The notes: a model not told the origin generated them from the sequence alone. 64,000 bases of DNA from an uncultured Gemmatimonadales bacterium (GCA_963779755.1 CAVZZO010000001.1:1120001-1184000); one strand, 5' to 3'. Counted from the stretch's first letter, positions 1-64,000 are shown. Translations and numbers: made by a program.

Positions 1-2843
1 GCGAGGATTTCGTGCTGGCGCCCTCGGTGGTGCAGCTGGAGGAACTGAGCGTCTCGGCCAATATCGACCCCCTGATCAACAAGGGCCGTACCGGTCCGGC
101 CAACGTGATCTCCGACTCGGCCATTCAGCGCCTGCCGCTGGTGGGCCGGAACTTCACCGATCTGATTGCCATCACCCCGCTGGCGGTGAACGGGGTGGGG
201 AGCGGCGGCCCGTCGGTGGGCGGCCAGAACAACCGGTTCAACAACATCCAGATCGACGGCGGCGTCAATAACGACCTGTTCGGCCTGGCGGCGAGCGGCG
301 TGCCCGGCGGGCAGGCCGGCGCCAAGGCCATCTCGGTGGACGCGGTGCAGGAGTTCCAGGTGCTGGTGGCGCCCTTCGACGTGCGCCAGGGCAGCTTCAC
401 CGGCGGTCTGGTCAATGCCGTGACCAAGTCGGGCACCAACCGGCTCCACGGGTCGCTCTACGGCTACCTGCTGGGCGACAAGGAGCTGGGGGTCGATTTC
501 ATCGGGACCGACAGCCTGGGCAACAAGGTGGGCTCGCTGACGCAGGAACAGGCGGGCTTCACGCTGGGCGGCCCCATTATCCAGGACAAGCTGCATTTCT
601 TCGTGAACGGCGAGCTGCAGAAGAAGGATGCGCCCTTCCAGGGCGAGGTGGCGGGCGAAAACAACGTCGTCTCCCAGGGGTTCGCCCAGCAGGTGCAGGA
701 CGTGGTCAAGAACACGTATGGCTTCGACCCCGGCGGCTGGCAGGCGCCCACGCTGAGCAACCCGCAGCAGAACATCTTCGCCAAGCTCAACTGGCAGCTC
801 GGGACCAACAATCAGATCGAGCTGTCGCATAACTTCGTCCACGCGAGCGACGACAACCTGATCCGCAACAGCCGCAGCGGCGCCACCAACTTCCGCGACG
901 GCTACCAGCTGTCCAACAGCGGCTATCCGTTCAATTCCCACACCTATACCACCCGGGGGAAATGGACCGCGGTCTTCGCCGACCGGTACTCCAACGAGCT
1001 GCTGGTGGGCTATTCCGCCATCCGGGAGAAGCGGGACATTGCCAACATCGTGCCCCTGATCCTGGTGACCGACACGACCACCGGCCTCACCGTGGCCGCC
1101 GGTTCGGACCGGTTCAGCCAGGCCAACTCGCTGGACCAGGACATCGTCGAGCTGACCGACAACCTGACCTTCGGGCTGGGCGCGCACCGCATCACGGTGG
1201 GCACGCACAACGAGTTCTTCAAGTTCCACAACGTCTTCTTCCCCGCCTCGCTGGGCGTATGGAACTTCAACAGCATTGCCGACCTGCAGGCCGGCACGGC
1301 CAGCCGGTACGAGATCGCCCTGCCGGGCGCCACCCGTCCCGACGGCCCCGTGGCCGATTTCAAGGTCCGGCAGTACGGGGTGTATGTGCAGGACCAGTTC
1401 GTGCCGGTGGAGAATCTGACGGTCACGGCGGGCCTGCGGCTGGACGACCCGACCTTCCCCACCACGCCGGCGAGCAACTCCCAGCTGCAGACGGACCTGG
1501 GGATCAACACCGGCAACTTCCCCAGCGGCAACATTCTCTGGTCGCCGCGGCTGGGCCTGAACTATGACGTGAACGGCGCGGGGCAGACCGTGCTGCGCGG
1601 GGGCGTCGGCGTCTTCAGCGGCCGGCCTCCCTACGTGTGGGTGTCCAACGCCTTCACCAACACCGGGCTGGAGCAGCAGAACCTGGTATGCAGCGGCGCG
1701 GGCCAGGTGCCCACCTTCACCCAGCAGTACGTGACCGATCCGGCCGGCTCGCCCACGACCTGCGCGGGTGGCGGCGGCGCGGTGGCGCCGATCCCGACGA
1801 TCAACTACTTCGATCCGTCGTTCAAGTGGCCGCAGAACCTGAAGGTCTCCCTGGGCGTCGATCAGCGGCTGCCCTGGGGGATGGTCGGCACGGTGGACCT
1901 GCTGCGCACCACCGGCCTCAACTCCTTCTACCTGACGGACGTGAATGTGGTGGAGCAGGGGCGGAACGCGGAAGGCCGGATGCTCTACGGGACCGCCAGC
2001 CCCTCCCGGCTCAATACGGTGAAGGTGACCAACAACTTCCGCCAGGTCATCCTGCACAAGAACAAGAGCGGCGACTTCAGCGACGCCGTGAGCCTGCAGC
2101 TGCAGAAGCGGTTCAGCGACGGCCTGGCGTTCAACGCGTCGTATACCTGGTCTACCACGCGGGACTACATGTCCATGACGTCCAGCATCGCCAGCAGCAA
2201 CCTGAACTTCTCGGTGCTGGACGGCACGCTGGATAGCCGGATCCGCCGGCGGTCGCAGTTCGACATTCCGCACAGCATCGCGGTGAGCGGAACCGTCAAC
2301 CTGCCCTACAAGTTCAACCTGGGCGTGTTCTGGAACAGCCGGTCGGGCAACCCGTTCACCTACGTGATTCAGGGCGACGCCAACGGCGACGGGATCAGCT
2401 CCAACGACATCGTCTACGTTCCGCGCGACCAGAACGACATCTCGCTGCAGAACCCGGCGGCCTGGGATACGCTGAACGCCTATATCAACAGCGAGCGGTG
2501 CCTCCGCGACGCCAAGGGCCACGTCCTGCCGCGGAACACCTGCCGGAACTCGTGGGCCAGCTTCGTGAGCGCGCGGCTCACCAAGTACTTCACGACCTTC
2601 AACGGCCAGTCCATCGAAATCACGGCCGACATGTTCAACGTCCTCAACTTCCTGGACAGCAACTGGGGCGTGCCGCGGCAGACTTCGGCGTTCGAGGGCC
2701 AGACGCTGCTGCGTATGACCGGGTACGATCTGGCGAACGACCGCCCGATCTACACTCTGGCGCTTCCCATCCGGGACAAGATCGTCACCGCCGGCAACGC
2801 CAACCGCTGGCGGCTGCAGCTGGGCGCGAAGTACCGCTTCTAG
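1..2843 (+). CDS. TonB-dependent outer-membrane receptor, Oar-like (5' end lies before the window)
   Basis: Plug motifs (LPLVGRNFTDL, NNIQIDG, GGLVNAVTKSGTN), amphipathic beta strands, SPRLGLNYD, C-terminal Phe (LGAKYRF). The frame is open to the window edge. Confidence 0.9.
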   Translation, partial: EDFVLAPSVVQLEELSVSANIDPLINKGRTGPANVISDSAIQRLPLVGRNFTDLIAITPLAVNGVGSGGPSVGGQNNRFNNIQIDGGVNNDLFGLAASGVPGGQAGAKAISVDAVQEFQVLVAPFDVRQGSFTGGLVNAVTKSGTNRLHGSLYGYLLGDKELGVDFIGTDSLGNKVGSLTQEQAGFTLGGPIIQDKLHFFVNGELQKKDAPFQGEVAGENNVVSQGFAQQVQDVVKNTYGFDPGGWQAPTLSNPQQNIFAKLNWQLGTNNQIELSHNFVHASDDNLIRNSRSGATNFRDGYQLSNSGYPFNSHTYTTRGKWTAVFADRYSNELLVGYSAIREKRDIANIVPLILVTDTTTGLTVAAGSDRFSQANSLDQDIVELTDNLTFGLGAHRITVGTHNEFFKFHNVFFPASLGVWNFNSIADLQAGTASRYEIALPGATRPDGPVADFKVRQYGVYVQDQFVPVENLTVTAGLRLDDPTFPTTPASNSQLQTDLGINTGNFPSGNILWSPRLGLNYDVNGAGQTVLRGGVGVFSGRPPYVWVSNAFTNTGLEQQNLVCSGAGQVPTFTQQYVTDPAGSPTTCAGGGGAVAPIPTINYFDPSFKWPQNLKVSLGVDQRLPWGMVGTVDLLRTTGLNSFYLTDVNVVEQGRNAEGRMLYGTASPSRLNTVKVTNNFRQVILHKNKSGDFSDAVSLQLQKRFSDGLAFNASYTWSTTRDYMSMTSSIASSNLNFSVLDGTLDSRIRRRSQFDIPHSIAVSGTVNLPYKFNLGVFWNSRSGNPFTYVIQGDANGDGISSNDIVYVPRDQNDISLQNPAAWDTLNAYINSERCLRDAKGHVLPRNTCRNSWASFVSARLTKYFTTFNGQSIEITADMFNVLNFLDSNWGVPRQTSAFEGQTLLRMTGYDLANDRPIYTLALPIRDKIVTAGNANRWRLQLGAKYRF

Positions 2844-2861
2844 GCCTGCAGGCTCCGGTCT

Positions 2862-2899
2862 TTCCACGGGCTCCGGCGCATGCGTCGGGGCCCGTGGAA
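2862..2899 (+). terminator. GC-rich hairpin after the TonB receptor stop
   Basis: TTCCACGGGCTCCGGCGC..GCGTCGGGGCCCGTGGAA inverted repeat between convergent genes. Confidence 0.6.
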
Positions 2900-2909
2900 C
2901 TTCAGGGAT

Positions 2910-2992
2910 GGGACAAGGGACAGGGGGACAAGGGAGAAGCAACCGGTCCGCTGTCCCTTGTCCCCTGTCCCTTGTCCCCTGTCCCCTGTCCC
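2910..2992. repeat. Inverted heptamer arrays (GGGACAR)n ... (TGTCCCY)6
   Basis: Read directly: left arm 2910-2935, right arm 2952-2992. Confidence 0.9.
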
Positions 2993-4071
2993 TACGTCTG
3001 CACCTTCCGCAGCAGCACCAGCGCGGTGAGCAGGAAGAAGATGTTCGGAATCCAGGCGGAGAGGGTGGGGTAGAATCCGCTGGCGCCCACCGCCTTGGTG
3101 ATCTGGATCATCATCAGGTAGATCACCGTGGTGGCCAGGCTGATGGCGATGCCGAGGGCCGTTCCCGCCCGGGGAGAGCTCACCGCCATCGGCGCGCCGA
3201 AGAGCGCAATGATCAGGCAGGTGGCGGGCAGGGCCAGCTTGAGCGCCTGCTCCACGATCAGCTTGTTGGCGTCGTTCCCCGACCGCCGCAGCGCGTCGAT
3301 GTAGCGCCCCAGTTCGGCGTAGCGCATCTCATCCGGGGCCTTGGGCTCGATCAGCAGCTCGCCGGGCGACTGGCTCAGCACCGGCAGCTGCATCCGCTTG
3401 AATCGGACCGTGTATTCGTGATCGGCGTCGGCGATGAACCGGCTGGCGCCGCTGTAGAGCGTCCAGGTGCCGCCGGTCGAGTCCCAGAGGGCGCTGTCGG
3501 CCATGACCGCCAGGTTGGGATACTCCGGGCTGCCGCCCTGCCGCTCCAGCACCAGGTTGCGCATCAGCCGCTTGTTGCGGTCCAGCACTCCCACGGTATA
3601 GATCCACCCCGCCTCCGCCCGGTACACGAAATTGAACCGCTGCACCGCCGAGCGCTGCTCGTCCGGGTTCTGGATGGCGTGCATCCGGGCGCTGGAGCCC
3701 GGCGCCAGTTCGCCTACCACCACCGCCAGCCCGGTGGCGCAGAGCGCGGCCAGAAACACCGGCAGCATGAGCCGGTAGAAGCTCTGCCCCCCGGCCTTGG
3801 CTGCGGTGATCTCCGAGTGCCGGTTGAGGTTGCCCACGGTGAACACGGTCGCGAACAGCACCGACGCCGGCATGACGATGAAGACGTTCTCGGGAATGGA
3901 GTAGAAGTAGCTGATGGCGATCTGCTTCGCGCTCAGGCCGATAGCCAGCCACTTGTCGAGGAAGTCGATCAGGTTGATCAGAATGCTGACCAGCGGAAAG
4001 CCCAGCGCCGTAATGATGAAGATCCTGACCCAGCTCTTGAGGACGTAGCGGTCGAGGGTGCGGGGGATCAT
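2992..4071 (-). CDS. lptG: LPS export permease LptG
   Basis: MIPRTLDRYVLK start, SEITAAKAGG motif, 3 TM + periplasmic domain + 3 TM, ends AWIPNIFF. ATGA overlap with lptF. Confidence 0.9.
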   Translation of the reverse strand: MIPRTLDRYVLKSWVRIFIITALGFPLVSILINLIDFLDKWLAIGLSAKQIAISYFYSIPENVFIVMPASVLFATVFTVGNLNRHSEITAAKAGGQSFYRLMLPVFLAALCATGLAVVVGELAPGSSARMHAIQNPDEQRSAVQRFNFVYRAEAGWIYTVGVLDRNKRLMRNLVLERQGGSPEYPNLAVMADSALWDSTGGTWTLYSGASRFIADADHEYTVRFKRMQLPVLSQSPGELLIEPKAPDEMRYAELGRYIDALRRSGNDANKLIVEQALKLALPATCLIIALFGAPMAVSSPRAGTALGIAISLATTVIYLMMIQITKAVGASGFYPTLSAWIPNIFFLLTALVLLRKVQT

Positions 4072-5618
4072 GCCCGCCCTCCGGCTTCCCCACGGAGCCG
4101 GCCGAGCAGGCCGCCGAGGAGGTCGCGCAGCTCGCCCCCGCGCTCCGTGCCGGTGGTACGGTTTACCGCCCGCAGGCCCAGCAGGCCCAGGAAGGTGAAG
4201 ATCATGTTGGGGCCCCACATGGCCACCGCGGGATCGACCAGGCCCCGGTCGCCCAGCGCCTCGCCGGCGATGAGCCCGACGTAGTACACCGAGAAGACCG
4301 CCAGCCCGCCCCCGATCACCAGCCCCATTCCGCCGCGGGGGAAGCGCAGCGCCAGCGGAATGCCGATCAGGACGAAGACGGCGCAGGCCGCGCTGATCGA
4401 GAGCTTCTTGTGCACCTCGATGAGGTATTTGTCGGCCTGGATGCCGGCGGTCTTCACCCGCTCGGCCGCGTTGGCAACCTGCGGCCAGGTGGCCAGCCGC
4501 GGCGTATAGCTGCCCGCCGGCTCCTCCCATTCCTGCGGCGGGGGCGTCGCCCGCGGGCTCCCGGTGATCTGCGGCTTCTTCAGCCCCGGCGGCAGCGGCC
4601 GGCGGGCCGGATGCTGTGCGGGTTCCTGCGCCTCAGCCGTCTTGGGAGTGAAGAGCCCTCCCAGGCGCTGCAGCAGGCCGCAGTACCCGCCGGGTCTCCG
4701 CGCTGCCGGCGGCGGTGACGGGGGCGGCGGGGGCAGCAGGAGCAGGGTGCGGAGATCGGACCGCAGCAGGTCGCGCTGCTCCCGGCGGGCGGCCGCCGCC
4801 TGCTCGCGGTTCTGACGCACGTAGCCCAGCATTTCGCAGGTGCTCATCTCCCGGTCGCCCCGGGCGGTTTCCACCGAGTTCTTCTGGAACTGATTGGCGA
4901 TATCCTTGACCCAGATCTCGTTCTCCCGGAAATAAGTCAGCTGAAACACCTGGGGCTCCATCGCCTTGAACTCGTGGATCGCGCCGTCAAAGAGCCGGAG
5001 GCTCAGATCGGTCTGGTTGTCGGTCAGAGCCATCCGGCCGCTGTCGGCGTAGATGATCCGCCGGGCGGGCGAGCTGCCCAGGTCGTAGAGGGTCACTCCG
5101 CGCAGCCGGCCGGTCGCCGGGTCGATCCGGCTGGCCCGGAGGAACATGCCGGACGGGCCCAGGGCGTTGATCACCTGCTCCCGCAGCTCGAACGTCGGCT
5201 TCTTGCGGGCAATGTCGTAGAGCAGCGTGCGCAGGCGGGCGTTGCTGCGCGGCAGGACCTGATCGTTGAAGCCGAAGGCGAAGACGGTCGTCAGAAGCCC
5301 CGCCACCAGGACCGGCGCCAGAAGCTGGGGTATGCTCACCCCGCTCGCCCGCATGGCCGTAATCTCGTTATCCGAGGCCAGGTGGCTGAAGGCGTGGAGC
5401 ACGGCGAACAACACCGCCATCGGCAGGGTCATGGCGAAAATGAAGGGAATACTGAGCCCGAACACCTCCGCGATCACGCCGGCCGGCAGCCCCTTGCCCA
5501 CCAGCGCGCCGAACCGTTGCGCCACCTGGTTGAGCAGGAAGATGCTGGTCATGGCGGCGAGGGCAAACAGAAACGGCGCCACCAGCTGCTGCAGGACGTA
5601 ACGGCTGATCAGACGCAC
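4068..5618 (-). CDS. lptF: LPS export permease LptF, with a long periplasmic insertion
   Basis: GTG start (VRLISRYVLQQ) after AGAGG; DNEITAMRASGVS, EVHKKLSI and AMWGPN motifs. The 1675-aa ORF in the track is an upstream run-on into antisense sprA. Confidence 0.9.
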   Translation of the reverse strand: MRLISRYVLQQLVAPFLFALAAMTSIFLLNQVAQRFGALVGKGLPAGVIAEVFGLSIPFIFAMTLPMAVLFAVLHAFSHLASDNEITAMRASGVSIPQLLAPVLVAGLLTTVFAFGFNDQVLPRSNARLRTLLYDIARKKPTFELREQVINALGPSGMFLRASRIDPATGRLRGVTLYDLGSSPARRIIYADSGRMALTDNQTDLSLRLFDGAIHEFKAMEPQVFQLTYFRENEIWVKDIANQFQKNSVETARGDREMSTCEMLGYVRQNREQAAAARREQRDLLRSDLRTLLLLPPPPPSPPPAARRPGGYCGLLQRLGGLFTPKTAEAQEPAQHPARRPLPPGLKKPQITGSPRATPPPQEWEEPAGSYTPRLATWPQVANAAERVKTAGIQADKYLIEVHKKLSISAACAVFVLIGIPLALRFPRGGMGLVIGGGLAVFSVYYVGLIAGEALGDRGLVDPAVAMWGPNMIFTFLGLLGLRAVNRTTGTERGGELRDLLGGLLGRLRGEAGGRA

Positions 5619-5669
5619 GGCGCCTCTAAGTAACTCGGTTGTAAGGGTTTCCGCGCACGTATATATTCC

Positions 5670-8600
5670 GTGACCATTCGATCCTCCAGCCTCCTTCCGT
5701 CCGGTCGCGCCGGTCTGGCGCGAGTATGCGCCGTGCTTGCCCTGCTGGCCCTGGTTCCGGGGATGCTCCGGGCCCAGGCCGATACCAGTGGCGCCCGGCT
5801 GCGGCTGCGGTTCCAGCACGCCCCGCTGGTCCTCAAGCAGCCGGCCGTCCTGCGTGCCCCCTGGTTCGGCGGGCCCCGGCTGCCCATCGCTCTGGTGGTG
5901 GCCCAGTGGGACAGCTCGCTCAACTCCACCCTCGACTCGGCCCGGGCCGCCCACCGGCTGGCCCGGCGGCTGGCCGCCATCTACGGCGCGCCCGCCGGCC
6001 CGCCGGTCGCGCCTCCGGGCGCGGGGGAAGGCGAGGAGAATGCCGCCGGTCTGCTGGGCTTGAACCCGAAATATGCCAACCTGGCGCTCGACGGCCAGGC
6101 CAGCCTCGAGATTCGCACCGACCGGACCCGGAACGAGCGCTGCACGCCGGCCGCCCTGCTGCAGCCGTCTTCCGGCTGCCGGGGGAGCTTCTCGGCCCCC
6201 CGGCTGCAGAACCAGTTGAATCTGCTCGCGGGGGGCGTCATCGGCCAGCGGCTGCACATCAATGTGGACTACAACTCCGAGCGGGACTTCACCAGCAAGA
6301 ACGACGTTCAGATCTATTACCAGGGCCTGACCGACGAAATCGTCCAGCGGGTCGAGGTCGGGACGGTCACCTTCCGGCCGCCGCCCTCGCGCTTCATTAC
6401 GGCCGCCATTCCGGCGAACAACTTCGGGGTCAACGCCACGTTCGAGCTGGGACGGATGCAGTTCCAGGCCATCGCCGCCGAGCAGAAGGGGAGCGCGGTG
6501 GCGACCCGGACCTATACCATAGGCCAGCAGGTGAGCACCCCGCAGGACCGGCAGGTCCGCGACCTCGACTACGAGAGCGGCCGGTTCTTCTGGGTGGTGG
6601 ATCCCGTGCAGATCCCCGGCTATCCGGCCCTGGACATCCTGAACCTGAACCGGACCAGCCTGCCGGCCGCCGTGCGGCCCGTCCAGCTGCAGGTCTACCG
6701 CTACCGGACCTACCAGTCGCAGAGCGGTCCCGACCCCAACATCGGCGGTATCTCGGCGGTGGCGGTCTCGGAGGATTCCTCCCAGGTGCAGGGGCGCTGG
6801 CAGTTGCTGGTGAAGGACGTCGACTATTACCAGGACCCCTCGGGCCTCTGGATCACCACCTCGGGCAAGCTGGATCAGAACGACTATCTGGCGGTGAGCT
6901 ACACCACGGGGGCGGGCGATAGCGTCGGCACGCTGCCCACCACCGATCGCCCGGTGGGGCCGGGGCAGGCGCCGCTCGACACGCTGCGGCTCATCATCCG
7001 GCCGCAGAGCACGCCCGCCCAGGCCACCTTCCGGCACGAGATGCGGCAGATCTACCGGGTGGGCGGGGAAGACCTCGATCGCAGTACCCTGGTGGTCAAC
7101 CTGTCGGTCAATCAGTCGGAGCGGCCGCAGCTGGGCGGCGCCTCGACCTACCTCGCCCTGCTGGGCCTCTCGCTCCCCAGCGACGAGAGCCAGTTCGACG
7201 TTCAGAACCGGCTCTTTCCCCGTCCGCAGGACGTCGTCGCCAGCCAGAGCATCCACCAGGAGTATATCGTCTTCCCCAACCTGCAGCCGTTCGGCGAGAC
7301 GGTCCTGAGCCCGGCGGAGCGCTCCGACAGCCTCTATCGCACCCCGCAGTATCTGCTGCTCACCCAGGGACCGCCCGCCAAGTTCACCTTCCGGCTGCGC
7401 TATAACTCGACCGGCGTGGGCGACCGGTCCACCCTCGATCTCAACGCGCTGCAGCTGCGCGACGGGAGCGAGCATCTGGCGGTGGGCGGCCTCGAGCTGG
7501 AGCGGGGCGTGGACTATACCATCGACTACAATCTGGGGCGGGTGACCTTCCTCAACCCGGACCAGCTCTTCGGCAACAGCCCCACGGTGGTGACGGCCCG
7601 CTTCGAGGAGCGGGGGGTGTTCGCCGTGGCGCCCACCACCATCCTGGGCGGCAGCGCGCGGTATTCGCTGGGCCAGCGGGGCGATGTGAATCTCATCGGC
7701 ATCTACCAGTACGAGTCGACCGCCTTCAACCGTCCGCCGCTGGGCTTCGAGCCCACCGCGACCCTGGTCGGGGGGATCAACACCGACCTGACCTTCCAGC
7801 CCACGGCGGTCACCCGGTTCCTGAATTCGCTCACCACCGGCGGCGCGACCGCCCCCTCGCATCTGAACGTCCGGGCGGAGCTGGCCTTCACCAAGCCCGA
7901 CCCCAACCGCTCGGGGGCGGCGTATCTCGAGGAGTTCGAGGCGGATGCCGGCGTGAAGGTCTCCCTGGCCGAGGGCGCCTGGGAGTACGGCAGCCGGCCG
8001 GCGTCTCCCGCGGGGCTGGTGACCGAGATCCCCGACTTCGCCGCCGGATTCGATTCCTCCTGGGCGGTGCAACTCACCTGGCAGAACCTGGTGGACAACG
8101 GCCGGGGGCAGGCGGTGGAGCTGCGGGCCCAGGACATCGATCCCAACATCTCGATCGTGGGCACTGGCGCCCAGCGCGAGACCATCATGTTCCTCACGCT
8201 GCACGCCGATACCGCGGGCGGCGTCGTGCAGAACAACAACGCCTCCCGCTGGACCCAGCCGGCCCGTCCCTTTACCCCCCGCTGGCGTTCGATCACCACC
8301 TCGCTCAGCAGCACCGGCCTGGACCTCTCCCGCAACGAGTTCCTGGAGTTCTGGGTCTTTCAACCGGCCAGCCACTCGGCCGACAGCGCCGGCGTGCGCC
8401 TGATGCTCGATCTGGGGCAGGTCAACGAGGACGCGCTGGCCATCGCGCCCGAGAGCCTGACGGTCAACGGCGCCGACAGCGTCTACACCGGCCGGCAGTA
8501 CGTGGGGGTGGGCACGCTCGACACCGAGCGGGAGCCCAGCGGCATCTACAACGCCCAGACCGACGACACCGGCATCCTGGGCGACCGGCCCGATTCCCTG

Positions 8601-11600
8601 GTGGTGAACGGGCAGCTCGTCTCCCGTCCCGCGCTGTGCCAGCAGGTCCTGAGCTCCACCGTGCTCATCTATCCCTGGGGCGATCTCAGCAGCCGGTGCA
8701 GCAACGGGAACGGCCTGCTCGACACCGAGGATCTCGACGGCGACCGGGTGCTCAATGCCTCGGGGCCGGCGGAGAACGCCTTCCGCTACGTGGTGAACCT
8801 GGCCAACAGCAAGTACTTCGTGCGCGACGGGGTCCAGACGGTGGATTCGCTGGGGCGGGTGGCGGGCTGGAAGCTCTACCGGATTCCCCTGCGCGACGCC
8901 GGCGATACCATCGGCACGCCCAACATCCGGCTCATCAAGCAGCTGCGAGTCACGGTGGCGACGGGGCCCGATAACGGCGGCCCCGACGTGGTGGCGCGCC
9001 TCGCCCTGGCGCGAATGCAGTTCACCGGGTCCCAGTGGAGCCGCCGCTCCGATACGCCGATCGCCGGCATCGGCGGGACCATCGCCCAGCCGCACGGGCA
9101 GGTGCTGGTGAGCGTCGTCTCGACCGAGAATACCGAGTTGGGCTATACCTCGCCGCCCGGGCTGGGGAACCAGATCAACCAGAAGAACGGCGGGCAGGAC
9201 GTGCAGGGTACCCAGATCAACGAGCGCTCGCTCCGGGTGCTGGCCCAGGATCTCCGGGCGGGGGAGCGGTCCGAGGCCTACTTCCGGTTCCCGGCGGGCC
9301 CGCAGAATCTGCTGCGCTACCGGCAGCTGCGGGTCTGGATGCGGGGGCGGGGCGGCGGGTGGGAGGACGGAGAGCTGCAGGCCTACATCAAGCTGGGCAG
9401 CGACCCGCGCAACTTCTACCTGTACCGCACCGGCGCGACCACCACCTCCTGGGTGCCGGAAGTCTCGGTGGACCTGGAGACCTGGCGCCGCCTCCGGGCC
9501 GACGTCGAGAGCCGCTTCCTGCAGGGTCAGCCGCCCAACGGCGGTACCGACTGCGGGACTACCGATCCTCAGGCCTATGTGGCCTGCGACGGACCCTACC
9601 TGGTGCAGGTGGGCGATCCCGGGGTCAATCCGCCCAATCTGGCGTCGGTGCAGGAAATCTCCGCCGGCATCCTCCGGCTCACCGAGAGCACGGTGATCGA
9701 CACCGCCGAACTCTGGGTGGACGACATCCGGGTGACCGACCCCATCTCCAAGATCGGGACGGCCCTCGCGCTCGATACCCGGCTCACCGCCTCCGATGTG
9801 GGCGATCTGTCGGTCAGTTACATCCGGCAGGACGGAAACTTCCAGCAGATCGGCCAGGATCCGACCTACCGGACCACCGGTGCGCTCCAGCTGGCCAGCT
9901 CCTGGCGGGCCGACCGGTTCCTGCCCAAGTCGCTGGGCTTATCGGTGCCGATGTCGGTGAATTATCTCCGAAGCACGGTGAACCCCGATCTCATCACCGG
10001 CACCGATATTCCCGGGTCCGGCCTGGTGGGGCTGCGCCGCCCCGCCTCCTGGAGCCTCAACTACGGGATCACCATCCGGCGCAGCCGGACCGGCACCGAC
10101 TGGCTGACCCGCGGCTTCGTGGATCCGTTCACCTTCAGTGCCGCTCTGGTGCGCGGCCGGACGACCACCGAATACAGCGACGCCGCCCTCTCCAATTCCA
10201 GCTTCAACCTGGCGTACAATCTCCAGCTGCGCCGCCACGGCGTCGGCATCAACCTGGGGGGGCTGGTCGACGCGCTTCCCGGCTGGCTGCGCAACACCGC
10301 CGGCGCCAGGGGCGCGCGCCGCTTCACCCTGGCGCTGGCCCCCACCAGCCTGCGGCTCACCAGCGGGCTCACCCGCACCGAGTCGGATGTCTCGTCCTTT
10401 CTGACCCCGGTGCGGCGGCCGGCCGACAGCAGCGTGGCGGCGGCGGTCAACCTCTCGCACCTGTGGCGGAACAGCGCGTCCATCAATTTCCAGCCGCTGA
10501 CCATGCTCAACCTCTCGGGTGACCTCACCAGCACCCGGGATCTGCGCCACTACGCCGACTCCACCACCCTGGGCCGCCTGGCGGAGCAGGCCCGCACCAG
10601 CTTCCTCGGCACCGACGTGGGGGTGGAACGGGACCGGCAGTTCAGCACCGGGCTCAGCATTACCCCGGTCCTCACCTCCTGGCTCCGCCCGCGCTATATC
10701 ACCGGCAGCTCGTTCATCCTCTCCCGGACGCTCAATTCCCGCCCGCCGGTGCGGCTGGGCGACGACAGCATGGGGGCGTTCATCCTGCCCCAGACGCTGA
10801 ACAACAGCCGCTCCCGGGAATTCGGCCTGACGCTCGACCCGGGCGTCGCGCTGAGCGGGCTGCTGGGCGACAGCAGCTCGCTGGGCAGCGTCCTCAAGCG
10901 TATCCGCCCCCTGGACATCAGCAACCGTCTGGTGCGGTCGTCCACCTACGACCTGGCGGATTTCGAGCCCGATCTGTTCTACATGCTGGGGCTGGGCAAA
11001 CGGGAGGACTTCCTGCACCACCAGGGATCCGATGCGATCGGGGTGGGCGAAACCCGCTCCACCTCCTGGAGCAGCGGCGCCGACCTGCCGTTCGGACTGG
11101 GCTTCACGCTGAGCTACGGACTGGTGCATACCATGCAGTTCCAGCAGGTGGGCGGCAGCCTGGTAGTGACCGATACCCGCCAGCGCGAGTGGCCGGTGGG
11201 AACCTTCCGCCTGACCCACAGTTTCCGCTCCGGCCCCCTGAGCCTGCTCGCCGCCAGTATGAATGTCCGCCGGAAGGAAGGACACACCGATCAGCCGTCG
11301 GCCGGCCGTGTGGTGCGGAGCGGCAACAGCTCCAGCAGTGCCGGCCCCAGCCTGCAGCTGGGCTGGCGCAACGGGCTGGTAATGCTGGTGGGGTACAGTG
11401 ACATCTCCCAGGAAACCGAGAGCAACGGCAACCTGACCCGCTCGCAGCAGGAAGACGTCAACGCCAACCTGAGCTATGCCTTCCGGCTGCCCGGCTCCCT
11501 CAGCCGGTTGCGCAAGCAGGTCCGCGCTTCGCTCTACGGCGTGCTGTCGTCCAACACCAGTTGTCTTCAGCGGCTGGACACGCCCGACTGCACCAGTATT

Positions 11601-11780
11601 GCCGATACCCGCCGCACCGAGGTCCGCGGCGGGTTGGATACCGAGGTCTCCCGCATCCTCCAGGCCGGACTGCAGTTCGGCTATTCCGTCAACGACGTCA
11701 AGCAGATCAACTCCAGGATTTCGCAGATCTTCCTCGCGGTGACGCTGCAGTTGAGCCTGTATGCGGGGGACTATCGCTAG
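5670..11780 (+). CDS. sprA: SprA/Sov-like T9SS outer-membrane translocon
   Basis: 2036 aa with signal peptide (…MLRA|QADT). SprA-like motifs INVDYNSERDF, IYYQGLTDEIVQRVEVG, GVDYTIDYNLGRV, LDTEDLDGD, GWKLYRIPL, ELWVDDIRV; long beta-strand C-terminal half. Start codon uncertain. Confidence 0.85.
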   Translation: MTIRSSSLLPSGRAGLARVCAVLALLALVPGMLRAQADTSGARLRLRFQHAPLVLKQPAVLRAPWFGGPRLPIALVVAQWDSSLNSTLDSARAAHRLARRLAAIYGAPAGPPVAPPGAGEGEENAAGLLGLNPKYANLALDGQASLEIRTDRTRNERCTPAALLQPSSGCRGSFSAPRLQNQLNLLAGGVIGQRLHINVDYNSERDFTSKNDVQIYYQGLTDEIVQRVEVGTVTFRPPPSRFITAAIPANNFGVNATFELGRMQFQAIAAEQKGSAVATRTYTIGQQVSTPQDRQVRDLDYESGRFFWVVDPVQIPGYPALDILNLNRTSLPAAVRPVQLQVYRYRTYQSQSGPDPNIGGISAVAVSEDSSQVQGRWQLLVKDVDYYQDPSGLWITTSGKLDQNDYLAVSYTTGAGDSVGTLPTTDRPVGPGQAPLDTLRLIIRPQSTPAQATFRHEMRQIYRVGGEDLDRSTLVVNLSVNQSERPQLGGASTYLALLGLSLPSDESQFDVQNRLFPRPQDVVASQSIHQEYIVFPNLQPFGETVLSPAERSDSLYRTPQYLLLTQGPPAKFTFRLRYNSTGVGDRSTLDLNALQLRDGSEHLAVGGLELERGVDYTIDYNLGRVTFLNPDQLFGNSPTVVTARFEERGVFAVAPTTILGGSARYSLGQRGDVNLIGIYQYESTAFNRPPLGFEPTATLVGGINTDLTFQPTAVTRFLNSLTTGGATAPSHLNVRAELAFTKPDPNRSGAAYLEEFEADAGVKVSLAEGAWEYGSRPASPAGLVTEIPDFAAGFDSSWAVQLTWQNLVDNGRGQAVELRAQDIDPNISIVGTGAQRETIMFLTLHADTAGGVVQNNNASRWTQPARPFTPRWRSITTSLSSTGLDLSRNEFLEFWVFQPASHSADSAGVRLMLDLGQVNEDALAIAPESLTVNGADSVYTGRQYVGVGTLDTEREPSGIYNAQTDDTGILGDRPDSLVVNGQLVSRPALCQQVLSSTVLIYPWGDLSSRCSNGNGLLDTEDLDGDRVLNASGPAENAFRYVVNLANSKYFVRDGVQTVDSLGRVAGWKLYRIPLRDAGDTIGTPNIRLIKQLRVTVATGPDNGGPDVVARLALARMQFTGSQWSRRSDTPIAGIGGTIAQPHGQVLVSVVSTENTELGYTSPPGLGNQINQKNGGQDVQGTQINERSLRVLAQDLRAGERSEAYFRFPAGPQNLLRYRQLRVWMRGRGGGWEDGELQAYIKLGSDPRNFYLYRTGATTTSWVPEVSVDLETWRRLRADVESRFLQGQPPNGGTDCGTTDPQAYVACDGPYLVQVGDPGVNPPNLASVQEISAGILRLTESTVIDTAELWVDDIRVTDPISKIGTALALDTRLTASDVGDLSVSYIRQDGNFQQIGQDPTYRTTGALQLASSWRADRFLPKSLGLSVPMSVNYLRSTVNPDLITGTDIPGSGLVGLRRPASWSLNYGITIRRSRTGTDWLTRGFVDPFTFSAALVRGRTTTEYSDAALSNSSFNLAYNLQLRRHGVGINLGGLVDALPGWLRNTAGARGARRFTLALAPTSLRLTSGLTRTESDVSSFLTPVRRPADSSVAAAVNLSHLWRNSASINFQPLTMLNLSGDLTSTRDLRHYADSTTLGRLAEQARTSFLGTDVGVERDRQFSTGLSITPVLTSWLRPRYITGSSFILSRTLNSRPPVRLGDDSMGAFILPQTLNNSRSREFGLTLDPGVALSGLLGDSSSLGSVLKRIRPLDISNRLVRSSTYDLADFEPDLFYMLGLGKREDFLHHQGSDAIGVGETRSTSWSSGADLPFGLGFTLSYGLVHTMQFQQVGGSLVVTDTRQREWPVGTFRLTHSFRSGPLSLLAASMNVRRKEGHTDQPSAGRVVRSGNSSSSAGPSLQLGWRNGLVMLVGYSDISQETESNGNLTRSQQEDVNANLSYAFRLPGSLSRLRKQVRASLYGVLSSNTSCLQRLDTPDCTSIADTRRTEVRGGLDTEVSRILQAGLQFGYSVNDVKQINSRISQIFLAVTLQLSLYAGDYR

Positions 11781-11961
11781 GGATCAGGATTCAGGAGTCA
11801 GGATTCAGGGGCATCAGGCCTGAAGATCCAGCTATTATCGCAAGTGTCGGGCTGCCTCAGGGAAGTCCGCACCAATGCGGCGGAGGGGCGGGGCCCTTTC
11901 AATCCCGGATCCTGAATCCTGACCCCTCGCCCCTGAATCCTGACTCCTGAATCCTGACCCC
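11781..11961. repeat. Inverted heptamer arrays (GGANTCA)n ... (TGANYCC)n enclosing ~95 bp
   Basis: GGATCAGGATTCAGGAGTCAGGATTCAGG at 11781-11809; CCTGAATCCTGAC… at 11911-11961. Confidence 0.85.
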
Positions 11962-11979
11962 TTAATTATCTTCCGCCCC

Positions 11980-12876
11980 ATGCTTCGAAAACTCATTCTC
12001 CTCGTCGCCACCGCCCTGGTGGCGGCCTGCTCCGAGGCGCCCGCCCAGAAGGAATTCGACGCCGGCGCCTTCCGCTACCTGGAACAGCAGGTGGCGTTCG
12101 GGCCCCGTATTCCGGGGCAGCCCGGCCACACCCGGGAGGCCGCCTGGCTGGACTCCCTGCTGCGGCGGCGGGCCGACACGCTGGTGGTCCAGGCGTTCGA
12201 TCATGTCACCGAGACCGGCGACACGCTGCACCTCACCAATTTCATCGCCCGCTTCAAGCCCGCCGCCTCGCGGCGGATTCTCTACCTGGCGCACTGGGAT
12301 ACCCGTCCCCGTGCCGATGCCGACAGCTCCAAGGACAAGACCGCGCCCGTCCCCGGCGCCAACGACGGCGCCTCCGGCGTCGCGCTGCTGCTGGGCGTGG
12401 CCGATGCGCTGCATCGCAGCGCGCCCGGCGTGGGAGTAGACCTGCTCTTCACCGACGGTGAAGATTACGGCGTCTTTGCCGACAGCGTGGATGTGCTGAT
12501 CGGCTCGAAGTATTACGCCGCCCATCCGGTCGCCGGCGAACGGCCGCTCTTTGCCGTGCTCTGGGACATGATCGCCGACAAGGATCTCAAGATTTACCAG
12601 GAGCAGTATTCCCTGGTGGCCGCCCCCGAGGTGGTCTCCCGGGTCTGGGCCGCCGCCGACCGGCTGGGCTACGGGCAGCATTTCAGCCGCCTCCCCGGGG
12701 TGGCCCTGATCGACGACCATGTGCCGCTCCAGCGGGCCGGCTACAGCGCCATCGATGTGGTCGATTTCGATTACCCCTGGTGGCATACCCCCGAGGACAC
12801 GATCGACAAGGTGAGCGCCGCGAGTCTCAAGATCGTGGGGGATGTGGCGGTGCGGGTCATTCGGACGGTGAAGTAG
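11980..12876 (+). CDS. M28-family lipoprotein, likely glutaminyl cyclase (type II QC-like)
   Basis: Lipobox LVAA|C; zinc-site motifs AHWDTRP, GANDGASG, DGEDYG, DMIAD, DDHVP, WWHT. Confidence 0.75.
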   Translation: MLRKLILLVATALVAACSEAPAQKEFDAGAFRYLEQQVAFGPRIPGQPGHTREAAWLDSLLRRRADTLVVQAFDHVTETGDTLHLTNFIARFKPAASRRILYLAHWDTRPRADADSSKDKTAPVPGANDGASGVALLLGVADALHRSAPGVGVDLLFTDGEDYGVFADSVDVLIGSKYYAAHPVAGERPLFAVLWDMIADKDLKIYQEQYSLVAAPEVVSRVWAAADRLGYGQHFSRLPGVALIDDHVPLQRAGYSAIDVVDFDYPWWHTPEDTIDKVSAASLKIVGDVAVRVIRTVK

Positions 12877-12912
12877 GATCGAGGAATCCCCGATCCTCAA
12901 TCCCCAATCCTC
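12877..12912. repeat. Degenerate heptamer array (ATCCYCR)n
   Basis: GAATCCCCGATCCTCAATCCCCAATCCTC. Confidence 0.7.
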
Positions 12913-12976
12913 TTTTCCGGTCCGCTCCGCACTTTCCCGATCCCACCCCGCCGGCGGCGTGCTGGTAGCCTGGGGC

Positions 12977-13624
12977 ATGCGACAGGAACGCCGCGCCATC
13001 CTCCTCCTTGCGGCCCTCGCCGTGGCGGGGCAGGGCGTACGCTACTGGATCACCCGGCCCGGCGACGCTCCCGGCGACGTCCAGCTTCTCGCCGCCCTTC
13101 CCGGGCATTCTGCCATAACTCATGCGGAAGCCGCCACTGCGCTGACACGGCCGCTTGGCCCCGATGAGCGGGTCGATATCGACCGGGCCGACGTCCGGGA
13201 GCTCACCCGGCTTCCCCAGGTCGGTCCCGCGCTGGCGCGGGCCATCGTGGCAGACCGCGATTCCAACGGCGCCTACGGCACCCTGGAGGCGCTGGACCGG
13301 GTCCCGGGCATCGGGCCCGGCACCTTGCGGCGGCTGGGGCCTCATGTGCGGTTCTCCGGTGCGTCGTCGGCTGCCCGGGGCCTTAATCCGGTGCCGCCCG
13401 GAGGCGTCGGGACGGGCCTGGCCGGCGCGGTACCCGTGAATCGGGCCGATCTTGCCCAACTTCAATCCCTGCCGGGAATTGGGCCCTCGCGCGCCCGCGC
13501 CATCCTGGCCTGGCGTGGGCGGCACGGTTCTTTCTCCCGGCTGGAGGACCTGGCCCAGGTCCCGGGCATTTCACTCCGCATGGCAGCGCGGTTGGAGGGG
13601 CTGGTGAGCTTCGCGCTCCCTTGA
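12977..13624 (+). CDS. comEA: ComEA-like DNA-binding protein with two helix-hairpin-helix domains
   Basis: N-terminal hydrophobic anchor; LPQVGPALARAI…VPGIGP and LPGIGPSRARAI…VPGIS. Confidence 0.85.
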   Translation: MRQERRAILLLAALAVAGQGVRYWITRPGDAPGDVQLLAALPGHSAITHAEAATALTRPLGPDERVDIDRADVRELTRLPQVGPALARAIVADRDSNGAYGTLEALDRVPGIGPGTLRRLGPHVRFSGASSAARGLNPVPPGGVGTGLAGAVPVNRADLAQLQSLPGIGPSRARAILAWRGRHGSFSRLEDLAQVPGISLRMAARLEGLVSFALP

Positions 13625-13704
13625 CGGTCCGGGGCCGGTCCGTACTTTAGAACGATGGCGTAAGCCCTTGTCAATTCTCACTCTCCGACAATTCCCAAGA
13701 ATCG

Positions 13705-15411
13705 ATGGCGACCGCAGCGGCCGGCACTGAACGGCTCGGCGACATCCTCATTCGCGAAGGCCTGGTCACTCGCGAGCAGCTGGCCCAGGCCATCGCGGAA
13801 CAGAAGTCCAGCGGCTTCCGCCTGGGCTATGTCCTGGTCAACCTGGGCCTGGTGCAGGAGGTGGAAGTCACCAAGGTGCTGGCCCGGCAGTACCGCATGC
13901 CGGCGGTGGATCTTTCACGTTTCGAGGTCGACCCCAAGATCATCAAGCTGATCCCGTCGGAGTTCGCCACCAAGCACATCGTGCTGCCGCTCAAGCGCGA
14001 GGGCCGCACCCTGACGGTGGCGATGGCCGAACCCACCAACGCCGGCCTGATCGAGGACCTCAAGTTCATTACCCGGTACGATCTCTTCCCCGTCATTGCG
14101 GGCGAGTACACCCTGCGGGCCCTGATCGAGAAGCACTACGAATCGGGCGACCAGCAGCTGCAGTCGCTGTTGCGCGACATGGAAATCGAGGGCGACGTCG
14201 AGGTGGTGGAGGAGCAGGAAGAGGAGATCGCCACCCAGGCGCAGATCGACGACGCGCCGGTGGTGAAGCTGATCAACGGCCTGCTGATCGACGCGGTGAA
14301 GCGCGGCGCCAGCGACATCCACATCGAACCTTTCGAGCACGAAATCCGGGTGCGCTACCGGATCGACGGCGCGCTGCTCGAGGTGATGAAGCCGCCGGTC
14401 AAGATGAAAGCGGCGCTCACCTCGCGGATCAAGATTCTGAGCAACCTGAACATCGCCGAGCGGCGGGTGCCCCAGGACGGCCGGCTCAAGCTGAAGTTCG
14501 GCAACCGGGTAATCGACTTTCGCGTGAGCACCCTGCCGGTGCTCTTCGGCGAGAAGATCGTCCTCCGGATCCTGGACAAGGGCAACCTCACCCTCGACCT
14601 CACCAAGTTCGGGTTCGAACCCAAGTCCGAAAACGACCTCATGCGGGCCATCCTGAATCCCTACGGCATGGTGCTGGTCACCGGGCCGACGGGTTCGGGG
14701 AAGACGACCACGCTGTACTCGGCGCTGCAGCGGATCAACACCATGGAAGTCAACATCATGACCGCCGAGGATCCGGTCGAGTACAACCTGATGGGCATCA
14801 ACCAGGTGCTGGTGCGGAACGAAATCGGGCTCAGCTTCGCGGCGGCGCTGAAGGCGTTCCTGCGGCAGGATCCCAACATCATCATGATCGGCGAGATCCG
14901 CGACCTCGAAACCGGCAGCATCGCCATCAAGGCGGCGCTCACCGGCCATCTGGTGCTCTCCACCCTGCACACCAACGACGCGCCCAGCACCATTACCCGT
15001 ATGATCGACATGGGGGTGGAAGCCTTCAACGTGGCCAGCGCGGTCAATCTGGTCGCGGCCCAGCGGCTGGTGCGGCGGATCTGTGTGGACTGCAAGGCCC
15101 CGACCGAGTACAGCGACGACCAGCTCAAGGCGCTGGGGCCCGATCTCGAACAATATCGCCACTTTCCCTTCATGAAGGGGAAAGGGTGCGAGACTTGCAG
15201 CGGCACCGGCTACAAGGGCCGCGCCGGGTTGTACGAGGTGATGGCCCTCTCTCCCGAGTTGCGCCGGATGGTCCTCCGGGGAGCCTCGGTGGCCGAGCTG
15301 CGCGACCAGGCGGTCTCCGAGGGGATGCTGACGCTCCGGATGGACGGCATGAAGAAGGTCGAACGCGGGGTCACCACGCTCGAAGAGGTCATCAAGGAGA
15401 CGGCCGCATGA
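13705..15411 (+). CDS. pilB: Type IV pilus assembly ATPase PilB
   Basis: MshEN N-terminus, ASDIHIEP, GPTGSGKT, AEDPVE, LRQDPNII, STLHTND, CxxC…CxxC. Confidence 0.97.
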   Translation: MATAAAGTERLGDILIREGLVTREQLAQAIAEQKSSGFRLGYVLVNLGLVQEVEVTKVLARQYRMPAVDLSRFEVDPKIIKLIPSEFATKHIVLPLKREGRTLTVAMAEPTNAGLIEDLKFITRYDLFPVIAGEYTLRALIEKHYESGDQQLQSLLRDMEIEGDVEVVEEQEEEIATQAQIDDAPVVKLINGLLIDAVKRGASDIHIEPFEHEIRVRYRIDGALLEVMKPPVKMKAALTSRIKILSNLNIAERRVPQDGRLKLKFGNRVIDFRVSTLPVLFGEKIVLRILDKGNLTLDLTKFGFEPKSENDLMRAILNPYGMVLVTGPTGSGKTTTLYSALQRINTMEVNIMTAEDPVEYNLMGINQVLVRNEIGLSFAAALKAFLRQDPNIIMIGEIRDLETGSIAIKAALTGHLVLSTLHTNDAPSTITRMIDMGVEAFNVASAVNLVAAQRLVRRICVDCKAPTEYSDDQLKALGPDLEQYRHFPFMKGKGCETCSGTGYKGRAGLYEVMALSPELRRMVLRGASVAELRDQAVSEGMLTLRMDGMKKVERGVTTLEEVIKETAA

Positions 15412-16535
15412 CGGTCAATCTGCGCGCGCTGCTGGAGGAAGTCATCGAAAAGGAGGCCTCGGACCTGCACATCACGGCAGGCGAGCGGCCCAAGCTCCGG
15501 ATCGACGGCGAGATCACCAATGCCTCGGCCCCGGACGTCCTCACGCCGAAGGACACGCTGCAGCTGGCCTATTCGGTTCTCACCGAAAACCAGAAGAAGC
15601 GCTTCGAGCAGGAGGACGAGCTCGACTTCTCCTTCGGCATCCAGAACCTGGCGCGCTTCCGCGGCAACGTCTTCAAGCAGCGGGGCTGCGTGGCCATGGT
15701 GATCCGGATGATCCCCTTCAACGTGAAGACCTTCCAGGATCTCGGCCTGCCGCCCATCGTGGCCCGGCTGGCGGAGAAGCCCCGGGGCCTGATTCTGGTC
15801 ACCGGCCCCACCGGGTCGGGCAAGTCCACCACCCTGGCGGCGGTCGTGGACAAGATCAACAAGGAGCGCAAGGGGCACATCATCACGGTGGAGGACCCGA
15901 TCGAATTCATCCACCGGCACCACGCCTGTATCATCAACCAGCGAGAAGTAGGCACCGACACCAAGAGCTTCGCCAACGCGCTGAAGTACGCCCTGCGCGA
16001 AGACCCGGACGTGATCCTGGTGGGTGAGATGCGCGACCTCGAAACGGTCGCCGCCACCCTCACCATCGCGGAAACGGGCCACCTGGCCCTGGCGACGCTG
16101 CACACCAATTCGGCGGCGGAGTCCATCAACCGCATCATCGACGTCTTCCCCTCCAACCAGCAGTCGCAGGTACGGGCCCAGCTCGCCTTCGTGCTGGAAG
16201 GAGTCATCACCCAGACCCTGCTGCAGAAGTCCCGCGGCCGGGGGCGGGTCATGGCGGCGGAAATCATGGTGGCCACGCCCGCCATCCGCGCCCTCATCCG
16301 CGATGACAAGATCCACCAGATCTACTCGGCCATGCAGGCCGGCAAGAAGCACGGCATGCAGACCATGAACGACGCGCTGTACCAGTTGTTCGTCGAGCGC
16401 GAAATCACCCAGGAAGAGGCGCTCCGGGTGAGCAGCGATCCCAACGAGTTCCTCCGCATGATCGGCGAGACCCCCCAGGGAGACCAGGACATCGTCTCCG
16501 TCGACAAATCCGCCCGTCCCGCGCTGCGGCGCTGA
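15408..16535 (+). CDS. pilT: Type IV pilus retraction ATPase PilT
   Basis: ASDLHI, GPTGSGKST, EDPIEF, LREDPDVILVGEMRD, TLHTNSA, AIRALIRD (AIRNLIRE-like), GMQTM. ATGA overlap with pilB. Confidence 0.97.
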   Translation: MTVNLRALLEEVIEKEASDLHITAGERPKLRIDGEITNASAPDVLTPKDTLQLAYSVLTENQKKRFEQEDELDFSFGIQNLARFRGNVFKQRGCVAMVIRMIPFNVKTFQDLGLPPIVARLAEKPRGLILVTGPTGSGKSTTLAAVVDKINKERKGHIITVEDPIEFIHRHHACIINQREVGTDTKSFANALKYALREDPDVILVGEMRDLETVAATLTIAETGHLALATLHTNSAAESINRIIDVFPSNQQSQVRAQLAFVLEGVITQTLLQKSRGRGRVMAAEIMVATPAIRALIRDDKIHQIYSAMQAGKKHGMQTMNDALYQLFVEREITQEEALRVSSDPNEFLRMIGETPQGDQDIVSVDKSARPALRR

Positions 16536-16552
16536 CCACCAGGAGCTGAGGC

Positions 16553-17755
16553 ATGCCTCTCTTCGAGTACACCGCCCGGAACCAGCAGACCGGGCAGATC
16601 ATGAAGGGCCAGCAGGAGGCCCCCAATCAGGACGAGGTCATGAAGTTCCTGCGCAAGAACCGCCTGGCCGTTATCAACGTCCGCCAGGCGCCGAAGGAGA
16701 TCAAGCTCAGCCTCGGCGGCGGCATCAAGACCCGGGACATCGTGATCTTTACCCGGCAGTTCGCCACGATGATCAACGCGGGCCTGCCGCTGGTGCAGTC
16801 GCTCGACATCCTGGCCCAGCAGACGGAAAACAAGAAGCTCAAGGAGATCGTCCGCCAGGTCGTGTACGATGTCGAAAGCGGCAACACCCTGGCCGACGCC
16901 TTCCGCAAGCACCCCAAGGCCTTCACCGAGCTGTACGTCAACATGGTCGCCGCCGGCGAGGCCGGCGGTATTCTCGACACCATCCTGCTCCGGCTCGCCA
17001 CCTTCCTGGAGAAGAGCGATGCCCTGGTGCGCAAGGTGAAGAGCGCCATGATCTACCCGGGGGTGATCTTCACCGTGGCCGCGGTCGCCGTGGCCGTGCT
17101 GCTGATCTTCGTCATCCCCACCTTCCAGAACATGTTTGCCTCGGTGAACCTGGAACTGCCCCTGCCCACCCGGATCGTGATCGGCGCGTCCGACCTGCTG
17201 ATCAGCTACTGGTGGCTCATCATCGGCGTGCTGGCGCTGAGCGTCGTCGGCGTCAACCGCTACTACCAGACCTACGAGGGGCGCAAGAAGCTCGATCAGA
17301 TGATGCTCAACGCCCCGGTGCTGGGCGACCTGCTGCGCAAGTCGGCCGTCTCCCGTTTCACCCGCACCCTGGGCACCCTGATCTCCTCCGGCGTCTCCAT
17401 TCTGGACGGCCTCGAGATCACGGCCAAGACGGCCGGCAATCGCGTGGTGCACGATGCGGTCATGGCGTCGCGCCAGTCCATCGCGGGCGGGGAAACCATC
17501 GCCCAGCCGCTCGACCGCTCCGGCGTCTTCCCTCCCATGGTGATCAGCATGATCGCCGTGGGCGAGCAGACCGGCGGCCTGGACGAAATGCTGACCAAGA
17601 TCGCCGACTTCTACGATGATGAGGTCGACGTCGCCGTGGGCGCCCTGCTCTCCCTCATGGAGCCCATCATGATCGTGGTCCTGGGCGTCATTGTGGGCGG
17701 CATGGTGGTCGCCATGTACCTGCCGATCTTCGATATGGTGAACGCGGTGCAGTAG
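16553..17755 (+). CDS. pilC: Type IV pilus platform protein PilC
   Basis: FTRQFATMINAGLPL, AGEAGGIL, VGEQTGGLDEML, EPIMI, YLPIF; SD AGGAG upstream. Confidence 0.97.
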   Translation: MPLFEYTARNQQTGQIMKGQQEAPNQDEVMKFLRKNRLAVINVRQAPKEIKLSLGGGIKTRDIVIFTRQFATMINAGLPLVQSLDILAQQTENKKLKEIVRQVVYDVESGNTLADAFRKHPKAFTELYVNMVAAGEAGGILDTILLRLATFLEKSDALVRKVKSAMIYPGVIFTVAAVAVAVLLIFVIPTFQNMFASVNLELPLPTRIVIGASDLLISYWWLIIGVLALSVVGVNRYYQTYEGRKKLDQMMLNAPVLGDLLRKSAVSRFTRTLGTLISSGVSILDGLEITAKTAGNRVVHDAVMASRQSIAGGETIAQPLDRSGVFPPMVISMIAVGEQTGGLDEMLTKIADFYDDEVDVAVGALLSLMEPIMIVVLGVIVGGMVVAMYLPIFDMVNAVQ

Positions 17756-17788
17756 GACGGCAGGGCGGCAGGACGGCAGGACGGCAAG
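17754..17788. repeat. Octamer tandem repeat (GGACGGCA)4, one variant copy
   Basis: AGGACGGCAGGGCGGCAGGACGGCAGGACGGCAAG. Confidence 0.85.
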
Positions 17789-17790
17789 GG

Positions 17791-17816
17791 GGCCCCGGAG
17801 CGATCCGGGGCCTTTT
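17791..17816 (+). terminator. Rho-independent terminator of pilBTC
   Basis: GGCCCCGGA-GCGA-TCCGGGGCC followed by TTTT. Confidence 0.85.
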
Positions 17817-17945
17817 GCATGTGCGATGCGATGGCCAGGCGCCTCACAGGGGCCACCGGGGGGCCCTTCCCTCTGGGGAAAGGGGCCAGAGGGTAGGCCT
17901 ATCGAGGGCCGGTGTATGTTGCAGCCTGGCCCAAAGGAGCATCCT

Positions 17946-18563
17946 CTGGACACTCTCAGCGTTTCCGGTCTTACCCGGCGGTATGGCTCGCGCCTCGTGC
18001 TCGACGGGATCGATCTCGTCGTCCCGGCCGGCTCCCTCACCGCCGTGATCGGTCCCAACGGAGCGGGGAAGACCACGCTGCTGCGCTGCATCGTGGGCGC
18101 GGAACGGCCCGATGCCGGCCACGTGCAGCTGGACGGACGGCCCCTGGACGAAACCGATCCCCGGGTGCGCGCCGCCATGGCGGCGGCGCTCGACGACATG
18201 GGCTTCTTTTCCGACCTGTCCGTGGCGGAGCACCTGGAGCTTCTCGCGCTGGCGCACGGCAGCGATCCCGCCGTCGTTCCCGGCGTCATGGCCGATCTCG
18301 GGCTGGAACCGGCCCGCGACCAGCTCCCCGCCACCCTCTCCAGCGGACAGCGCCGCCGGCTGGCGCTTGCTTCCTGCTTCGTTCGCCCGCGGCGGCTCCT
18401 GGTGCTGGACGAGCCGGAACAGCGGCTGGACGACCGCGGGCGCGCGTGGCTCACACGCCGCCTGCTGGAGGAGAAAGCAGCCGGGACGGCCGTGCTGATG
18501 GCCTCGCACGACGCCGCGCTGGTGGAGGAGGTGGCCGACGCGCTGGTCGAGCTCGGCGGGTGA
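17946..18563 (+). CDS. ABC transporter ATP-binding protein (start CTG 17946 or ATG 17916)
   Basis: GPNGAGKTT, LSSGQRRR, LVLDEP, ASHD. AAGGAG lies 6 nt before CTG 17946. Confidence 0.9.
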   Translation: MDTLSVSGLTRRYGSRLVLDGIDLVVPAGSLTAVIGPNGAGKTTLLRCIVGAERPDAGHVQLDGRPLDETDPRVRAAMAAALDDMGFFSDLSVAEHLELLALAHGSDPAVVPGVMADLGLEPARDQLPATLSSGQRRRLALASCFVRPRRLLVLDEPEQRLDDRGRAWLTRRLLEEKAAGTAVLMASHDAALVEEVADALVELGG

Positions 18564-19954
18564 GCGCGCCCCCGCCTGTCGCCGTTCCGGCGGCCCGAAC
18601 CTGGCGCGCGCGCCTCAGGCGCGCACGCCGCGCCCACGGCCGCCGCGCCGCCGGCGAGCTGCTCACTGATGCATACATGCTGCTGTGGCTCGTCGTGGTC
18701 TACGGCGGGATCGCCGTTTCGACCCTGCGGCGCCACCTGGTGCTGGCCGCGGGTCCACCTCCCGCGGACCGGATCTGGATCGTCGCCGCCGCGCTGCTCC
18801 TGTCGGCCGGCCTGCTGCTGGGCGGCCTGCTCGCGCTGGGCCCGATGCTGGTGTCGGCCGCGGAACAGACCTGGGGGCTCTCCACCCCGATCAGCCGCCG
18901 GGGTTGGCTGCTGCCGCGGTCCGGATGGATGATCCTGGGCAGCGCGGCCGGTGCGGCGCTGCTGGCCGGCATCATCGCCCTGCTCGGATTCGGCAGCGGC
19001 ACGCTGCTGGCGGCGGGCGCGGGCGCCTGTTGGGGGGCGGCCGCCGTGGGCTGGGGCATTCTGGGCCAGGGAGATCGGGCTGTGCGGCGCCGGGTCCGCT
19101 GGGCCGGGCTGGTGCTGCTGGGAGGCGGCGCTGCGGCCGCGCTGGCGGGCGTGCTGCAGCACTATGGCGGACTGGTTGCCTCCCGGCCGGACCCGCGGGC
19201 CGGCAAACTGGCGGCGGCGTCGGCGGGGGTGCTGGCCGTGTGGGGCGTCGCGCGCGCGCTCGCACGTCTGGGGAAGCTTGATCGGGTGGCGCTGAGCGCG
19301 GGCGTCGAGGTGGCCGGTGCCGCGGCAACCGCCGCCGTGTGGATCGACCCGGCGCTGCTCGCGGGCACGCTCGATACCCGGCGCTGGCGCCGGGTCGGCA
19401 GCGTCAGAAGCCGGCCCTTCTTCCACCGGGTATCTGGCCGGGCGGCCGCGCTCTTCCAGGCCGATCTGCGGCGCGCCGGCCGCCGCCCGCTCCCGGTGGT
19501 GCTCTGGGCGGCGCTGGCCCTGGCGCAGTACGCGGTGGCGGTCGTCGCGCCGGCGGCGGCGTCCCTCACCTGGGTGATTGGCGCCTATCTCTCGGCCGGC
19601 CGGTTGACCTGGGGGCTCAGAACCGTCGCGAACGCGGGCGGCCTGCGGCGCGCGCTGGGCGGGAGCGACCGCCTGTTGCGCCTGGTTCATCTCGGGGTGC
19701 CCGGGGCGGCGCTGCTGCTCTGGTATCTGCTGACCTGGCCGGTCGCACCCCACGTCGGGCCCGCCGATCTGCTCATTCTGGGCGGCATCCTGGCCGCGGT
19801 ATACCGCGCGGCCACCCGCGGGCCCGTATCCTATGATACGGGCATGCTCGAGACTCCGCTGGGCCTTCTCCCCATCGGCCTGCTGCTGCAGCTGGCGCGC
19901 GGACCCGACGCGCTCGGCCTGGTGCTCATCGCGGAGCTGGTGCTGCGGCGCTGA
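18560..19954 (+). CDS. Polytopic membrane protein, probable ABC permease (DUF6297-like)
   Basis: GTGA overlap with the ATPase; about 10 hydrophobic segments; C-terminal ETPLGLLPIGLL..LARGPD. Family assignment from memory. Confidence 0.65.
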   Translation: MSAPPPVAVPAARTWRARLRRARRAHGRRAAGELLTDAYMLLWLVVVYGGIAVSTLRRHLVLAAGPPPADRIWIVAAALLLSAGLLLGGLLALGPMLVSAAEQTWGLSTPISRRGWLLPRSGWMILGSAAGAALLAGIIALLGFGSGTLLAAGAGACWGAAAVGWGILGQGDRAVRRRVRWAGLVLLGGGAAAALAGVLQHYGGLVASRPDPRAGKLAAASAGVLAVWGVARALARLGKLDRVALSAGVEVAGAAATAAVWIDPALLAGTLDTRRWRRVGSVRSRPFFHRVSGRAAALFQADLRRAGRRPLPVVLWAALALAQYAVAVVAPAAASLTWVIGAYLSAGRLTWGLRTVANAGGLRRALGGSDRLLRLVHLGVPGAALLLWYLLTWPVAPHVGPADLLILGGILAAVYRAATRGPVSYDTGMLETPLGLLPIGLLLQLARGPDALGLVLIAELVLRR

Positions 19955-20522
19955 CAGGCTCCAGGGTCACCTCGACCCCACGCCGCAGCGTCTGCAGGAC
20001 GACACAACTGTATTCCGCGGCCGCGAGCAGCCGGACGACATCGTCCCGGCTCACGCCGGCTTCGGTGTCGAGCGCTACGCGGCAGCGCATCCCCTGAAAG
20101 CCCACGCGGGTAGCGCGGTCTACCACCAGCGTGCCGCGCACATCCACCCGGCCGGTAACATCGACTTCCAGGCGCCGCAGGTGCAGGCCCATCCGGTCGG
20201 CGATCATCCGGGTGGTGGAATCGAAGCAGGCGGCGAGCGCGGCGCAGAGGATGTCGCCCGGATTGGGAAGGTCGTGATCGCCGCCCACCGCCCCGTGGAT
20301 GCCGTAGTCCCACGCGAGGCCATACTCCCGGCTGCCCGGCCGCAGCCGGCCGTGGACCGGGTCCAGGCCGGTACCGCCCTCGGCCACCGCCCGATCGGTG
20401 ATGAGGGCCGCCTCGGGTTGCACGCGGTAGCGGGCCCGCAGCGGCTCCTGCCGTTCGCGAACCCCGGGGCGGGGAAGGGTGGGCGTTTCCCCCTCCCCCT
20501 GTTCCCGCTTCCCGGCAGTCAT
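19926..20522 (-). CDS. OsmC/Ohr-family protein
   Basis: PNPGDILCAALAAC and AEYSCVVLQTL cysteine motifs. Confidence 0.8.
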   Translation of the reverse strand: MTAGKREQGEGETPTLPRPGVRERQEPLRARYRVQPEAALITDRAVAEGGTGLDPVHGRLRPGSREYGLAWDYGIHGAVGGDHDLPNPGDILCAALAACFDSTTRMIADRMGLHLRRLEVDVTGRVDVRGTLVVDRATRVGFQGMRCRVALDTEAGVSRDDVVRLLAAAEYSCVVLQTLRRGVEVTLEPVSAAAPAPR

Positions 20523-21604
20523 GGCTTCGCTTCCAGGATCATATTGAACGGCGTCTCGGTGGCTCGCCGGACCCGGGAGAACCCGGCCTTCCTGAGCAGC
20601 TGGGTGAGCCGGGCTTCACCGGCCTGAGCGCCCAGCGCGGCGGCGCCCTCCTGCGAGCGCGAGTTGGGGGTGCAGAGAAAGGTCGAAGCGGCGTAGAAGA
20701 GCCGGCTCACCGGATTGAGGTTGTCCTCCACCGCATCCCCGGCCCGGGGCTCCACCAGCAGCAGGGTACCGTCCGGGGCCAGCGATTGCCGGGCGTGGCG
20801 TGCCGCGCCCAGCGGGTCGCCCAGGTCATGCAGACAATCGAAGAAGCAGATCAGGTCATAGCCCGAACCGCTGAATTCCCGGGCCAAGGCGCGCTGGAAT
20901 TCGACCCGGTCGTCCACACCGGCCTCCTGCGCACGTTTCCGTGCCGTCTCGATCGAGCCCTGGTGGTAGTCGAACGCGCGGAACCGGGAGGCCGGGTAGG
21001 CCTCGGCCATCGCGATGGTCGAGGCTCCATGGCCGCAGCCCACGTCGGCTACCAGCGCCCCACGCCTGAGCTTGTCTTCAACCCCCTCCAGGGCCGGGAT
21101 CCACTCCGCGGCCAGGTGGGCGCGGTAGCCCGGGCGGAAGAGCAACTCGGTGCCCCCGAAGAGCCGGTGGTCGTGCTCGTGCCATCCCATGCCCTCGCCC
21201 GATCGGAAAACGTCCACCATCCGCTCCGCGTCCGCCCACATCGCGGCAATCACGTCGAAGCCGCCCACCAGGAAGAAGGGAGAGCTGGCATCGGCCAGCA
21301 ACGCCGCGTGCTCCGCGGGCAGGCAATAGGTGCCGCCTGACGGGTCGTAGTCGACGTATCCCCCCGCGGCCTGATTGTTGAGCCATTCCCGGATGTATCG
21401 TTCGTGCGTGCCGGTCTTCGCGGCCAGCTGCGCCGGGGTGAGCGGGCCGGCGCCGGCCATCGCCCGGTACAGCCCCAGCCGGTGTCCCACCAGCGTGAGC
21501 GCGCCGGACGCGACGGAGGCCATATCGCCCACGGCGCGGTGCAGGAAGGTCTCCAGCCGTGCGGGATCAACCGCGGGGGCGTCCGGTTGCATCTGTGTGG
21601 TCAT
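20519..21604 (-). CDS. Class I SAM-dependent methyltransferase with N-terminal winged helix
   Basis: GLYRAM…ERYIREWL, DVGCGHG, FDCLHD, LAPDG. Confidence 0.9.
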   Translation of the reverse strand: MTTQMQPDAPAVDPARLETFLHRAVGDMASVASGALTLVGHRLGLYRAMAGAGPLTPAQLAAKTGTHERYIREWLNNQAAGGYVDYDPSGGTYCLPAEHAALLADASSPFFLVGGFDVIAAMWADAERMVDVFRSGEGMGWHEHDHRLFGGTELLFRPGYRAHLAAEWIPALEGVEDKLRRGALVADVGCGHGASTIAMAEAYPASRFRAFDYHQGSIETARKRAQEAGVDDRVEFQRALAREFSGSGYDLICFFDCLHDLGDPLGAARHARQSLAPDGTLLLVEPRAGDAVEDNLNPVSRLFYAASTFLCTPNSRSQEGAAALGAQAGEARLTQLLRKAGFSRVRRATETPFNMILEAKP

Positions 21605-21747
21605 CTTGCCTCCTTGCGTCGGGGAAGTGTGGGCGCTCGCGGCGCCACCCGGACAGTGGGCCTGCGGCGCGGAGGCGACAATGACCGAAACGCCGGAAGT
21701 GTTGACCGGAACGCCGTGCGGTCCTATGGTGCGAGGGAGGCAGGTTC

Positions 21748-22770
21748 ATGGACGTACTCTCCGACGTACTTCGGGTCATTCATCTGCAGGGCGCCGTCTT
21801 CTTTACCGCCGATCTCTCCGGCCCCTGGTCGGTCGCCTCTCCCGAACCTGACCGGCTGGCGCGGCTCCTGGGGATTCGGGCGGAGTGCGTCTCGCTCTTC
21901 CACCTGGTGGTGGCGGGCCGCTGCTGGCTGGCCCTGGGCGGCGCGGAGCCGGTCGAGGCTCGCGCCGGCGATGTCGTCATCCTTCCCCGCGGCGATGCCC
22001 ACCGGCTGGGCAGCGATCCGTCGCTACCGCCTATCCGGCTCAAGTCCATCTTCTATACCTGGAGCGGTCCGGAGGTGCCCCGCCTCGCCCACGGTTCGGG
22101 GGGCGATCCCACCCGGCTCATCTGCGGTTACCTTCACTGCGACCAGCAGTTCAATCCTCTGGTGGGCGCGCTGCCACCGCTGCTGGTCGACCGGCCGGCG
22201 AAAGGGAGCATGCTCGCCGCCCCCGCCGCGGGGCGACCGAGCTGGCTCCGGAGCGATGGTCCGGATGCCGGCGGCGAATGGCTGGCGCGCACCTTTCGCC
22301 ACGCCGCCGAAGAGGCGGAGGCGCGGCGCCCGGGAAGCGCCGTCATGCTGCCCCGGCTGGCGGAGCTGATGTATGTGGAGGTGCTGCGGCGATATCTACG
22401 CCTGTTGCCGGCGGGGCAAACCGGGTGGCTGGCCGCGACCCGCGATCCGCAGGTGGGCCACGCGCTGCGTCTGCTGCACGAGAAGCCGGGCCATCGCTGG
22501 ACCGTGCCGGAGCTGGCCCGGGCCGTGGGTCTCTCCCGCTCGGCGCTGGGCAAGCGGTTCCAGGACCTGGTCGGCCAGCCACCGATGCGCTACCTGGCGG
22601 GTTGGCGCATGAACCTGGCGCAGCAGCTGCTGCGCCAGCCGGAGCTCAGCATTCCGCAGATCGCCGGTCGGGTCGGCTTTGACTCCGACGTTGCGTTCCA
22701 TCGCGCCTTCAAGCGTGCCGTCGGCTGTCCACCCGCCCGGTGGAGGGACGAGCAGAGGTCCAGGCACTGA
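21748..22770 (+). CDS. AraC-family regulator with Cupin_6-type N-domain
   Basis: MDVLSDVLR start; WTVPELARAVGLSRS…PPMRYL…VGFDSDVAFHRAFKR. Divergent from the methyltransferase. Confidence 0.92.
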   Translation: MDVLSDVLRVIHLQGAVFFTADLSGPWSVASPEPDRLARLLGIRAECVSLFHLVVAGRCWLALGGAEPVEARAGDVVILPRGDAHRLGSDPSLPPIRLKSIFYTWSGPEVPRLAHGSGGDPTRLICGYLHCDQQFNPLVGALPPLLVDRPAKGSMLAAPAAGRPSWLRSDGPDAGGEWLARTFRHAAEEAEARRPGSAVMLPRLAELMYVEVLRRYLRLLPAGQTGWLAATRDPQVGHALRLLHEKPGHRWTVPELARAVGLSRSALGKRFQDLVGQPPMRYLAGWRMNLAQQLLRQPELSIPQIAGRVGFDSDVAFHRAFKRAVGCPPARWRDEQRSRH

Positions 22771-22814
22771 GGGCGGGCTCTTCCACTCACCCGGCCCATC
22801 CGGCCCACTCGATC

Positions 22815-24197
22815 ATGCGCCTAACGACTCTGGTACTGCTGACGCTCGCTCCAGCCGTGCTTCAGGCACAGCAGCCGGGCTCCTTCGCAACCGACAGCGC
22901 GGTGCAGGCGCTGATCGATGCCCGCGCCGCGATGGTGCCCAACAGCGGCATCGTCATCGGGCTGACGGATGCCTCGGGACGCCGGGTGCTGGGCGCCGGT
23001 ACCGTCAACGGGCCCGGCACTGCGGCGCCCGATGGGGCCACCGTATACGAAATCGGCTCCGTCACCAAGACCTTCACCGCCACTCTGCTGGCCGAGATGG
23101 CGGTGCAGGGACAGGCCCGGCTGGACCAGCCGGTGGCGAAGCTGCTGCCCGACTCGGTGCACGTGCCGCAATACCAGGGTATTTCCATCACGCTCCTCGA
23201 TCTGGCGACGCAGTCGTCCGGATTGCCGAGGCTGCCGGACAACCTGAATCCCCCGGACATGGCGGATCCCTACGCGGACTACACGGCAGCCGATCTCTAT
23301 GCTTTCCTGAGTTCCTACGCCCTGCCGCGGGAGCCGGGGGCACGCTACGAGTACTCGAATCTGGGCGTCGGGCTGCTCGGCTTCGCCCTGGCCCGCCGCG
23401 CCAATACCGACTACGAACGTCTGGTCCGCGACCGCATCGCCGAGCCGCTGGGCATGAGCGACACGCGGATCATCCTCACCCCTGACGAGCAGGCCCGGCT
23501 GGCGCCGGGCCATGATATCGGGGGCGACATGGTGCCGAACTGGGACATGTCGGTGCTGGCGGGCGCGGGCGGGCTCCGCTCCACCGCGCGGGATATGCTG
23601 GCGTACGTGGCGGCCTACCTCGCCCCCGGGGACGACGACCTGGGCCGGGCCATGACCATGGCCGCCGAGCCCCGGCGCCCCACGACCATTCCCGGGATGC
23701 GCATCGGGCTGGCTTGGCACGTGCGGGAGCAGGGCGGGCGGGTCATCATCTGGCACAATGGCGCCACCGGCGGATACCATGCCTTCGCCGGATTCGATCC
23801 GGCCCGCCACCTCGGGGTGGTGATACTCACCAACTCGCAGCTCAGCGTAGACGACCTTGGCTTCCACCTGCTCGATCCCTCCATGCCGGTCACGCCGCCC
23901 TCGCTGCCGCCGCGCCGTACCGCGATCTCTCTGAGCCCGGCGGAGCTCGAGCCCCTCGTCGGGGAATATCAGCTCGCGCCGGGAGCCATTCTTTCGGTCA
24001 CCCGGGACTCTGACCAGCTCTATATCCAGCTCACCGGCCAGTCGCGTTTCCCGGTCTATCCCGAAACCGGTAGCCGGTTCTTCCTGCGGGTGGTGGATGC
24101 CGTGCTGGAGTTCGAGCGGGATGCCTCGGGAGAGGTGACGGCCGTGGTGTTGCACCAGAACGGCCGGGATGTGCGGGGGGTGAGAACGGAGAAGTAA
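22815..24197 (+). CDS. Secreted serine hydrolase (beta-lactamase class C fold, DUF3471-like C-terminal domain)
   Basis: Signal peptide VLQA|QQ; SxxK (GSVTK), YSN, HNG motifs. Confidence 0.9.
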   Translation: MRLTTLVLLTLAPAVLQAQQPGSFATDSAVQALIDARAAMVPNSGIVIGLTDASGRRVLGAGTVNGPGTAAPDGATVYEIGSVTKTFTATLLAEMAVQGQARLDQPVAKLLPDSVHVPQYQGISITLLDLATQSSGLPRLPDNLNPPDMADPYADYTAADLYAFLSSYALPREPGARYEYSNLGVGLLGFALARRANTDYERLVRDRIAEPLGMSDTRIILTPDEQARLAPGHDIGGDMVPNWDMSVLAGAGGLRSTARDMLAYVAAYLAPGDDDLGRAMTMAAEPRRPTTIPGMRIGLAWHVREQGGRVIIWHNGATGGYHAFAGFDPARHLGVVILTNSQLSVDDLGFHLLDPSMPVTPPSLPPRRTAISLSPAELEPLVGEYQLAPGAILSVTRDSDQLYIQLTGQSRFPVYPETGSRFFLRVVDAVLEFERDASGEVTAVVLHQNGRDVRGVRTEK

Positions 24198-24298
24198 TCT
24201 TCATCAGGCCTTCATGTATTCTTGGCTCTCCATCTTTATCCATCGTGCAGGGCCGGCTAGCTTGCTCACCGGCGCTTCTCCTCCAGGCGAGGACATTG

Positions 24299-25363
24299 AT
24301 GTCGGGCCTCTTCCGACAACTGCTGAGTGACGATGCCCCCGGAACCCGGAGCCGGATCACCGGGCTCTACCTGCTGCTGGCCCTGGCCAACATTGCGGCC
24401 TGGGGCTGGGCCTTCGCGGCCTTCCGGCACTATCCCCTGATGCTGGGCACGGCGCTCCTGGCCTACGGCCTGGGCCTGCGCCACGCCATCGACGCCGATC
24501 ACATCGCCGCCATCGACAACGTCACCCGCAAGCTGATGCAGGAGGGCAAGCGGCCGGTGGCGGTGGGGTTCTTCTTCTCGCTGGGGCACTCGACGGTCGT
24601 GGTGCTGGCCTCGGTGGCGATCGCCGCGACCGCCATGGCGCTGAGCAGCCGGCTGCAGGCCTTCCGCGGCGTGGGCGGGGTCATCGGGACCATCGTCTCG
24701 GCAGTCTTCCTGCTGGCGATCGCGGTGATGAACCTGTTCATCCTGGTGTCGGTCTATCGCACCTTCCACCGGGTGCGGCGCGGCGGCCGCTTTGTCGAGG
24801 AAGACCTCGATACCCTCATGGCCGGCGGAGGTCTGCTGGCCCGCATCTTCCGCCCGCTCTTCGGCATGATCCGCCGCAGCTGGCACATGTACCCGCTGGG
24901 GCTGCTCTTCGGGCTGGGGTTCGACACCGCCACCGAAATCGGCCTGCTCGGTATCTCCGCGGCCCAGGCGTCCCAGGGAATGCCGATCTGGTCCATCCTG
25001 GTCTTCCCCGCGCTCTTCACCGCGGGCATGTCGCTGGTGGATACGACCGACAGCGTCCTGATGCTGGGCGCCTACGGCTGGGCCTTCACCCGGCCGATCC
25101 GCAAGCTCTACTACAACATGACGATCACGGCCGTAAGCGTTCTGGTGGCGCTCCTGGTAGGCGGCATCGAAGCGCTGGGTCTGCTGGTGGACCGCTTCGA
25201 GCTGCGCGGCGGCCTGTGGAGCCTGGTCGAGACGCTGAACAACAACTTTGGTAGTGTGGGCTACCTGATCATCGGGGTCTTCCTCGGCAGCTGGATCATT
25301 TCCTCGGTCGTCTACCGCCTCAAGGGGTACGACCGGGTCGAACTGGTCCGCTCCGGCGACTGA
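24299..25363 (+). CDS. High-affinity Ni/Co permease, NiCoT family (HoxN/NixA)
   Basis: GLRHAIDADHIAAIDN, FSLGHS, LGFDTATEI signatures. Confidence 0.93.
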   Translation: MSGLFRQLLSDDAPGTRSRITGLYLLLALANIAAWGWAFAAFRHYPLMLGTALLAYGLGLRHAIDADHIAAIDNVTRKLMQEGKRPVAVGFFFSLGHSTVVVLASVAIAATAMALSSRLQAFRGVGGVIGTIVSAVFLLAIAVMNLFILVSVYRTFHRVRRGGRFVEEDLDTLMAGGGLLARIFRPLFGMIRRSWHMYPLGLLFGLGFDTATEIGLLGISAAQASQGMPIWSILVFPALFTAGMSLVDTTDSVLMLGAYGWAFTRPIRKLYYNMTITAVSVLVALLVGGIEALGLLVDRFELRGGLWSLVETLNNNFGSVGYLIIGVFLGSWIISSVVYRLKGYDRVELVRSGD

Positions 25364-25517
25364 ACACCCGGACGCCTTCTCCGTCGCCGTTCCCCCTCGC
25401 AACAATCCAGCACAGCATGATGTGGCTCACCGCCGCCGCCGGCGGCACACCCTATGTGTACCGGGTCTGATCGCGCCCGGAGGGCGCAACTCCGAAGCAG
25501 CGGATGGGAGGCGCCAG

Positions 25518-26081
25518 ATGAGACAGATCCGATATGCCCGGCGCCCCTTCTTGCGGCCCGGCGGCGAGGCTGAGCCGAAGGGGCTGGCCCTGGCCAGGAA
25601 ACAGGGAGAAACCTATCGCCGGACGGTGGAACACATGTCCCGGGAGGTCGCCCAGCGGGGACGGGCTCGCCGGGCGGGGGATTATACCATCGGATACGCG
25701 GTGGAAGAGGCGGAGGGGATGTACCATTTCGAAAACGGATTATTGCGTTGGGAAGAGCCGGCCGAGGGGGAGAATCTGCATGTGGAGGTGGTGGTGATGG
25801 ACGGAGCCGACGGCCGCTTCCTCCCCGGACTGGAAGTCTTCGTCACCCTGTTCGATGCCGAGGGGCACGAGATCGGTACCCATGCCCAGCCGTTCCTCTG
25901 GCACCCTTATCTGTTCCACTACGGCAGGAACTGGCGCCTGCCCGGCGACGGTGAGTACACCATCCGCATCCGGGTCGAGCCGCCCCGGTTCATGCGCCAC
26001 GACCGGGTGAACGGCGTGCGGTATACTGAACCGGTGGTGGTCGAGTTCACCGGGGTGGAGGTGAAGACCGGCCACGACTGA
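25518..26081 (+). CDS. P19/Fe2+-transport-like metal-binding protein, no signal peptide
   Basis: NLHVEV, HYGRN, GEYTIRIRVEPP, MRHD; SD GGAGG. Confidence 0.65.
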   Translation: MRQIRYARRPFLRPGGEAEPKGLALARKQGETYRRTVEHMSREVAQRGRARRAGDYTIGYAVEEAEGMYHFENGLLRWEEPAEGENLHVEVVVMDGADGRFLPGLEVFVTLFDAEGHEIGTHAQPFLWHPYLFHYGRNWRLPGDGEYTIRIRVEPPRFMRHDRVNGVRYTEPVVVEFTGVEVKTGHD

Positions 26082-26211
26082 GCGGCGCCCTCGATTCCGG
26101 GGCCTGGCAGTGGGCCCCGGACTCGCGCCCGCCCCTCCCATTCGGGCGTCGAGTGGCCTTTCTTTCGGCGTTCCCCTGAATCGCCGCTATTTCCGACATC
26201 CGGACTACCCT

Positions 26212-27843
26212 ATGCCCCGACTGACGCTCGTTGCCGCGGGTGCCATGCTGCTCGGCGCGATCGCGCCGCAGCTTGGTGCCCAGACGTTGCCCACCCACGA
26301 CCCCGTGCTCCAGCGGATCTACACCCTGGGCGAGGACAGTTCCCGGGTCCAGACGCTCTCCCAGGCCCTGTTCGATTCCATCGGGCCGCGGCTCATGGGC
26401 TCTCCCGATCTCCGGCGGGGCCAGGACTGGCTGCTCCGGATGTATCAGCGCTGGGGCATCGAGGCCCGCAACGAGAAGATCGGCACCTGGCGCGGATGGC
26501 GCCGCGGCTATTCGCACATCGATCTGGTGCAGCCGCGGGTGCGTTCGCTTGAGGGCACCATGCTGGGCTACAGCCCGGGAACGGGCGGCAAGGACCTGAC
26601 CGCCTCGACCATCATCCTGCCCCGGTTCGCCGACAGCACCGAATTCGTGCAGTGGCTGCCGCAGGCCCGGGGCAAGTTCATCCTGGTCTCCGCCCCGCAG
26701 CCTACCTGCCGGCCCAGCGAAGACTGGACGGAGAACGCCACGCCGGAATCCCGGGCCCGCATGGATAGCCTGCGCATGGCGTTGCGCCGGGAGTGGGGCG
26801 GCCGGAACGTGCGCGGCACCGGTTACAGCCTGGCCATCGGCACCGGCGAGCTCGGCCTGCGCCTGGAGCAGGGCGGCGTGGCGGGGATCCTTACCAGCCG
26901 GCCCAAGGACGCCTGGGGCACCTTCGAGGTGTTCGAAACCTACGACACGAAGGCGCCCGCCGTGGCGCTCTCCTGCGAAGATTACGGCCTGCTCTACCGG
27001 CTCACCGAGAACAACCAGCACCCGATGCTGCGGATGAACCTCGATGCCCAGCTGCTGGGCGAACAGCCGGTCTTCAATACCGTCGCCATGATCAGGGGCA
27101 GCGAGAAGCCCGATGAATACGTGGTGCTCTCCGCCCACTTCGATTCCTGGGACGGGTCCTCCGGCGCCACCGATAACGGGACCGGCACCATCACCATGCT
27201 GGAGGCGATGCGGATCCTGAAGCAGGCCTATCCCCATCCCAAGCGGACCATCCTGGTGGGCCACTGGAGCGGAGAAGAGGAAGGCGAGGTGGGCTCCAAG
27301 GCGTTCGCCGAGGACCATCCCGAAGTGCTGAAAGGCCTGCAGGCGCTGTTCAACCAGGACAACGGCACCGGCCGCATCGTCCGCATGAGCGCCGCCGGGC
27401 TGCCCGACGCCGCCGTGCATATCCAGCGCTGGCTGGACCAGATCCCGGCGGAATGGAAGGAGCGGATCCAGTTCAGCAACCCCGGCTTCCCCTCCGGCGG
27501 CGGGAGCGACGATTTCTCCTTCTCCTGCGCCGGGCTGCCCGCCTTCGGCCTGGGGGCCCTGCCCTGGAACTACTTCAACTATACCTGGCATACCAACCGC
27601 GACACCTACGACAAGATCGTCTTCGACGACCTGCGCGACAACGCCACCCTCACGGCCATGCTGGCCTACCTGGCCAGCGAAGATTCCACCCTGATCACCC
27701 GGGAGCGGGCCGATCTGGCGGAAGTGTTGAAGGCGCTGGAGAAGCGCGACTCCGCCATGGTGGCACGCCGCCGCTACATGTTCCCCACCACGTGGCCCGA
27801 GTGCGAGAAGGCGGCGAGGAGCACGGATCCACGGTTGAAGTGA
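26212..27843 (+). CDS. Secreted M28 peptidase (carboxypeptidase Q-like, PA domain)
   Basis: Signal peptide QLGA|Q; IGPRLMGS, SAHFDSWD, GATDNGTG, GEEEG, GSDD, WHTNRDTYDK. Confidence 0.9.
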   Translation: MPRLTLVAAGAMLLGAIAPQLGAQTLPTHDPVLQRIYTLGEDSSRVQTLSQALFDSIGPRLMGSPDLRRGQDWLLRMYQRWGIEARNEKIGTWRGWRRGYSHIDLVQPRVRSLEGTMLGYSPGTGGKDLTASTIILPRFADSTEFVQWLPQARGKFILVSAPQPTCRPSEDWTENATPESRARMDSLRMALRREWGGRNVRGTGYSLAIGTGELGLRLEQGGVAGILTSRPKDAWGTFEVFETYDTKAPAVALSCEDYGLLYRLTENNQHPMLRMNLDAQLLGEQPVFNTVAMIRGSEKPDEYVVLSAHFDSWDGSSGATDNGTGTITMLEAMRILKQAYPHPKRTILVGHWSGEEEGEVGSKAFAEDHPEVLKGLQALFNQDNGTGRIVRMSAAGLPDAAVHIQRWLDQIPAEWKERIQFSNPGFPSGGGSDDFSFSCAGLPAFGLGALPWNYFNYTWHTNRDTYDKIVFDDLRDNATLTAMLAYLASEDSTLITRERADLAEVLKALEKRDSAMVARRRYMFPTTWPECEKAARSTDPRLK

Positions 27844-27922
27844 GTCGTTGAACCCGAGTCGTTGGTCGTTAGTCGTTGGGTGAGGGCCGGGACCAACGAC
27901 TAATGACCAACGACTAACGACC
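27844..27922. repeat. Inverted heptamer arrays (GTCGTTR)n ... (YAACGAC)n
   Basis: GTCGTTGGTCGTTAGTCGTTGG and CCAACGACTAATGACCAACGACTAACGACC. Confidence 0.9.
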
Positions 27923-27968
27923 TATCTCCCTTGCCGTTGCAACCCGCAATAATTACCATCCCGCAACT

Positions 27969-28430
27969 ATGGCCACCACCCTGGAGCGCAGCGCCGGGCT
28001 GCTCCTCGATCTCGGCCCCCGGGTCGTCGATCTGCTGCGCGAGGACGTCCGCAGCCGGCTTCCCGGAGGGATCTCCCTGCCACAGTTCCGGGCGCTTGCC
28101 CTGGCGCGCCGGCGCCCGGGGTCGTCGCTCGGCGAGCTGACGCGGCAACTCGGCGGCTCGACCCCCGGCATGAGCCGCCTGGTGGAGGGCCTGGTCCGGC
28201 GCGGCCTCATGGCCCGTAGTCCCGTCCCGGGAGACCGGCGGCGGATTGCCTTGTCACTAACGCCCGCCGGCTTGCGTCTGGTGGAAACCGTCCGGCGGCG
28301 GGGCCGCCGGCGCCTCTCCCGTGTGCTGGCCGCCGTGCCGGAGCGGCATCGGACCGACATGGAGCGCACCCTGATCCGGCTGGTGGATGTGATCCGCAAC
28401 CATCCTCTCTCCCCGGCGGAACTCAGGTGA
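27969..28430 (+). CDS. MarR-family regulator
   Basis: SLPQFRAL, MSRLVEGLVRRGL, DRRRIALSLTPAG. Confidence 0.9.
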   Translation: MATTLERSAGLLLDLGPRVVDLLREDVRSRLPGGISLPQFRALALARRRPGSSLGELTRQLGGSTPGMSRLVEGLVRRGLMARSPVPGDRRRIALSLTPAGLRLVETVRRRGRRRLSRVLAAVPERHRTDMERTLIRLVDVIRNHPLSPAELR

Positions 28431-29896
28431 GCCGTCGCGTCGGCCCGTTCGTCCCCGAAATCGTGGCGGCGGGCGCCCTGCTCCTCGTCCTGGGCTGCGG
28501 TACGCCCTCGGTGCGCGGCGTTGCGGGCACCTCGCCGGCGCCGCAGGTGCCCTGGACCCCGCCCGAGCAGCTGCCCTACCGGCAGGATACCGCCGCGCAG
28601 GCCGCGGTACCGCCGGACCTGGCGGCCAGCATCCACCAGCTGACCCTGGGTGACATCGTGGATATCGGCCTGCGGAACAACCCGGCCACCCGGCTGGCCT
28701 GGGCCAACGCGCGGGCTGCCGCCGCCGCCTACGGTTCCGCCCGCGGCGCCCTCCTTCCCACCATCGACGGCAACGTCAACGCCGTCCGGCTCCAGACGGT
28801 GGCGTCGCAGGGGCGGGCGGCGGTGCGGCAGTCGTTGCTCAATCCCAGCGCGACCCTGTCCTGGCTGGTGCTGGACGGCGGCCGCCGCAGCGGCGCCATT
28901 CGCGCGGCGCAGGCCTCCCTGGTGGCGGCCGACTTCTCGCACAATGCCGCCATCCAGGACGTGGTCCTGGGGATCGAGCTCGCCTACTACCAGTACGTGG
29001 CCAACCGCGCTCTGCTGGAGAGCCGGCGGACCACCCTCAAGGAGGCGCGGGAGAATCTGGACGCCACGCAAGAGCGAAACCGGGTCGGGCTCGCTACCAT
29101 TGCCGATGTGCTCCAGGCGAAGACTGCCGCCTCCCAGGCCCAGCTGGCGCTGGAAACTACCGAGGGTAATGTGCAGACCACCCGGGGCGCGCTGGCCTTT
29201 GCCCTGGGATTGCCGGCCACCATTCCCTACGAGGTGGACTCCACGGCATTCGAGGTCCCGGTCGCCACCCTGGCGGACCAGGTGGACTCGCTGGTCGCCC
29301 GGGCCGTCTCCGGCCGGCCCGATCTCCAGGCCGCCCGCGCCCGCGTCGCCGCGGCCCGGGCCCGTGTTGCCGAGGCGCGTTCCGACCGCCTGCCTTCACT
29401 GCAGTTCAGCGCGACGGGCGGCCGCACCTACGCCACGACGATCCCGTCGGGCGCCGACAGCTATACCCTCTCGCTGGGGCTCAGCATTCCGCTCTTCGCC
29501 GGCTTCTCGCGGGTATACGACCAGCGGGCCGCCGAAGCGGCCGTCCAGGCCGCCGGCGCCCAGGCCGACATTCTGGGCAGCCAGGTGGTCTACCAGGTCT
29601 TCAGCGCCTACTACGCCCTGCAGACCGCCACCCGCAGCGTGGGCACGGCCGAGGACCTGCTCGCGAGCGCACAGCAGTCGGACGAGGTGGCGCTGGCGCG
29701 CTACAAGGCCGGGGTGGGCAGCATTCTCGATCTGCTGGCCGCGCAGAGCGCGCTGGCCGACGCCCGGGCGCAGCGGGTACAGGTGCGGCTGGCCTGGAGC
29801 GTGGCGTTGGCTCAACTGGCGCATGATGCGGGACTTCTCGATACCCGGGGCGGCAGCCCGCTCCGGCTGACTTCCGATACGACGAAGGGCCAATGA
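28427..29896 (+). CDS. TolC-family outer-membrane efflux lipoprotein
   Basis: Lipobox VLG|C; two OEP repeats (GLATIADVLQA; YKAGVGSILDLLAAQ). Confidence 0.9.
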   Translation: MSRRVGPFVPEIVAAGALLLVLGCGTPSVRGVAGTSPAPQVPWTPPEQLPYRQDTAAQAAVPPDLAASIHQLTLGDIVDIGLRNNPATRLAWANARAAAAAYGSARGALLPTIDGNVNAVRLQTVASQGRAAVRQSLLNPSATLSWLVLDGGRRSGAIRAAQASLVAADFSHNAAIQDVVLGIELAYYQYVANRALLESRRTTLKEARENLDATQERNRVGLATIADVLQAKTAASQAQLALETTEGNVQTTRGALAFALGLPATIPYEVDSTAFEVPVATLADQVDSLVARAVSGRPDLQAARARVAAARARVAEARSDRLPSLQFSATGGRTYATTIPSGADSYTLSLGLSIPLFAGFSRVYDQRAAEAAVQAAGAQADILGSQVVYQVFSAYYALQTATRSVGTAEDLLASAQQSDEVALARYKAGVGSILDLLAAQSALADARAQRVQVRLAWSVALAQLAHDAGLLDTRGGSPLRLTSDTTKGQ

Positions 29897-31092
29897 CCCT
29901 CCCCGCCCGGCTCGGTTCGATTTCGGCCGCGCTCCTCGCTGCCGTTGCCCTCTCCGCCTGCGGGCAGAAGGCGTCGCCTCCGCCGCCGCCTACTCCGGTG
30001 TCGGTCGGGCCGGTGCGCCGGCAGCCGGTTCCCCTCGAACTGCAGGCGACGGGGACGGTCGAGCCGCTCCAGACGGTGGCGATCGAGCCGCAGGTGACCG
30101 GGCCGATCACCCGGATCTACTTCAGCGAAGGCGCGGAGGTAAAGGAAGGACAGCCGCTCTTCCAGATCGACCCGCGCCCGTTCCAGGCGGCGCTCCAGCA
30201 GGCCGAAGCCGAGCTGCGGCGCGACCGGGCCATGGCCGCCAACGCGGTGGAGGACGCAAAGCGCTACGCCGAGCTGGCGAGCAAGGAATATGTGACGGCG
30301 CAGCAGTATGGCCAGGCGAAGACCTCGGCCGCGGCGGCCGAAGCCACGGCCGCCGCAAGCGAAGCGGCGGTGGAACAGGCGCGGCTCAACCTCCAGTACG
30401 CCAGGATCCGGGCGCCGATCGCCGGGCGCACCGGCAACCTGATGGTGCGGGAGGGGAACCTGGTGCGTGCCAGTCAGTCCACTCCGCTGGTGACGATCAA
30501 CCAGCTCCGCCCGATCCTGGTGCGCTTCGCGGTGCCGGCGGAGAACCTGCCGGCGATCCGGCGATTCCGCGATCGGGGCGCCGTACCGGTGACGGTCGTG
30601 CCGACCGGGGCCGGCGACACCGCGGCGGGCGCTCCCGCCGGACTCGGGCTGGCAGGGGACGCCGCGGGGAGCCTGGACGGGCCGGCGAGCCCGGCCCCGT
30701 CGGGCGGCGCGAGCGAAGGGACGCTCACGTTTCTGAACAACGCGGTGGACACGACCACGGGGACGATCCTGCTCAAGGGTACCTTCCGGAACAGCGACGG
30801 CGCGCTCTGGCCGGGCGAATTCGTGAACGTGCGGCTGCGGCTCGCGATCGACACCGCGCTCACGGTGCCCGCCGCCGCGGTGGTCTCGGGCCAGCAGGGC
30901 ACCTACGTCTTCGTCGTGCAGGGCGATGGCACGGTGGCGCAGCGGCCGGTGGCGGTGGATCGGACCCAGGGCGACCTTGCCGTCGTCCGCGGCGACCTGC
31001 AGGCCGGCCAGCGGGTGGTGACCGACGGTCAGCTACGTCTCCGTCCGGGCGCCAAGGTGCAGATCAAGCAAGCGGAACAGGCCAGCCCATGA
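29893..31092 (+). CDS. RND membrane fusion protein (MdtA-like)
   Basis: Lipobox LSA|C; EGAEVKEGQPLFQIDPRPF, IRAPIAGR, VDTTTGTI, LWPGEF. Confidence 0.93.
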   Translation: MTLPARLGSISAALLAAVALSACGQKASPPPPPTPVSVGPVRRQPVPLELQATGTVEPLQTVAIEPQVTGPITRIYFSEGAEVKEGQPLFQIDPRPFQAALQQAEAELRRDRAMAANAVEDAKRYAELASKEYVTAQQYGQAKTSAAAAEATAAASEAAVEQARLNLQYARIRAPIAGRTGNLMVREGNLVRASQSTPLVTINQLRPILVRFAVPAENLPAIRRFRDRGAVPVTVVPTGAGDTAAGAPAGLGLAGDAAGSLDGPASPAPSGGASEGTLTFLNNAVDTTTGTILLKGTFRNSDGALWPGEFVNVRLRLAIDTALTVPAAAVVSGQQGTYVFVVQGDGTVAQRPVAVDRTQGDLAVVRGDLQAGQRVVTDGQLRLRPGAKVQIKQAEQASP

Positions 31093-34000
31093 ATATCGCG
31101 GGGCTTTTCATTCGACGGCCGGTCATGACCACGCTGGTCATGGTCGGCATCCTGCTCTTCGGCATCGTGGCGTACCGCCAGCTGCCGGTGAGCGATCTGC
31201 CGACGGTAGACTACCCCACCATCAACGTCCGCGCGAGTCTGCCCGGCGCCAGCCCGGAAACCATGGCCGCCTCGGTGGCCACCCCGCTGGAGAAGTCGTT
31301 CTCCACCATCGCCGGTCTCGACGCGATGACGTCGAGCAGCAGCCAGGGGTCCACTTCGCTCACGCTGCAGTTCACGCTGGACCGCAACGTGGACGACGCG
31401 GCGCAGGACGTGAACGCCGCCATTTCCAAGACGCTAAGGCAGCTGCCGCAGGGCATGCTGCCGCCGAGCTACAGTAAGGTGGATCCGTCGGCCAGCCCGA
31501 TCCTGTACTATGCGCTGCGCACCTCGACGCTGCCGCTCCCCCAGCTCGACGAATACGCCGAGACCAATCTGGCGCAGCAGCTCTCGACCATCGACGGCGT
31601 GGCGCAGGTGCAGGTGTACGGCTCCCAGAAGTATGCGGTGCGAATCCAGCTCGATCCGCAGCAGCTGGCGCTCCGCAACATCGGCATCGACCAGGTGGCG
31701 CAGGCCGTCTCCGCGGGTAACGCCAATCTCCCCACGGGAACGCTCTGGGGCACCGACAAGGCCTATTCGGTCGAGTCGAACGGGCAGCTGAACGATGCCG
31801 CCGATTTCGGCCGGCTCATCGTGGCCTACCGCGACGGGGCGCCGGTCCGGCTCCGCGACCTGGGGCGGGTGATCGACAGCGTGCAGGACACCAAGAGCGC
31901 GGGGTGGTACAACGGCGAGCGGGCCATCGTGCTCGCGATCCAGCGCCAGCCGGGCACCAACACGGTGGCGGTGGCCCAGCGGGTGCGCGCCGCGATCGAG
32001 CGCCTCAAGCCGCAGCTCCCCGCGTCGGTGGACATCGAAAGGCTCTATGACCGGTCGGACTCGATCCAGGCCTCGGTGAGCGACGTGAAGGTCACGCTCT
32101 TCATCACGCTCTGTCTCGTGGTGATGGTGATCTTCCTCTTTCTCCGGAACATCCGGGCGACGGTGATCCCCAGCCTCGCGCTGCCGATGTCGCTGGTGGG
32201 CACCTTCGGGGTGATGCACCTGCTGGGCTACAGTCTCGATAACCTGTCGCTCATGGCGCTCACGCTCTCGGTTGGCTTCGTCGTGGACGACGCGATCGTG
32301 ATGCTGGAAAATATCGTCCGGCACATCGAGCGGGGCGAGGGCGTCATGGAAGCCGCCCTCAAGGGGAGCAGGGAGATCGGCTTCACCATCCTCTCGATGA
32401 CGATGTCGCTCGTCGCCGTCTTCATTCCGGTGCTCTTCCTGGGCGGGCTGATCGGCCGGCTCTTCCACGAGTTCGCGGTCACGATCGGCATCGCGATTCT
32501 CGTATCGGGCTTCGTATCGCTGACGCTCACCCCGATGCTCTGCAGCCGTTGGCTCAAGCCGCATCCGAAGCACGAGCGCCACGGCCGCGTGTACCAGGCG
32601 ATCGAGCGCGGCTGGGTGGGCGCGCTGCGCTGGTACGAACGGACGCTCGGGTGGGTGATGGACCACCGTCCCCTGACGATGGCGTTCAGCCTGGTCATCC
32701 TGCTGGCGTCGATCGGGTTGGCCGTGATTATTCCCAAGGGCTTCATTCCCAGTGAAGACCAGGGCCAGCTCTTCGCCACCACCGAGGTGGCGGAGGGGAC
32801 GAGCTTCGACAATATGATGCAGCACCAGCTCGCCGCGATGAACGTCGTGGAGCAGGATTCGGCGGTGCGCGGGTTCATGTCGTTCATCGGCGGCGGGAAC
32901 CAGGGGCGCCTCTTCATGCACCTGAGGCCGCGGTCCGAGCGCGACCTCAGTGCCGACCAGGTGGCCCGCGAGCTGACCGCAAAGCTGAACAGCATCGCCG
33001 GCCTGCAGGCGTTCGTGGTCAACCCGCCGCCGATCAATATCGGCGGCCGCGCCTCCAAGAGTCAGTACCAGTTCACGCTGCAAGGGAGCGACATCCAGGA
33101 GCTGTACCAAGGGGCCGCGGCGCTGGAGGCGCGGATGCGCCAGATCAAGGGGCTCACCGACGTCACCAGCGACCTGCAGATCAAGAACCCCAAGATCCAG
33201 GTGACCATCGACCGCGACCGCGCCGCCGCCCTCGGCATCGACGCCACCCAGGTCGAGAGCGCCCTGTACAACGCGTACGGGGCCCGCCAGGTCAGCACTA
33301 TCCTGACGCCGAGCAACCAGTACTGGGTCGTCATGGAGCTGCTCCCGCAGTACCAGCGCGACCTCTCGGCGCTGAACCTGCTGCACATCACCGGCCGAAA
33401 CGGCGAGGCGGTCCCGCTCGGATCGCTGGCGAAGTTCACGCCGACCACCGGGCCGCTCAGTATCAACCATTCCGGGCAGCTGCCCTCGGTCACGCTGTCA
33501 TTCAACCTCGAGTCGGGGATGTCGCTCGGCGAGGCGACCGCGGGGGTGGAGCAGGCCGCCCGACAGGTGCTGCCATCCAGCATCACGACCGGGTTCTCCG
33601 GCACGGCGCAGGCGTTCCAGCAGGCCCAGCAGGGGCTCCTGATGCTCCTGATCCTCGCGATCGTGGTGATCTACCTGGTGCTCGGCATTCTGTACGAGAG
33701 CTTCATTCACCCGCTCACGATTCTCTCGGGACTGCCGTTCGCCGGGTTCGGCGCCCTGCTGGTGCTCCTCGTGTTTCATATGGAGCTTTCGGTCTATGCC
33801 TTCGTCGGCATCATCATGCTGATCGGTCTGGTCAAGAAGAACGCCATCATGATGATCGACTTCGCCATCGAGGCGGAACGGTCCGGAGGCCTGGGGGCGC
33901 GGGAGGCCATCCTGCAGGCCTGCCGGGTGCGGTTCCGGCCCATCATGATGACCACCATGGCCGCCCTGATGGGCACCCTGCCAATTGCGCTGGGGGCCGG

Positions 34001-34187
34001 TGCCGGCGCGGAATCGCGGCGGCCGCTCGGCGTGGCGGTAGTGGGCGGCCTCGCTTTCTCGCAGATCATCACGCTCTACATCACCCCCGTGGTCTATACC
34101 TATCTGGACGCCTTCCAGCGGAAGGTCGGACGGAAACGGGCGGATGAGCCCGTCGTCGCCGTCGAAGAGCTGCCGGCCGCATTGTAG
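31089..34187 (+). CDS. RND efflux permease (MdtB/MdtC-like)
   Basis: FIRRPV, GFVVDDAIVMLEN, GLVKKNAIMMIDFA, RFRPIMMTT. Confidence 0.95.
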   Translation: MNIAGLFIRRPVMTTLVMVGILLFGIVAYRQLPVSDLPTVDYPTINVRASLPGASPETMAASVATPLEKSFSTIAGLDAMTSSSSQGSTSLTLQFTLDRNVDDAAQDVNAAISKTLRQLPQGMLPPSYSKVDPSASPILYYALRTSTLPLPQLDEYAETNLAQQLSTIDGVAQVQVYGSQKYAVRIQLDPQQLALRNIGIDQVAQAVSAGNANLPTGTLWGTDKAYSVESNGQLNDAADFGRLIVAYRDGAPVRLRDLGRVIDSVQDTKSAGWYNGERAIVLAIQRQPGTNTVAVAQRVRAAIERLKPQLPASVDIERLYDRSDSIQASVSDVKVTLFITLCLVVMVIFLFLRNIRATVIPSLALPMSLVGTFGVMHLLGYSLDNLSLMALTLSVGFVVDDAIVMLENIVRHIERGEGVMEAALKGSREIGFTILSMTMSLVAVFIPVLFLGGLIGRLFHEFAVTIGIAILVSGFVSLTLTPMLCSRWLKPHPKHERHGRVYQAIERGWVGALRWYERTLGWVMDHRPLTMAFSLVILLASIGLAVIIPKGFIPSEDQGQLFATTEVAEGTSFDNMMQHQLAAMNVVEQDSAVRGFMSFIGGGNQGRLFMHLRPRSERDLSADQVARELTAKLNSIAGLQAFVVNPPPINIGGRASKSQYQFTLQGSDIQELYQGAAALEARMRQIKGLTDVTSDLQIKNPKIQVTIDRDRAAALGIDATQVESALYNAYGARQVSTILTPSNQYWVVMELLPQYQRDLSALNLLHITGRNGEAVPLGSLAKFTPTTGPLSINHSGQLPSVTLSFNLESGMSLGEATAGVEQAARQVLPSSITTGFSGTAQAFQQAQQGLLMLLILAIVVIYLVLGILYESFIHPLTILSGLPFAGFGALLVLLVFHMELSVYAFVGIIMLIGLVKKNAIMMIDFAIEAERSGGLGAREAILQACRVRFRPIMMTTMAALMGTLPIALGAGAGAESRRPLGVAVVGGLAFSQIITLYITPVVYTYLDAFQRKVGRKRADEPVVAVEELPAAL

Positions 34188-34423
34188 CCCGGACGGCGTT
34201 CCCGCGTCTCGACCCCTACCACTTATCGCTCCTCCCGCCGTTTCAATGGTCCCGCTCGCGTTTCATCGTTGTGACGCGCCGTTGCACACGTTGCAGCCGC
34301 GCGGCCTGACGCCGTCGCAGTCCGGAACCCCGTGCACGGCCGTGGAATGCGTTCGTCGGAGCAATTGGTGCGTGTCGCGGCCTTCTGCCGCGCACTCTTT
34401 GCAGCTGTCGACGGAGGCAGGCC

Positions 34424-37400
34424 ATGAACAGAAACCTGGTCGGGATCATACGACGCGGCATCCGCGCCGTCCTGCTGGCCGCGCTGCTTGGTACGGGGGT
34501 GGCCGCCGCCGCCGCCGCCCAGGCAACGGGAAAGGTGGAGGGAACTATCCGGGATGAGGCGGGAGCGCCCATTCCCAGCGCGGAAGTCATCATCGTCAAT
34601 ACCAGCTTCCACACGGTCGCCAATAATCAGGGGTACTACTTCTTCAACAATGTCCCCAGCGGTACCGTCGCCATCCGCGCCGCCTTCGTCGGCTACAAGG
34701 CCGCGGAGGTCCGGGACGTCCGCGTGCTGGCGGGCCAGACGCTGACCCAGAATATCCAGCTGCACAGCACGCCGGTCGCCCTGCCGGACGTCGAGGTGTC
34801 GGTGGCGGTAACACCGCTGGTCCCGCGCGACGCCGTGACCACCAAGCAGACGGTCCTGGGCCCCTATCTGAACGGGCTGCCGCTGGACCGCGCCGCCCAG
34901 GCGCTGCTGGAGGTGCCGGGCGTGGTGGGAAATCCTACCGGCACGGCGATCTCCATCCGCGGCGGCCGGACCGACGAGGCGGCGGTCTACATCGACGGCG
35001 TTCCCGCCACGCCGGGTTACCGGGGAAATGCCTTCGCCAGTTCCCGCGGCACCAGCGTCAGCGTCAGCACCGCGGCGGTCAGCGAGCTGTCCGTGACCAC
35101 CGGCGCCACCTCCTCCGAGTTCGGCAACGCACAGTCCGGCGTCATCCAGTACCAGACGCGCAGCGGCGGCAGCAGCCTGCAGGGGCGGCTCGGCTACGAG
35201 AGTGACGAGCCCTTCGGCACCAGCCACAGCGTCGGATTCAATCGCCTGCAGGCCAGCCTCGGGGGGCCGCTCTACCGCCGCCTGACGTTCTTCGTCTCCG
35301 GCGTGCTGGAAGGCCGGGCCTCCATCGTGCCCGGGGCCGACGCGCTGCAGACCCCCGTGTTCGTCCCGGCCGGGGTGGATACCACCGTGGCGGTGCCCAG
35401 CGCCCTGGGCGATCCTCTCGCCGACACCACGTTCGTCGGCGTGCAGAAGTTCGCCCTGTACCGCGGGGATTGCTCCGCCTTCGCCGGCAGCGCCAACAGC
35501 GGCATCGCGTCCAACTATGGCGTCTCCTGCCAGGGCATTCGGACCCCCTACAGCGCCAGCACCATCTACGAGCTGAGTTCCAAGCTCAACTACAGTTACG
35601 GCGACGGCAGCCGGGTGGCGCTGAGCTACCTGTCCAGCCGCAACCAGGGCCGCACGCCCAACGCCTTCCGGATGCTCGATCCGCAGGACCTCGGCGGCTT
35701 CCGGGCCTGGAGCGATTACTTCACGCTCAACTGGTCGCAGAACCTGGCGCGATCCTCGGAACGGGCGCTGGCATTGGAGGCCAGCCTCGGCCTGCAGACG
35801 GACCATACCATCGCGGGACCGCTGACCCGCTCCTCGGAGCTGGGCAGCCGCAACCCGACCGGCGGATTTCTGCTCGGCAATCTCGGCTTCCAGTGGGATT
35901 TCGGGAACTTCCCCGTGAACCAGGAACTGGTAGATAACTATCGCCAGAACATTCCGGGCTCCCGCCGCTCACCGCTCGATCTCGAGAACCGGGATCAATA
36001 CGGGCAGCTCGGTCCCTATCGCAACAGCCCCTACGGCATCGACCAATCGCTCATCAACGGGCAGATCTTCGCCACCGGCGGCTACGCCTCCACCACCAGG
36101 CTGGTGCTCTATCGTGAGCAGCGGATGATCGGGAAGGCGGGGCTCGACTGGCAGCTCGACCGCTACAATCGCATCAAGCTGGGCGGGGAATACACGCACT
36201 ACAGCATCGCCAACTACTCCCATGCCCTCACCAGCCAGGCGTTCTCCGACGTATTCATCGAGTCGCCTGTCCGGTACGACTTGTACGCCGAGGACCGCCT
36301 GGATCTCGGGGATGTGGTCGTGGTCGGCGGGTTGCGGTACGATCGCTACCATTCCAACGCCGCCCGTCCTTACGTGCTCGACACCGTGTCTACCCACCCC
36401 ACCTTCGGCCAGTACAGCTACTTCCCCCGCCCCAACAGCTACGGCGCGGGCGGTGCGGAGCTGAACGGCCAGCCGCTGGTGAAGTATGTGCGGGACCCGG
36501 CCCACGAGTACGTGAGCCCGCACGTGCAGGTGTCGTTCCCCGTGTCCGACCGGACCAACTTCCGTCTCTCCTATGCCCACCAGGTGCAGGCGCCCGATTT
36601 CGGGCTGGTCCTGGGCGGCATCAACACCGATATCTCGGTGACCAACACCAATCACGTCTACGGCGCCGACCTCGATTTCGGCAAGACCATCACCTTCGAG
36701 TTCGGCGTCCGGCATGCCTTCAGCGACGACATGGTGCTGGACATCTCCGCCTACAACAAGGACAACCTGTCCAATGCCGCGGGGCGGCTGATCAGCCTGC
36801 CCGATCCCCAGCGGCTGGGGGCGAATGTCGATCTGCGCATCATGACCACGGCCGATTTCGGGAACACCCGGGGCGTGGACGTGCGGCTGGACCGCCGGAT
36901 CGGCCGGCTGTTCAACGGGGTGATTGCCTACACCTTCCAGCAGGCCAGAAACACCGGATCCAATCCGTTCACCTACATCAATTTCGGTTCGCGGATCGTG
37001 AGCCAGCTCTCGGGCGGCAATCAGCCGCCCCCGCAGGCCATCTTTCCGACCGCCAACAGCCGGCCGCACAACCTGACCGGATCGTTCGCGCTCAACTTCC
37101 CCTCCGACTGGAAGGAAGGCACCGCGCTGGGGGCCATCCTGGGCCGCGCGGGGGTGACCGCCGTGTTCCGCTACTCCAGCGGCACCGCCTATACCCGCTG
37201 CCCGGCCGAGACCGGCAACGAAGGGGTCCTGTCCGGGCAGGTATGCTCGCGTCAGTTCGCCGGCGACTTCTTCGGCGCCCGGACGCCCTCGTTCAAGCAG
37301 TTGGACATGCGGTTTACCAAGGGCTTCGATCTGCGCGGCCTGGGCATCACCGCCTATCTGGACGCGCGGAATATTCTGAACTTCCGTAACATCCTGACGG

Positions 37401-37774
37401 TCTTCACGACCACCAACGATATCGTCAACGCCGCCGAGCAGGCGCAGACCTTCAGCGGCGACAGCGCGAGCTTCGCCGACGAAGCGCGAGCCTCCGGCAC
37501 CTACAATTCCTCGGACGGTTCCATCGATCTGTCGTTCGGCGGCGCTGTGACCTCGGGGTGCGGGGCCTGGGTCAATGCCCAGAACCGGCCCTCGGCGCCC
37601 GACTGTGTCTACCTGATCCGGGCGGAAGAGCGCTACGGCAACGGCGATCACCGCTTCACCGTGGCCGAGCAGGCGCGGGCCTCCCACGCACTGTACCTGG
37701 CGGCGGGACGGGGTGTCAGCGCCTTCACGGCCGCGCCCCGGCTCATGCGGCTGGGGGTGGAGGTGGATTTCTAG
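34424..37774 (+). CDS. Large TonB-dependent receptor with CarboxypepD_reg-like N-domain
   Basis: Signal peptide …AAAA|QATG; GYYFFNNVPSG; plug IRGGRTDE…YIDG…EFGNAQSGVI; SPHVQVSFPVS; C-terminal Phe (GVEVDF). Confidence 0.9.
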   Translation: MNRNLVGIIRRGIRAVLLAALLGTGVAAAAAAQATGKVEGTIRDEAGAPIPSAEVIIVNTSFHTVANNQGYYFFNNVPSGTVAIRAAFVGYKAAEVRDVRVLAGQTLTQNIQLHSTPVALPDVEVSVAVTPLVPRDAVTTKQTVLGPYLNGLPLDRAAQALLEVPGVVGNPTGTAISIRGGRTDEAAVYIDGVPATPGYRGNAFASSRGTSVSVSTAAVSELSVTTGATSSEFGNAQSGVIQYQTRSGGSSLQGRLGYESDEPFGTSHSVGFNRLQASLGGPLYRRLTFFVSGVLEGRASIVPGADALQTPVFVPAGVDTTVAVPSALGDPLADTTFVGVQKFALYRGDCSAFAGSANSGIASNYGVSCQGIRTPYSASTIYELSSKLNYSYGDGSRVALSYLSSRNQGRTPNAFRMLDPQDLGGFRAWSDYFTLNWSQNLARSSERALALEASLGLQTDHTIAGPLTRSSELGSRNPTGGFLLGNLGFQWDFGNFPVNQELVDNYRQNIPGSRRSPLDLENRDQYGQLGPYRNSPYGIDQSLINGQIFATGGYASTTRLVLYREQRMIGKAGLDWQLDRYNRIKLGGEYTHYSIANYSHALTSQAFSDVFIESPVRYDLYAEDRLDLGDVVVVGGLRYDRYHSNAARPYVLDTVSTHPTFGQYSYFPRPNSYGAGGAELNGQPLVKYVRDPAHEYVSPHVQVSFPVSDRTNFRLSYAHQVQAPDFGLVLGGINTDISVTNTNHVYGADLDFGKTITFEFGVRHAFSDDMVLDISAYNKDNLSNAAGRLISLPDPQRLGANVDLRIMTTADFGNTRGVDVRLDRRIGRLFNGVIAYTFQQARNTGSNPFTYINFGSRIVSQLSGGNQPPPQAIFPTANSRPHNLTGSFALNFPSDWKEGTALGAILGRAGVTAVFRYSSGTAYTRCPAETGNEGVLSGQVCSRQFAGDFFGARTPSFKQLDMRFTKGFDLRGLGITAYLDARNILNFRNILTVFTTTNDIVNAAEQAQTFSGDSASFADEARASGTYNSSDGSIDLSFGGAVTSGCGAWVNAQNRPSAPDCVYLIRAEERYGNGDHRFTVAEQARASHALYLAAGRGVSAFTAAPRLMRLGVEVDF

Positions 37775-37799
37775 CCGGAAAAAGCCGCCAGGGTAGAAA

Positions 37800-37837
37800 A
37801 AGAGGGAAGCGGACAGGCCGCTTCCCTCTTCTTCTTT
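37800..37837 (+). terminator. Rho-independent terminator
   Basis: AAGAGGGAAGCGG-ACAGG-CCGCTTCCCTCTT followed by CTTCTTT. Confidence 0.8.
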
Positions 37838-38006
37838 CCCCGATCCCGCTCCAGGGGGTACTTAGCTAACTCGTTTAATAGCAAATTCTTGCCACGACGT
37901 CCCGCAGCAGATCCCGGGCCTGAAACATCCAGGCCTCCTTTTACGTTACTACATGAAACACCGGATTTCCCATTTCTCCCGTTGCCGGCGGATCGAGGTC
38001 TCTTCT

Positions 38007-38795
38007 ATGCGACAGTACTGGCTGCGAATCTCCCTCGGCGCTCTGGTGATCTTCGGAGTGGGCATGGTAGGGGTACACGTGGTTCGTGAGGGCCGCAGCA
38101 AGGTCCACATGCTGATGAACAGCGCCGACCCGATTTCCCTCCCGCTCGCGTTCGTGCCTTTCCGCCTGGCCGGAGACAAGCTCGGCAGTATCAAGCACCT
38201 GCGGATCGATCGCAGCGCGCCCGACCGTCTGGACAGTATTCAGCTCACCGTCCAGCTCGATTCGGGCGCACTGGCGTCACGGCTCCAGGACTGCCGCCTC
38301 GGCTCTACCGATGCCCGGTCGATCGGCCCTCAGACCTCGTTCCTCTGCATGTCCCAGGCGGATTCGGCCCGCCTGGACCTGGTGCCGTTCGGCACGGTAC
38401 GGTTCGAACCCTCGGGCGAAGCCCGGCCGCTGCTGTTGCCGGCCGCTATGGTGCGCGAGTGGCACGGCGCCGTGGATTCGGCTGTCCAGGCGGCCCGGGT
38501 GGGCGCCCAGTCCGCCGCGCAGCAGGCCCGGGCGGCGGTGGCGCAGACGCAGGCGCTGCGGGTGCGGCACGGGAATCCGGCGCAGGTGACGGTTCGGGGC
38601 GACAGCGCCGGGGTGGCAATCGAGAGCCGTTCCGACGGGTCGCGCTTCACCTTCCGGGCCGACTCCAGCAGTGCGTTCCTCAGTATTCGCGATGCCCGGG
38701 GCCGCGACGTCGTGCTGTTGCAGGCCGACTCGTCCGGCGCCGTATTCAAGGTGAACGGCGATACCGGCCGGATCCATCCCGTACCCGGTCACTGA
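38007..38795 (+). CDS. Hypothetical membrane-anchored protein
   Basis: N-terminal TM (YWLRISLGALVIFGVGMVG), GAGG SD, host-like codon usage, repeated ADS/GDS strands. Confidence 0.7.
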   Translation: MRQYWLRISLGALVIFGVGMVGVHVVREGRSKVHMLMNSADPISLPLAFVPFRLAGDKLGSIKHLRIDRSAPDRLDSIQLTVQLDSGALASRLQDCRLGSTDARSIGPQTSFLCMSQADSARLDLVPFGTVRFEPSGEARPLLLPAAMVREWHGAVDSAVQAARVGAQSAAQQARAAVAQTQALRVRHGNPAQVTVRGDSAGVAIESRSDGSRFTFRADSSSAFLSIRDARGRDVVLLQADSSGAVFKVNGDTGRIHPVPGH

Positions 38796-38966
38796 GCCCG
38801 GCCGCCGGAGGCGGGTCAGGTCTCCCTGACGTGAAATGGGTAGCGGGCCCATGCCTTACTGTGAGGCGCCTCACTGCTCTGTGGGCGGGGGTCTGATATT
38901 GAAGAATCAGCGGCGCGCCGCATTCCCGGCGCGCCTTTGATTTCACCAGCAGTGGAGCAGCCTGTT

Positions 38967-39218
38967 ATGCCGAGACGGCGGCGTACCGATACGGAAGACA
39001 ACATGGGGGCGGAATACGCCCGGATGCGGGAAGACGAGCGGCATCGCCTCGAGGGCCTGCCCGACTCGCAGCAGCCCGAGGCCAACCACCCGGTGCATCT
39101 GGAAGAGCCCCGGAATCGCGACCGGATGGGCCGGCATTACCAGCCGGAGGATCCCCGCCGCCGGGCCGAGGACCGGCAGGAGGAGGACGAGGCCGGCCCG
39201 GCGGACCGGAAGAAGTAG
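38967..39218 (+). CDS. Small, highly charged hypothetical protein
   Basis: GGAG SD; 83 aa rich in R/E/D. Confidence 0.5.
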   Translation: MPRRRRTDTEDNMGAEYARMREDERHRLEGLPDSQQPEANHPVHLEEPRNRDRMGRHYQPEDPRRRAEDRQEEDEAGPADRKK

Positions 39219-39228
39219 TGCCGCGGGC

Positions 39229-41940
39229 TCAGGGCAGCGAGTCGGTCAGCGCCTTGAGCACCCGCCCGAGCTGATCGATTTCATCTCCATACCGGGCCCA
39301 TTCGCCGGCTCGCTGGGCGGCGAGCGCGCGCTCATAGTGGGAACGTGCCTGGCGGAGGAGACCGGCCTGGGTACCGGCCTGGGCCGCCTCGGGTGGCGGC
39401 GCAGCCGCCTCCGCCGGCTGGGCCGTTTCCGGTTCTGCGCCGAAGAGCCGGCTCAATGCCTGGTCCAGGGTCGCGTCCATCACCACCCGGTTCTGATACG
39501 CCACCACCACCCGCTTGAGTTCCGGGATCTTCCCGCCCTGCGCCCTCAGGTAGAGCGGCTGCACGTAGATCAGCGACTCCTCGATGGGGATGACCAGCAG
39601 GTCGCCCCAGATCACCTCCGAGCCGCGCTGATCCCAGAGGGAGACCTGCCGCGAGATTTCGGTGTCCTGGTTGATCCGGGTTTCGATCTGCTGGGGGCCG
39701 TACACCAGGCTCTGCCGCGGGAAGCGATAGACCATCAGCTGCCCGTAGTTCGCTCCATCGTTCCTCGCCACCATCCACGCCGCCAGGTTGTCCTTGCCCC
39801 GCGGGGTGAACGGCGTCATGAAGATGAACTCGGCCTGCTGCTCCTCCGGCAGCCGCATGATGATATGACGCATGAACGGCCCCGCCTGTTCCCGCTGCTC
39901 CACCGTGGGGATCTGCCACTGGTCTTCCCGGTGATAGAACGCGTCGGGCTGGTCCATGTGGTAGGTGGCGTAGAGCGCGGACTGCAGGCGGTAGATGTCC
40001 TCCGGATAGCGCAGATGGGCCCGGAGGTCGGCCGGCATGGCGCTGAGCGGTTGCAGCAGTCCCGGAAGGAGGCTGGCCCACGCCTGGATGACCGGATCGT
40101 CGGGCGCGGCCAGATAGGCCTGGACGCTCCCGTCATAGGCGTCGATGATCACCTTCACGCTGTTCCGCATGTAGCGGGTGCCGTCCCGCAGCGGCTCCGA
40201 ATAGGGATACCACGCGCTCCGGATGTATCCGTCGAGAATCCACGCCAGGGTGCCGTCGTCCCGCAGCACCAGGTAGGGATCGTTGTCGAAGTCGAGGAAG
40301 GGCAGGGCCGCCTCCGCCCGGCCGCGGATGCTGCGGCGGAAGAGAATCCGGGTGCTGTCGCCCACGTCCTGGGAGAGGAGCAGCTTCAGCGAGCCGAACC
40401 GCAGGGCATAGAGCGACCGCCGGAGCACGCCGCCGACCGCCATCCCGCCCCGGCCCTCGTAGGGATGAAAGACGTTGGTATCTCCCGCCGGATAGTCGAA
40501 CTCGGGCTGCCGGGTGGGTGTCAGCACATAGCTGTCGGTGAGCTCGCCGTAGTAGATGCCGGGCCGGGTCACCGGCAGCGAGACGGTGGAGACGGGCGGA
40601 AGGTTCTTCACGAAGAGCACCGGCAGGCCCTCATCCGTCACCTGATTCACCGGGCTCATGGTGAGCCCCATGCCGTGGGTGAAGGTCAGGTGTTCGTTGA
40701 TGAACGACTGGACCGGCAGCGAGGAGACGTTGAGTTCCCGGGGCGAGAGCAGCACCTGGCGGTACCGGCCTTCGATGGTGTAACGGTCGTCGTCCACGTG
40801 GACGAAGTCGTAATAGGTGCGGATCTCCTGCAGCTGGCCGAAAGTCTGGAGCAGCGGATCGCGGTCCCACAGGCGGACGTTCTCCACCGTCGCCGCATTG
40901 GCCCGGATGTCCTTCAGCGACAGCCGCGCCTCCCCGCTCAGCTCCCGGCTCACCACCCGATCCAGACCCCATGCCTTGCGGGTCGCATCGATGTGCCAGC
41001 GGATCTGCGGCTCCTCGCGGGTCAGCTCGGTGGGGCCGACCACGAATTTCTGTACCGCGGCCGGCAGCAGGCCGAGCAACAGCACGCTGAGCACGATATA
41101 CCCGCCGAGCGCCACCCCCGCGGCCGCCAGCAGCCGGTTGCGGATCTCGCCCGCCACCACCAGAGCGGCGCCCGCCAGGGCCACGATCGCCATGATCCGC
41201 AGGGCGGGGAGAGTGGCGTGCAGATCGGTATAGGCGGCGCCCGCCAGGGGGCCGGTGCTGGCGTAGAGCAGTTCGGGAGCGCGTACCAGCCAGAGTTGCA
41301 CCGCCTGCAGGACGAAGAGCGAGCCCAGCAGCACCGTCAGGTGCCGGGCCGCCGACGGTTCGATCACGCTACGGGCTCGTCGGAGGACCAGGTCGCCCCG
41401 CAGCCAGTAGAGCGGGACGGTCAGAAGCAGGGTGATGAGCAGCAGCGCAAAGAGCCAGGCGAGCGCGCCGTCCAGCAGAGGGAGCCGGAACAGGTAGAAC
41501 CCGATGTCGCGGCCGAAGACCGGATCGGCGGTGCCGAACCGGCCGCCGGCCAGGAAGAGGAGGACGTCCTTCCAGGCGGCGACCGGTGGGAGTGCAAAGG
41601 CCAGCGCCAGCACCACCGCCAGCGGCAGAGACAGGCGGCGCAGGGCCAGCGCGACGTCGAACCGGGGCGCATCGGCCGCGCGGCTCTGGACCAGGACGAG
41701 GTGCGGGGACAGGCCGCGCTGCGCCAGGCGCAGGTTGCCGTAGAGGACCGCGAATGCCAGCAGTCCGGTGCCCCCAAGCAATGCCCCGCGGGTGACCTGC
41801 TCGATGCCGAACATTCGCCCGTAGCCGATGTTCTGGAACCACCACCAGTCGGTGAGGAACGAGGCGAGCGCGGGCACCAGCATGACCGCGGCGAACAGCA
41901 GCAGGACAGCCAGCAGGACAAGACGGCCAGGGCGGCGCAC
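39229..41940 (-). CDS. UPF0182-family membrane protein
   Basis: DWWWF, DPVFGRDIGFYLF, NVRLWD, HLTFTHG, YMRNSVK..IDAYDG, HLRYPED; GTG start after AAGGAGG. Confidence 0.92.
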   Translation of the reverse strand: MRRPGRLVLLAVLLLFAAVMLVPALASFLTDWWWFQNIGYGRMFGIEQVTRGALLGGTGLLAFAVLYGNLRLAQRGLSPHLVLVQSRAADAPRFDVALALRRLSLPLAVVLALAFALPPVAAWKDVLLFLAGGRFGTADPVFGRDIGFYLFRLPLLDGALAWLFALLLITLLLTVPLYWLRGDLVLRRARSVIEPSAARHLTVLLGSLFVLQAVQLWLVRAPELLYASTGPLAGAAYTDLHATLPALRIMAIVALAGAALVVAGEIRNRLLAAAGVALGGYIVLSVLLLGLLPAAVQKFVVGPTELTREEPQIRWHIDATRKAWGLDRVVSRELSGEARLSLKDIRANAATVENVRLWDRDPLLQTFGQLQEIRTYYDFVHVDDDRYTIEGRYRQVLLSPRELNVSSLPVQSFINEHLTFTHGMGLTMSPVNQVTDEGLPVLFVKNLPPVSTVSLPVTRPGIYYGELTDSYVLTPTRQPEFDYPAGDTNVFHPYEGRGGMAVGGVLRRSLYALRFGSLKLLLSQDVGDSTRILFRRSIRGRAEAALPFLDFDNDPYLVLRDDGTLAWILDGYIRSAWYPYSEPLRDGTRYMRNSVKVIIDAYDGSVQAYLAAPDDPVIQAWASLLPGLLQPLSAMPADLRAHLRYPEDIYRLQSALYATYHMDQPDAFYHREDQWQIPTVEQREQAGPFMRHIIMRLPEEQQAEFIFMTPFTPRGKDNLAAWMVARNDGANYGQLMVYRFPRQSLVYGPQQIETRINQDTEISRQVSLWDQRGSEVIWGDLLVIPIEESLIYVQPLYLRAQGGKIPELKRVVVAYQNRVVMDATLDQALSRLFGAEPETAQPAEAAAPPPEAAQAGTQAGLLRQARSHYERALAAQRAGEWARYGDEIDQLGRVLKALTDSLP

Positions 41941-42020
41941 ACGCGCCTCCTTTCCTTCGAGTATCGCAAAGTCGACGTCTGATGCTCGAAGGATAACAGC
42001 CCGGCGCGGGTGCGGCCCCT

Positions 42021-43535
42021 CTACGCCCGGGCCTGCCCGGAGATGGGGTGGCGCGCCGCATGCCGCCGCAGCGCGGGCTGGATGGCCTGGGCCAGCCGGC
42101 CGACGTCCTGGTCGATCTCGCGCGGCGTGCGGCTGCCATAGCCCAGCAGCAATCCGCGCCGGCGGGGCGGCGTCAGAGAGAAGAACGAAACCGGGATGGC
42201 CAGAATGCCGGCGGCCGCGGCCAGCCGGGAGAGCTCCACGTCGGAGTCGCCCTCCGGGAGCCAGGCGATGCACTCCAGGCCGGCCCGGTGGCAGCCCGGC
42301 TGGAGTCGGGGGCCAAAATGCCGCCCGAGGGCCGCGATCAGCGTGTCTCGCCGCTCACGATACACGCTATTCATCCGCCGCAGATGGCGCTCGAAATGCC
42401 CCTGATTCAGGAAATCGGTGGCGGCGCCCTGGTTGGTGAACGGGGGGTGGCTGTCGGCAAACTGCCGCACGGCGGCGAAGCTGTCGACCAGGTCGGGAGG
42501 CAGCACCAGCCAGCCGAGGCGCAGGGCGGGGAAGAGCGAGGTGCTGAAGCTCCCGGCGTGCAATATCCGGCCCGAGCGATCTTCGCCCTGGAGGGCGGGG
42601 AGCCGCGGCGCCTCATACTGGTGGTCTCCGCCGTAGTCGTCTTCCAGCACCCAGTTGCCTCCCGCCTGGGCCAATCGCAGCAGCGCCTGCCGCCGCGCCG
42701 GCGCGAGCGGCACGCCCGTGGGGAACTGGCAGGCGGGAGTGAGATACACCAGCCGGGGCGAGCCGTCGAGGGCCAGTCCACGGTCCACATCCATACCCTT
42801 CTCGTCGACCGGCACGGGGGTGATGCGTGCGTCGGCGGTTGCGAAGACGCCGCGCGCGCCACTGTATCCCGGCGTTTCCAGCCAGACGCTGTCGCCCGGA
42901 TCCAGCAGCACCCGCGCCGCCAGGTCCAGCGCATGCTGGGTCCCCGACACGATACACACCTGATCCAGGTCGCAGCGCACGCCCCGGCTGCGGCGCAGGT
43001 AATCGGCCACCGCGGCGCGCAACGGTCGGTACCCGGCCGGGTCCTGCACATCGAGGGCCGCCGTGCGACGCTGCCGCTCCCGGGCAACCAGCCGCTGCCA
43101 CACCCGCTGGGGGAAGAGGTCCAGCGCCGGGGTCGCCGGCCGGAAGAAGGGGGGAACCTCCACCCCGCGGGGCCAGAAGGACGGCAACCCCGTGATGGTT
43201 TCCAGCCGCCGGGTCCGGACCGGCTGCGGCGGAACCCGCGGCCGGGGCGGCCGGGGCGATGTCGCCATTCCCGCCGCCACGCGGGTGCCCGAGCCGACCC
43301 GGCCCGCTACGTACCCCTCGGCCACCAGCCGTTCGAACGCCTGGACGACCGTGGTGCGGGAAATTCCCAGATCCCGGGCGAGAACCCGGGTGGAGGGGAG
43401 CCGCGATCCCGGCGACACCCGGCCGTTGAGAATTGCCTCGCGCAGCCCGCAGTACAGCTGGCGGTGCAGCGGTTCGGCGCTCTCCCGGTCCAGAGGTACC
43501 AGCAGGAAACGTCCGTCCGGTGATCGACTTCGCAT
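42021..43535 (-). CDS. GntR/MocR (GabR-like) regulator with aminotransferase-like domain
   Basis: RLPSTRVLARDLGISRTTV, EGYV, GSGT, ETPGY, TPACQFPTG, LEDDY; SD AAGGAG. Confidence 0.92.
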   Translation of the reverse strand: MRSRSPDGRFLLVPLDRESAEPLHRQLYCGLREAILNGRVSPGSRLPSTRVLARDLGISRTTVVQAFERLVAEGYVAGRVGSGTRVAAGMATSPRPPRPRVPPQPVRTRRLETITGLPSFWPRGVEVPPFFRPATPALDLFPQRVWQRLVARERQRRTAALDVQDPAGYRPLRAAVADYLRRSRGVRCDLDQVCIVSGTQHALDLAARVLLDPGDSVWLETPGYSGARGVFATADARITPVPVDEKGMDVDRGLALDGSPRLVYLTPACQFPTGVPLAPARRQALLRLAQAGGNWVLEDDYGGDHQYEAPRLPALQGEDRSGRILHAGSFSTSLFPALRLGWLVLPPDLVDSFAAVRQFADSHPPFTNQGAATDFLNQGHFERHLRRMNSVYRERRDTLIAALGRHFGPRLQPGCHRAGLECIAWLPEGDSDVELSRLAAAAGILAIPVSFFSLTPPRRRGLLLGYGSRTPREIDQDVGRLAQAIQPALRRHAARHPISGQARA

Positions 43536-43784
43536 TCGCTCCTTTCCCCCCGCCGAATTGGTATGAGCTTGCCGCGTTCAAGTGGACCGCGCCATCCGTT
43601 GTGTCGCTCCGGGGTGCTTGTGATGCAACGAGTTATCCCACCCGGTGCGGAACAGCGTGCGCCGGTGTGTGTCCCGCGCCGCACCCGGCGTCCGGCTGCA
43701 TGGTCACACCAGCGATAGGGGGACGAATCTTGGTCCGCTCCCCCACACGCTGCGGCAACTACGGGTATCTGAGAGGAAGACACC

Positions 43785-46700
43785 ATGCGAATTACCTGGC
43801 ACTCGGGGAGAATTGCGGCTGCGGCGGGACTCGTCGTGAGCCTGATGGTGGCGGGCGCGGCCGGGGCGGCGGCGAAGCCGGAGCCGGGCGCGCAGGCGCG
43901 TCGGGGCTTCCGCCTCTTCGCCCGGTCGCTGGGCGCCATGACCGTCAACCGCACTTATTGCGGTCTCGATGCCACGGGACAGATCTGCGTGGACTCGCTG
44001 GGGTCCTCCACCATCGGGGGCGGGTTCTGGCCCAAGGGGACGGCCGACCAGTACGTGTTCAACTCGGGGCTCCAGGTGGCCGGGACGATCGGGACGGACG
44101 GCGGTCCCTGGGCGGGCGATACGACGGGGGCCTTCTTCTTCGATCCCAAGGGCACCACCCTGCACGGCGAGCAGGTGACGCCGATCTACAACACGCAGAA
44201 CCCGGACGACGCCGCCTTCATCGCGGCGGGGACGGACAACGCGGCGATGGCGGCCCGCATCCCCAACGCGGACGATACCCGCCTGATCTTCAACCCCCTG
44301 CTGCAGGGCCGCGACAAGGGCTCGCAGGGCGACGTGTGGTGGCTCAGCTGGGACGGCAACCCGGGCCTGGTGGCCGGCCGGCCGCACCCGCTGGGGGTGG
44401 TGGTGGAGCAGCGGGGCCTGGGCTGGAACTACCCCTCGGGCAATCAGGACATCCTGTACTTCATCTACACCTTCTACAACATCACTTCGCTGAACGCCGC
44501 CGACTACGCGGGGGTGCGGCCGGGGATGCGGGAGATCCTGCTGCAGCAGGCCCAGGTCTTCCAGCAGCGCAACGAGGCCTCCTTCGGGGTCAGCATCCCC
44601 GACGGCGGCTATACCATCACCAATCTGTACGCGGCCTTCTCCATGGATGCCGACGTGGCCAATGCGCCGGTGAACTATTCCTCGGTGAATGTGCCGTTCG
44701 CGCTGGGGAACACCTACGACAAGAGCTTCTCGCGCTTCGCGGGCTGGAGCTTCGATCCGACCATCTTCAACCAGCCGGGCCTGTTCTCGGGCACCGGGTT
44801 CGTGGGGGTGAAGTACCTGAAGAGCCCGGAGGATGCCAACGGGAACCAGGTGGGGCTGACGCTCTTCAGCAACACCATCAACGGCGGCGTCTTCGGCGAC
44901 GCCCGGAACACGACGCAGCTGTTCCGCTATCTCTCGGGGCACATCAGCCCCGCGGCGGGCGACCAGAACTGTTCGCTGGACCCGGTGGCGACGCACATCT
45001 GCTACATCAACAACACCTCCGGCGCGGACATGCGGTTCTTCCAGTCGTCGGGGCCGCTGACGCTGGCGCCGGGGGGCTTCGGCTCCATCGTGGTGGCCTA
45101 CATCTTCGCCGCGCCGGCCGCGGCGGGCGGGACGGCGTCCTGCGGGACGGTGGGCTCGACCTGCGACATCAAGCCGGGCAATCTGGCGCTGATCGCGGGC
45201 ATGGATAACCCCACGACCATCGGGGCGCCGGTGGGGGCGTGCCCCGCCTCGGGGGCCTGCGCCTTCGGCGGCAACGTGAACCTGCTGGATTCGATCACGG
45301 GCTTCCTGGGGGCGCGGGACCTGAACAGCAACGACACCCTGTCGCAGGACGAATTCAAGGTGGTGCCGAACTCGCTGCTGGGGAAGGCGCTGGTGGCGCA
45401 GGCGATCTTCGATAACGGGTTCCTGCTGCCGTTCTCGCCGGAGCCGCCGCCGTTCTTCCTGATTCCGGGGGACAACCAGGTGACGGTGATGTGGCGGCCG
45501 TCGTCGAGCGAGCAGGCGGGCGATCCCTTCTACTCGATCGCGAGCCAGGCGACCCTGAACGGGGCGCCCAACCCGCTGTACGACCCGAGCTACCGGCAGT
45601 ACGACGTGGAGGGCTACCGGGTGTACCGGGGCCGGGTGGACGCGCCGAACTCGCTGCAGTTGCTGGCGCAGTTCGACTACGCGGGCACCACCATCCCGGA
45701 CTACCGGGGCCAGATCAATCCGTCCGCGACCTGCGCGCCGGAGCTGGGGGTCACGACGACCTGCGCCACCACGTACGATCCGGTGGACTCGATCAACACG
45801 CCGGGGGTGCAGCTGGCGCTGCACGTGGACGTGCCGCTCTCGGGCCCGATCATCCAGGTGAAGATCGGCGACCGGGTGCTGCTGGCCGACGGGACGGCGC
45901 TGGTGGTGAATGCCGACACGGCAGGGACGGGGGGCGGCGGGTCGTGCGCGCCGTCGAACTGCCCGGAGCTGTCGGATACCGGGGTGCCGTTCGTATACGT
46001 GGATAACACGGTGCGGAACAACTTCCGCTACTTCTACAGCGTGACGACCTTCGACATCAACTCCTTCCAGTCGGGGCCGAGCAACCTGGAGAGCCCGCGG
46101 CTGACCAAGGCGGTGACGCCGGTGGCGCCGGCGGGGAACTACCAGCTGGAAGGCACGATCACCAGCGCTCAGCTGGTGGGCGGCGACGGCACGGTGCTGG
46201 ATCCGAGCCTGCCGCTGCCGACGATCGACCCGACGACGGGCATCTTCAGCGGCCCGTTCCCGCCGGCGAACGCGTGGACCATCGGGTTCGGGGATTTCGT
46301 GGCGTCGGTGCTGAGCCAGCCGGGGAGCTTCTCGGCCACGCTGGACAGCATCCAGCTGGGCTCGCCCTATGACGGCATCCCGCACCAGTACTACTGGACG
46401 GCGCACAGCGGGAACACGACGGCCCAGTTCTCCATTCCGATCACGCAGGACGAGGAGGTCGGCGTGGTGAGCGGGGCGGCACAGTTCGCGGCGGTGCCGG
46501 TGGATGCGAGCCTGGCCAGCCGGTACGGGGGCTCGGCGGGCTATTCGCTGCAGGGCAAGGTGACGATGAAGCTGAGCGGCCCCGATTACGGCCCGCTCTA
46601 CGGCCGCGGCTGCATCAACGGGCATGACGGCTATACCGACGCACCGGGGTGCGCCTACAACGGCAGCCGCTGGTTCGACGGGCCCAGCCCGGCGAACAAT

Positions 46701-47822
46701 GAGACTCAGGCGGCCCCCAACGGGAACAATCCTCCGAATGCGGGCTCCCCGGGCCCGATGGCGGCGCTGTCCAATGCCGGGGCGCTCACCGGCGTGGTGA
46801 ACATCCTGAACACCCAGGCCTATGAGACCGCGGTGGGGGGCGAGTATCGGCCGACGGAAGGGGTGAAGTCGGGGGCCCACCGGGCGGCGGACATGAACGT
46901 GTACTGGGGCAGCGGCGGGACGGTGGACTCGGTGGTGGATGTGACCCACCACGTGCCACTGCGATTCCAGTCGGCCCGGCCGGACACGGTGAACGGGGTG
47001 CCGCGGCAACACGGGGTGAGCGACGGCTGGGGCATCCTGAACCAGTCGGCAGCGCAGCCGTTCGGGACGGGCGTCAACTACGATCGCCGGACCGAGCTCA
47101 CCAACGCGGACATGGGGTGTGTCGAGCCGTTCCGCAGTTACGGCCTGACGTTCTCGTGCGCGACGGCCCAGTACTACCTGAGCCAGACCGCCATCCCGGG
47201 GCCGATCGCCCTCTTCGATCAGGCGCTCTCCGTCTCGCGGACCGCCCCGGCGGCGACCAACAATGGGTTCATCATGTATGTGGCCGGTGATTGGTTCACC
47301 TTCGAGCTGGCCGGCGGCGTGCTGCCGGCGGCGGGCACGGTGTGGACCCTGCGGCAGTACGAGGGCGCGATCCAGGGCGGGACCGGCGCGGGCGCCGGCG
47401 ACCTGGGTCCCTACATGTACTCTCTCCCCGAGGGCGTGCTGCCGCTGACGGCGGTGGGGGTCTCGCTGCAGGTGAGCTACGACGTGATCAACCAGGTGAA
47501 CGCGCCGACGGGGAACGACCTGAGCAAGGTCCACACGGTGCCGGATCCGTACTACGTGACCAACGCCTACGAGCAGACCACGGACACCAAGATCATCAAG
47601 TTCGTGAACCTGCCGCAGGACTGCATCATCCGGATCTACTCCTCGAGCGGGGTGCTGGTGCAGCTGCTGGAGCACCACAGCTCGCAGTTCGGCGGCGAAG
47701 AGACCTGGAACGTTCGCAACCGGAACAACCAGGTGGTCGCCAGCGGGGTGTACTTCTACCACGTCGAGGCGGGGAATGCCCGGCGGGTGGGGCGCTTCAC
47801 CATCGTCAATTTCGCGCAGTAG
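43785..47822 (+). CDS. Large secreted Cys-rich protein with T9SS-type C-terminal sorting domain
   Basis: Signal peptide; FnIII-like segment (GDNQVTVMW…EGYRVYR…YFYSVTTFD); C-terminus VPDPYY…IIRIYSSSGVLV…WNVRNRNNQVVASGVYFYHV…GRFTIV. Confidence 0.85.
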   Translation: MRITWHSGRIAAAAGLVVSLMVAGAAGAAAKPEPGAQARRGFRLFARSLGAMTVNRTYCGLDATGQICVDSLGSSTIGGGFWPKGTADQYVFNSGLQVAGTIGTDGGPWAGDTTGAFFFDPKGTTLHGEQVTPIYNTQNPDDAAFIAAGTDNAAMAARIPNADDTRLIFNPLLQGRDKGSQGDVWWLSWDGNPGLVAGRPHPLGVVVEQRGLGWNYPSGNQDILYFIYTFYNITSLNAADYAGVRPGMREILLQQAQVFQQRNEASFGVSIPDGGYTITNLYAAFSMDADVANAPVNYSSVNVPFALGNTYDKSFSRFAGWSFDPTIFNQPGLFSGTGFVGVKYLKSPEDANGNQVGLTLFSNTINGGVFGDARNTTQLFRYLSGHISPAAGDQNCSLDPVATHICYINNTSGADMRFFQSSGPLTLAPGGFGSIVVAYIFAAPAAAGGTASCGTVGSTCDIKPGNLALIAGMDNPTTIGAPVGACPASGACAFGGNVNLLDSITGFLGARDLNSNDTLSQDEFKVVPNSLLGKALVAQAIFDNGFLLPFSPEPPPFFLIPGDNQVTVMWRPSSSEQAGDPFYSIASQATLNGAPNPLYDPSYRQYDVEGYRVYRGRVDAPNSLQLLAQFDYAGTTIPDYRGQINPSATCAPELGVTTTCATTYDPVDSINTPGVQLALHVDVPLSGPIIQVKIGDRVLLADGTALVVNADTAGTGGGGSCAPSNCPELSDTGVPFVYVDNTVRNNFRYFYSVTTFDINSFQSGPSNLESPRLTKAVTPVAPAGNYQLEGTITSAQLVGGDGTVLDPSLPLPTIDPTTGIFSGPFPPANAWTIGFGDFVASVLSQPGSFSATLDSIQLGSPYDGIPHQYYWTAHSGNTTAQFSIPITQDEEVGVVSGAAQFAAVPVDASLASRYGGSAGYSLQGKVTMKLSGPDYGPLYGRGCINGHDGYTDAPGCAYNGSRWFDGPSPANNETQAAPNGNNPPNAGSPGPMAALSNAGALTGVVNILNTQAYETAVGGEYRPTEGVKSGAHRAADMNVYWGSGGTVDSVVDVTHHVPLRFQSARPDTVNGVPRQHGVSDGWGILNQSAAQPFGTGVNYDRRTELTNADMGCVEPFRSYGLTFSCATAQYYLSQTAIPGPIALFDQALSVSRTAPAATNNGFIMYVAGDWFTFELAGGVLPAAGTVWTLRQYEGAIQGGTGAGAGDLGPYMYSLPEGVLPLTAVGVSLQVSYDVINQVNAPTGNDLSKVHTVPDPYYVTNAYEQTTDTKIIKFVNLPQDCIIRIYSSSGVLVQLLEHHSSQFGGEETWNVRNRNNQVVASGVYFYHVEAGNARRVGRFTIVNFAQ

Positions 47823-47830
47823 CCACGGCT

Positions 47831-47868
47831 GGACGGGGGGCGCGCCGCGCTGGCGCGTCCCGCCGTCC
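47831..47868 (+). promoter_or_regulatory. Intercistronic GC hairpin between the sorting-domain gene and the porV-like gene
   Basis: GGACGGGGGGCGCGCC…GGCGCGTCCCGCCGTCC with no U-tract. Confidence 0.5.
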
Positions 47869-47889
47869 GCAACCAGGAGATCAGAGACC

Positions 47890-49017
47890 ATGCGTTCTTT
47901 CTCGGCACGACGGTTGCTCCTCGGGGCGGCGCTGCTCGGCGGCCTGCCCGCCGTGGTGGCGGCACAGGCCCCGGAGGTGAACCAGAACAACACGCCGTAC
48001 GGCACCACGGCGGCGGAATTTCTGCTGCTGGGGGCCGGGGCGCGGGGCACCGCGCTGGGGGGGGCCTACAGCTCCATCGCCAGCGACGTGAGCGCCCTCT
48101 ACTACAACCCGGCGGGCGCGGCGCTGATGACCCGGCCGGGGGCCATGGTGGGGACCTATGACTACGTGGCCAACACGCGCTACACCTGGGGCGGGGTGGC
48201 CTTCCCCTTCAGCGGGGGGGCGCGGACCTTCGGGCTGCAGCTGGGCACCTTCGGGTTCAGCGACCAGCCGGTCTACACCGCCGACCAGCCCAACGGGACG
48301 GGGTCGGTGTACTCGGTGAGCGAGACCTTCGCGGGGCTCACCTATGCGGAGAACTTCAGCGACCGCTTCTCGGCGGGCATCACGGCGAAGTTCATCTTCG
48401 ACAAGCTGGGGGATGCCAACGGGCAGGCCCTGGCGGTGGACTTCGGGACCAACTTCCATGCGCTGTTGAGCGGGCACCCGGTGAAGTTCAGCTTCGTGCT
48501 GAGCAACCTGGGGACCGACCTGAGCTACAGCGGCGACGCGCTGAACGCGGGGGTGCCGCGGCAGCCGCTGCCGGGCGAGCAGCCGGTGCCGGGGCTGGAC
48601 CAGCCGGCGCGGCTGCGGACCAAGGGCTTCCCGCTGCCGACCACCTTCCGGGTGGGGCTGGCCTACGACCTGCTGACCGGGGCCAGCAACCGGCTGACGG
48701 TGCTGACCGACTTCAACCAGCCCAATAACAACGCGGCGGGCTTCGTGGTGGGCGGCGAGTGGGCGCTGAACCGGCTGGGCGGCTCGCCCTTCGGGGTGGC
48801 GCTGCGGGGCAGCTACAGCTACAACCCGGCCAACAACCTGACGCCGGTGGACCCGACCACCACGGCGCTGACCGACGAGGAGAACCTCCACGGCCTGGCC
48901 GTGGGCGGGGGGCTGAACTTCCAGGCCGGCACCCTCAACCTCGGCGTCGATTACGCCTGGAAATACCTGGGCGTCCTCGGCGGCACCAACTTCTTCAGCC
49001 TTAACGTCGGCTGGTGA
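47890..49017 (+). CDS. porV: PorV/PorQ-family (UPF0164, FadL-like) outer-membrane beta-barrel
   Basis: Signal peptide VVAA|Q; GTTAAEFLLLGAGARGTALGGA…ALYYNPAG; LPTTFRVG; C-terminal Trp; SD AGGAG. Confidence 0.82.
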   Translation: MRSFSARRLLLGAALLGGLPAVVAAQAPEVNQNNTPYGTTAAEFLLLGAGARGTALGGAYSSIASDVSALYYNPAGAALMTRPGAMVGTYDYVANTRYTWGGVAFPFSGGARTFGLQLGTFGFSDQPVYTADQPNGTGSVYSVSETFAGLTYAENFSDRFSAGITAKFIFDKLGDANGQALAVDFGTNFHALLSGHPVKFSFVLSNLGTDLSYSGDALNAGVPRQPLPGEQPVPGLDQPARLRTKGFPLPTTFRVGLAYDLLTGASNRLTVLTDFNQPNNNAAGFVVGGEWALNRLGGSPFGVALRGSYSYNPANNLTPVDPTTTALTDEENLHGLAVGGGLNFQAGTLNLGVDYAWKYLGVLGGTNFFSLNVGW

Positions 49018-49041
49018 TTCCGCTTCGCGGGCAGTAAGGCT

Positions 49042-49138
49042 TGCCTGCGGCGCCCACAGGAGAGCGCCGAGTCCGCAGTGGTTCGCAGCGCACTGCACTG
49101 CCGCGTGGGTGCCCGGGTTCCTGTGAGCGCCGCAGGCA
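49042..49138. repeat. 20-bp inverted repeat (1 mismatch) with 57-bp spacer
   Basis: TGCCTGCGGCGCCCACAGGA (49042-49061) and TCCTGTGAGCGCCGCAGGCA (49119-49138). Confidence 0.8.
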
Positions 49139-49231
49139 CGCCCGGGAGGCGCTCGAAGCCGGGGCACCGCTCGCCACCTCCCGCGGCCGTCATTACTATG
49201 CCGTCGTACCCGGACCTCCGGAGCGGCGCGC

Positions 49232-50800
49232 ATGCAGGCGGAAACCATCTTCATCCTCCTGTTCGTCATCGCCACGGCGGTGGCGATCGGGGTACGCTGG
49301 CTGCGGATTCCCTACACCGCCGCGCTGGTCGTTGCCGGGCTGGTGCTGGGCACGCTGCACGTCCTGAACCCGCCGCATCTCACCAAAGAGCTGCTGTTTT
49401 CCATCTTCCTGCCGGGGCTGCTGTTCGAGGCCGCCTTCCACGTGGAGTTCGGGGAGTTCGTGCACAACCGCAAGGCGATCGTGTCCCTGGCGGTTCCGGG
49501 TGTCATTGTGTCCATGCTGCTGACGGCGCTCATTCTGCAGCCGGTGGTGAACACCCTGGATCTGGTTCACGACTTCACCTGGGCCCACGCGCTCGTCTTC
49601 GGTGCCCTCATCGCCGCGACCGATCCCATCGCGGTGGTGTCGATTTTCAAGCGCCTGGGCGCTCCCCCCAGGCTGGCCGTCCTGATGGAAGGCGAGAGCC
49701 TCTTCAACGACGGAACGTCCATCGTGTTCTTCACGCTGGTGCTCTCGCTCGCCGTCGGCCAGGCGGTGAGCCTGGGCAGCCTGGTGGTGAATTTCTTCGA
49801 GATCGTGGGCGCCGGGATTCTGGTCGGGACCACCATCGGGCTTCTGGTGTCCAAGGTGATCGAGCGGGTGGACGAGCCCATGATCGAGATCACCCTGACG
49901 ACCATTGCCGCCTATGGTTCCTTCGTGGTGGCCGAGCACCTGCACTTCTCGGGCGTCATTGCGACGGTGGTGGCCGGCATGCTCTGCGGCAACTACGGGG
50001 CACGCGCCGGGATGTCGCCGTCCACCCGCATCGCGGTGGAGACGTTCTGGGAATACATCGCGTTCGCCCTCAATTCCGTGGTCTTTCTGCTCATCGGGTT
50101 CGAGGTCCGGGTGGCCTCCCTGGCGGCGTCCTGGGCTCCGATCCTGGTGGCCTTCTGCGCCGTGATTCTCGGACGCGCGGTGGTGGTGGGCTCGGTGACT
50201 GCGGCCTTGCGCTGGACCCGCGAGCGGATCCCCGCGTCCTGGGCGGTGCTGCTGGGATGGGGCGGTCTGCGCGGCGGTCTCTCGATGGTGCTGGTGCTGA
50301 GCCTCGCACCGGACTTCCCCCATCGCGAGTTGCTGGTCACCATGACGTTCGGCGTGGTGATCCTGTCCATTCTGCTGCAGGGCACCACCATGACGGTGTT
50401 GCTGCGCCGCCTGGGGCTTGCCCGTACCGCGGAAGACCGGCTGAAATACGAACTCGCCCGGAGCCGGCTGCAGTCGGCCACCGCCGCCCTGCGCGAGCTG
50501 GACCATATGGCCCAGGAGCACTTCGCCAACGATGAGGTGTTGCAGGAACTGCGCAAGGATTATCAGGAGGTCGTCGGCGGTTCCCGCGAGGAGTTGCGCT
50601 CGCTGCACCTCGAACGCCAGGATCTCCGCAAGGAGGAACTCACCCGCGCACGGCGCCATCTCCTGCTGGTGGAAAAGAACCACCTGCTCGAAGCCCAGCG
50701 GGAAGGACTGCTCGGCCGGGAAGCCTTCGAGAAGCTGCTGGGTGACGCCGACGCCCGGCTCCTCCGCCTCGAATCGGGCGGGACGGAAGAGCCGGGCTAG
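49232..50800 (+). CDS. Na+/H+ antiporter, CPA1/NhaP family
   Basis: FLPGLLFEAA, ATDPIAV, EGESLFNDG, SGVIA, GGLRGGLS. Confidence 0.93.
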   Translation: MQAETIFILLFVIATAVAIGVRWLRIPYTAALVVAGLVLGTLHVLNPPHLTKELLFSIFLPGLLFEAAFHVEFGEFVHNRKAIVSLAVPGVIVSMLLTALILQPVVNTLDLVHDFTWAHALVFGALIAATDPIAVVSIFKRLGAPPRLAVLMEGESLFNDGTSIVFFTLVLSLAVGQAVSLGSLVVNFFEIVGAGILVGTTIGLLVSKVIERVDEPMIEITLTTIAAYGSFVVAEHLHFSGVIATVVAGMLCGNYGARAGMSPSTRIAVETFWEYIAFALNSVVFLLIGFEVRVASLAASWAPILVAFCAVILGRAVVVGSVTAALRWTRERIPASWAVLLGWGGLRGGLSMVLVLSLAPDFPHRELLVTMTFGVVILSILLQGTTMTVLLRRLGLARTAEDRLKYELARSRLQSATAALRELDHMAQEHFANDEVLQELRKDYQEVVGGSREELRSLHLERQDLRKEELTRARRHLLLVEKNHLLEAQREGLLGREAFEKLLGDADARLLRLESGGTEEPG

Positions 50801-50805
50801 GAGGT

Positions 50806-51246
50806 TCAGGCGGCCGTGGGGACCTCGACTTGCACCCGGATGTCGATCCCGCCGCGGACGCTCTGGGTGACGATGCAGAAGTCCTCGAACAGATCGAAAC
50901 ACCGGCCGGCCCGGTCACGGTCGGCCGGAGAGATATCCGGTGCCAGGCGCACGGTCAGCTCCGCGATCCTGAGCCGCCCTTTCTCATTGCGTGCGGTCCG
51001 GCCCGTCACGGACGTCTGCACTCCGGCGACCTCGATGCGTGCCTTGCTGAGGCAGAAGAGCAGGCTGGCCGTCAGGCAGTTCCCGACAGCCGCAGCCAGC
51101 ACTTCCGCGGCGGGCGGCCCCGCGCCGTCGCCCAGGGGTGCCGGCTCGTCCATCAGCAGCGGGGCCACGCCGTCCAGATGGAAATCGGCCTGGATCCGAT
51201 AGCCCTCTTCACGGGTCAGTGTGACTTCAAAGGTCCTGCCGTCCAT
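50806..51246 (-). CDS. OsmC-family protein
   Basis: DEPAPLGDGAGP, AVGNCLTASLLFC, FEDFCIVTQSVR. Confidence 0.85.
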   Translation of the reverse strand: MDGRTFEVTLTREEGYRIQADFHLDGVAPLLMDEPAPLGDGAGPPAAEVLAAAVGNCLTASLLFCLSKARIEVAGVQTSVTGRTARNEKGRLRIAELTVRLAPDISPADRDRAGRCFDLFEDFCIVTQSVRGGIDIRVQVEVPTAA

Positions 51247-51476
51247 CGGGCCTCCATTCCGCTCAGGGATCACGTGATCTGCAGACTACGCAGATCAGGC
51301 GGATTGCTCTTCCCGGCCTGTCCGGGCTGCATCTCGCCTAACCAGTACTCCGCCGCGTATGTGGAATTCATGAAGTGCCGGTTGAGGTATCTTCACACTA
51401 CCGTACGCAGCGGCTACCGCCTGGAGCCGGCGCCGGGAACCACGGCGACCGGCGTGCGGCTCACCATCCGGGAACG

Positions 51477-52127
51477 ATGATCGAACCTGTGAAGCAGACG
51501 CTCGCTGTCGAGCGCACCGCCCGCTATTACCTGATCGGTGACCGGGATGCCACGGACCGCTGGCTGGTCTGCCACGGCTACGGCCAGCTGGCCGCGACGT
51601 TTGCTAGCTATTTCGGCCCCATTGCGGCGCCGGGCCGATTGATCGTCGCGCCGGAGGCGCTCTCCCGCTTCTATAATGGAAACGGCGCGGGGCCGGTGGG
51701 CGCGAGCTGGATGACACGCGAGGAGCGGGGTGACGAAATCCGCGACTACCTGGCGTACCTCGACCGGGTGCTGGGCGAGCTCGATCCGGCTCCGCCCGGG
51801 GCGCGGCTCCGGGTGCTGGGATTCTCCCAGGGCGCGGCCACCGCGGGCCGCTGGGCGCTGAGCGGCGCGCGCCGCCCTGACGAGGTCATCCTCTGGGGTG
51901 GGGGGCCACCGGACGAGTGGTTCGACCCCGCGGCGGCAGAGCGGCTCGCGGCCATGCGCATCCTGCTGGTGACCGGTGAGCGGGATACCTACACCACGCC
52001 GGCGAATCTCGAAACCGCGCGTGACCGCCTCCGCGAGGCCGGCATTGCCGCGTCGCTCATCACTTTTCAGGGCGCGCACCGCCTGGACCGCACCGTGCTC
52101 GGCCGCATCGCCGCCGGCTCCGGCTGA
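51477..52127 (+). CDS. Alpha/beta hydrolase (phospholipase/carboxylesterase)
   Basis: HGYG, GASWMT, GFSQG nucleophile elbow, GERD, GAH. Confidence 0.88.
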   Translation: MIEPVKQTLAVERTARYYLIGDRDATDRWLVCHGYGQLAATFASYFGPIAAPGRLIVAPEALSRFYNGNGAGPVGASWMTREERGDEIRDYLAYLDRVLGELDPAPPGARLRVLGFSQGAATAGRWALSGARRPDEVILWGGGPPDEWFDPAAAERLAAMRILLVTGERDTYTTPANLETARDRLREAGIAASLITFQGAHRLDRTVLGRIAAGSG

Positions 52128-52318
52128 TTGCCGCGTTACCCATCTCAGGCCGTGTGCGTTGTCTGTGTTCTGCCGGACACCGCCGGCTTCCCCCTGCTCC
52201 TGTGAGTGCTGTCACCGACGTATCGCGCCGGCCCTCGACAGCTTCTTCTCTCCACCAATCCGTCGCCGCGCTGCGCGAATTCCCGCTCGGCAGTCGCGGA
52301 CGCAGAAAGGCCGCACCC

Positions 52319-52606
52319 ATGAATGTGCCGGTACGAGTGACCCGGGATCCTGCCGTGATCCGGCAATGGGCGGAAGCTCGCAATGGCACCCCGGCACTGA
52401 TCGACGGCCGGCTGCAGATCGCGTTCCCGGCCCCGCTCGAACCGGCGGCCATCGCTCCTCCGCCGGTAGACCAGCTGGACTGGGATCAGTTCTTCCGCCG
52501 CTTCGAGGCCGAGGACCTGGAATTCCGTTTTCAGGAGACCAACATCGAGGGCGACCTGAGTCGCTTCAATGAGATCTCCCGCGCACAGGGGAGACGTGCC
52601 TCATGA
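52319..52606 (+). CDS. Conserved small hypothetical protein
   Basis: TRDPAVIRQWAEARNGTPA…LDWDQFFRRFE…FQE…SRF pattern; AAGG upstream. Confidence 0.7.
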   Translation: MNVPVRVTRDPAVIRQWAEARNGTPALIDGRLQIAFPAPLEPAAIAPPPVDQLDWDQFFRRFEAEDLEFRFQETNIEGDLSRFNEISRAQGRRAS

Positions 52607-53017
52607 GTCGCCGCGGCCCCGCAGCCGGTTGAGGGCCCTGCGGTCCTTCTTGGTGGGGCGTCCGGCGTGGGCGTCGCGCAGCGGCAGGGCGGACCGCATC
52701 TGCAACGCCCGCTGTGCGCGGGCCTCGCGGCTGGCTTCTGTCTCCGTGTACAGCGTCGCCGCCAGGGCGGCCGGCCCGCGATGAACCGACAGCCGTTCCA
52801 CCCGTACCTCGTGCAGGTAGGGGCCCAGCCGCACCGTCACCCGCTCGCCGACATGCAGCGGCCGCGAACGCTTCACCCGCTCGCCCTGGATTGTGACCTT
52901 CCCCCCCTCCACCGCCGCCGCGGCGAGTGCCCGGGTCTTGAAGAAGCGCGCGGCCCATAACCACCTGTCAATCCGGCAGTTACCAGGTTCGTCACGGCCC
53001 CGCTGGGTGGCGCTCAT
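52601..53017 (-). CDS. hslR: Ribosome-associated heat shock protein Hsp15 (S4 domain)
   Basis: RIDRWLWAARFFKTRALA, RGPA…LYTET, GRPTKKDRR. Confidence 0.93.
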   Translation of the reverse strand: MSATQRGRDEPGNCRIDRWLWAARFFKTRALAAAAVEGGKVTIQGERVKRSRPLHVGERVTVRLGPYLHEVRVERLSVHRGPAALAATLYTETEASREARAQRALQMRSALPLRDAHAGRPTKKDRRALNRLRGRGDS

Positions 53018-53155
53018 CCTGTGAATAAGCTCACAGCAAAAGCCGCGCGCCAGCCCCACCTTGAGGTACCGGTGCCGCGGGGCAGGGTTCCCGCCTCCGG
53101 GGCTGGATACCCCGGGATGCGCCCTTTTCGACAGAGAAACGAGGAGTAAACCGAT

Positions 53156-54223
53156 ATGAAGCGATTGACACTTTCCACCGTATGTGCGGCCCTGCTGGTG
53201 GCCGTGCCGGCTATGGCGCAGGTGCCGGACGCCCACAGACCTCCGCAGGATTCCGCAACCGTCGGCGATACCACCAATCTGAAGGAGATCGCCGAGGACT
53301 CCCTGATCGAGTCGGACGCGACGGCTCTGGCGTCCATGCAGATGGCGATGCATGCCCAGGCGCAGTTCGCCTCCCGTGCCAGCCAGCAGGCGTCGACCGA
53401 AACGGCCCGGAAGCTGGCCTCCAAGATTGCCGAAGACAGCCGCCAGTCATTGCACAACCTGAATCAGCTTGCCCGCTCGCTGGGCGAGCGCGAGATGACC
53501 CTGAACGCGAACGGGAACGGCAACATGAACGGCCGCACACCCGCCATGTACGAAGACGTCATGGAATACGGGCAGGGCAGATTCGTGCGCGACACGACGC
53601 CGCGGTTCCGGAAGAATGCGCAAGGCCAGTACGCCCCCGACACGGTGGGTTTCTGGTACTACGAAGCCACGCCGGGCCTGGTGACGCCGCCGCCGGCCGG
53701 CGTCGACACGGTGGGCTTTGTGCTCTACCGGGAGGATGTCTATCGTCGCGGGCAGAACGGGCAGTACACCCGCGACACCACACAGTTGTACCGCTACAAC
53801 GGCCGGAACAACCCCTCGATGGGCAAACGTGACACTACCCGCATGGGGATGGCGCGGCACGACTCGGCCTGGCGAGGGCATATGAATGACACCGCGCGCT
53901 ATGGCCGGATGAACGACACCACCCGCCACGGGCGGATGCAGCGCGGAATGCGGAACGATACCATTCCCAATCCGCCGGCCCTGGGTCTGCGTGGCGCCCT
54001 GGACTGGAACCAGTTGCAGGGCACGTCCGGCGCCGCGTTTGACAAGGCATTCGCGCACCAGGAGGTGCAGGGATTGCAGGCGCTGGCGGATAACATGCGT
54101 AACGACATCCAGCCTCGGCTGCGCAATCCCGAGCTGAAGGATATCGCGGATGACATCCTGACCAACGTCGGCGTGCAGTTGCGGCAGGCGCGGGATGCCG
54201 AGGTCGCGCTCAAGGGCAAGTAA
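53156..54223 (+). CDS. Secreted DUF4142-like protein split by a repetitive insertion
   Basis: Signal peptide PAMA|Q; SD GAGGAG; C-terminal SGAAFDKAF…NPELK; central DTT/DTV repeats. Confidence 0.65.
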   Translation: MKRLTLSTVCAALLVAVPAMAQVPDAHRPPQDSATVGDTTNLKEIAEDSLIESDATALASMQMAMHAQAQFASRASQQASTETARKLASKIAEDSRQSLHNLNQLARSLGEREMTLNANGNGNMNGRTPAMYEDVMEYGQGRFVRDTTPRFRKNAQGQYAPDTVGFWYYEATPGLVTPPPAGVDTVGFVLYREDVYRRGQNGQYTRDTTQLYRYNGRNNPSMGKRDTTRMGMARHDSAWRGHMNDTARYGRMNDTTRHGRMQRGMRNDTIPNPPALGLRGALDWNQLQGTSGAAFDKAFAHQEVQGLQALADNMRNDIQPRLRNPELKDIADDILTNVGVQLRQARDAEVALKGK

Positions 54224-54252
54224 GGCCCGGGCGCGTCATGCAGGAATGATCG

Positions 54253-54287
54253 GCCGAAGGGGTGCCCGCCACGGGCACCCCTTCGGC
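54253..54287 (+). terminator. Strong hairpin after the DUF4142-like gene
   Basis: GCCGAAGGGGTGCCCG-CCA-CGGGCACCCCTTCGGC; no U-tract. Confidence 0.7.
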
Positions 54288-54310
54288 GTCCGCGCTGCCG
54301 GAAGCCGGCG

Positions 54311-54541
54311 GCGCTGTCGCAGGCCGAGCCCCAGGCCGTCCGGAAGCTGGGTCAGCTGGATGCCGGACAACTGGGGCCGGCCTACCTCGCCTGGGTGCGG
54401 CAGGATCTCGAACTGGAGCGCCGTAGCATTGCTGCCGATCTGCTCCCCGGCACGTCCCGGAACGAATTGCGGTCCCTGTTGAACGGCACCGCGGACCTGA
54501 TCACGCAAGAGCTGGAGGAGGTGCGCCGCCAGTCGGCCTGA
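54311..54541 (+). pseudogene. Start-less DUF4142-like C-terminal fragment
   Basis: Translates ALSQAEPQAVRKLGQLDAGQLGPAYLAWVRQDLE…LLPGTSRNELRSLL…QELEEVRRQSA* with host-like codons; no ATG in frame. Confidence 0.5.
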
Positions 54542-54544
54542 GGC

Positions 54545-55105
54545 TCAGCCGTTGTAGATGGGGCCCGACCGGCTGCGGTAGAGGTCGAATACGCCGCGGG
54601 CTTCGTCCCGGCAAAGGCCGCGAACCACTTCGATCCCGCGCCGGCGCAGGTATTCGTACGAGGCGGCGAAGACGGGGCCTTCCTCGAAATCGATGCGCTC
54701 GGCGTCCTCCCGGTCGGCGCCGCATAACAGGCGCGCGGCCCCGCTCCATAGCGTGGCGCCGAGACACATGGCGCAGGGATCGCAGGAGGTGACCAGGTCG
54801 TGGCGCGCCGGCCCCAGTCGGTAGCTTCCCAGCCGCGTTTCCGCCAGCATCAGGGCCACGACCTCGGCGTGCAGCATGGAGTTCTGCCGCGGCACCACCA
54901 GGTTCACTCCCGCCGACACCACCCGCCCGCTCTCCGACTCCACGACCACTGCGCCGAACGGGCCGCCCTCGCTCCGCAGGACGTTTGCCCGCGCCAGGCG
55001 CACCGCCAGCCGCATGCGATCCTGGTCCGTCGCCAGCGGGGCTTCCCAGTCCACCATCTCGTCGATCCATCCTGGCGCGGCGATGCGCACGTCAGGGAGG
55101 GTCAT
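54545..55105 (-). CDS. Nucleoside/nucleotide deaminase (CDA/TadA superfamily)
   Basis: GGPFGA, HAE, PCAMC, FEEG; ATGA overlap with the GIY-YIG gene. Confidence 0.9.
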   Translation of the reverse strand: MTLPDVRIAAPGWIDEMVDWEAPLATDQDRMRLAVRLARANVLRSEGGPFGAVVVESESGRVVSAGVNLVVPRQNSMLHAEVVALMLAETRLGSYRLGPARHDLVTSCDPCAMCLGATLWSGAARLLCGADREDAERIDFEEGPVFAASYEYLRRRGIEVVRGLCRDEARGVFDLYRSRSGPIYNG

Positions 55106-55374
55106 CGGGACGCCGCTGGAGGAGCCGATCCCGCCAGCCGTTCCTTGGAGGCCCGGGGCAGCCGCTTGATCGCCGCTTCCCGGCGCTGGGCCGCCGAGCG
55201 GTCGGGGGCCCGCTCGAGGTGCACCAGTGCGACCGGCCGCCGGCCCCGGGTGTAGCGGGCGCCACGGCCCGCGTTGTGGGCCGACAGCCTGGTGGCCGGG
55301 TCGGTGGTGATGCCGGTGTACAGGGTGGCATCGCGGCAGCGGAGGATGTAGACCCACCAGACGGGGGAAGCCAT
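55102..55374 (-). CDS. GIY-YIG nuclease (UPF0213-like)
   Basis: WVYILRC..LYTGIT..RL..HN.G.GARYTR..RP..E..IKRL. Confidence 0.9.
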   Translation of the reverse strand: MASPVWWVYILRCRDATLYTGITTDPATRLSAHNAGRGARYTRGRRPVALVHLERAPDRSAAQRREAAIKRLPRASKERLAGSAPPAASR

Positions 55375-55510
55375 GCCGAAAGATAGAGCCGGGCCGGGCG
55401 GGACGGGCAGGACCGGCGGTCGGGTGGGAGGGCGGTAGGGACTCAGTCCCCAGTCCCCGGTCTGCTCGGTTCTCTTACGCAGTTCCGCTCTTCCGCCTAC
55501 TTTAGGCGGC

Positions 55511-57187
55511 ATGGAATCCAGCCGGTCTCCGCGGCACGCATTCCCCAGCCAACGCACCCTGCTGTCCTGGCTCTTCGGCCTGCGAATCTTTCTGGCCCTG
55601 GCCGGGACGCTGGCCGCGCTCGCGACCCGCCAGCTGAGCTCCGCCACCTGGACCGGCAGCGACGAAGCCGCCGTCATGGTATCGGCCGCGGCCCTGCTGG
55701 CCGTGCTGCTGACGGCCCATGCCTACTGGCAGGTCTGGATCCGGCAGGTGCAGCCAGGCCCGGTGTTCTTCGCCGTCCAGGCGGCGGTAGACATGGGGCT
55801 GGTCACCGTGCTGGTGCATTTCAGCAACGGCCCCCAGAGCGGATTCTCCGCGCTCTATGTCCTGCTGATCGCGGCCTACACCGCGCTGCTCTCCTTCAGC
55901 GGCGGTCTGGCGGTGGTGATCACCGCGGCGCTGGTCTTTTCGCTCGACGCGTTCCTGGCGTACCCGACGCAGGTCGGGTTTGCCTTCTGGGGCCAGCTGG
56001 CGGTCCTGGCGACGGTCTTCGCGCTGATGTCGCCCATGGTCTCCCGGCTGCGGGAGGCCAGCGAGCAGCAGGCCTCGCTCCAGACCGAGCTGCAACGGGT
56101 TCGGCTCGAGGCCGACGACATCCTGCGGAACATCCGTTCCGGGGTACTGACCGTGGACGGGGCGGGGCGCCTCGCATTCATCAATCCCATGGCCGACCGG
56201 CTGCTGGAGATCAACAGCGAAGCCTACCTCGGCCTGCCGATCCTCGATGTGCTGAAACACCGCTCCCCCGAGCTGTGGGCCGCCGTGGTGGCGGCCATCC
56301 GCCATGGCCGCAAGGTGAATCGGGCCGAGGGCATGGTCCAGCTGCCCGGCGGGCGTCTCTTCCCCATCGGGCTCTCCACCACCACGTTCGACGAGCGGGC
56401 ATCGCACCCCCCATCGGTCACGGCTATCTTTACCGATATATCCGACTCCAAGCGCCTGCAGGAGCTGCACCTCCGGGCCGAACGGCTGGAGGCGGTCGCG
56501 GCGCTGAGCGCCTCGCTGGCGCACGAGATCCGCAACCCGCTTGCCTCCATCCGCAGCTCGGTGGAGCAACTGGCCCGCTCGGCCCGGGCGGATGAGGACG
56601 AGCGCTTCCTGGCCAGTCTCATCGTGCGGGAGAGCGACCGGCTGAGCCGGCTGCTCAGCGAGTTTCTGGATTTCTCCCGGGTCCGCATCACCCGCTTCGA
56701 GCCGGTCGACCTGCACGAGGTGACCCTGGCGGCGGCGCGGCTGGTGCGGGAGCACCCGGACGCCACGCCGGAGACGGAGATTGACGTACGCGGCGGCCGT
56801 GCCATGATGGAGGGAGACGAGGATCTGCTCCACCGGGTGGTCACCAACCTGCTGCTGAACGCGGTGCAGGCGGCCGGCGGGCGGGTCAAGGTGGTGGCCA
56901 CCACCGGCACCGCCCGGGCCGCGGACCTCCCGCCCGGGGCGGTCATGCCCAACCCGGTACGGCTGGAGATCAGCGACAACGGTCCGGGCATCGCGCAGGA
57001 AATACGTGAGCGGCTGTTCGAGCCGTTCGTGACCAGCCGGGCCGGCGGGACCGGCTTGGGACTCGCCATTGTCCAGCGCGCGGTCGAGGCGCACCGGGGG
57101 CTGGTGCTGGTGGAATCGGAGACCGGCACCGGCACCACGTTCACGATCTTCTTTCCGGCCAAATGGTCTGCTGAGGACGCGGCATGA
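55511..57187 (+). CDS. pilS: Sensor histidine kinase PilS-like (about 6 TM, PAS, HisKA, HATPase)
   Basis: LAHEIRNPL, NLLLNA, DNGPG, FEPF, GTGLGL; ATGA overlap with pilR. Confidence 0.88.
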   Translation: MESSRSPRHAFPSQRTLLSWLFGLRIFLALAGTLAALATRQLSSATWTGSDEAAVMVSAAALLAVLLTAHAYWQVWIRQVQPGPVFFAVQAAVDMGLVTVLVHFSNGPQSGFSALYVLLIAAYTALLSFSGGLAVVITAALVFSLDAFLAYPTQVGFAFWGQLAVLATVFALMSPMVSRLREASEQQASLQTELQRVRLEADDILRNIRSGVLTVDGAGRLAFINPMADRLLEINSEAYLGLPILDVLKHRSPELWAAVVAAIRHGRKVNRAEGMVQLPGGRLFPIGLSTTTFDERASHPPSVTAIFTDISDSKRLQELHLRAERLEAVAALSASLAHEIRNPLASIRSSVEQLARSARADEDERFLASLIVRESDRLSRLLSEFLDFSRVRITRFEPVDLHEVTLAAARLVREHPDATPETEIDVRGGRAMMEGDEDLLHRVVTNLLLNAVQAAGGRVKVVATTGTARAADLPPGAVMPNPVRLEISDNGPGIAQEIRERLFEPFVTSRAGGTGLGLAIVQRAVEAHRGLVLVESETGTGTTFTIFFPAKWSAEDAA

Positions 57188-58578
57188 GCCAGAAACCATC
57201 CCTGTTGGTCATCGACGACGAGTCCGGGATCCTGGATACCCTCCGGATCCTGCTCAAGAAGGAAGGCTTCGAGGTCACCACCGCGCAGGGCGGCCGGGCA
57301 GGGCTGGAGCAGATCCGTGCCGGCGCGCCTGACATCATCCTGACCGATGTCCGCATGCCCCAGGTCTCGGGGCTCGACATCCTCCAGGCGGCCCGGGAGC
57401 AGGACCCCATGACGCCGGTGATTCTCATGACGGCCCAGGCCTCGCTGCAGTCGGCCATCGGTGCCGTCAACGCCGGCGCGTTCTACTACATCCAGAAGCC
57501 GTTCGCCAACGACGAGCTGATCGCCATTCTGCGCCGCGCGAGCGACTTCCGGGCCGTAAAGGTGGAAAACAAGCACCTCCGGCAGGAGATCAAACGGCGC
57601 GACCGCGGCAGCACCGACCGGCCCATCGGCAAGTCGAAGCGCTTCCTGGACACCCTGAAGCTGGCCGAGCAGGTGGCACCCACCGATTCCACGGTGCTCA
57701 TCACCGGCGAGAGCGGCACGGGCAAGGAGGTCGTCGCCCGCTACATCCATAATCTGTCCCACCGCAGCGAGGGCCCGGTGCTCTCGATCAACTGCGGCGC
57801 GCTGCCCGAGAACCTGCTGGAAAGCGAGCTGTTCGGGCACGTCAAAGGCTCCTTCACCGGCGCGGTGCGCGACAAACAGGGCCTCTTCGCCGCCGCCCGC
57901 GGCGGCAGCTTCTTCCTCGATGAGGTGGGCGAGATGACGCCCGCGTTGCAGATCAAGCTCCTGCGGGTCCTGCAGGAGCGCGAGGCCATTCCCGTCGGGG
58001 CCACCGAAGCCATCCCGGTGGACGTGCGGATCATGGCGGCCACCAATCGCGATCTGGAAGAAGAAACCCGCCGCGGCACTTTCCGCTCCGATCTCTTCTA
58101 CCGGCTCAATGTCATCGCCATCCATCTGCCGCCGTTGCGCGACCGCCGGGAGGACATCCTGCCGCTCATGGAATCGTTCCTGCAGAGCATCGCCACCGAG
58201 AACGGCGCCGAGCCGAAGGCGCTCTCCGCCGAGGCCCTGGATGCCGTGATGGTCTACGACTGGCCGGGCAACGTCCGGGAGCTGGAGAACGCGCTGGAAC
58301 ACGCCTCGGTGCTCACCCGCGGCAGCATCATCGAACCGTCCGCCCTGCCCGAGCGCATCACCCGGCGCCGCAAGGAGCCCCTGGTGAGCGAGCGCTCCTT
58401 CCAGAACCCCACCCTGGATATCATCGAGCGTTCCTACATCATGTGGGTCCTGCAGGTGGAAGGCGGCAACAAGACCCGGGCGGCCGAAGTGCTGGGCATC
58501 GATCCCTCCACGCTCTACCGCAAGCTCAGCCGCTATGAGGAGTCTTCCACCCAGAAGAGCGTGGGCGGGGTCGAGTAG
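57184..58578 (+). CDS. pilR: Sigma-54-dependent response regulator PilR-like
   Basis: Receiver (IDDE, TDVRMP, QKPF); GESGTGKE, ESELFGHVKGSFTGA, FLDEVGE, WPGNVRELEN; Fis-type HTH. Confidence 0.9.
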   Translation: MSQKPSLLVIDDESGILDTLRILLKKEGFEVTTAQGGRAGLEQIRAGAPDIILTDVRMPQVSGLDILQAAREQDPMTPVILMTAQASLQSAIGAVNAGAFYYIQKPFANDELIAILRRASDFRAVKVENKHLRQEIKRRDRGSTDRPIGKSKRFLDTLKLAEQVAPTDSTVLITGESGTGKEVVARYIHNLSHRSEGPVLSINCGALPENLLESELFGHVKGSFTGAVRDKQGLFAAARGGSFFLDEVGEMTPALQIKLLRVLQEREAIPVGATEAIPVDVRIMAATNRDLEEETRRGTFRSDLFYRLNVIAIHLPPLRDRREDILPLMESFLQSIATENGAEPKALSAEALDAVMVYDWPGNVRELENALEHASVLTRGSIIEPSALPERITRRRKEPLVSERSFQNPTLDIIERSYIMWVLQVEGGNKTRAAEVLGIDPSTLYRKLSRYEESSTQKSVGGVE

Positions 58579-58587
58579 GACGCCGGC

Positions 58588-58743
58588 CTCACCCCCTGGC
58601 CCCCCTCTCCACTTCGTGGGAGAGGGGGAACGCTGGGAGCAATCGGGTTGCCCCGGACAGACGATCTCAAAGTCGCGTTCCCCCTTCCCAATAGGGAAGG
58701 GGGACAGGGGGTCAGGTTCCCGCTGGCGGGGACTCGCAATGAC
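58588..58743. repeat. Composite REP-like palindromic element
   Basis: CTCACCCCCTGGCCCCCTCTCC…GGGAGAGGGGG, then the inverted type CCCCTTCCC-AATA-GGGAAGGGG…GGGGTCAGG, ending CTCGCAATGAC. Confidence 0.7.
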
Positions 58744-58759
58744 AGCGATACTTGTACCG

Positions 58760-58866
58760 GTACCGCCGTACCGCCGTACCGCCGTACCGCCGTACCGCCG
58801 TACCGCCGTACCGCCGTACCGCCGTACCGCCGTACCGCCCTTACCGCCCTTACCGCCCTTACCGCC
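58760..58866. repeat. (GTACCGCC)10 followed by (CTTACCGCC)3
   Basis: Counted directly: 58760-58839 and 58840-58866. Confidence 0.97.
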
Positions 58867-59017
58867 TGACCGCCCGTCCGCCGCCTCCCGGGGCCACGCC
58901 CAATCTGAATTTCCCTTGCAAAATCCAGTGAAGCGGCTGAGCGGGAATCTGCAGTGTTTTGTGCCGCAGTTTTCCAAAGCATTGTCCGGCAACCTTTTAC
59001 CGGATCAGCCCATGAAT

Positions 59018-59032
59018 TGGCACATGTGTTGC
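59018..59032 (+). promoter_or_regulatory. Sigma-54 (-24/-12) promoter of pilA
   Basis: TGGCAC-ATGTG-TTGC with canonical GG-N10-GC spacing, 75 nt before pilA and downstream of pilR. Confidence 0.9.
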
Positions 59033-59107
59033 CCCTCCATCCGGCCGGAACGAAGTGCAGGTGTCAGGATCGCTTGACGACCACCAATTTTCCGGAGGGG
59101 TTGTACC

Positions 59108-59530
59108 ATGAACCGCAAGGGTTTCACGCTCATCGAGCTGCTGATCGTCGTGGTGATCATCGGCATCCTGGCCGCGATCGCCATCCCGAAGTTCGCGAAC
59201 ACCAAGCAGAAGGCCATCGTTGCCTCCATGAAGTCGGACCTGAAGAACCTCGTCACTGCCGAGGAAGCCTTCTTCTCCGATAACAACGACTACGCCGGCA
59301 CCGCCGGTCCCACTCAGGTGAACGGTGTGGGCGGCGGCGGGACTGTCGCCTTCGTGCCGACGCAGGGCAACGTGCTGGCGCTGGCCTACGGCAGCGCCGC
59401 AGGCTGGACCGCCACCATGACGAACCCCGCCGTGACCGGCGTGCCGAGCACCTGCGGTGTGTACATCGGTCTGACCGCCCCGGGCGGTATGCCGACGCCG
59501 AACCAGGAAGGTTCGCCGCAGTGCTGGTAA
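59108..59530 (+). CDS. pilA: Major type IVa pilin
   Basis: MNRKG|FTLIELLIVVVIIGILAAIAIPKF; C-terminal Cys pair; SD GGAGG. Confidence 0.93.
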   Translation: MNRKGFTLIELLIVVVIIGILAAIAIPKFANTKQKAIVASMKSDLKNLVTAEEAFFSDNNDYAGTAGPTQVNGVGGGGTVAFVPTQGNVLALAYGSAAGWTATMTNPAVTGVPSTCGVYIGLTAPGGMPTPNQEGSPQCW

Positions 59531-59550
59531 TCTCGGGTCTGTAGTTCTCT

Positions 59551-59589
59551 CGGGTGGGCGGCAGGTTTCCTGCCGCCCATCCGTGTTCT
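59551..59589 (+). terminator. Hairpin terminator after pilA
   Basis: CGGGTGGGCGGCAGG-TTT-CCTGCCGCCCATCCG followed by TGTTCT. Confidence 0.7.
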
Positions 59590-59678
59590 ACGACTGTATC
59601 TTTCCTGATCCGCGGTCTCCTTCCACATCACCGCGGATCCACCCAGGGGCCTCTGACCCGGCGGCAGGACGACGCGCA

Positions 59679-61025
59679 GTGCATCTACTGACCATCTCGC
59701 GGGATCAGCATCTGGCCGACAGTCTCCGGTCGGCTCTGGGGGAGAAGAGCTGTGAGCTGCTCTCCCCCGGGCCCCCCGCCGAGTTGCTACCCCGGATCTT
59801 CGCCCGGTTGCCCGACGCCGTCCTGTACGATGCCGCCGGTAGTCCCGACGATATTCCCGCGCTCCTGGCCGCCTATCGCGAAGCGGCAGGGCCGCCGCCG
59901 CTCCTGATACTCTTTCCACCGGGACGCCGGCAGGACGGGCTCGCCGCCGTCCGCGAGGGCGCGTTCGACTACCTGCTGCAGCCGCTGGCGCTCGACGAGC
60001 TCGCGCTGCGCATTCGCCGGGCCCAGGAACTGGGCCACGCCCGGCAGGAGGCGGCGAGTCTGCGCACCACGCTGGAACGGGAAACCGCGCGCGGGCAGCT
60101 GGTGGCCGAGAGCCCGGCCATGCTGGCCCTGCGGGAACGGGCCGCTGCGCTGGCCGGGCAGCACTGCCACGTGCTGATCCGGGGCGAGTCCGGAACGGGC
60201 CGGAAAACGCTGGCCGAATATCTCCATCGCGCCGGGCCGGAGCGTCGGGCCCCGCTCAGGATCATTGCCTGCGCCGAGCTGAGCCCCGAGATGCTCGAGG
60301 CCACGCTGTTCCGCCGGCCCGGTCCCGCCGATCCCCGCCTGCCGCCGCCGGCGCTCGAAGGCGAGCCGGCCGGCGCCACCGTGGTCCTGGACGGCATCGG
60401 CGAGGTTCCCCGGTCGCTGCAGGACCGGATCGCCGCGTTTCTGCAGGAGCAGGACGAAAACGCCCGGCGGCAGCCGGCATCGCCGTGGATCCGTCTGGTA
60501 GCGCTGGCCGGCCCCGCCGATGCCACCGAGGCGCCGGGCGAGGTCAGCGACCGCCTGCGCACGCTGCTCGACGGGGCCGTGCTCCACGTGCCGCCGCTTC
60601 GGGAGCGGACCCAGGACGTCGCCGCGCTGCTGGCGCACTTTGCCCAGCGGGCCGCTCAACGCCTGGGCCGGCCGGTGAGCGTATCACCCCGCGCGCTGGC
60701 CATGCTGGCGGTGTATGCCTGGCCCGGCAACGTGCGGGAGCTGGAGTCCGCGGTAAATCACGCCGCCCGTCTGGCCGGCAACGGCCGCCTGGAATACGCC
60801 GACTTCGGTCTGATGACGCTGCCGTCGGCGCCGCCCAGCGCTGACAATGAGGGCAGTCTGGCCCTCAAACCCCAGGTCGAGGCATTCGAGCGCCAGGTGA
60901 TCATGCAGGCCCTGGCGGCCGCCAAGGGCAGCCGGCGGACGGCTGCCCGGCTCCTCGGTATCAGTCTCCGCACCCTGTTCTACAAGATCCGTCGCTACGG
61001 ACTGGAGCGCGCCCGGCCGGCCTGA
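59679..61025 (+). CDS. Degenerate NtrC-like enhancer-binding protein (REC-AAA+-HTH)
   Basis: GAFDYL, GESGTGRK, VPPLRER, WPGNVRELES, HTH LLGISLRTLFYK. GAFTGA loop and Walker B Glu absent. Start uncertain. Confidence 0.82.
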   Translation: MHLLTISRDQHLADSLRSALGEKSCELLSPGPPAELLPRIFARLPDAVLYDAAGSPDDIPALLAAYREAAGPPPLLILFPPGRRQDGLAAVREGAFDYLLQPLALDELALRIRRAQELGHARQEAASLRTTLERETARGQLVAESPAMLALRERAAALAGQHCHVLIRGESGTGRKTLAEYLHRAGPERRAPLRIIACAELSPEMLEATLFRRPGPADPRLPPPALEGEPAGATVVLDGIGEVPRSLQDRIAAFLQEQDENARRQPASPWIRLVALAGPADATEAPGEVSDRLRTLLDGAVLHVPPLRERTQDVAALLAHFAQRAAQRLGRPVSVSPRALAMLAVYAWPGNVRELESAVNHAARLAGNGRLEYADFGLMTLPSAPPSADNEGSLALKPQVEAFERQVIMQALAAAKGSRRTAARLLGISLRTLFYKIRRYGLERARPA

Positions 61026-61067
61026 GAGAAGACGGCAGGCGGTATGCGCAGCCGGGTGGAGAATATT

Positions 61068-61158
61068 GTCGTTGCGGGGGCGCGGAGCGCCCAGGCACGT
61101 CTCCTGACGTGCGCACCCTGGGAGATTGCTTCGGCGGCCGGCGCCGCCTCGCAATGAC
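61068..61158. repeat. REP-like GTCRTTGCG…CGCAATGAC element
   Basis: GTCGTTGCGGGG…GAGATTGCTTCGG…CCTCGCAATGAC; same 3' end (CTCGCAATGACAGCGAT) as at 58733-58749. Confidence 0.7.
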
Positions 61159-61168
61159 AGCGATTTTC

Positions 61169-61210
61169 CACCGCTCACCGCTCACCGCTCACCGCTCACC
61201 GCTCACCGCC
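61169..61210. repeat. (CACCGCT)5 plus one variant copy
   Basis: Counted directly. Confidence 0.95.
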
Positions 61211-61300
61211 CTTTCTCGCCATCGCCTGCGTCTTTCCGGTTACTCCTTCCAGATTCCCTGATGCCATGGTTGCAGCCGTCATTCACATGGGACGGCTGGC

Positions 61301-61669
61301 ATGCACCATATCGGCGATTCACGCGGCGGCACCATGGTCGAGGTGCTGGTTGCCCTCACCCTGCTCACCATAGGCCTGCTCGGCGTCACCGGGACGGCGC
61401 TCGCTTCCCACCGCCTGTTGGACGGCGGCCGATGGGCCACCCGCCTGGCGCTGGCCGGCCAGAGCCGTCTCGAGCTGCTGCGCCAGGCCGCCCGGGATTC
61501 GGCCGCCTGCCGGGCGCCGCAATCCGGCACCCGCACGCTGGGCCCCGCCACGGAACAATGGTCCGCCTCGCCCGCCGGATCCGCGCTTCGGCTGCAGAGC
61601 GTCTTGAGGCGGGCGGCCCGGGGGATCGTCGCGGCGGAAACCCTGCGGGTCACGGTATGGTGCCCGTGA
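61301..61669 (+). CDS. pilV: Minor pilin PilV-like
   Basis: RG|GTMVEVLVALTLL class III-like signal with Glu5; short product. Confidence 0.72.
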   Translation: MHHIGDSRGGTMVEVLVALTLLTIGLLGVTGTALASHRLLDGGRWATRLALAGQSRLELLRQAARDSAACRAPQSGTRTLGPATEQWSASPAGSALRLQSVLRRAARGIVAAETLRVTVWCP

Positions 61670-62502
61670 ACCGCCGGGCCGCCGGGTATACGCTGGCGGA
61701 GCTCATGATGGCGCTGGTGCTCACCGGCCTGGTCGCGACGGCGCTGATACGCGCGCTGCTGGTCATCCGCCGTGCGGCCGAGGCGCAGGTGGAAACGGCC
61801 GCCATGGAAGGGGCGCTGCGGGGCGGTGCTCTGCTGTCCGCGGCGGAGCTGCGCGAACTGGGGGGCGACAGTGTTACGGAAGACATTCTCGCCTTCGCCG
61901 CCGAGTCCCTCACCTACCGTGCCGGGCGGGGCAGCGGTATCGCCTGCCGGGTTGGTGGCAGCGCGATCGTGCTCGACGCGAGCCTGCAATCAGGCTACCG
62001 GCAGCCCCAGCCGGGTCGAGACAGCCTGCAGCTGTTCGTTGAGGGAGACCCGCTGACGCGCTCCGATGATCGGTGGGTGCGCCTGCCGATTCTCAGTGTC
62101 ACGGCCGATTCCTGCCGGGGCGGCGCGGCTCTCGCGCTGGGGACGGTGCTGGACACCGTGCTGGTCCCCCCGGGGGCGGTGGATTCCCTCGCGCCGGCTC
62201 GTATCTTCGAAATCATGCAGCTGAAGCTGTACAGCAGCGGCGGCACCCGCTGGCTCGGCGCGCGGTCGGTTTCGGCGGGCGAGAGCATCCAGCCGGTGCT
62301 GGGGCCGTTGGCGTCGGCGGGATTCCAGCTCACCGGCCTCGACTCCACCGGGAGCCCCACCACCCAGCCGTCACGCATGCGAGGGCTCCGGATCCAGCTG
62401 CGCGGAACTCCCGCGCATGCCGTCCATTGGGGCGGCATGGCCCCCGCTCTCCTCCGCAGCGACAGCGTGGACCTGGTGGTCACACTGCGGAATGCCCCAT
62501 GA
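61666..62502 (+). CDS. pilW: Minor pilin PilW-like
   Basis: AG|YTLAELMMALVL; GTGA overlap with pilV; ends LRN. Confidence 0.75.
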   Translation: MNRRAAGYTLAELMMALVLTGLVATALIRALLVIRRAAEAQVETAAMEGALRGGALLSAAELRELGGDSVTEDILAFAAESLTYRAGRGSGIACRVGGSAIVLDASLQSGYRQPQPGRDSLQLFVEGDPLTRSDDRWVRLPILSVTADSCRGGAALALGTVLDTVLVPPGAVDSLAPARIFEIMQLKLYSSGGTRWLGARSVSAGESIQPVLGPLASAGFQLTGLDSTGSPTTQPSRMRGLRIQLRGTPAHAVHWGGMAPALLRSDSVDLVVTLRNAP

Positions 62503-63611
62503 CGGCCCGTCCTCGCAGTGCCGGAACCCGTGGGGCCGCCCTGCTGCTCGCGCTGCTGGTCCTCATCGCAGGATCGGCGGCCGTGCTACTGGGATTTACC
62601 GACGCGCTGCTCCAATGGCGCGCGGGCCGGGGCACCAGCGGAGTGGAGCGGGCACACGCGGCGGCCGAGACCGGACTGGCCATGGTCGAGTCGGGATGGT
62701 CCCCCGCTTACGACACGCTGCCGCGGGGGCAGCTGCTTGCGCTCGCTCCCCTCTCGCTGGGTGGCGGTGACAGCACCCGGATCACCATCCTGCCCCTCAG
62801 CGGGAGCGTCTATCGGCTCACTGCCATCGGCCGGCACATTACGCCGGTCGGCACGGCCAGCGCTATCCTGGCCACCTATCTCCGGATCGACGCCCCGTAT
62901 CCGGAGATCCTGGCGGCACTCTCGGTCCTGGATACCGCGGTGGTTGACAACGCTTCCCTGCTGGGGAACGACAGCATGCCGTCCACATGGGCCGGGCGCT
63001 GCTCGCCGCCGGGGCCGCCACGGGCCGGGCTGCGGGTCGGCGCGGCCACCGTGTGGGGAGCGTGTCCCGGGTGCGCCGGCGCGCCGCCGGTGGCGCAGGA
63101 CAGCGCCCTGTCGCCGGCGGTATTCAACCGGTTCGGCCCGGATACTTACGCCGGCCTGGCCGCCAGGGCGTTACGAGTGGCCACCGGGACGCTCACCGGG
63201 CTCGGCCCGGTGGTGGTCGGAGGCCTCTGCCTGCAGAGCGACAGCACGAACTGGGGTGAGCCGCTGGGGAGCGGCCCCGCTACCGCGTGTCGCGAGTTCT
63301 TCCCGGTGGTGCATGCGCCAGGTAACCTCCGGCTGGATGGGGGCCGCGGGCAGGGCGTCCTGCTGGTGGACGGCGATCTCGAACTGACCGGGGGGGTGGC
63401 CTACACCGGCGTGGTGGTGGTGCGGGGAAGCCTCCGCGCCACCGGCCTGGGCGGGAGGATCACAGGTGGCGTGCTCGCCGCCCAGGCCGATCTGGGGCCC
63501 GGATCCGGGCCCCTGACGGTGCAGTACTCCTCCTGTGCCCTGCGACGAGCTCTGCGGGCCGCCGGGCTGCCGGCCCCGCTGCCGGGTTGGCGGTGGGCGG
63601 AGTTGTATTGA
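62499..63611 (+). CDS. pilX: Minor pilin PilX-like
   Basis: RG|AALLLALLVL (no Glu5, typical of PilX/GspK); AHAAAETGL; beta-helix-like GVLLVDGDL…GVVVVRG. Confidence 0.75.
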   Translation: MTARPRSAGTRGAALLLALLVLIAGSAAVLLGFTDALLQWRAGRGTSGVERAHAAAETGLAMVESGWSPAYDTLPRGQLLALAPLSLGGGDSTRITILPLSGSVYRLTAIGRHITPVGTASAILATYLRIDAPYPEILAALSVLDTAVVDNASLLGNDSMPSTWAGRCSPPGPPRAGLRVGAATVWGACPGCAGAPPVAQDSALSPAVFNRFGPDTYAGLAARALRVATGTLTGLGPVVVGGLCLQSDSTNWGEPLGSGPATACREFFPVVHAPGNLRLDGGRGQGVLLVDGDLELTGGVAYTGVVVVRGSLRATGLGGRITGGVLAAQADLGPGSGPLTVQYSSCALRRALRAAGLPAPLPGWRWAELY

Positions 63612-63650
63612 GAGTGGGCGGAGTGGCCGGGGTGAGTGGAGTGGGCCGAG
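63612..63650. repeat. (GAGTGG…)n degenerate repeat
   Basis: GAGTGGGCGGAGTGGCCGGGGTGAGTGG; a near-inverse copy lies at 22783-22810. Confidence 0.7.
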
Positions 63651-64000
63651 CCTCCTTCTAATTCTCGCGAAATGCTGTAAATCCCTGCACGGTGCGCTGC
63701 GGTGGCCAGGACGACGCCGGGCACCCCTCGGGCTCGGCCATTGCTTGGAAGGGGTTAGAGCGTCCGATCGGGGCCGATTCGGGCCGAATTTCCGTGCAGA
63801 CTGCCGCATCGCCATGCGACCTGCGTGAAGAAAACGGGCGCTCACGGGTATCGGGCTCTTTGTGAGCGCCCACTCGCGTCAAGTGGCACGGGTTTGCTTA
63901 CAGAACCGGCTGGCGAAGCAGGACGTCGGCTGGGGTCCTGTGCTCGAAGTCAGTTGATGTAAGCCGCTTTAAGTAATGCTTGATCAACGGATTGATTAAC

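Follow-up and report, generated by a model that had tools for sequence, protein, structure and literature searches.

The type IX secretion systems (T9SS) of F. johnsoniae and P. gingivalis are the nearest described counterparts of the locus analysed here. In the accessible parts of the relevant reports, release of the carrier barrel and its cargo from the SprA translocon is an energy-requiring step that needs the GldLM motor (PMC10994853), the T9SS is inferred to have arisen within the gliding machinery (PMC12635249), and a TonB-dependent-receptor-like barrel, PG0534 (PorF), is essential for the P. gingivalis T9SS (PMC5445135).

The locus lies in a 64,000-nucleotide stretch (the window) from the 97%-complete genome of a soil Gemmatimonadota. 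The suspicion that the host is not a member of the Bacteroidota is borne out by its homologues, which carry Gemmatimonadales names. The locus encodes a TonB-dependent receptor, a secreted cargo with a T9SS C-terminal domain (CTD) and a PorV-family barrel. With somewhat better than an even chance, the cargo passes through SprA to its own barrel and remains there uncut, serving the receptor as a non-catalytic partner at the surface; the unit would then be SusC/SusD-like without being a member of that group.

Gene layout and the intact upstream operon

Profile searches of the window found every gene where the preliminary description had placed it (Table 1). These include a full-length SprA (cut-off for TIGR04189, 200 bits), which is present in single copy in the genome and matches F. 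johnsoniae SprA with E 2e-29, and a same-strand TonB receptor, said to end 6 kb upstream of the cargo gene (6010 bp as measured). The ATG of the PorV-family gene is 67 bp past the cargo stop.

Table 1. Features of the window, numbered from its first nucleotide
Feature	Position	Strand	Remarks
SprA/Sov translocon, 2036 aa	5670..11780	+	TIGR04189 507 bits
TonB-dependent receptor, 1116 aa	34424..37774	+	signal peptide, CarboxypepD_reg, plug, barrel with long loops
Terminator-like hairpin, 13 bp, directly 3' of receptor gene	37800..37830	+	consensus match only
280-aa ORF, no family match, intervening	37953..38795	+	outside conserved unit
UPF0182 membrane protein, intervening	39229..42273	-	866 bits
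MocR/GabR-family GntR-aminotransferase regulator, intervening, divergent from cargo gene	42021..43535	-	
Secreted cargo, 1345 aa	43785..47822	+	signal peptide, beta-supersandwich, FN3 with insertions, D4, CTD
Cargo residues ~46-549: beta-supersandwich and linker helix	43920..45431	+	structural comparison of model
Cargo residues ~548-782: fibronectin type III domain with insertions	45426..46130	+	
Cargo residues ~810-1236 (D4)	46212..47492	+	most variable cargo part
T9SS C-terminal sorting domain, divergent type A-like	47493..47819	+	VPDPYY...SGVYFYH...GRFTIVNFAQ
PorV/PorQ-family barrel, 375 aa	47890..49017	+	ATG at 47890

The receptor matches CarboxypepD_reg (63.4 bits, over the cut-off) and Plug (33.1 bits, cut-off 23.9) and ends in Phe, while the Pfam barrel model was unmatched. 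A stretch near residue 120 may be a TonB box. A tonB-exbB-exbD-exbD cluster is present in the host genome.

As a hairpin, the 280-aa ORF and two genes on the opposite strand separate them, the receptor and cargo genes of the window are not one transcription unit. Terminator-like sites, scored by consensus match only, numbered nine in the region against 6.1 in shuffles, and a promoter scan of the region gave results at chance level. The real start of the UPF0182 gene is probably downstream of the listed one.

An intact receptor-cargo-PorV-GWxTD operon, absent from the preliminary description, lies approximately 10 to 18 kb upstream of the window and 15 kb before sprA (G000:C1:1101598-1111690). 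It is a contiguous paralogue of the window trio, itself a derived duplicate that has been split. The CTD and PorV proteins are identical between the two copies; the receptors (69 to 71% identical in-paralogues) and the D4 domains have diverged. The same pattern was found in another genome with two complete trios (L005/L070), where CTD and PorV are 100% identical, the receptor 74% and D4 76%.

The window receptor may or may not be the partner of the window cargo. It is possible, though doubtful, that the two parts of the window copy, the receptor on one side and the cargo with its barrel on the other, arose by independent duplication and have ceased to cooperate, the cargo serving the upstream receptor or none. 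DNA identity to the upstream copy is 93 to 96% for the cargo N-part, CTD and barrel and 74% for the receptor, which suggests that the duplications were separate or were homogenised later; that receptor and cargo are separately transcribed argues the same way, as do the three intervening genes (280-aa ORF, UPF0182 and MocR-family), none of which was found in 80 related loci. Against this, all three window frames are intact and full length, and the L005/L070 genome keeps both of its trios complete with the same pattern of divergence. Of the original proposal that the cargo is held by its own PorV beside a TonB receptor, the first part gains from a predicted CTD-barrel complex and the second from receptor linkage elsewhere, both given below, whereas for the window itself the proposal is weakened by a split copy with its receptor 6 kb away.

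Cargo, sorting domain and PorV-family barrel

The cargo was proposed to end in a T9SS-type CTD, and both profile and fold agree. The last 109 residues score 25.0 bits on TIGR04183 (24.4 in the genome scan; cut-off 23). As the whole cargo scores only 19.2 bits, and the type B model CHU_C gives 20.5 bits (cut-off 27), this CTD is best described as divergent and type A-like; TIGR04131, also type B, was unmatched in NCBIfam scans. It is the most conserved part of the cargo and was modelled (pLDDT 89) as a seven-stranded Ig-like fold at the extreme C-terminus. Its closest folds are the CTDs of PorZ (Z 11.8, rmsd 2.2, 89 residues aligned) and PorU (Z 10.6), followed by those of mirolase (8.6) and NucA (8.1). 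The two paralogous cargos are the only CTD proteins detected in the host genome, in which FlgD_ig hits were all below the cut-off.

The barrel scores 140.4 bits on the PorV/PorQ family model NF033709 (cut-off 90), covering model positions 1 to 324 of 326, and is below the equivalog cut-offs of both PorV (48 of 250 bits) and PorQ (64 of 220 bits). In a tree it is separate from the clade containing a porU-linked barrel (L118), with support of 91/94 for the deep split only. It had been proposed as a cargo-linked PorV paralogue, and it indeed falls outside both FadL and the era/porU-linked PorV clade. Two PorV barrels over the cut-off were found in the host genome. A third barrel, at C3:937695, comes after an HExxH lipoprotein instead of a CTD protein.

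The concern that the barrel might group with FadL fatty-acid transporters was not realized. That it is a FadL-type lipid transporter, with the cargo tail an ordinary Ig domain and SprA unused, is very improbable and largely refuted. PorV is related to FadL, the barrel has a weak match to the FadL/TodX model PF03349 (Toluene_X; 14.9 bits, cut-off 29.7), and the CTD score is barely over its own cut-off. However, the true FadL of this genome scores 187 bits on the same model, the best PDB sequence match of the barrel, a weak one (E 0.011), is F. johnsoniae PorV, and the CTD fold, the predicted complex and co-occurrence with SprA all favour a T9SS role.

Prediction of a complex between CTD and barrel, a check suggested in the preliminary description, gave 0.92, compared with 0.00 for the best control. 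At least 87% of contacts agreed between runs and the partner pLDDT was at least 78; the mark used is reached by 116 of 157 solved pairs and 2 of 215 mismatched pairs. As solved PorV-CTD complexes exist, the prediction may pass by likeness to them. The barrel is thus predicted to bind the cargo CTD.

The body of the cargo follows a signal peptide read by eye from the sequence. Its supersandwich resembles the non-catalytic N-domains of GH15, GH94 and GH116 enzymes and galactose mutarotase-like proteins (9ju0, Z 19.3, rmsd 3.1, 253 aligned; 1lf6, Z 18.6), a shared fold that by itself shows no function. The next domain matches titin FN3 (Z 12.1, rmsd 1.9, 97 aligned). An enzymatic role was considered and rejected: the body has no Pfam or PDB sequence match, and among glycoside hydrolases and phosphorylases its fold matches are confined to N-domains that have no catalytic role. 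The cargo has no SusD match. D4, with a mean identity of 40% among relatives and approximately 45% between the two paralogues, is the candidate specificity domain; it had no match in a structural comparison whose listed matches all fell on the CTD, and all its matches in an atlas search were at or below 0.80, which does not show a new fold. Co-divergence of cargo domains with the receptor or barrel across 47 loci is dominated by shared ancestry, and the partial correlations (0.46 for N-domain and receptor, 0.19 for CTD and barrel) are given no weight here.

Conservation of the trio and the secretion components

Linkage of the receptor to the cargo-barrel pair recurs beyond the window. In the loci of the best 80 relatives, counting scorable loci, the receptor adjoins the cargo upstream in 63 of 71, PorV adjoins it downstream in 66 of 74 and all three are contiguous in 57 of 65. 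An adjacent receptor is missing in 8 of 71 loci and an adjacent barrel in 8 of 74; some of these are tandem cargo pairs that lack both. Hand-picked PorV loci from distant families, whose cargo bodies differ, show the same receptor-cargo-PorV order in 17 of 40 cases; so do 21 of 23 scorable distant metagenome loci (33 to 64% GC) and Rhodothermus marinus plasmid pRMAR01 (RMAR_RS14120/14115/14110). One genome (G005) had five trios among the six loci fetched. Such a multi-copy pattern is typical of uptake loci.

The cargo could instead act as a surface adhesin or scaffold anchored by its barrel, as type B CTD proteins are by PorP/SprF, and be co-expressed with the receptor without docking to it. 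Its FN3 and all-beta domains would suit such a role, receptor-less cargo-barrel pairs occur in the operon context of the window and at L058, and F. johnsoniae is known to pair cargos with cognate shuttles (accessible part of PMC12618676). We regard it as unlikely, since the receptor gene immediately precedes the cargo gene in different phyla and with unrelated cargo bodies and since barrel-less receptor-cargo pairs exist (L037, L076).

On the preferred reading, a reduced T9SS would assemble the trio into a conserved outer-membrane unit of three parts. Judging from its N-terminal sequence, the cargo would cross the inner membrane via the signal peptide. It seems, by analogy, to be exported via SprA: the co-encoded barrel, docked at SprA, would catch the CTD, and barrel and cargo would leave the pore together, a step for which the CTD fold is modelled, the binding predicted and the route inferred from F. 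johnsoniae. The CTD would be uncut, because no PorU sortase was found, and the cargo would stay attached to its barrel in the way that PorQ retains PorZ. So anchored, it may be a surface capture or lid protein for the co-encoded receptor, with variable D4 setting specificity and TonB-ExbBD driving import, as gene order, fold and paralogue pattern suggest. Our best guess for the ligand is a glycan or peptide. The split copy in the window would add a second receptor, together with a cargo whose D4 differs.

The intact operon is mostly single-copy, is syntenic with sprA (14 to 27 kb away in 26 of 26 same-contig cases) and is followed by a GWxTD gene in 61 of 69 loci. Seen in this light, and with no glycoside hydrolase recognised among the neighbours examined, it looks as much like an envelope housekeeping operon as a nutrient locus. 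In the host family, where related genomes are not independent, SprA was present in 41 of 41 TIGR04183-positive genomes, 0 of 13 SprA-less genomes had a TIGR04183 match, and a close receptor was accompanied by SprA in 45 of 46 genomes. A second family (f2) had SprA in 21 of 31 genomes and TIGR04183 in 4 of 31. The CTD of this cargo was carried by no more than 4 of the 13 genomes that make up the relatives set, and many SprA-positive genomes have neither the trio nor any detected CTD.

Like the canonical T9SS of F. johnsoniae and P. gingivalis (PMC10994853 and PMC12635249, accessible parts), the host has SprA, a PorV-family carrier and a CTD signal. It differs in the components that were not detected and in having only two detected substrates. 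The window had been described as free of PorK, PorL, PorM and PorN, and the same held in a genome-wide profile search for GldK, GldL, GldM and GldN, which lacked a positive control and could miss divergent homologues; a GldK-like match is a DinB/FGE-sulfatase protein. Across the phylum, SprA was found in 120 of 151 genomes, some of which gave 24 to 35 or more CTD matches. With the same proviso as to control and divergence, no GldL, GldM or GldN was found in any of the 151, and no GldK over the cut-off (35 partial matches). Only the two cargo CTDs touch the PorU model NF033707 (12.7 of 420 bits) in the host genome, where PorP/SprF (PF11751) was unmatched.

These absences could mean that the unit is itself part of a secretion or envelope machine, in which a TonB-energised barrel like PG0534/PorF, a PorZ-like surface protein and GWxTD replace GldKLMN and pull loaded barrels off SprA. 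The energy needed for release from SprA and the essential role of PG0534, both noted at the outset, fit such a machine, as do the synteny with sprA and GWxTD and the likeness of the CTD to PorZ and PorU, both T9SS components. We consider this rather unlikely: in the host family, 16 of 61 genomes with SprA have no close receptor, SprA genomes with only era-linked PorV exist, other families have many divergent trios per genome, unlike a core machine, and the receptor matches no T9SS-component model in NCBIfam.

Tentatively, Gemmatimonadota may run a motor-less T9SS, consisting of SprA and cargo-specific PorV barrels without GldKLMN, which in this host only places barrel-anchored lids on TonB-dependent receptors; this might be the older state of the T9SS, the gliding motor having been added in Bacteroidota. 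TonB-ExbBD, acting via the co-encoded receptor, is an improbable candidate for its energy source. The older-state reading, if true, contradicts the published inference of an origin within gliding machinery, and the presence of SprA in so many genomes, none of which showed a motor (in searches without a positive control), bears on the open question raised by the reported need for GldLM (PMC10994853, accessible part). A literature search found no paper describing the trio or a motor-less T9SS, most subscription papers being outside its scope. The phyla in which the unit occurs are abundant members of soil and sediment communities but have hardly been studied. Both the surface-capture and motor questions are testable in cultured Rhodothermus marinus with its plasmid trio.

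Comparison with described surface systems

The P. gingivalis pairs PorZ-PorQ and PorU-PorV (PMC5562754 and PMC10947112, accessible parts) resemble the unit as proposed here, in that a protein retaining its CTD is held at the surface by a PorV/PorQ-family barrel. However, the cargo has neither the beta-propeller nor the C25 sortase domain of those proteins, the host has no detected PorU, the barrel is under both equivalog cut-offs and a TonB-dependent receptor is encoded alongside the two genes. PG0534, likened here by description and not by homology, is also a TonB-dependent-receptor-like barrel tied to the T9SS; the accessible part of its report (PMC5445135) does not describe it as encoded with a cargo and barrel.

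Type B CTD proteins and PorP/SprF shuttles of F. johnsoniae (PMC12618676, accessible part) likewise combine a cargo gene with its own carrier barrel, which serves (here by prediction) as anchor after export. In contrast, the CTD here is type A-like and the barrel PorV-like, and there is no detected PorP/SprF and no gliding track.

As in the SusC/SusD (RagA/RagB) systems of Bacteroidota, a receptor gene is followed directly by the gene for a surface protein, here predicted to be non-catalytic, and in some genomes the unit is multi-copy with divergent specificity. Despite this, the receptor fails the SusC model TIGR04056 (28.6 of 368 bits; 37.8 for the upstream paralogue), and its partner is a 1345-aa all-beta CTD protein with a predicted barrel anchor instead of a TPR lipoprotein with a lipid. 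As the host genome also has a genuine SusD (one PF07980 match, contig C3), the unit is parallel to SusC/SusD and not a replacement for it. If the preferred reading is true, it would be a second solution to surface capture for TonB-dependent import, one in which secretion and anchoring on a barrel take the place of a SusD lipoprotein.

Gene order and duplication of the trio

A TonB receptor, a large secreted cargo ending in a T9SS C-terminal sorting domain (CTD) and a PorV/PorQ-family barrel form a trio that is real, conserved and composed of known parts. Every gene named in the preliminary description was recovered in place (table), and the host is non-Bacteroidota as presumed there, homologues of the cargo carrying Gemmatimonadales names. 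The primary copy of the trio in the host genome (G000; 4.23 Mb, 97% completeness) is an intact paralogous operon just 5' of the window (C1:1101598-1113423; loci L001 and L002), which ends ~15 kb before sprA. It is preceded by a PepQ-like peptidase gene, and more GWxTD-like proteins are encoded at other sites in the genome.

Features of the window, the upstream operon and other loci (the window spans C1:1120001-1184000 and its coordinates count from its start; C1 and C3 are host contigs)
Feature	Position	Strand	Remarks
Large outer-membrane barrel	window 3-2843	+	OMP_b-brl_4 217 bits; truncated at window start
lptF/lptG-containing frame	window 4068-9095	-	divergent from sprA
SprA	window 5670-11780	+	TIGR04189 507 bits
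Helix-hairpin-helix (ComEA-like) gene; type IV pilus pilB, pilT, pilC	window 12959-17755	+	3' of sprA
RND efflux set (OEP, HlyD, AcrB)	window 28427-34187	+	immediately 5' of receptor
TonB receptor	window 34424-37774		CarboxypepD_reg and Plug domains, both above cut-off
280-aa ORF	window 37953-38795		no family match; paralogue at C3:151618-152562
Cargo	window 43785-47822		terminal domain 24.4-25.0 bits on TIGR04183 (cut-off 23)
PorV/PorQ-family barrel	window 47890-49017		begins 67 bp past cargo; 140 bits on family model (cut-off 90)
Upstream receptor	C1:1101598-1104924		
Upstream cargo	C1:1105003-1108986		
Upstream barrel	C1:1109054-1110181		
Upstream GWxTD protein	C1:1110239-1111690		
Upstream PPC-domain protein			after GWxTD gene; lipoprotein-like N-terminus
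Two further receptors akin to trio receptor	C3:882079-884952; C3:898061-900853		neither adjoined by cargo or barrel
Divergent 297-aa PorV/UPF0164-like barrel (L127)	C3:937695-940505		after HExxH lipoprotein; no Pfam match for barrel
Control FadL (L128)	C1:1013604-1016473		true FadL gene, then GDSL lipase
Rhodothermus marinus plasmid pRMAR01	L125:4998-17477		trio flanked by serine hydrolase and by two proteins whose ends are CTD-like (FG-GAP protein, peptidoglycan-recognition protein)
M6-peptidase/FG-GAP protein, then own PorV-family barrel	L114:8615-12885; L117:8419-12833		without receptor

The barrels of the two copies are identical as proteins (1124/1128 bases the same), as are the CTDs of the two cargos. 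Over residues 50-800 the cargo paralogues are mostly 96-100% identical, falling to ~45% over residues ~800-1250. The window receptor shows 69-71% identity to its upstream paralogue and ≤ 60% to every other full-length match. By these comparisons the window holds a lineage-specific, split duplicate. The 6010 bp between window receptor and cargo contain a terminator-like hairpin, the 280-aa ORF and, on the opposite strand, a UPF0182 gene and a MocR-family regulator, and these three intervening genes were found in none of the best 80 related loci. For the window copy only, it is possible, on balance doubtful, that receptor and cargo have ceased to be partners.

Genome stretches with a gene for a cargo relative numbered 538; the best 80 were fetched, and nine loci with < 1000 bases upstream and six with < 800 downstream were left out of adjacency counts. 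Among these 80, a receptor lay directly upstream of the cargo in 63/71 scorable loci, a barrel directly downstream in 66/74 and a GWxTD gene next after the barrel in 61/69. The complete receptor-cargo-barrel order was present in 57/65, which bears out linkage of the receptor to the cargo-barrel pair elsewhere. The exceptions were a receptor and cargo lacking the barrel (L037, L076), a cargo-barrel pair with no receptor (L058) and cargo alone or in tandem (L007, L010, L026, L066, L078). In a sample of 151 phylum genomes the receptor had 48 full-length matches, 36 of them with a PorV 3.5-5 kb downstream among the matches listed; the remaining 12 include contig ends.

Trios with differing cargo bodies and a related CTD were encoded in 17 of 40 PorV-family loci from more distant families, a set chosen by hand that gives no frequency estimate. 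The R. marinus plasmid carries a trio (RMAR_RS14120/14115/14110) matched at all three genes by custom profiles, and metagenome relatives of its cargo lie in a trio in 21/23 scorable loci (48 in total; 33-64% GC). Atlas look-alikes of the cargo N-part include Zixibacteria and Fidelibacterota clusters, as leads only. Distribution is patchy, the trio-cargo CTD occurring in 4/13 genomes of the relatives set.

Structure of the cargo and identity of the barrel

Two structure models of the cargo (pLDDT 88 and 89) resolved four parts. A beta-supersandwich and linker helix span residues 46-549 (Z 19.3, rmsd 3.1, 253 aligned) and resemble the non-catalytic N-domains found in GH15, GH94 and GH116 enzymes. 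Residues 548-782 are folded as an FN3 domain that carries insertions (Z 12.1). The most variable part is D4, the domain before the CTD (residues 810-1236; mean identity 40%), for which structure comparison gave no match. No catalytic domain was recognised in the cargo. The final domain, proposed from the outset to be a T9SS-type CTD, scores above the TIGR04183 cut-off and best matches the PorZ CTD (Z 11.8, rmsd 2.2, 89 aligned), with PorU next (10.6).

It is very improbable that the barrel is a FadL and the tail an ordinary Ig domain: unrelated Ig folds reached ≤ 8.9 against the cargo CTD, below PorZ and PorU, and the barrel scored 14.9 bits on PF03349 compared with 187 for the genome's own FadL. 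A FadL grouping, raised in the preliminary description as a check, was rejected on this score. On the equivalog models for PorV and PorQ the window barrel scores below both cut-offs.

A 37-row tree set the trio barrels apart from a clade of era-linked barrels (support 94/86), one of which follows a PorU-like C25-CTD gene (L118, genome G006). Two label changes were needed for the trio barrels, so that a single origin is not established; L119 and L121 took their labels from likeness to L114 and L117. A PorV-family clade second to that of the trio (L085, L089-L093, L095-L097; families f2 and f7) is mostly encoded right after era, and in these families SprA is present and few CTD proteins were detected. 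This clade is missing from the host genome, in which era has no barrel beside it.

Complex prediction with mature barrel and CTD gave 0.92 in three runs, whose contacts agreed to at least 87% with partner pLDDT at least 78; of three controls, the best scored 0.00. The pass mark was attained by 116/157 solved and 2/215 mismatched pairs, a calibration only roughly applicable because alignments were user-supplied. The CTD is predicted to bind its co-encoded barrel, and since solved PorV-CTD complexes exist, this pass may come from likeness to them.

The secretion system in the host and its phylum

SprA across FCB phyla is already published (PMC12611786) and the T9SS is reported as possibly present in Gemmatimonadetes (PMC11285876). 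Surveys with a ten-component model report the T9SS in Bacteroidetes only (PMC4793230). Its origin has been inferred to lie within gliding machinery (PMC12635249). CTD matches in the host genome (TIGR04183 and two custom profiles) were the two cargos only. GldM, GldL, GldN, PorU and PorP/SprF were not found there, and the motor genes missing from the window went undetected in the whole genome; the best GldK-like match, a DinB/FGE-sulfatase protein, was rejected. Among the 151 phylum genomes, the PorV family was matched in 125 (115 over cut-off), SprA in 120 and TIGR04183 in 65; GldM, GldL_N and GldN were matched in none and GldK in none over cut-off (35 partial). As the Gld models gave no positive-control match, the motor is to be read as not found rather than absent. 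In fifteen genomes of families f10-f12 (for example, G005, G006 and G012), type A CTD matches number from 24 to 35 or more each, together with SprA and no GldL/M/N match; PorV-family barrels number 4-13 per genome in these families.

Hand tallies in the host family placed SprA in 41/41 CTD-positive genomes and in 45/46 with a close receptor, and a CTD match in 0/13 SprA-negative genomes (Fisher P ~1e-5, overstated because kin are not independent). Furthermore, sprA was 14-27 kb downstream of the trio on the same strand in 26/26 same-contig cases (of 34 with listed coordinates). Family f2, with SprA in 21/31 genomes and CTD matches in 4/31, speaks against tight SprA-CTD coupling.

Proposed mechanism and known systems

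To the directly observed part of the mechanism (gene order, families, folds and absence of matches) three steps may be added. By analogy with known T9SS work, the cargo would be exported through SprA carried on its barrel (PMC10994853). It would be retained with its CTD uncut, as reported for PorZ-PorQ and PorU-PorV (PMC5562754, PMC11285876); among type B CTDs, cargos paired with a cognate shuttle are known (PMC12618676). Gene order and the paralogue pattern, the two sources for the last step, suggest that the cargo, once anchored, would act as capture or lid protein for the receptor, which we consider somewhat probable. Read otherwise, the same arrangement would hold an anchored adhesin that makes no contact with the receptor, which is unlikely. 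The question of energy supply for export is the most surprising aspect of the trio. PG0534 offers a reported precedent (PMC5445135) for a trio that helps to power or build the secretion system, a role that we judge improbable.

Neither the trio nor motor-less export nor a function for GWxTD was described in the literature searched, and the trio is apparently undescribed. The host genome has a tonB-exbB-exbD-exbD cluster and one true SusD, and the window receptor fails the SusC model. The preliminary description had proposed a T9SS-dependent analogue of SusC/SusD; with capture or lid as the favoured role of the cargo, the trio is probably like SusC/SusD for uptake, yet no member of that system. 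In anchoring it would resemble PorZ-PorQ, and again it is no member of that pair.
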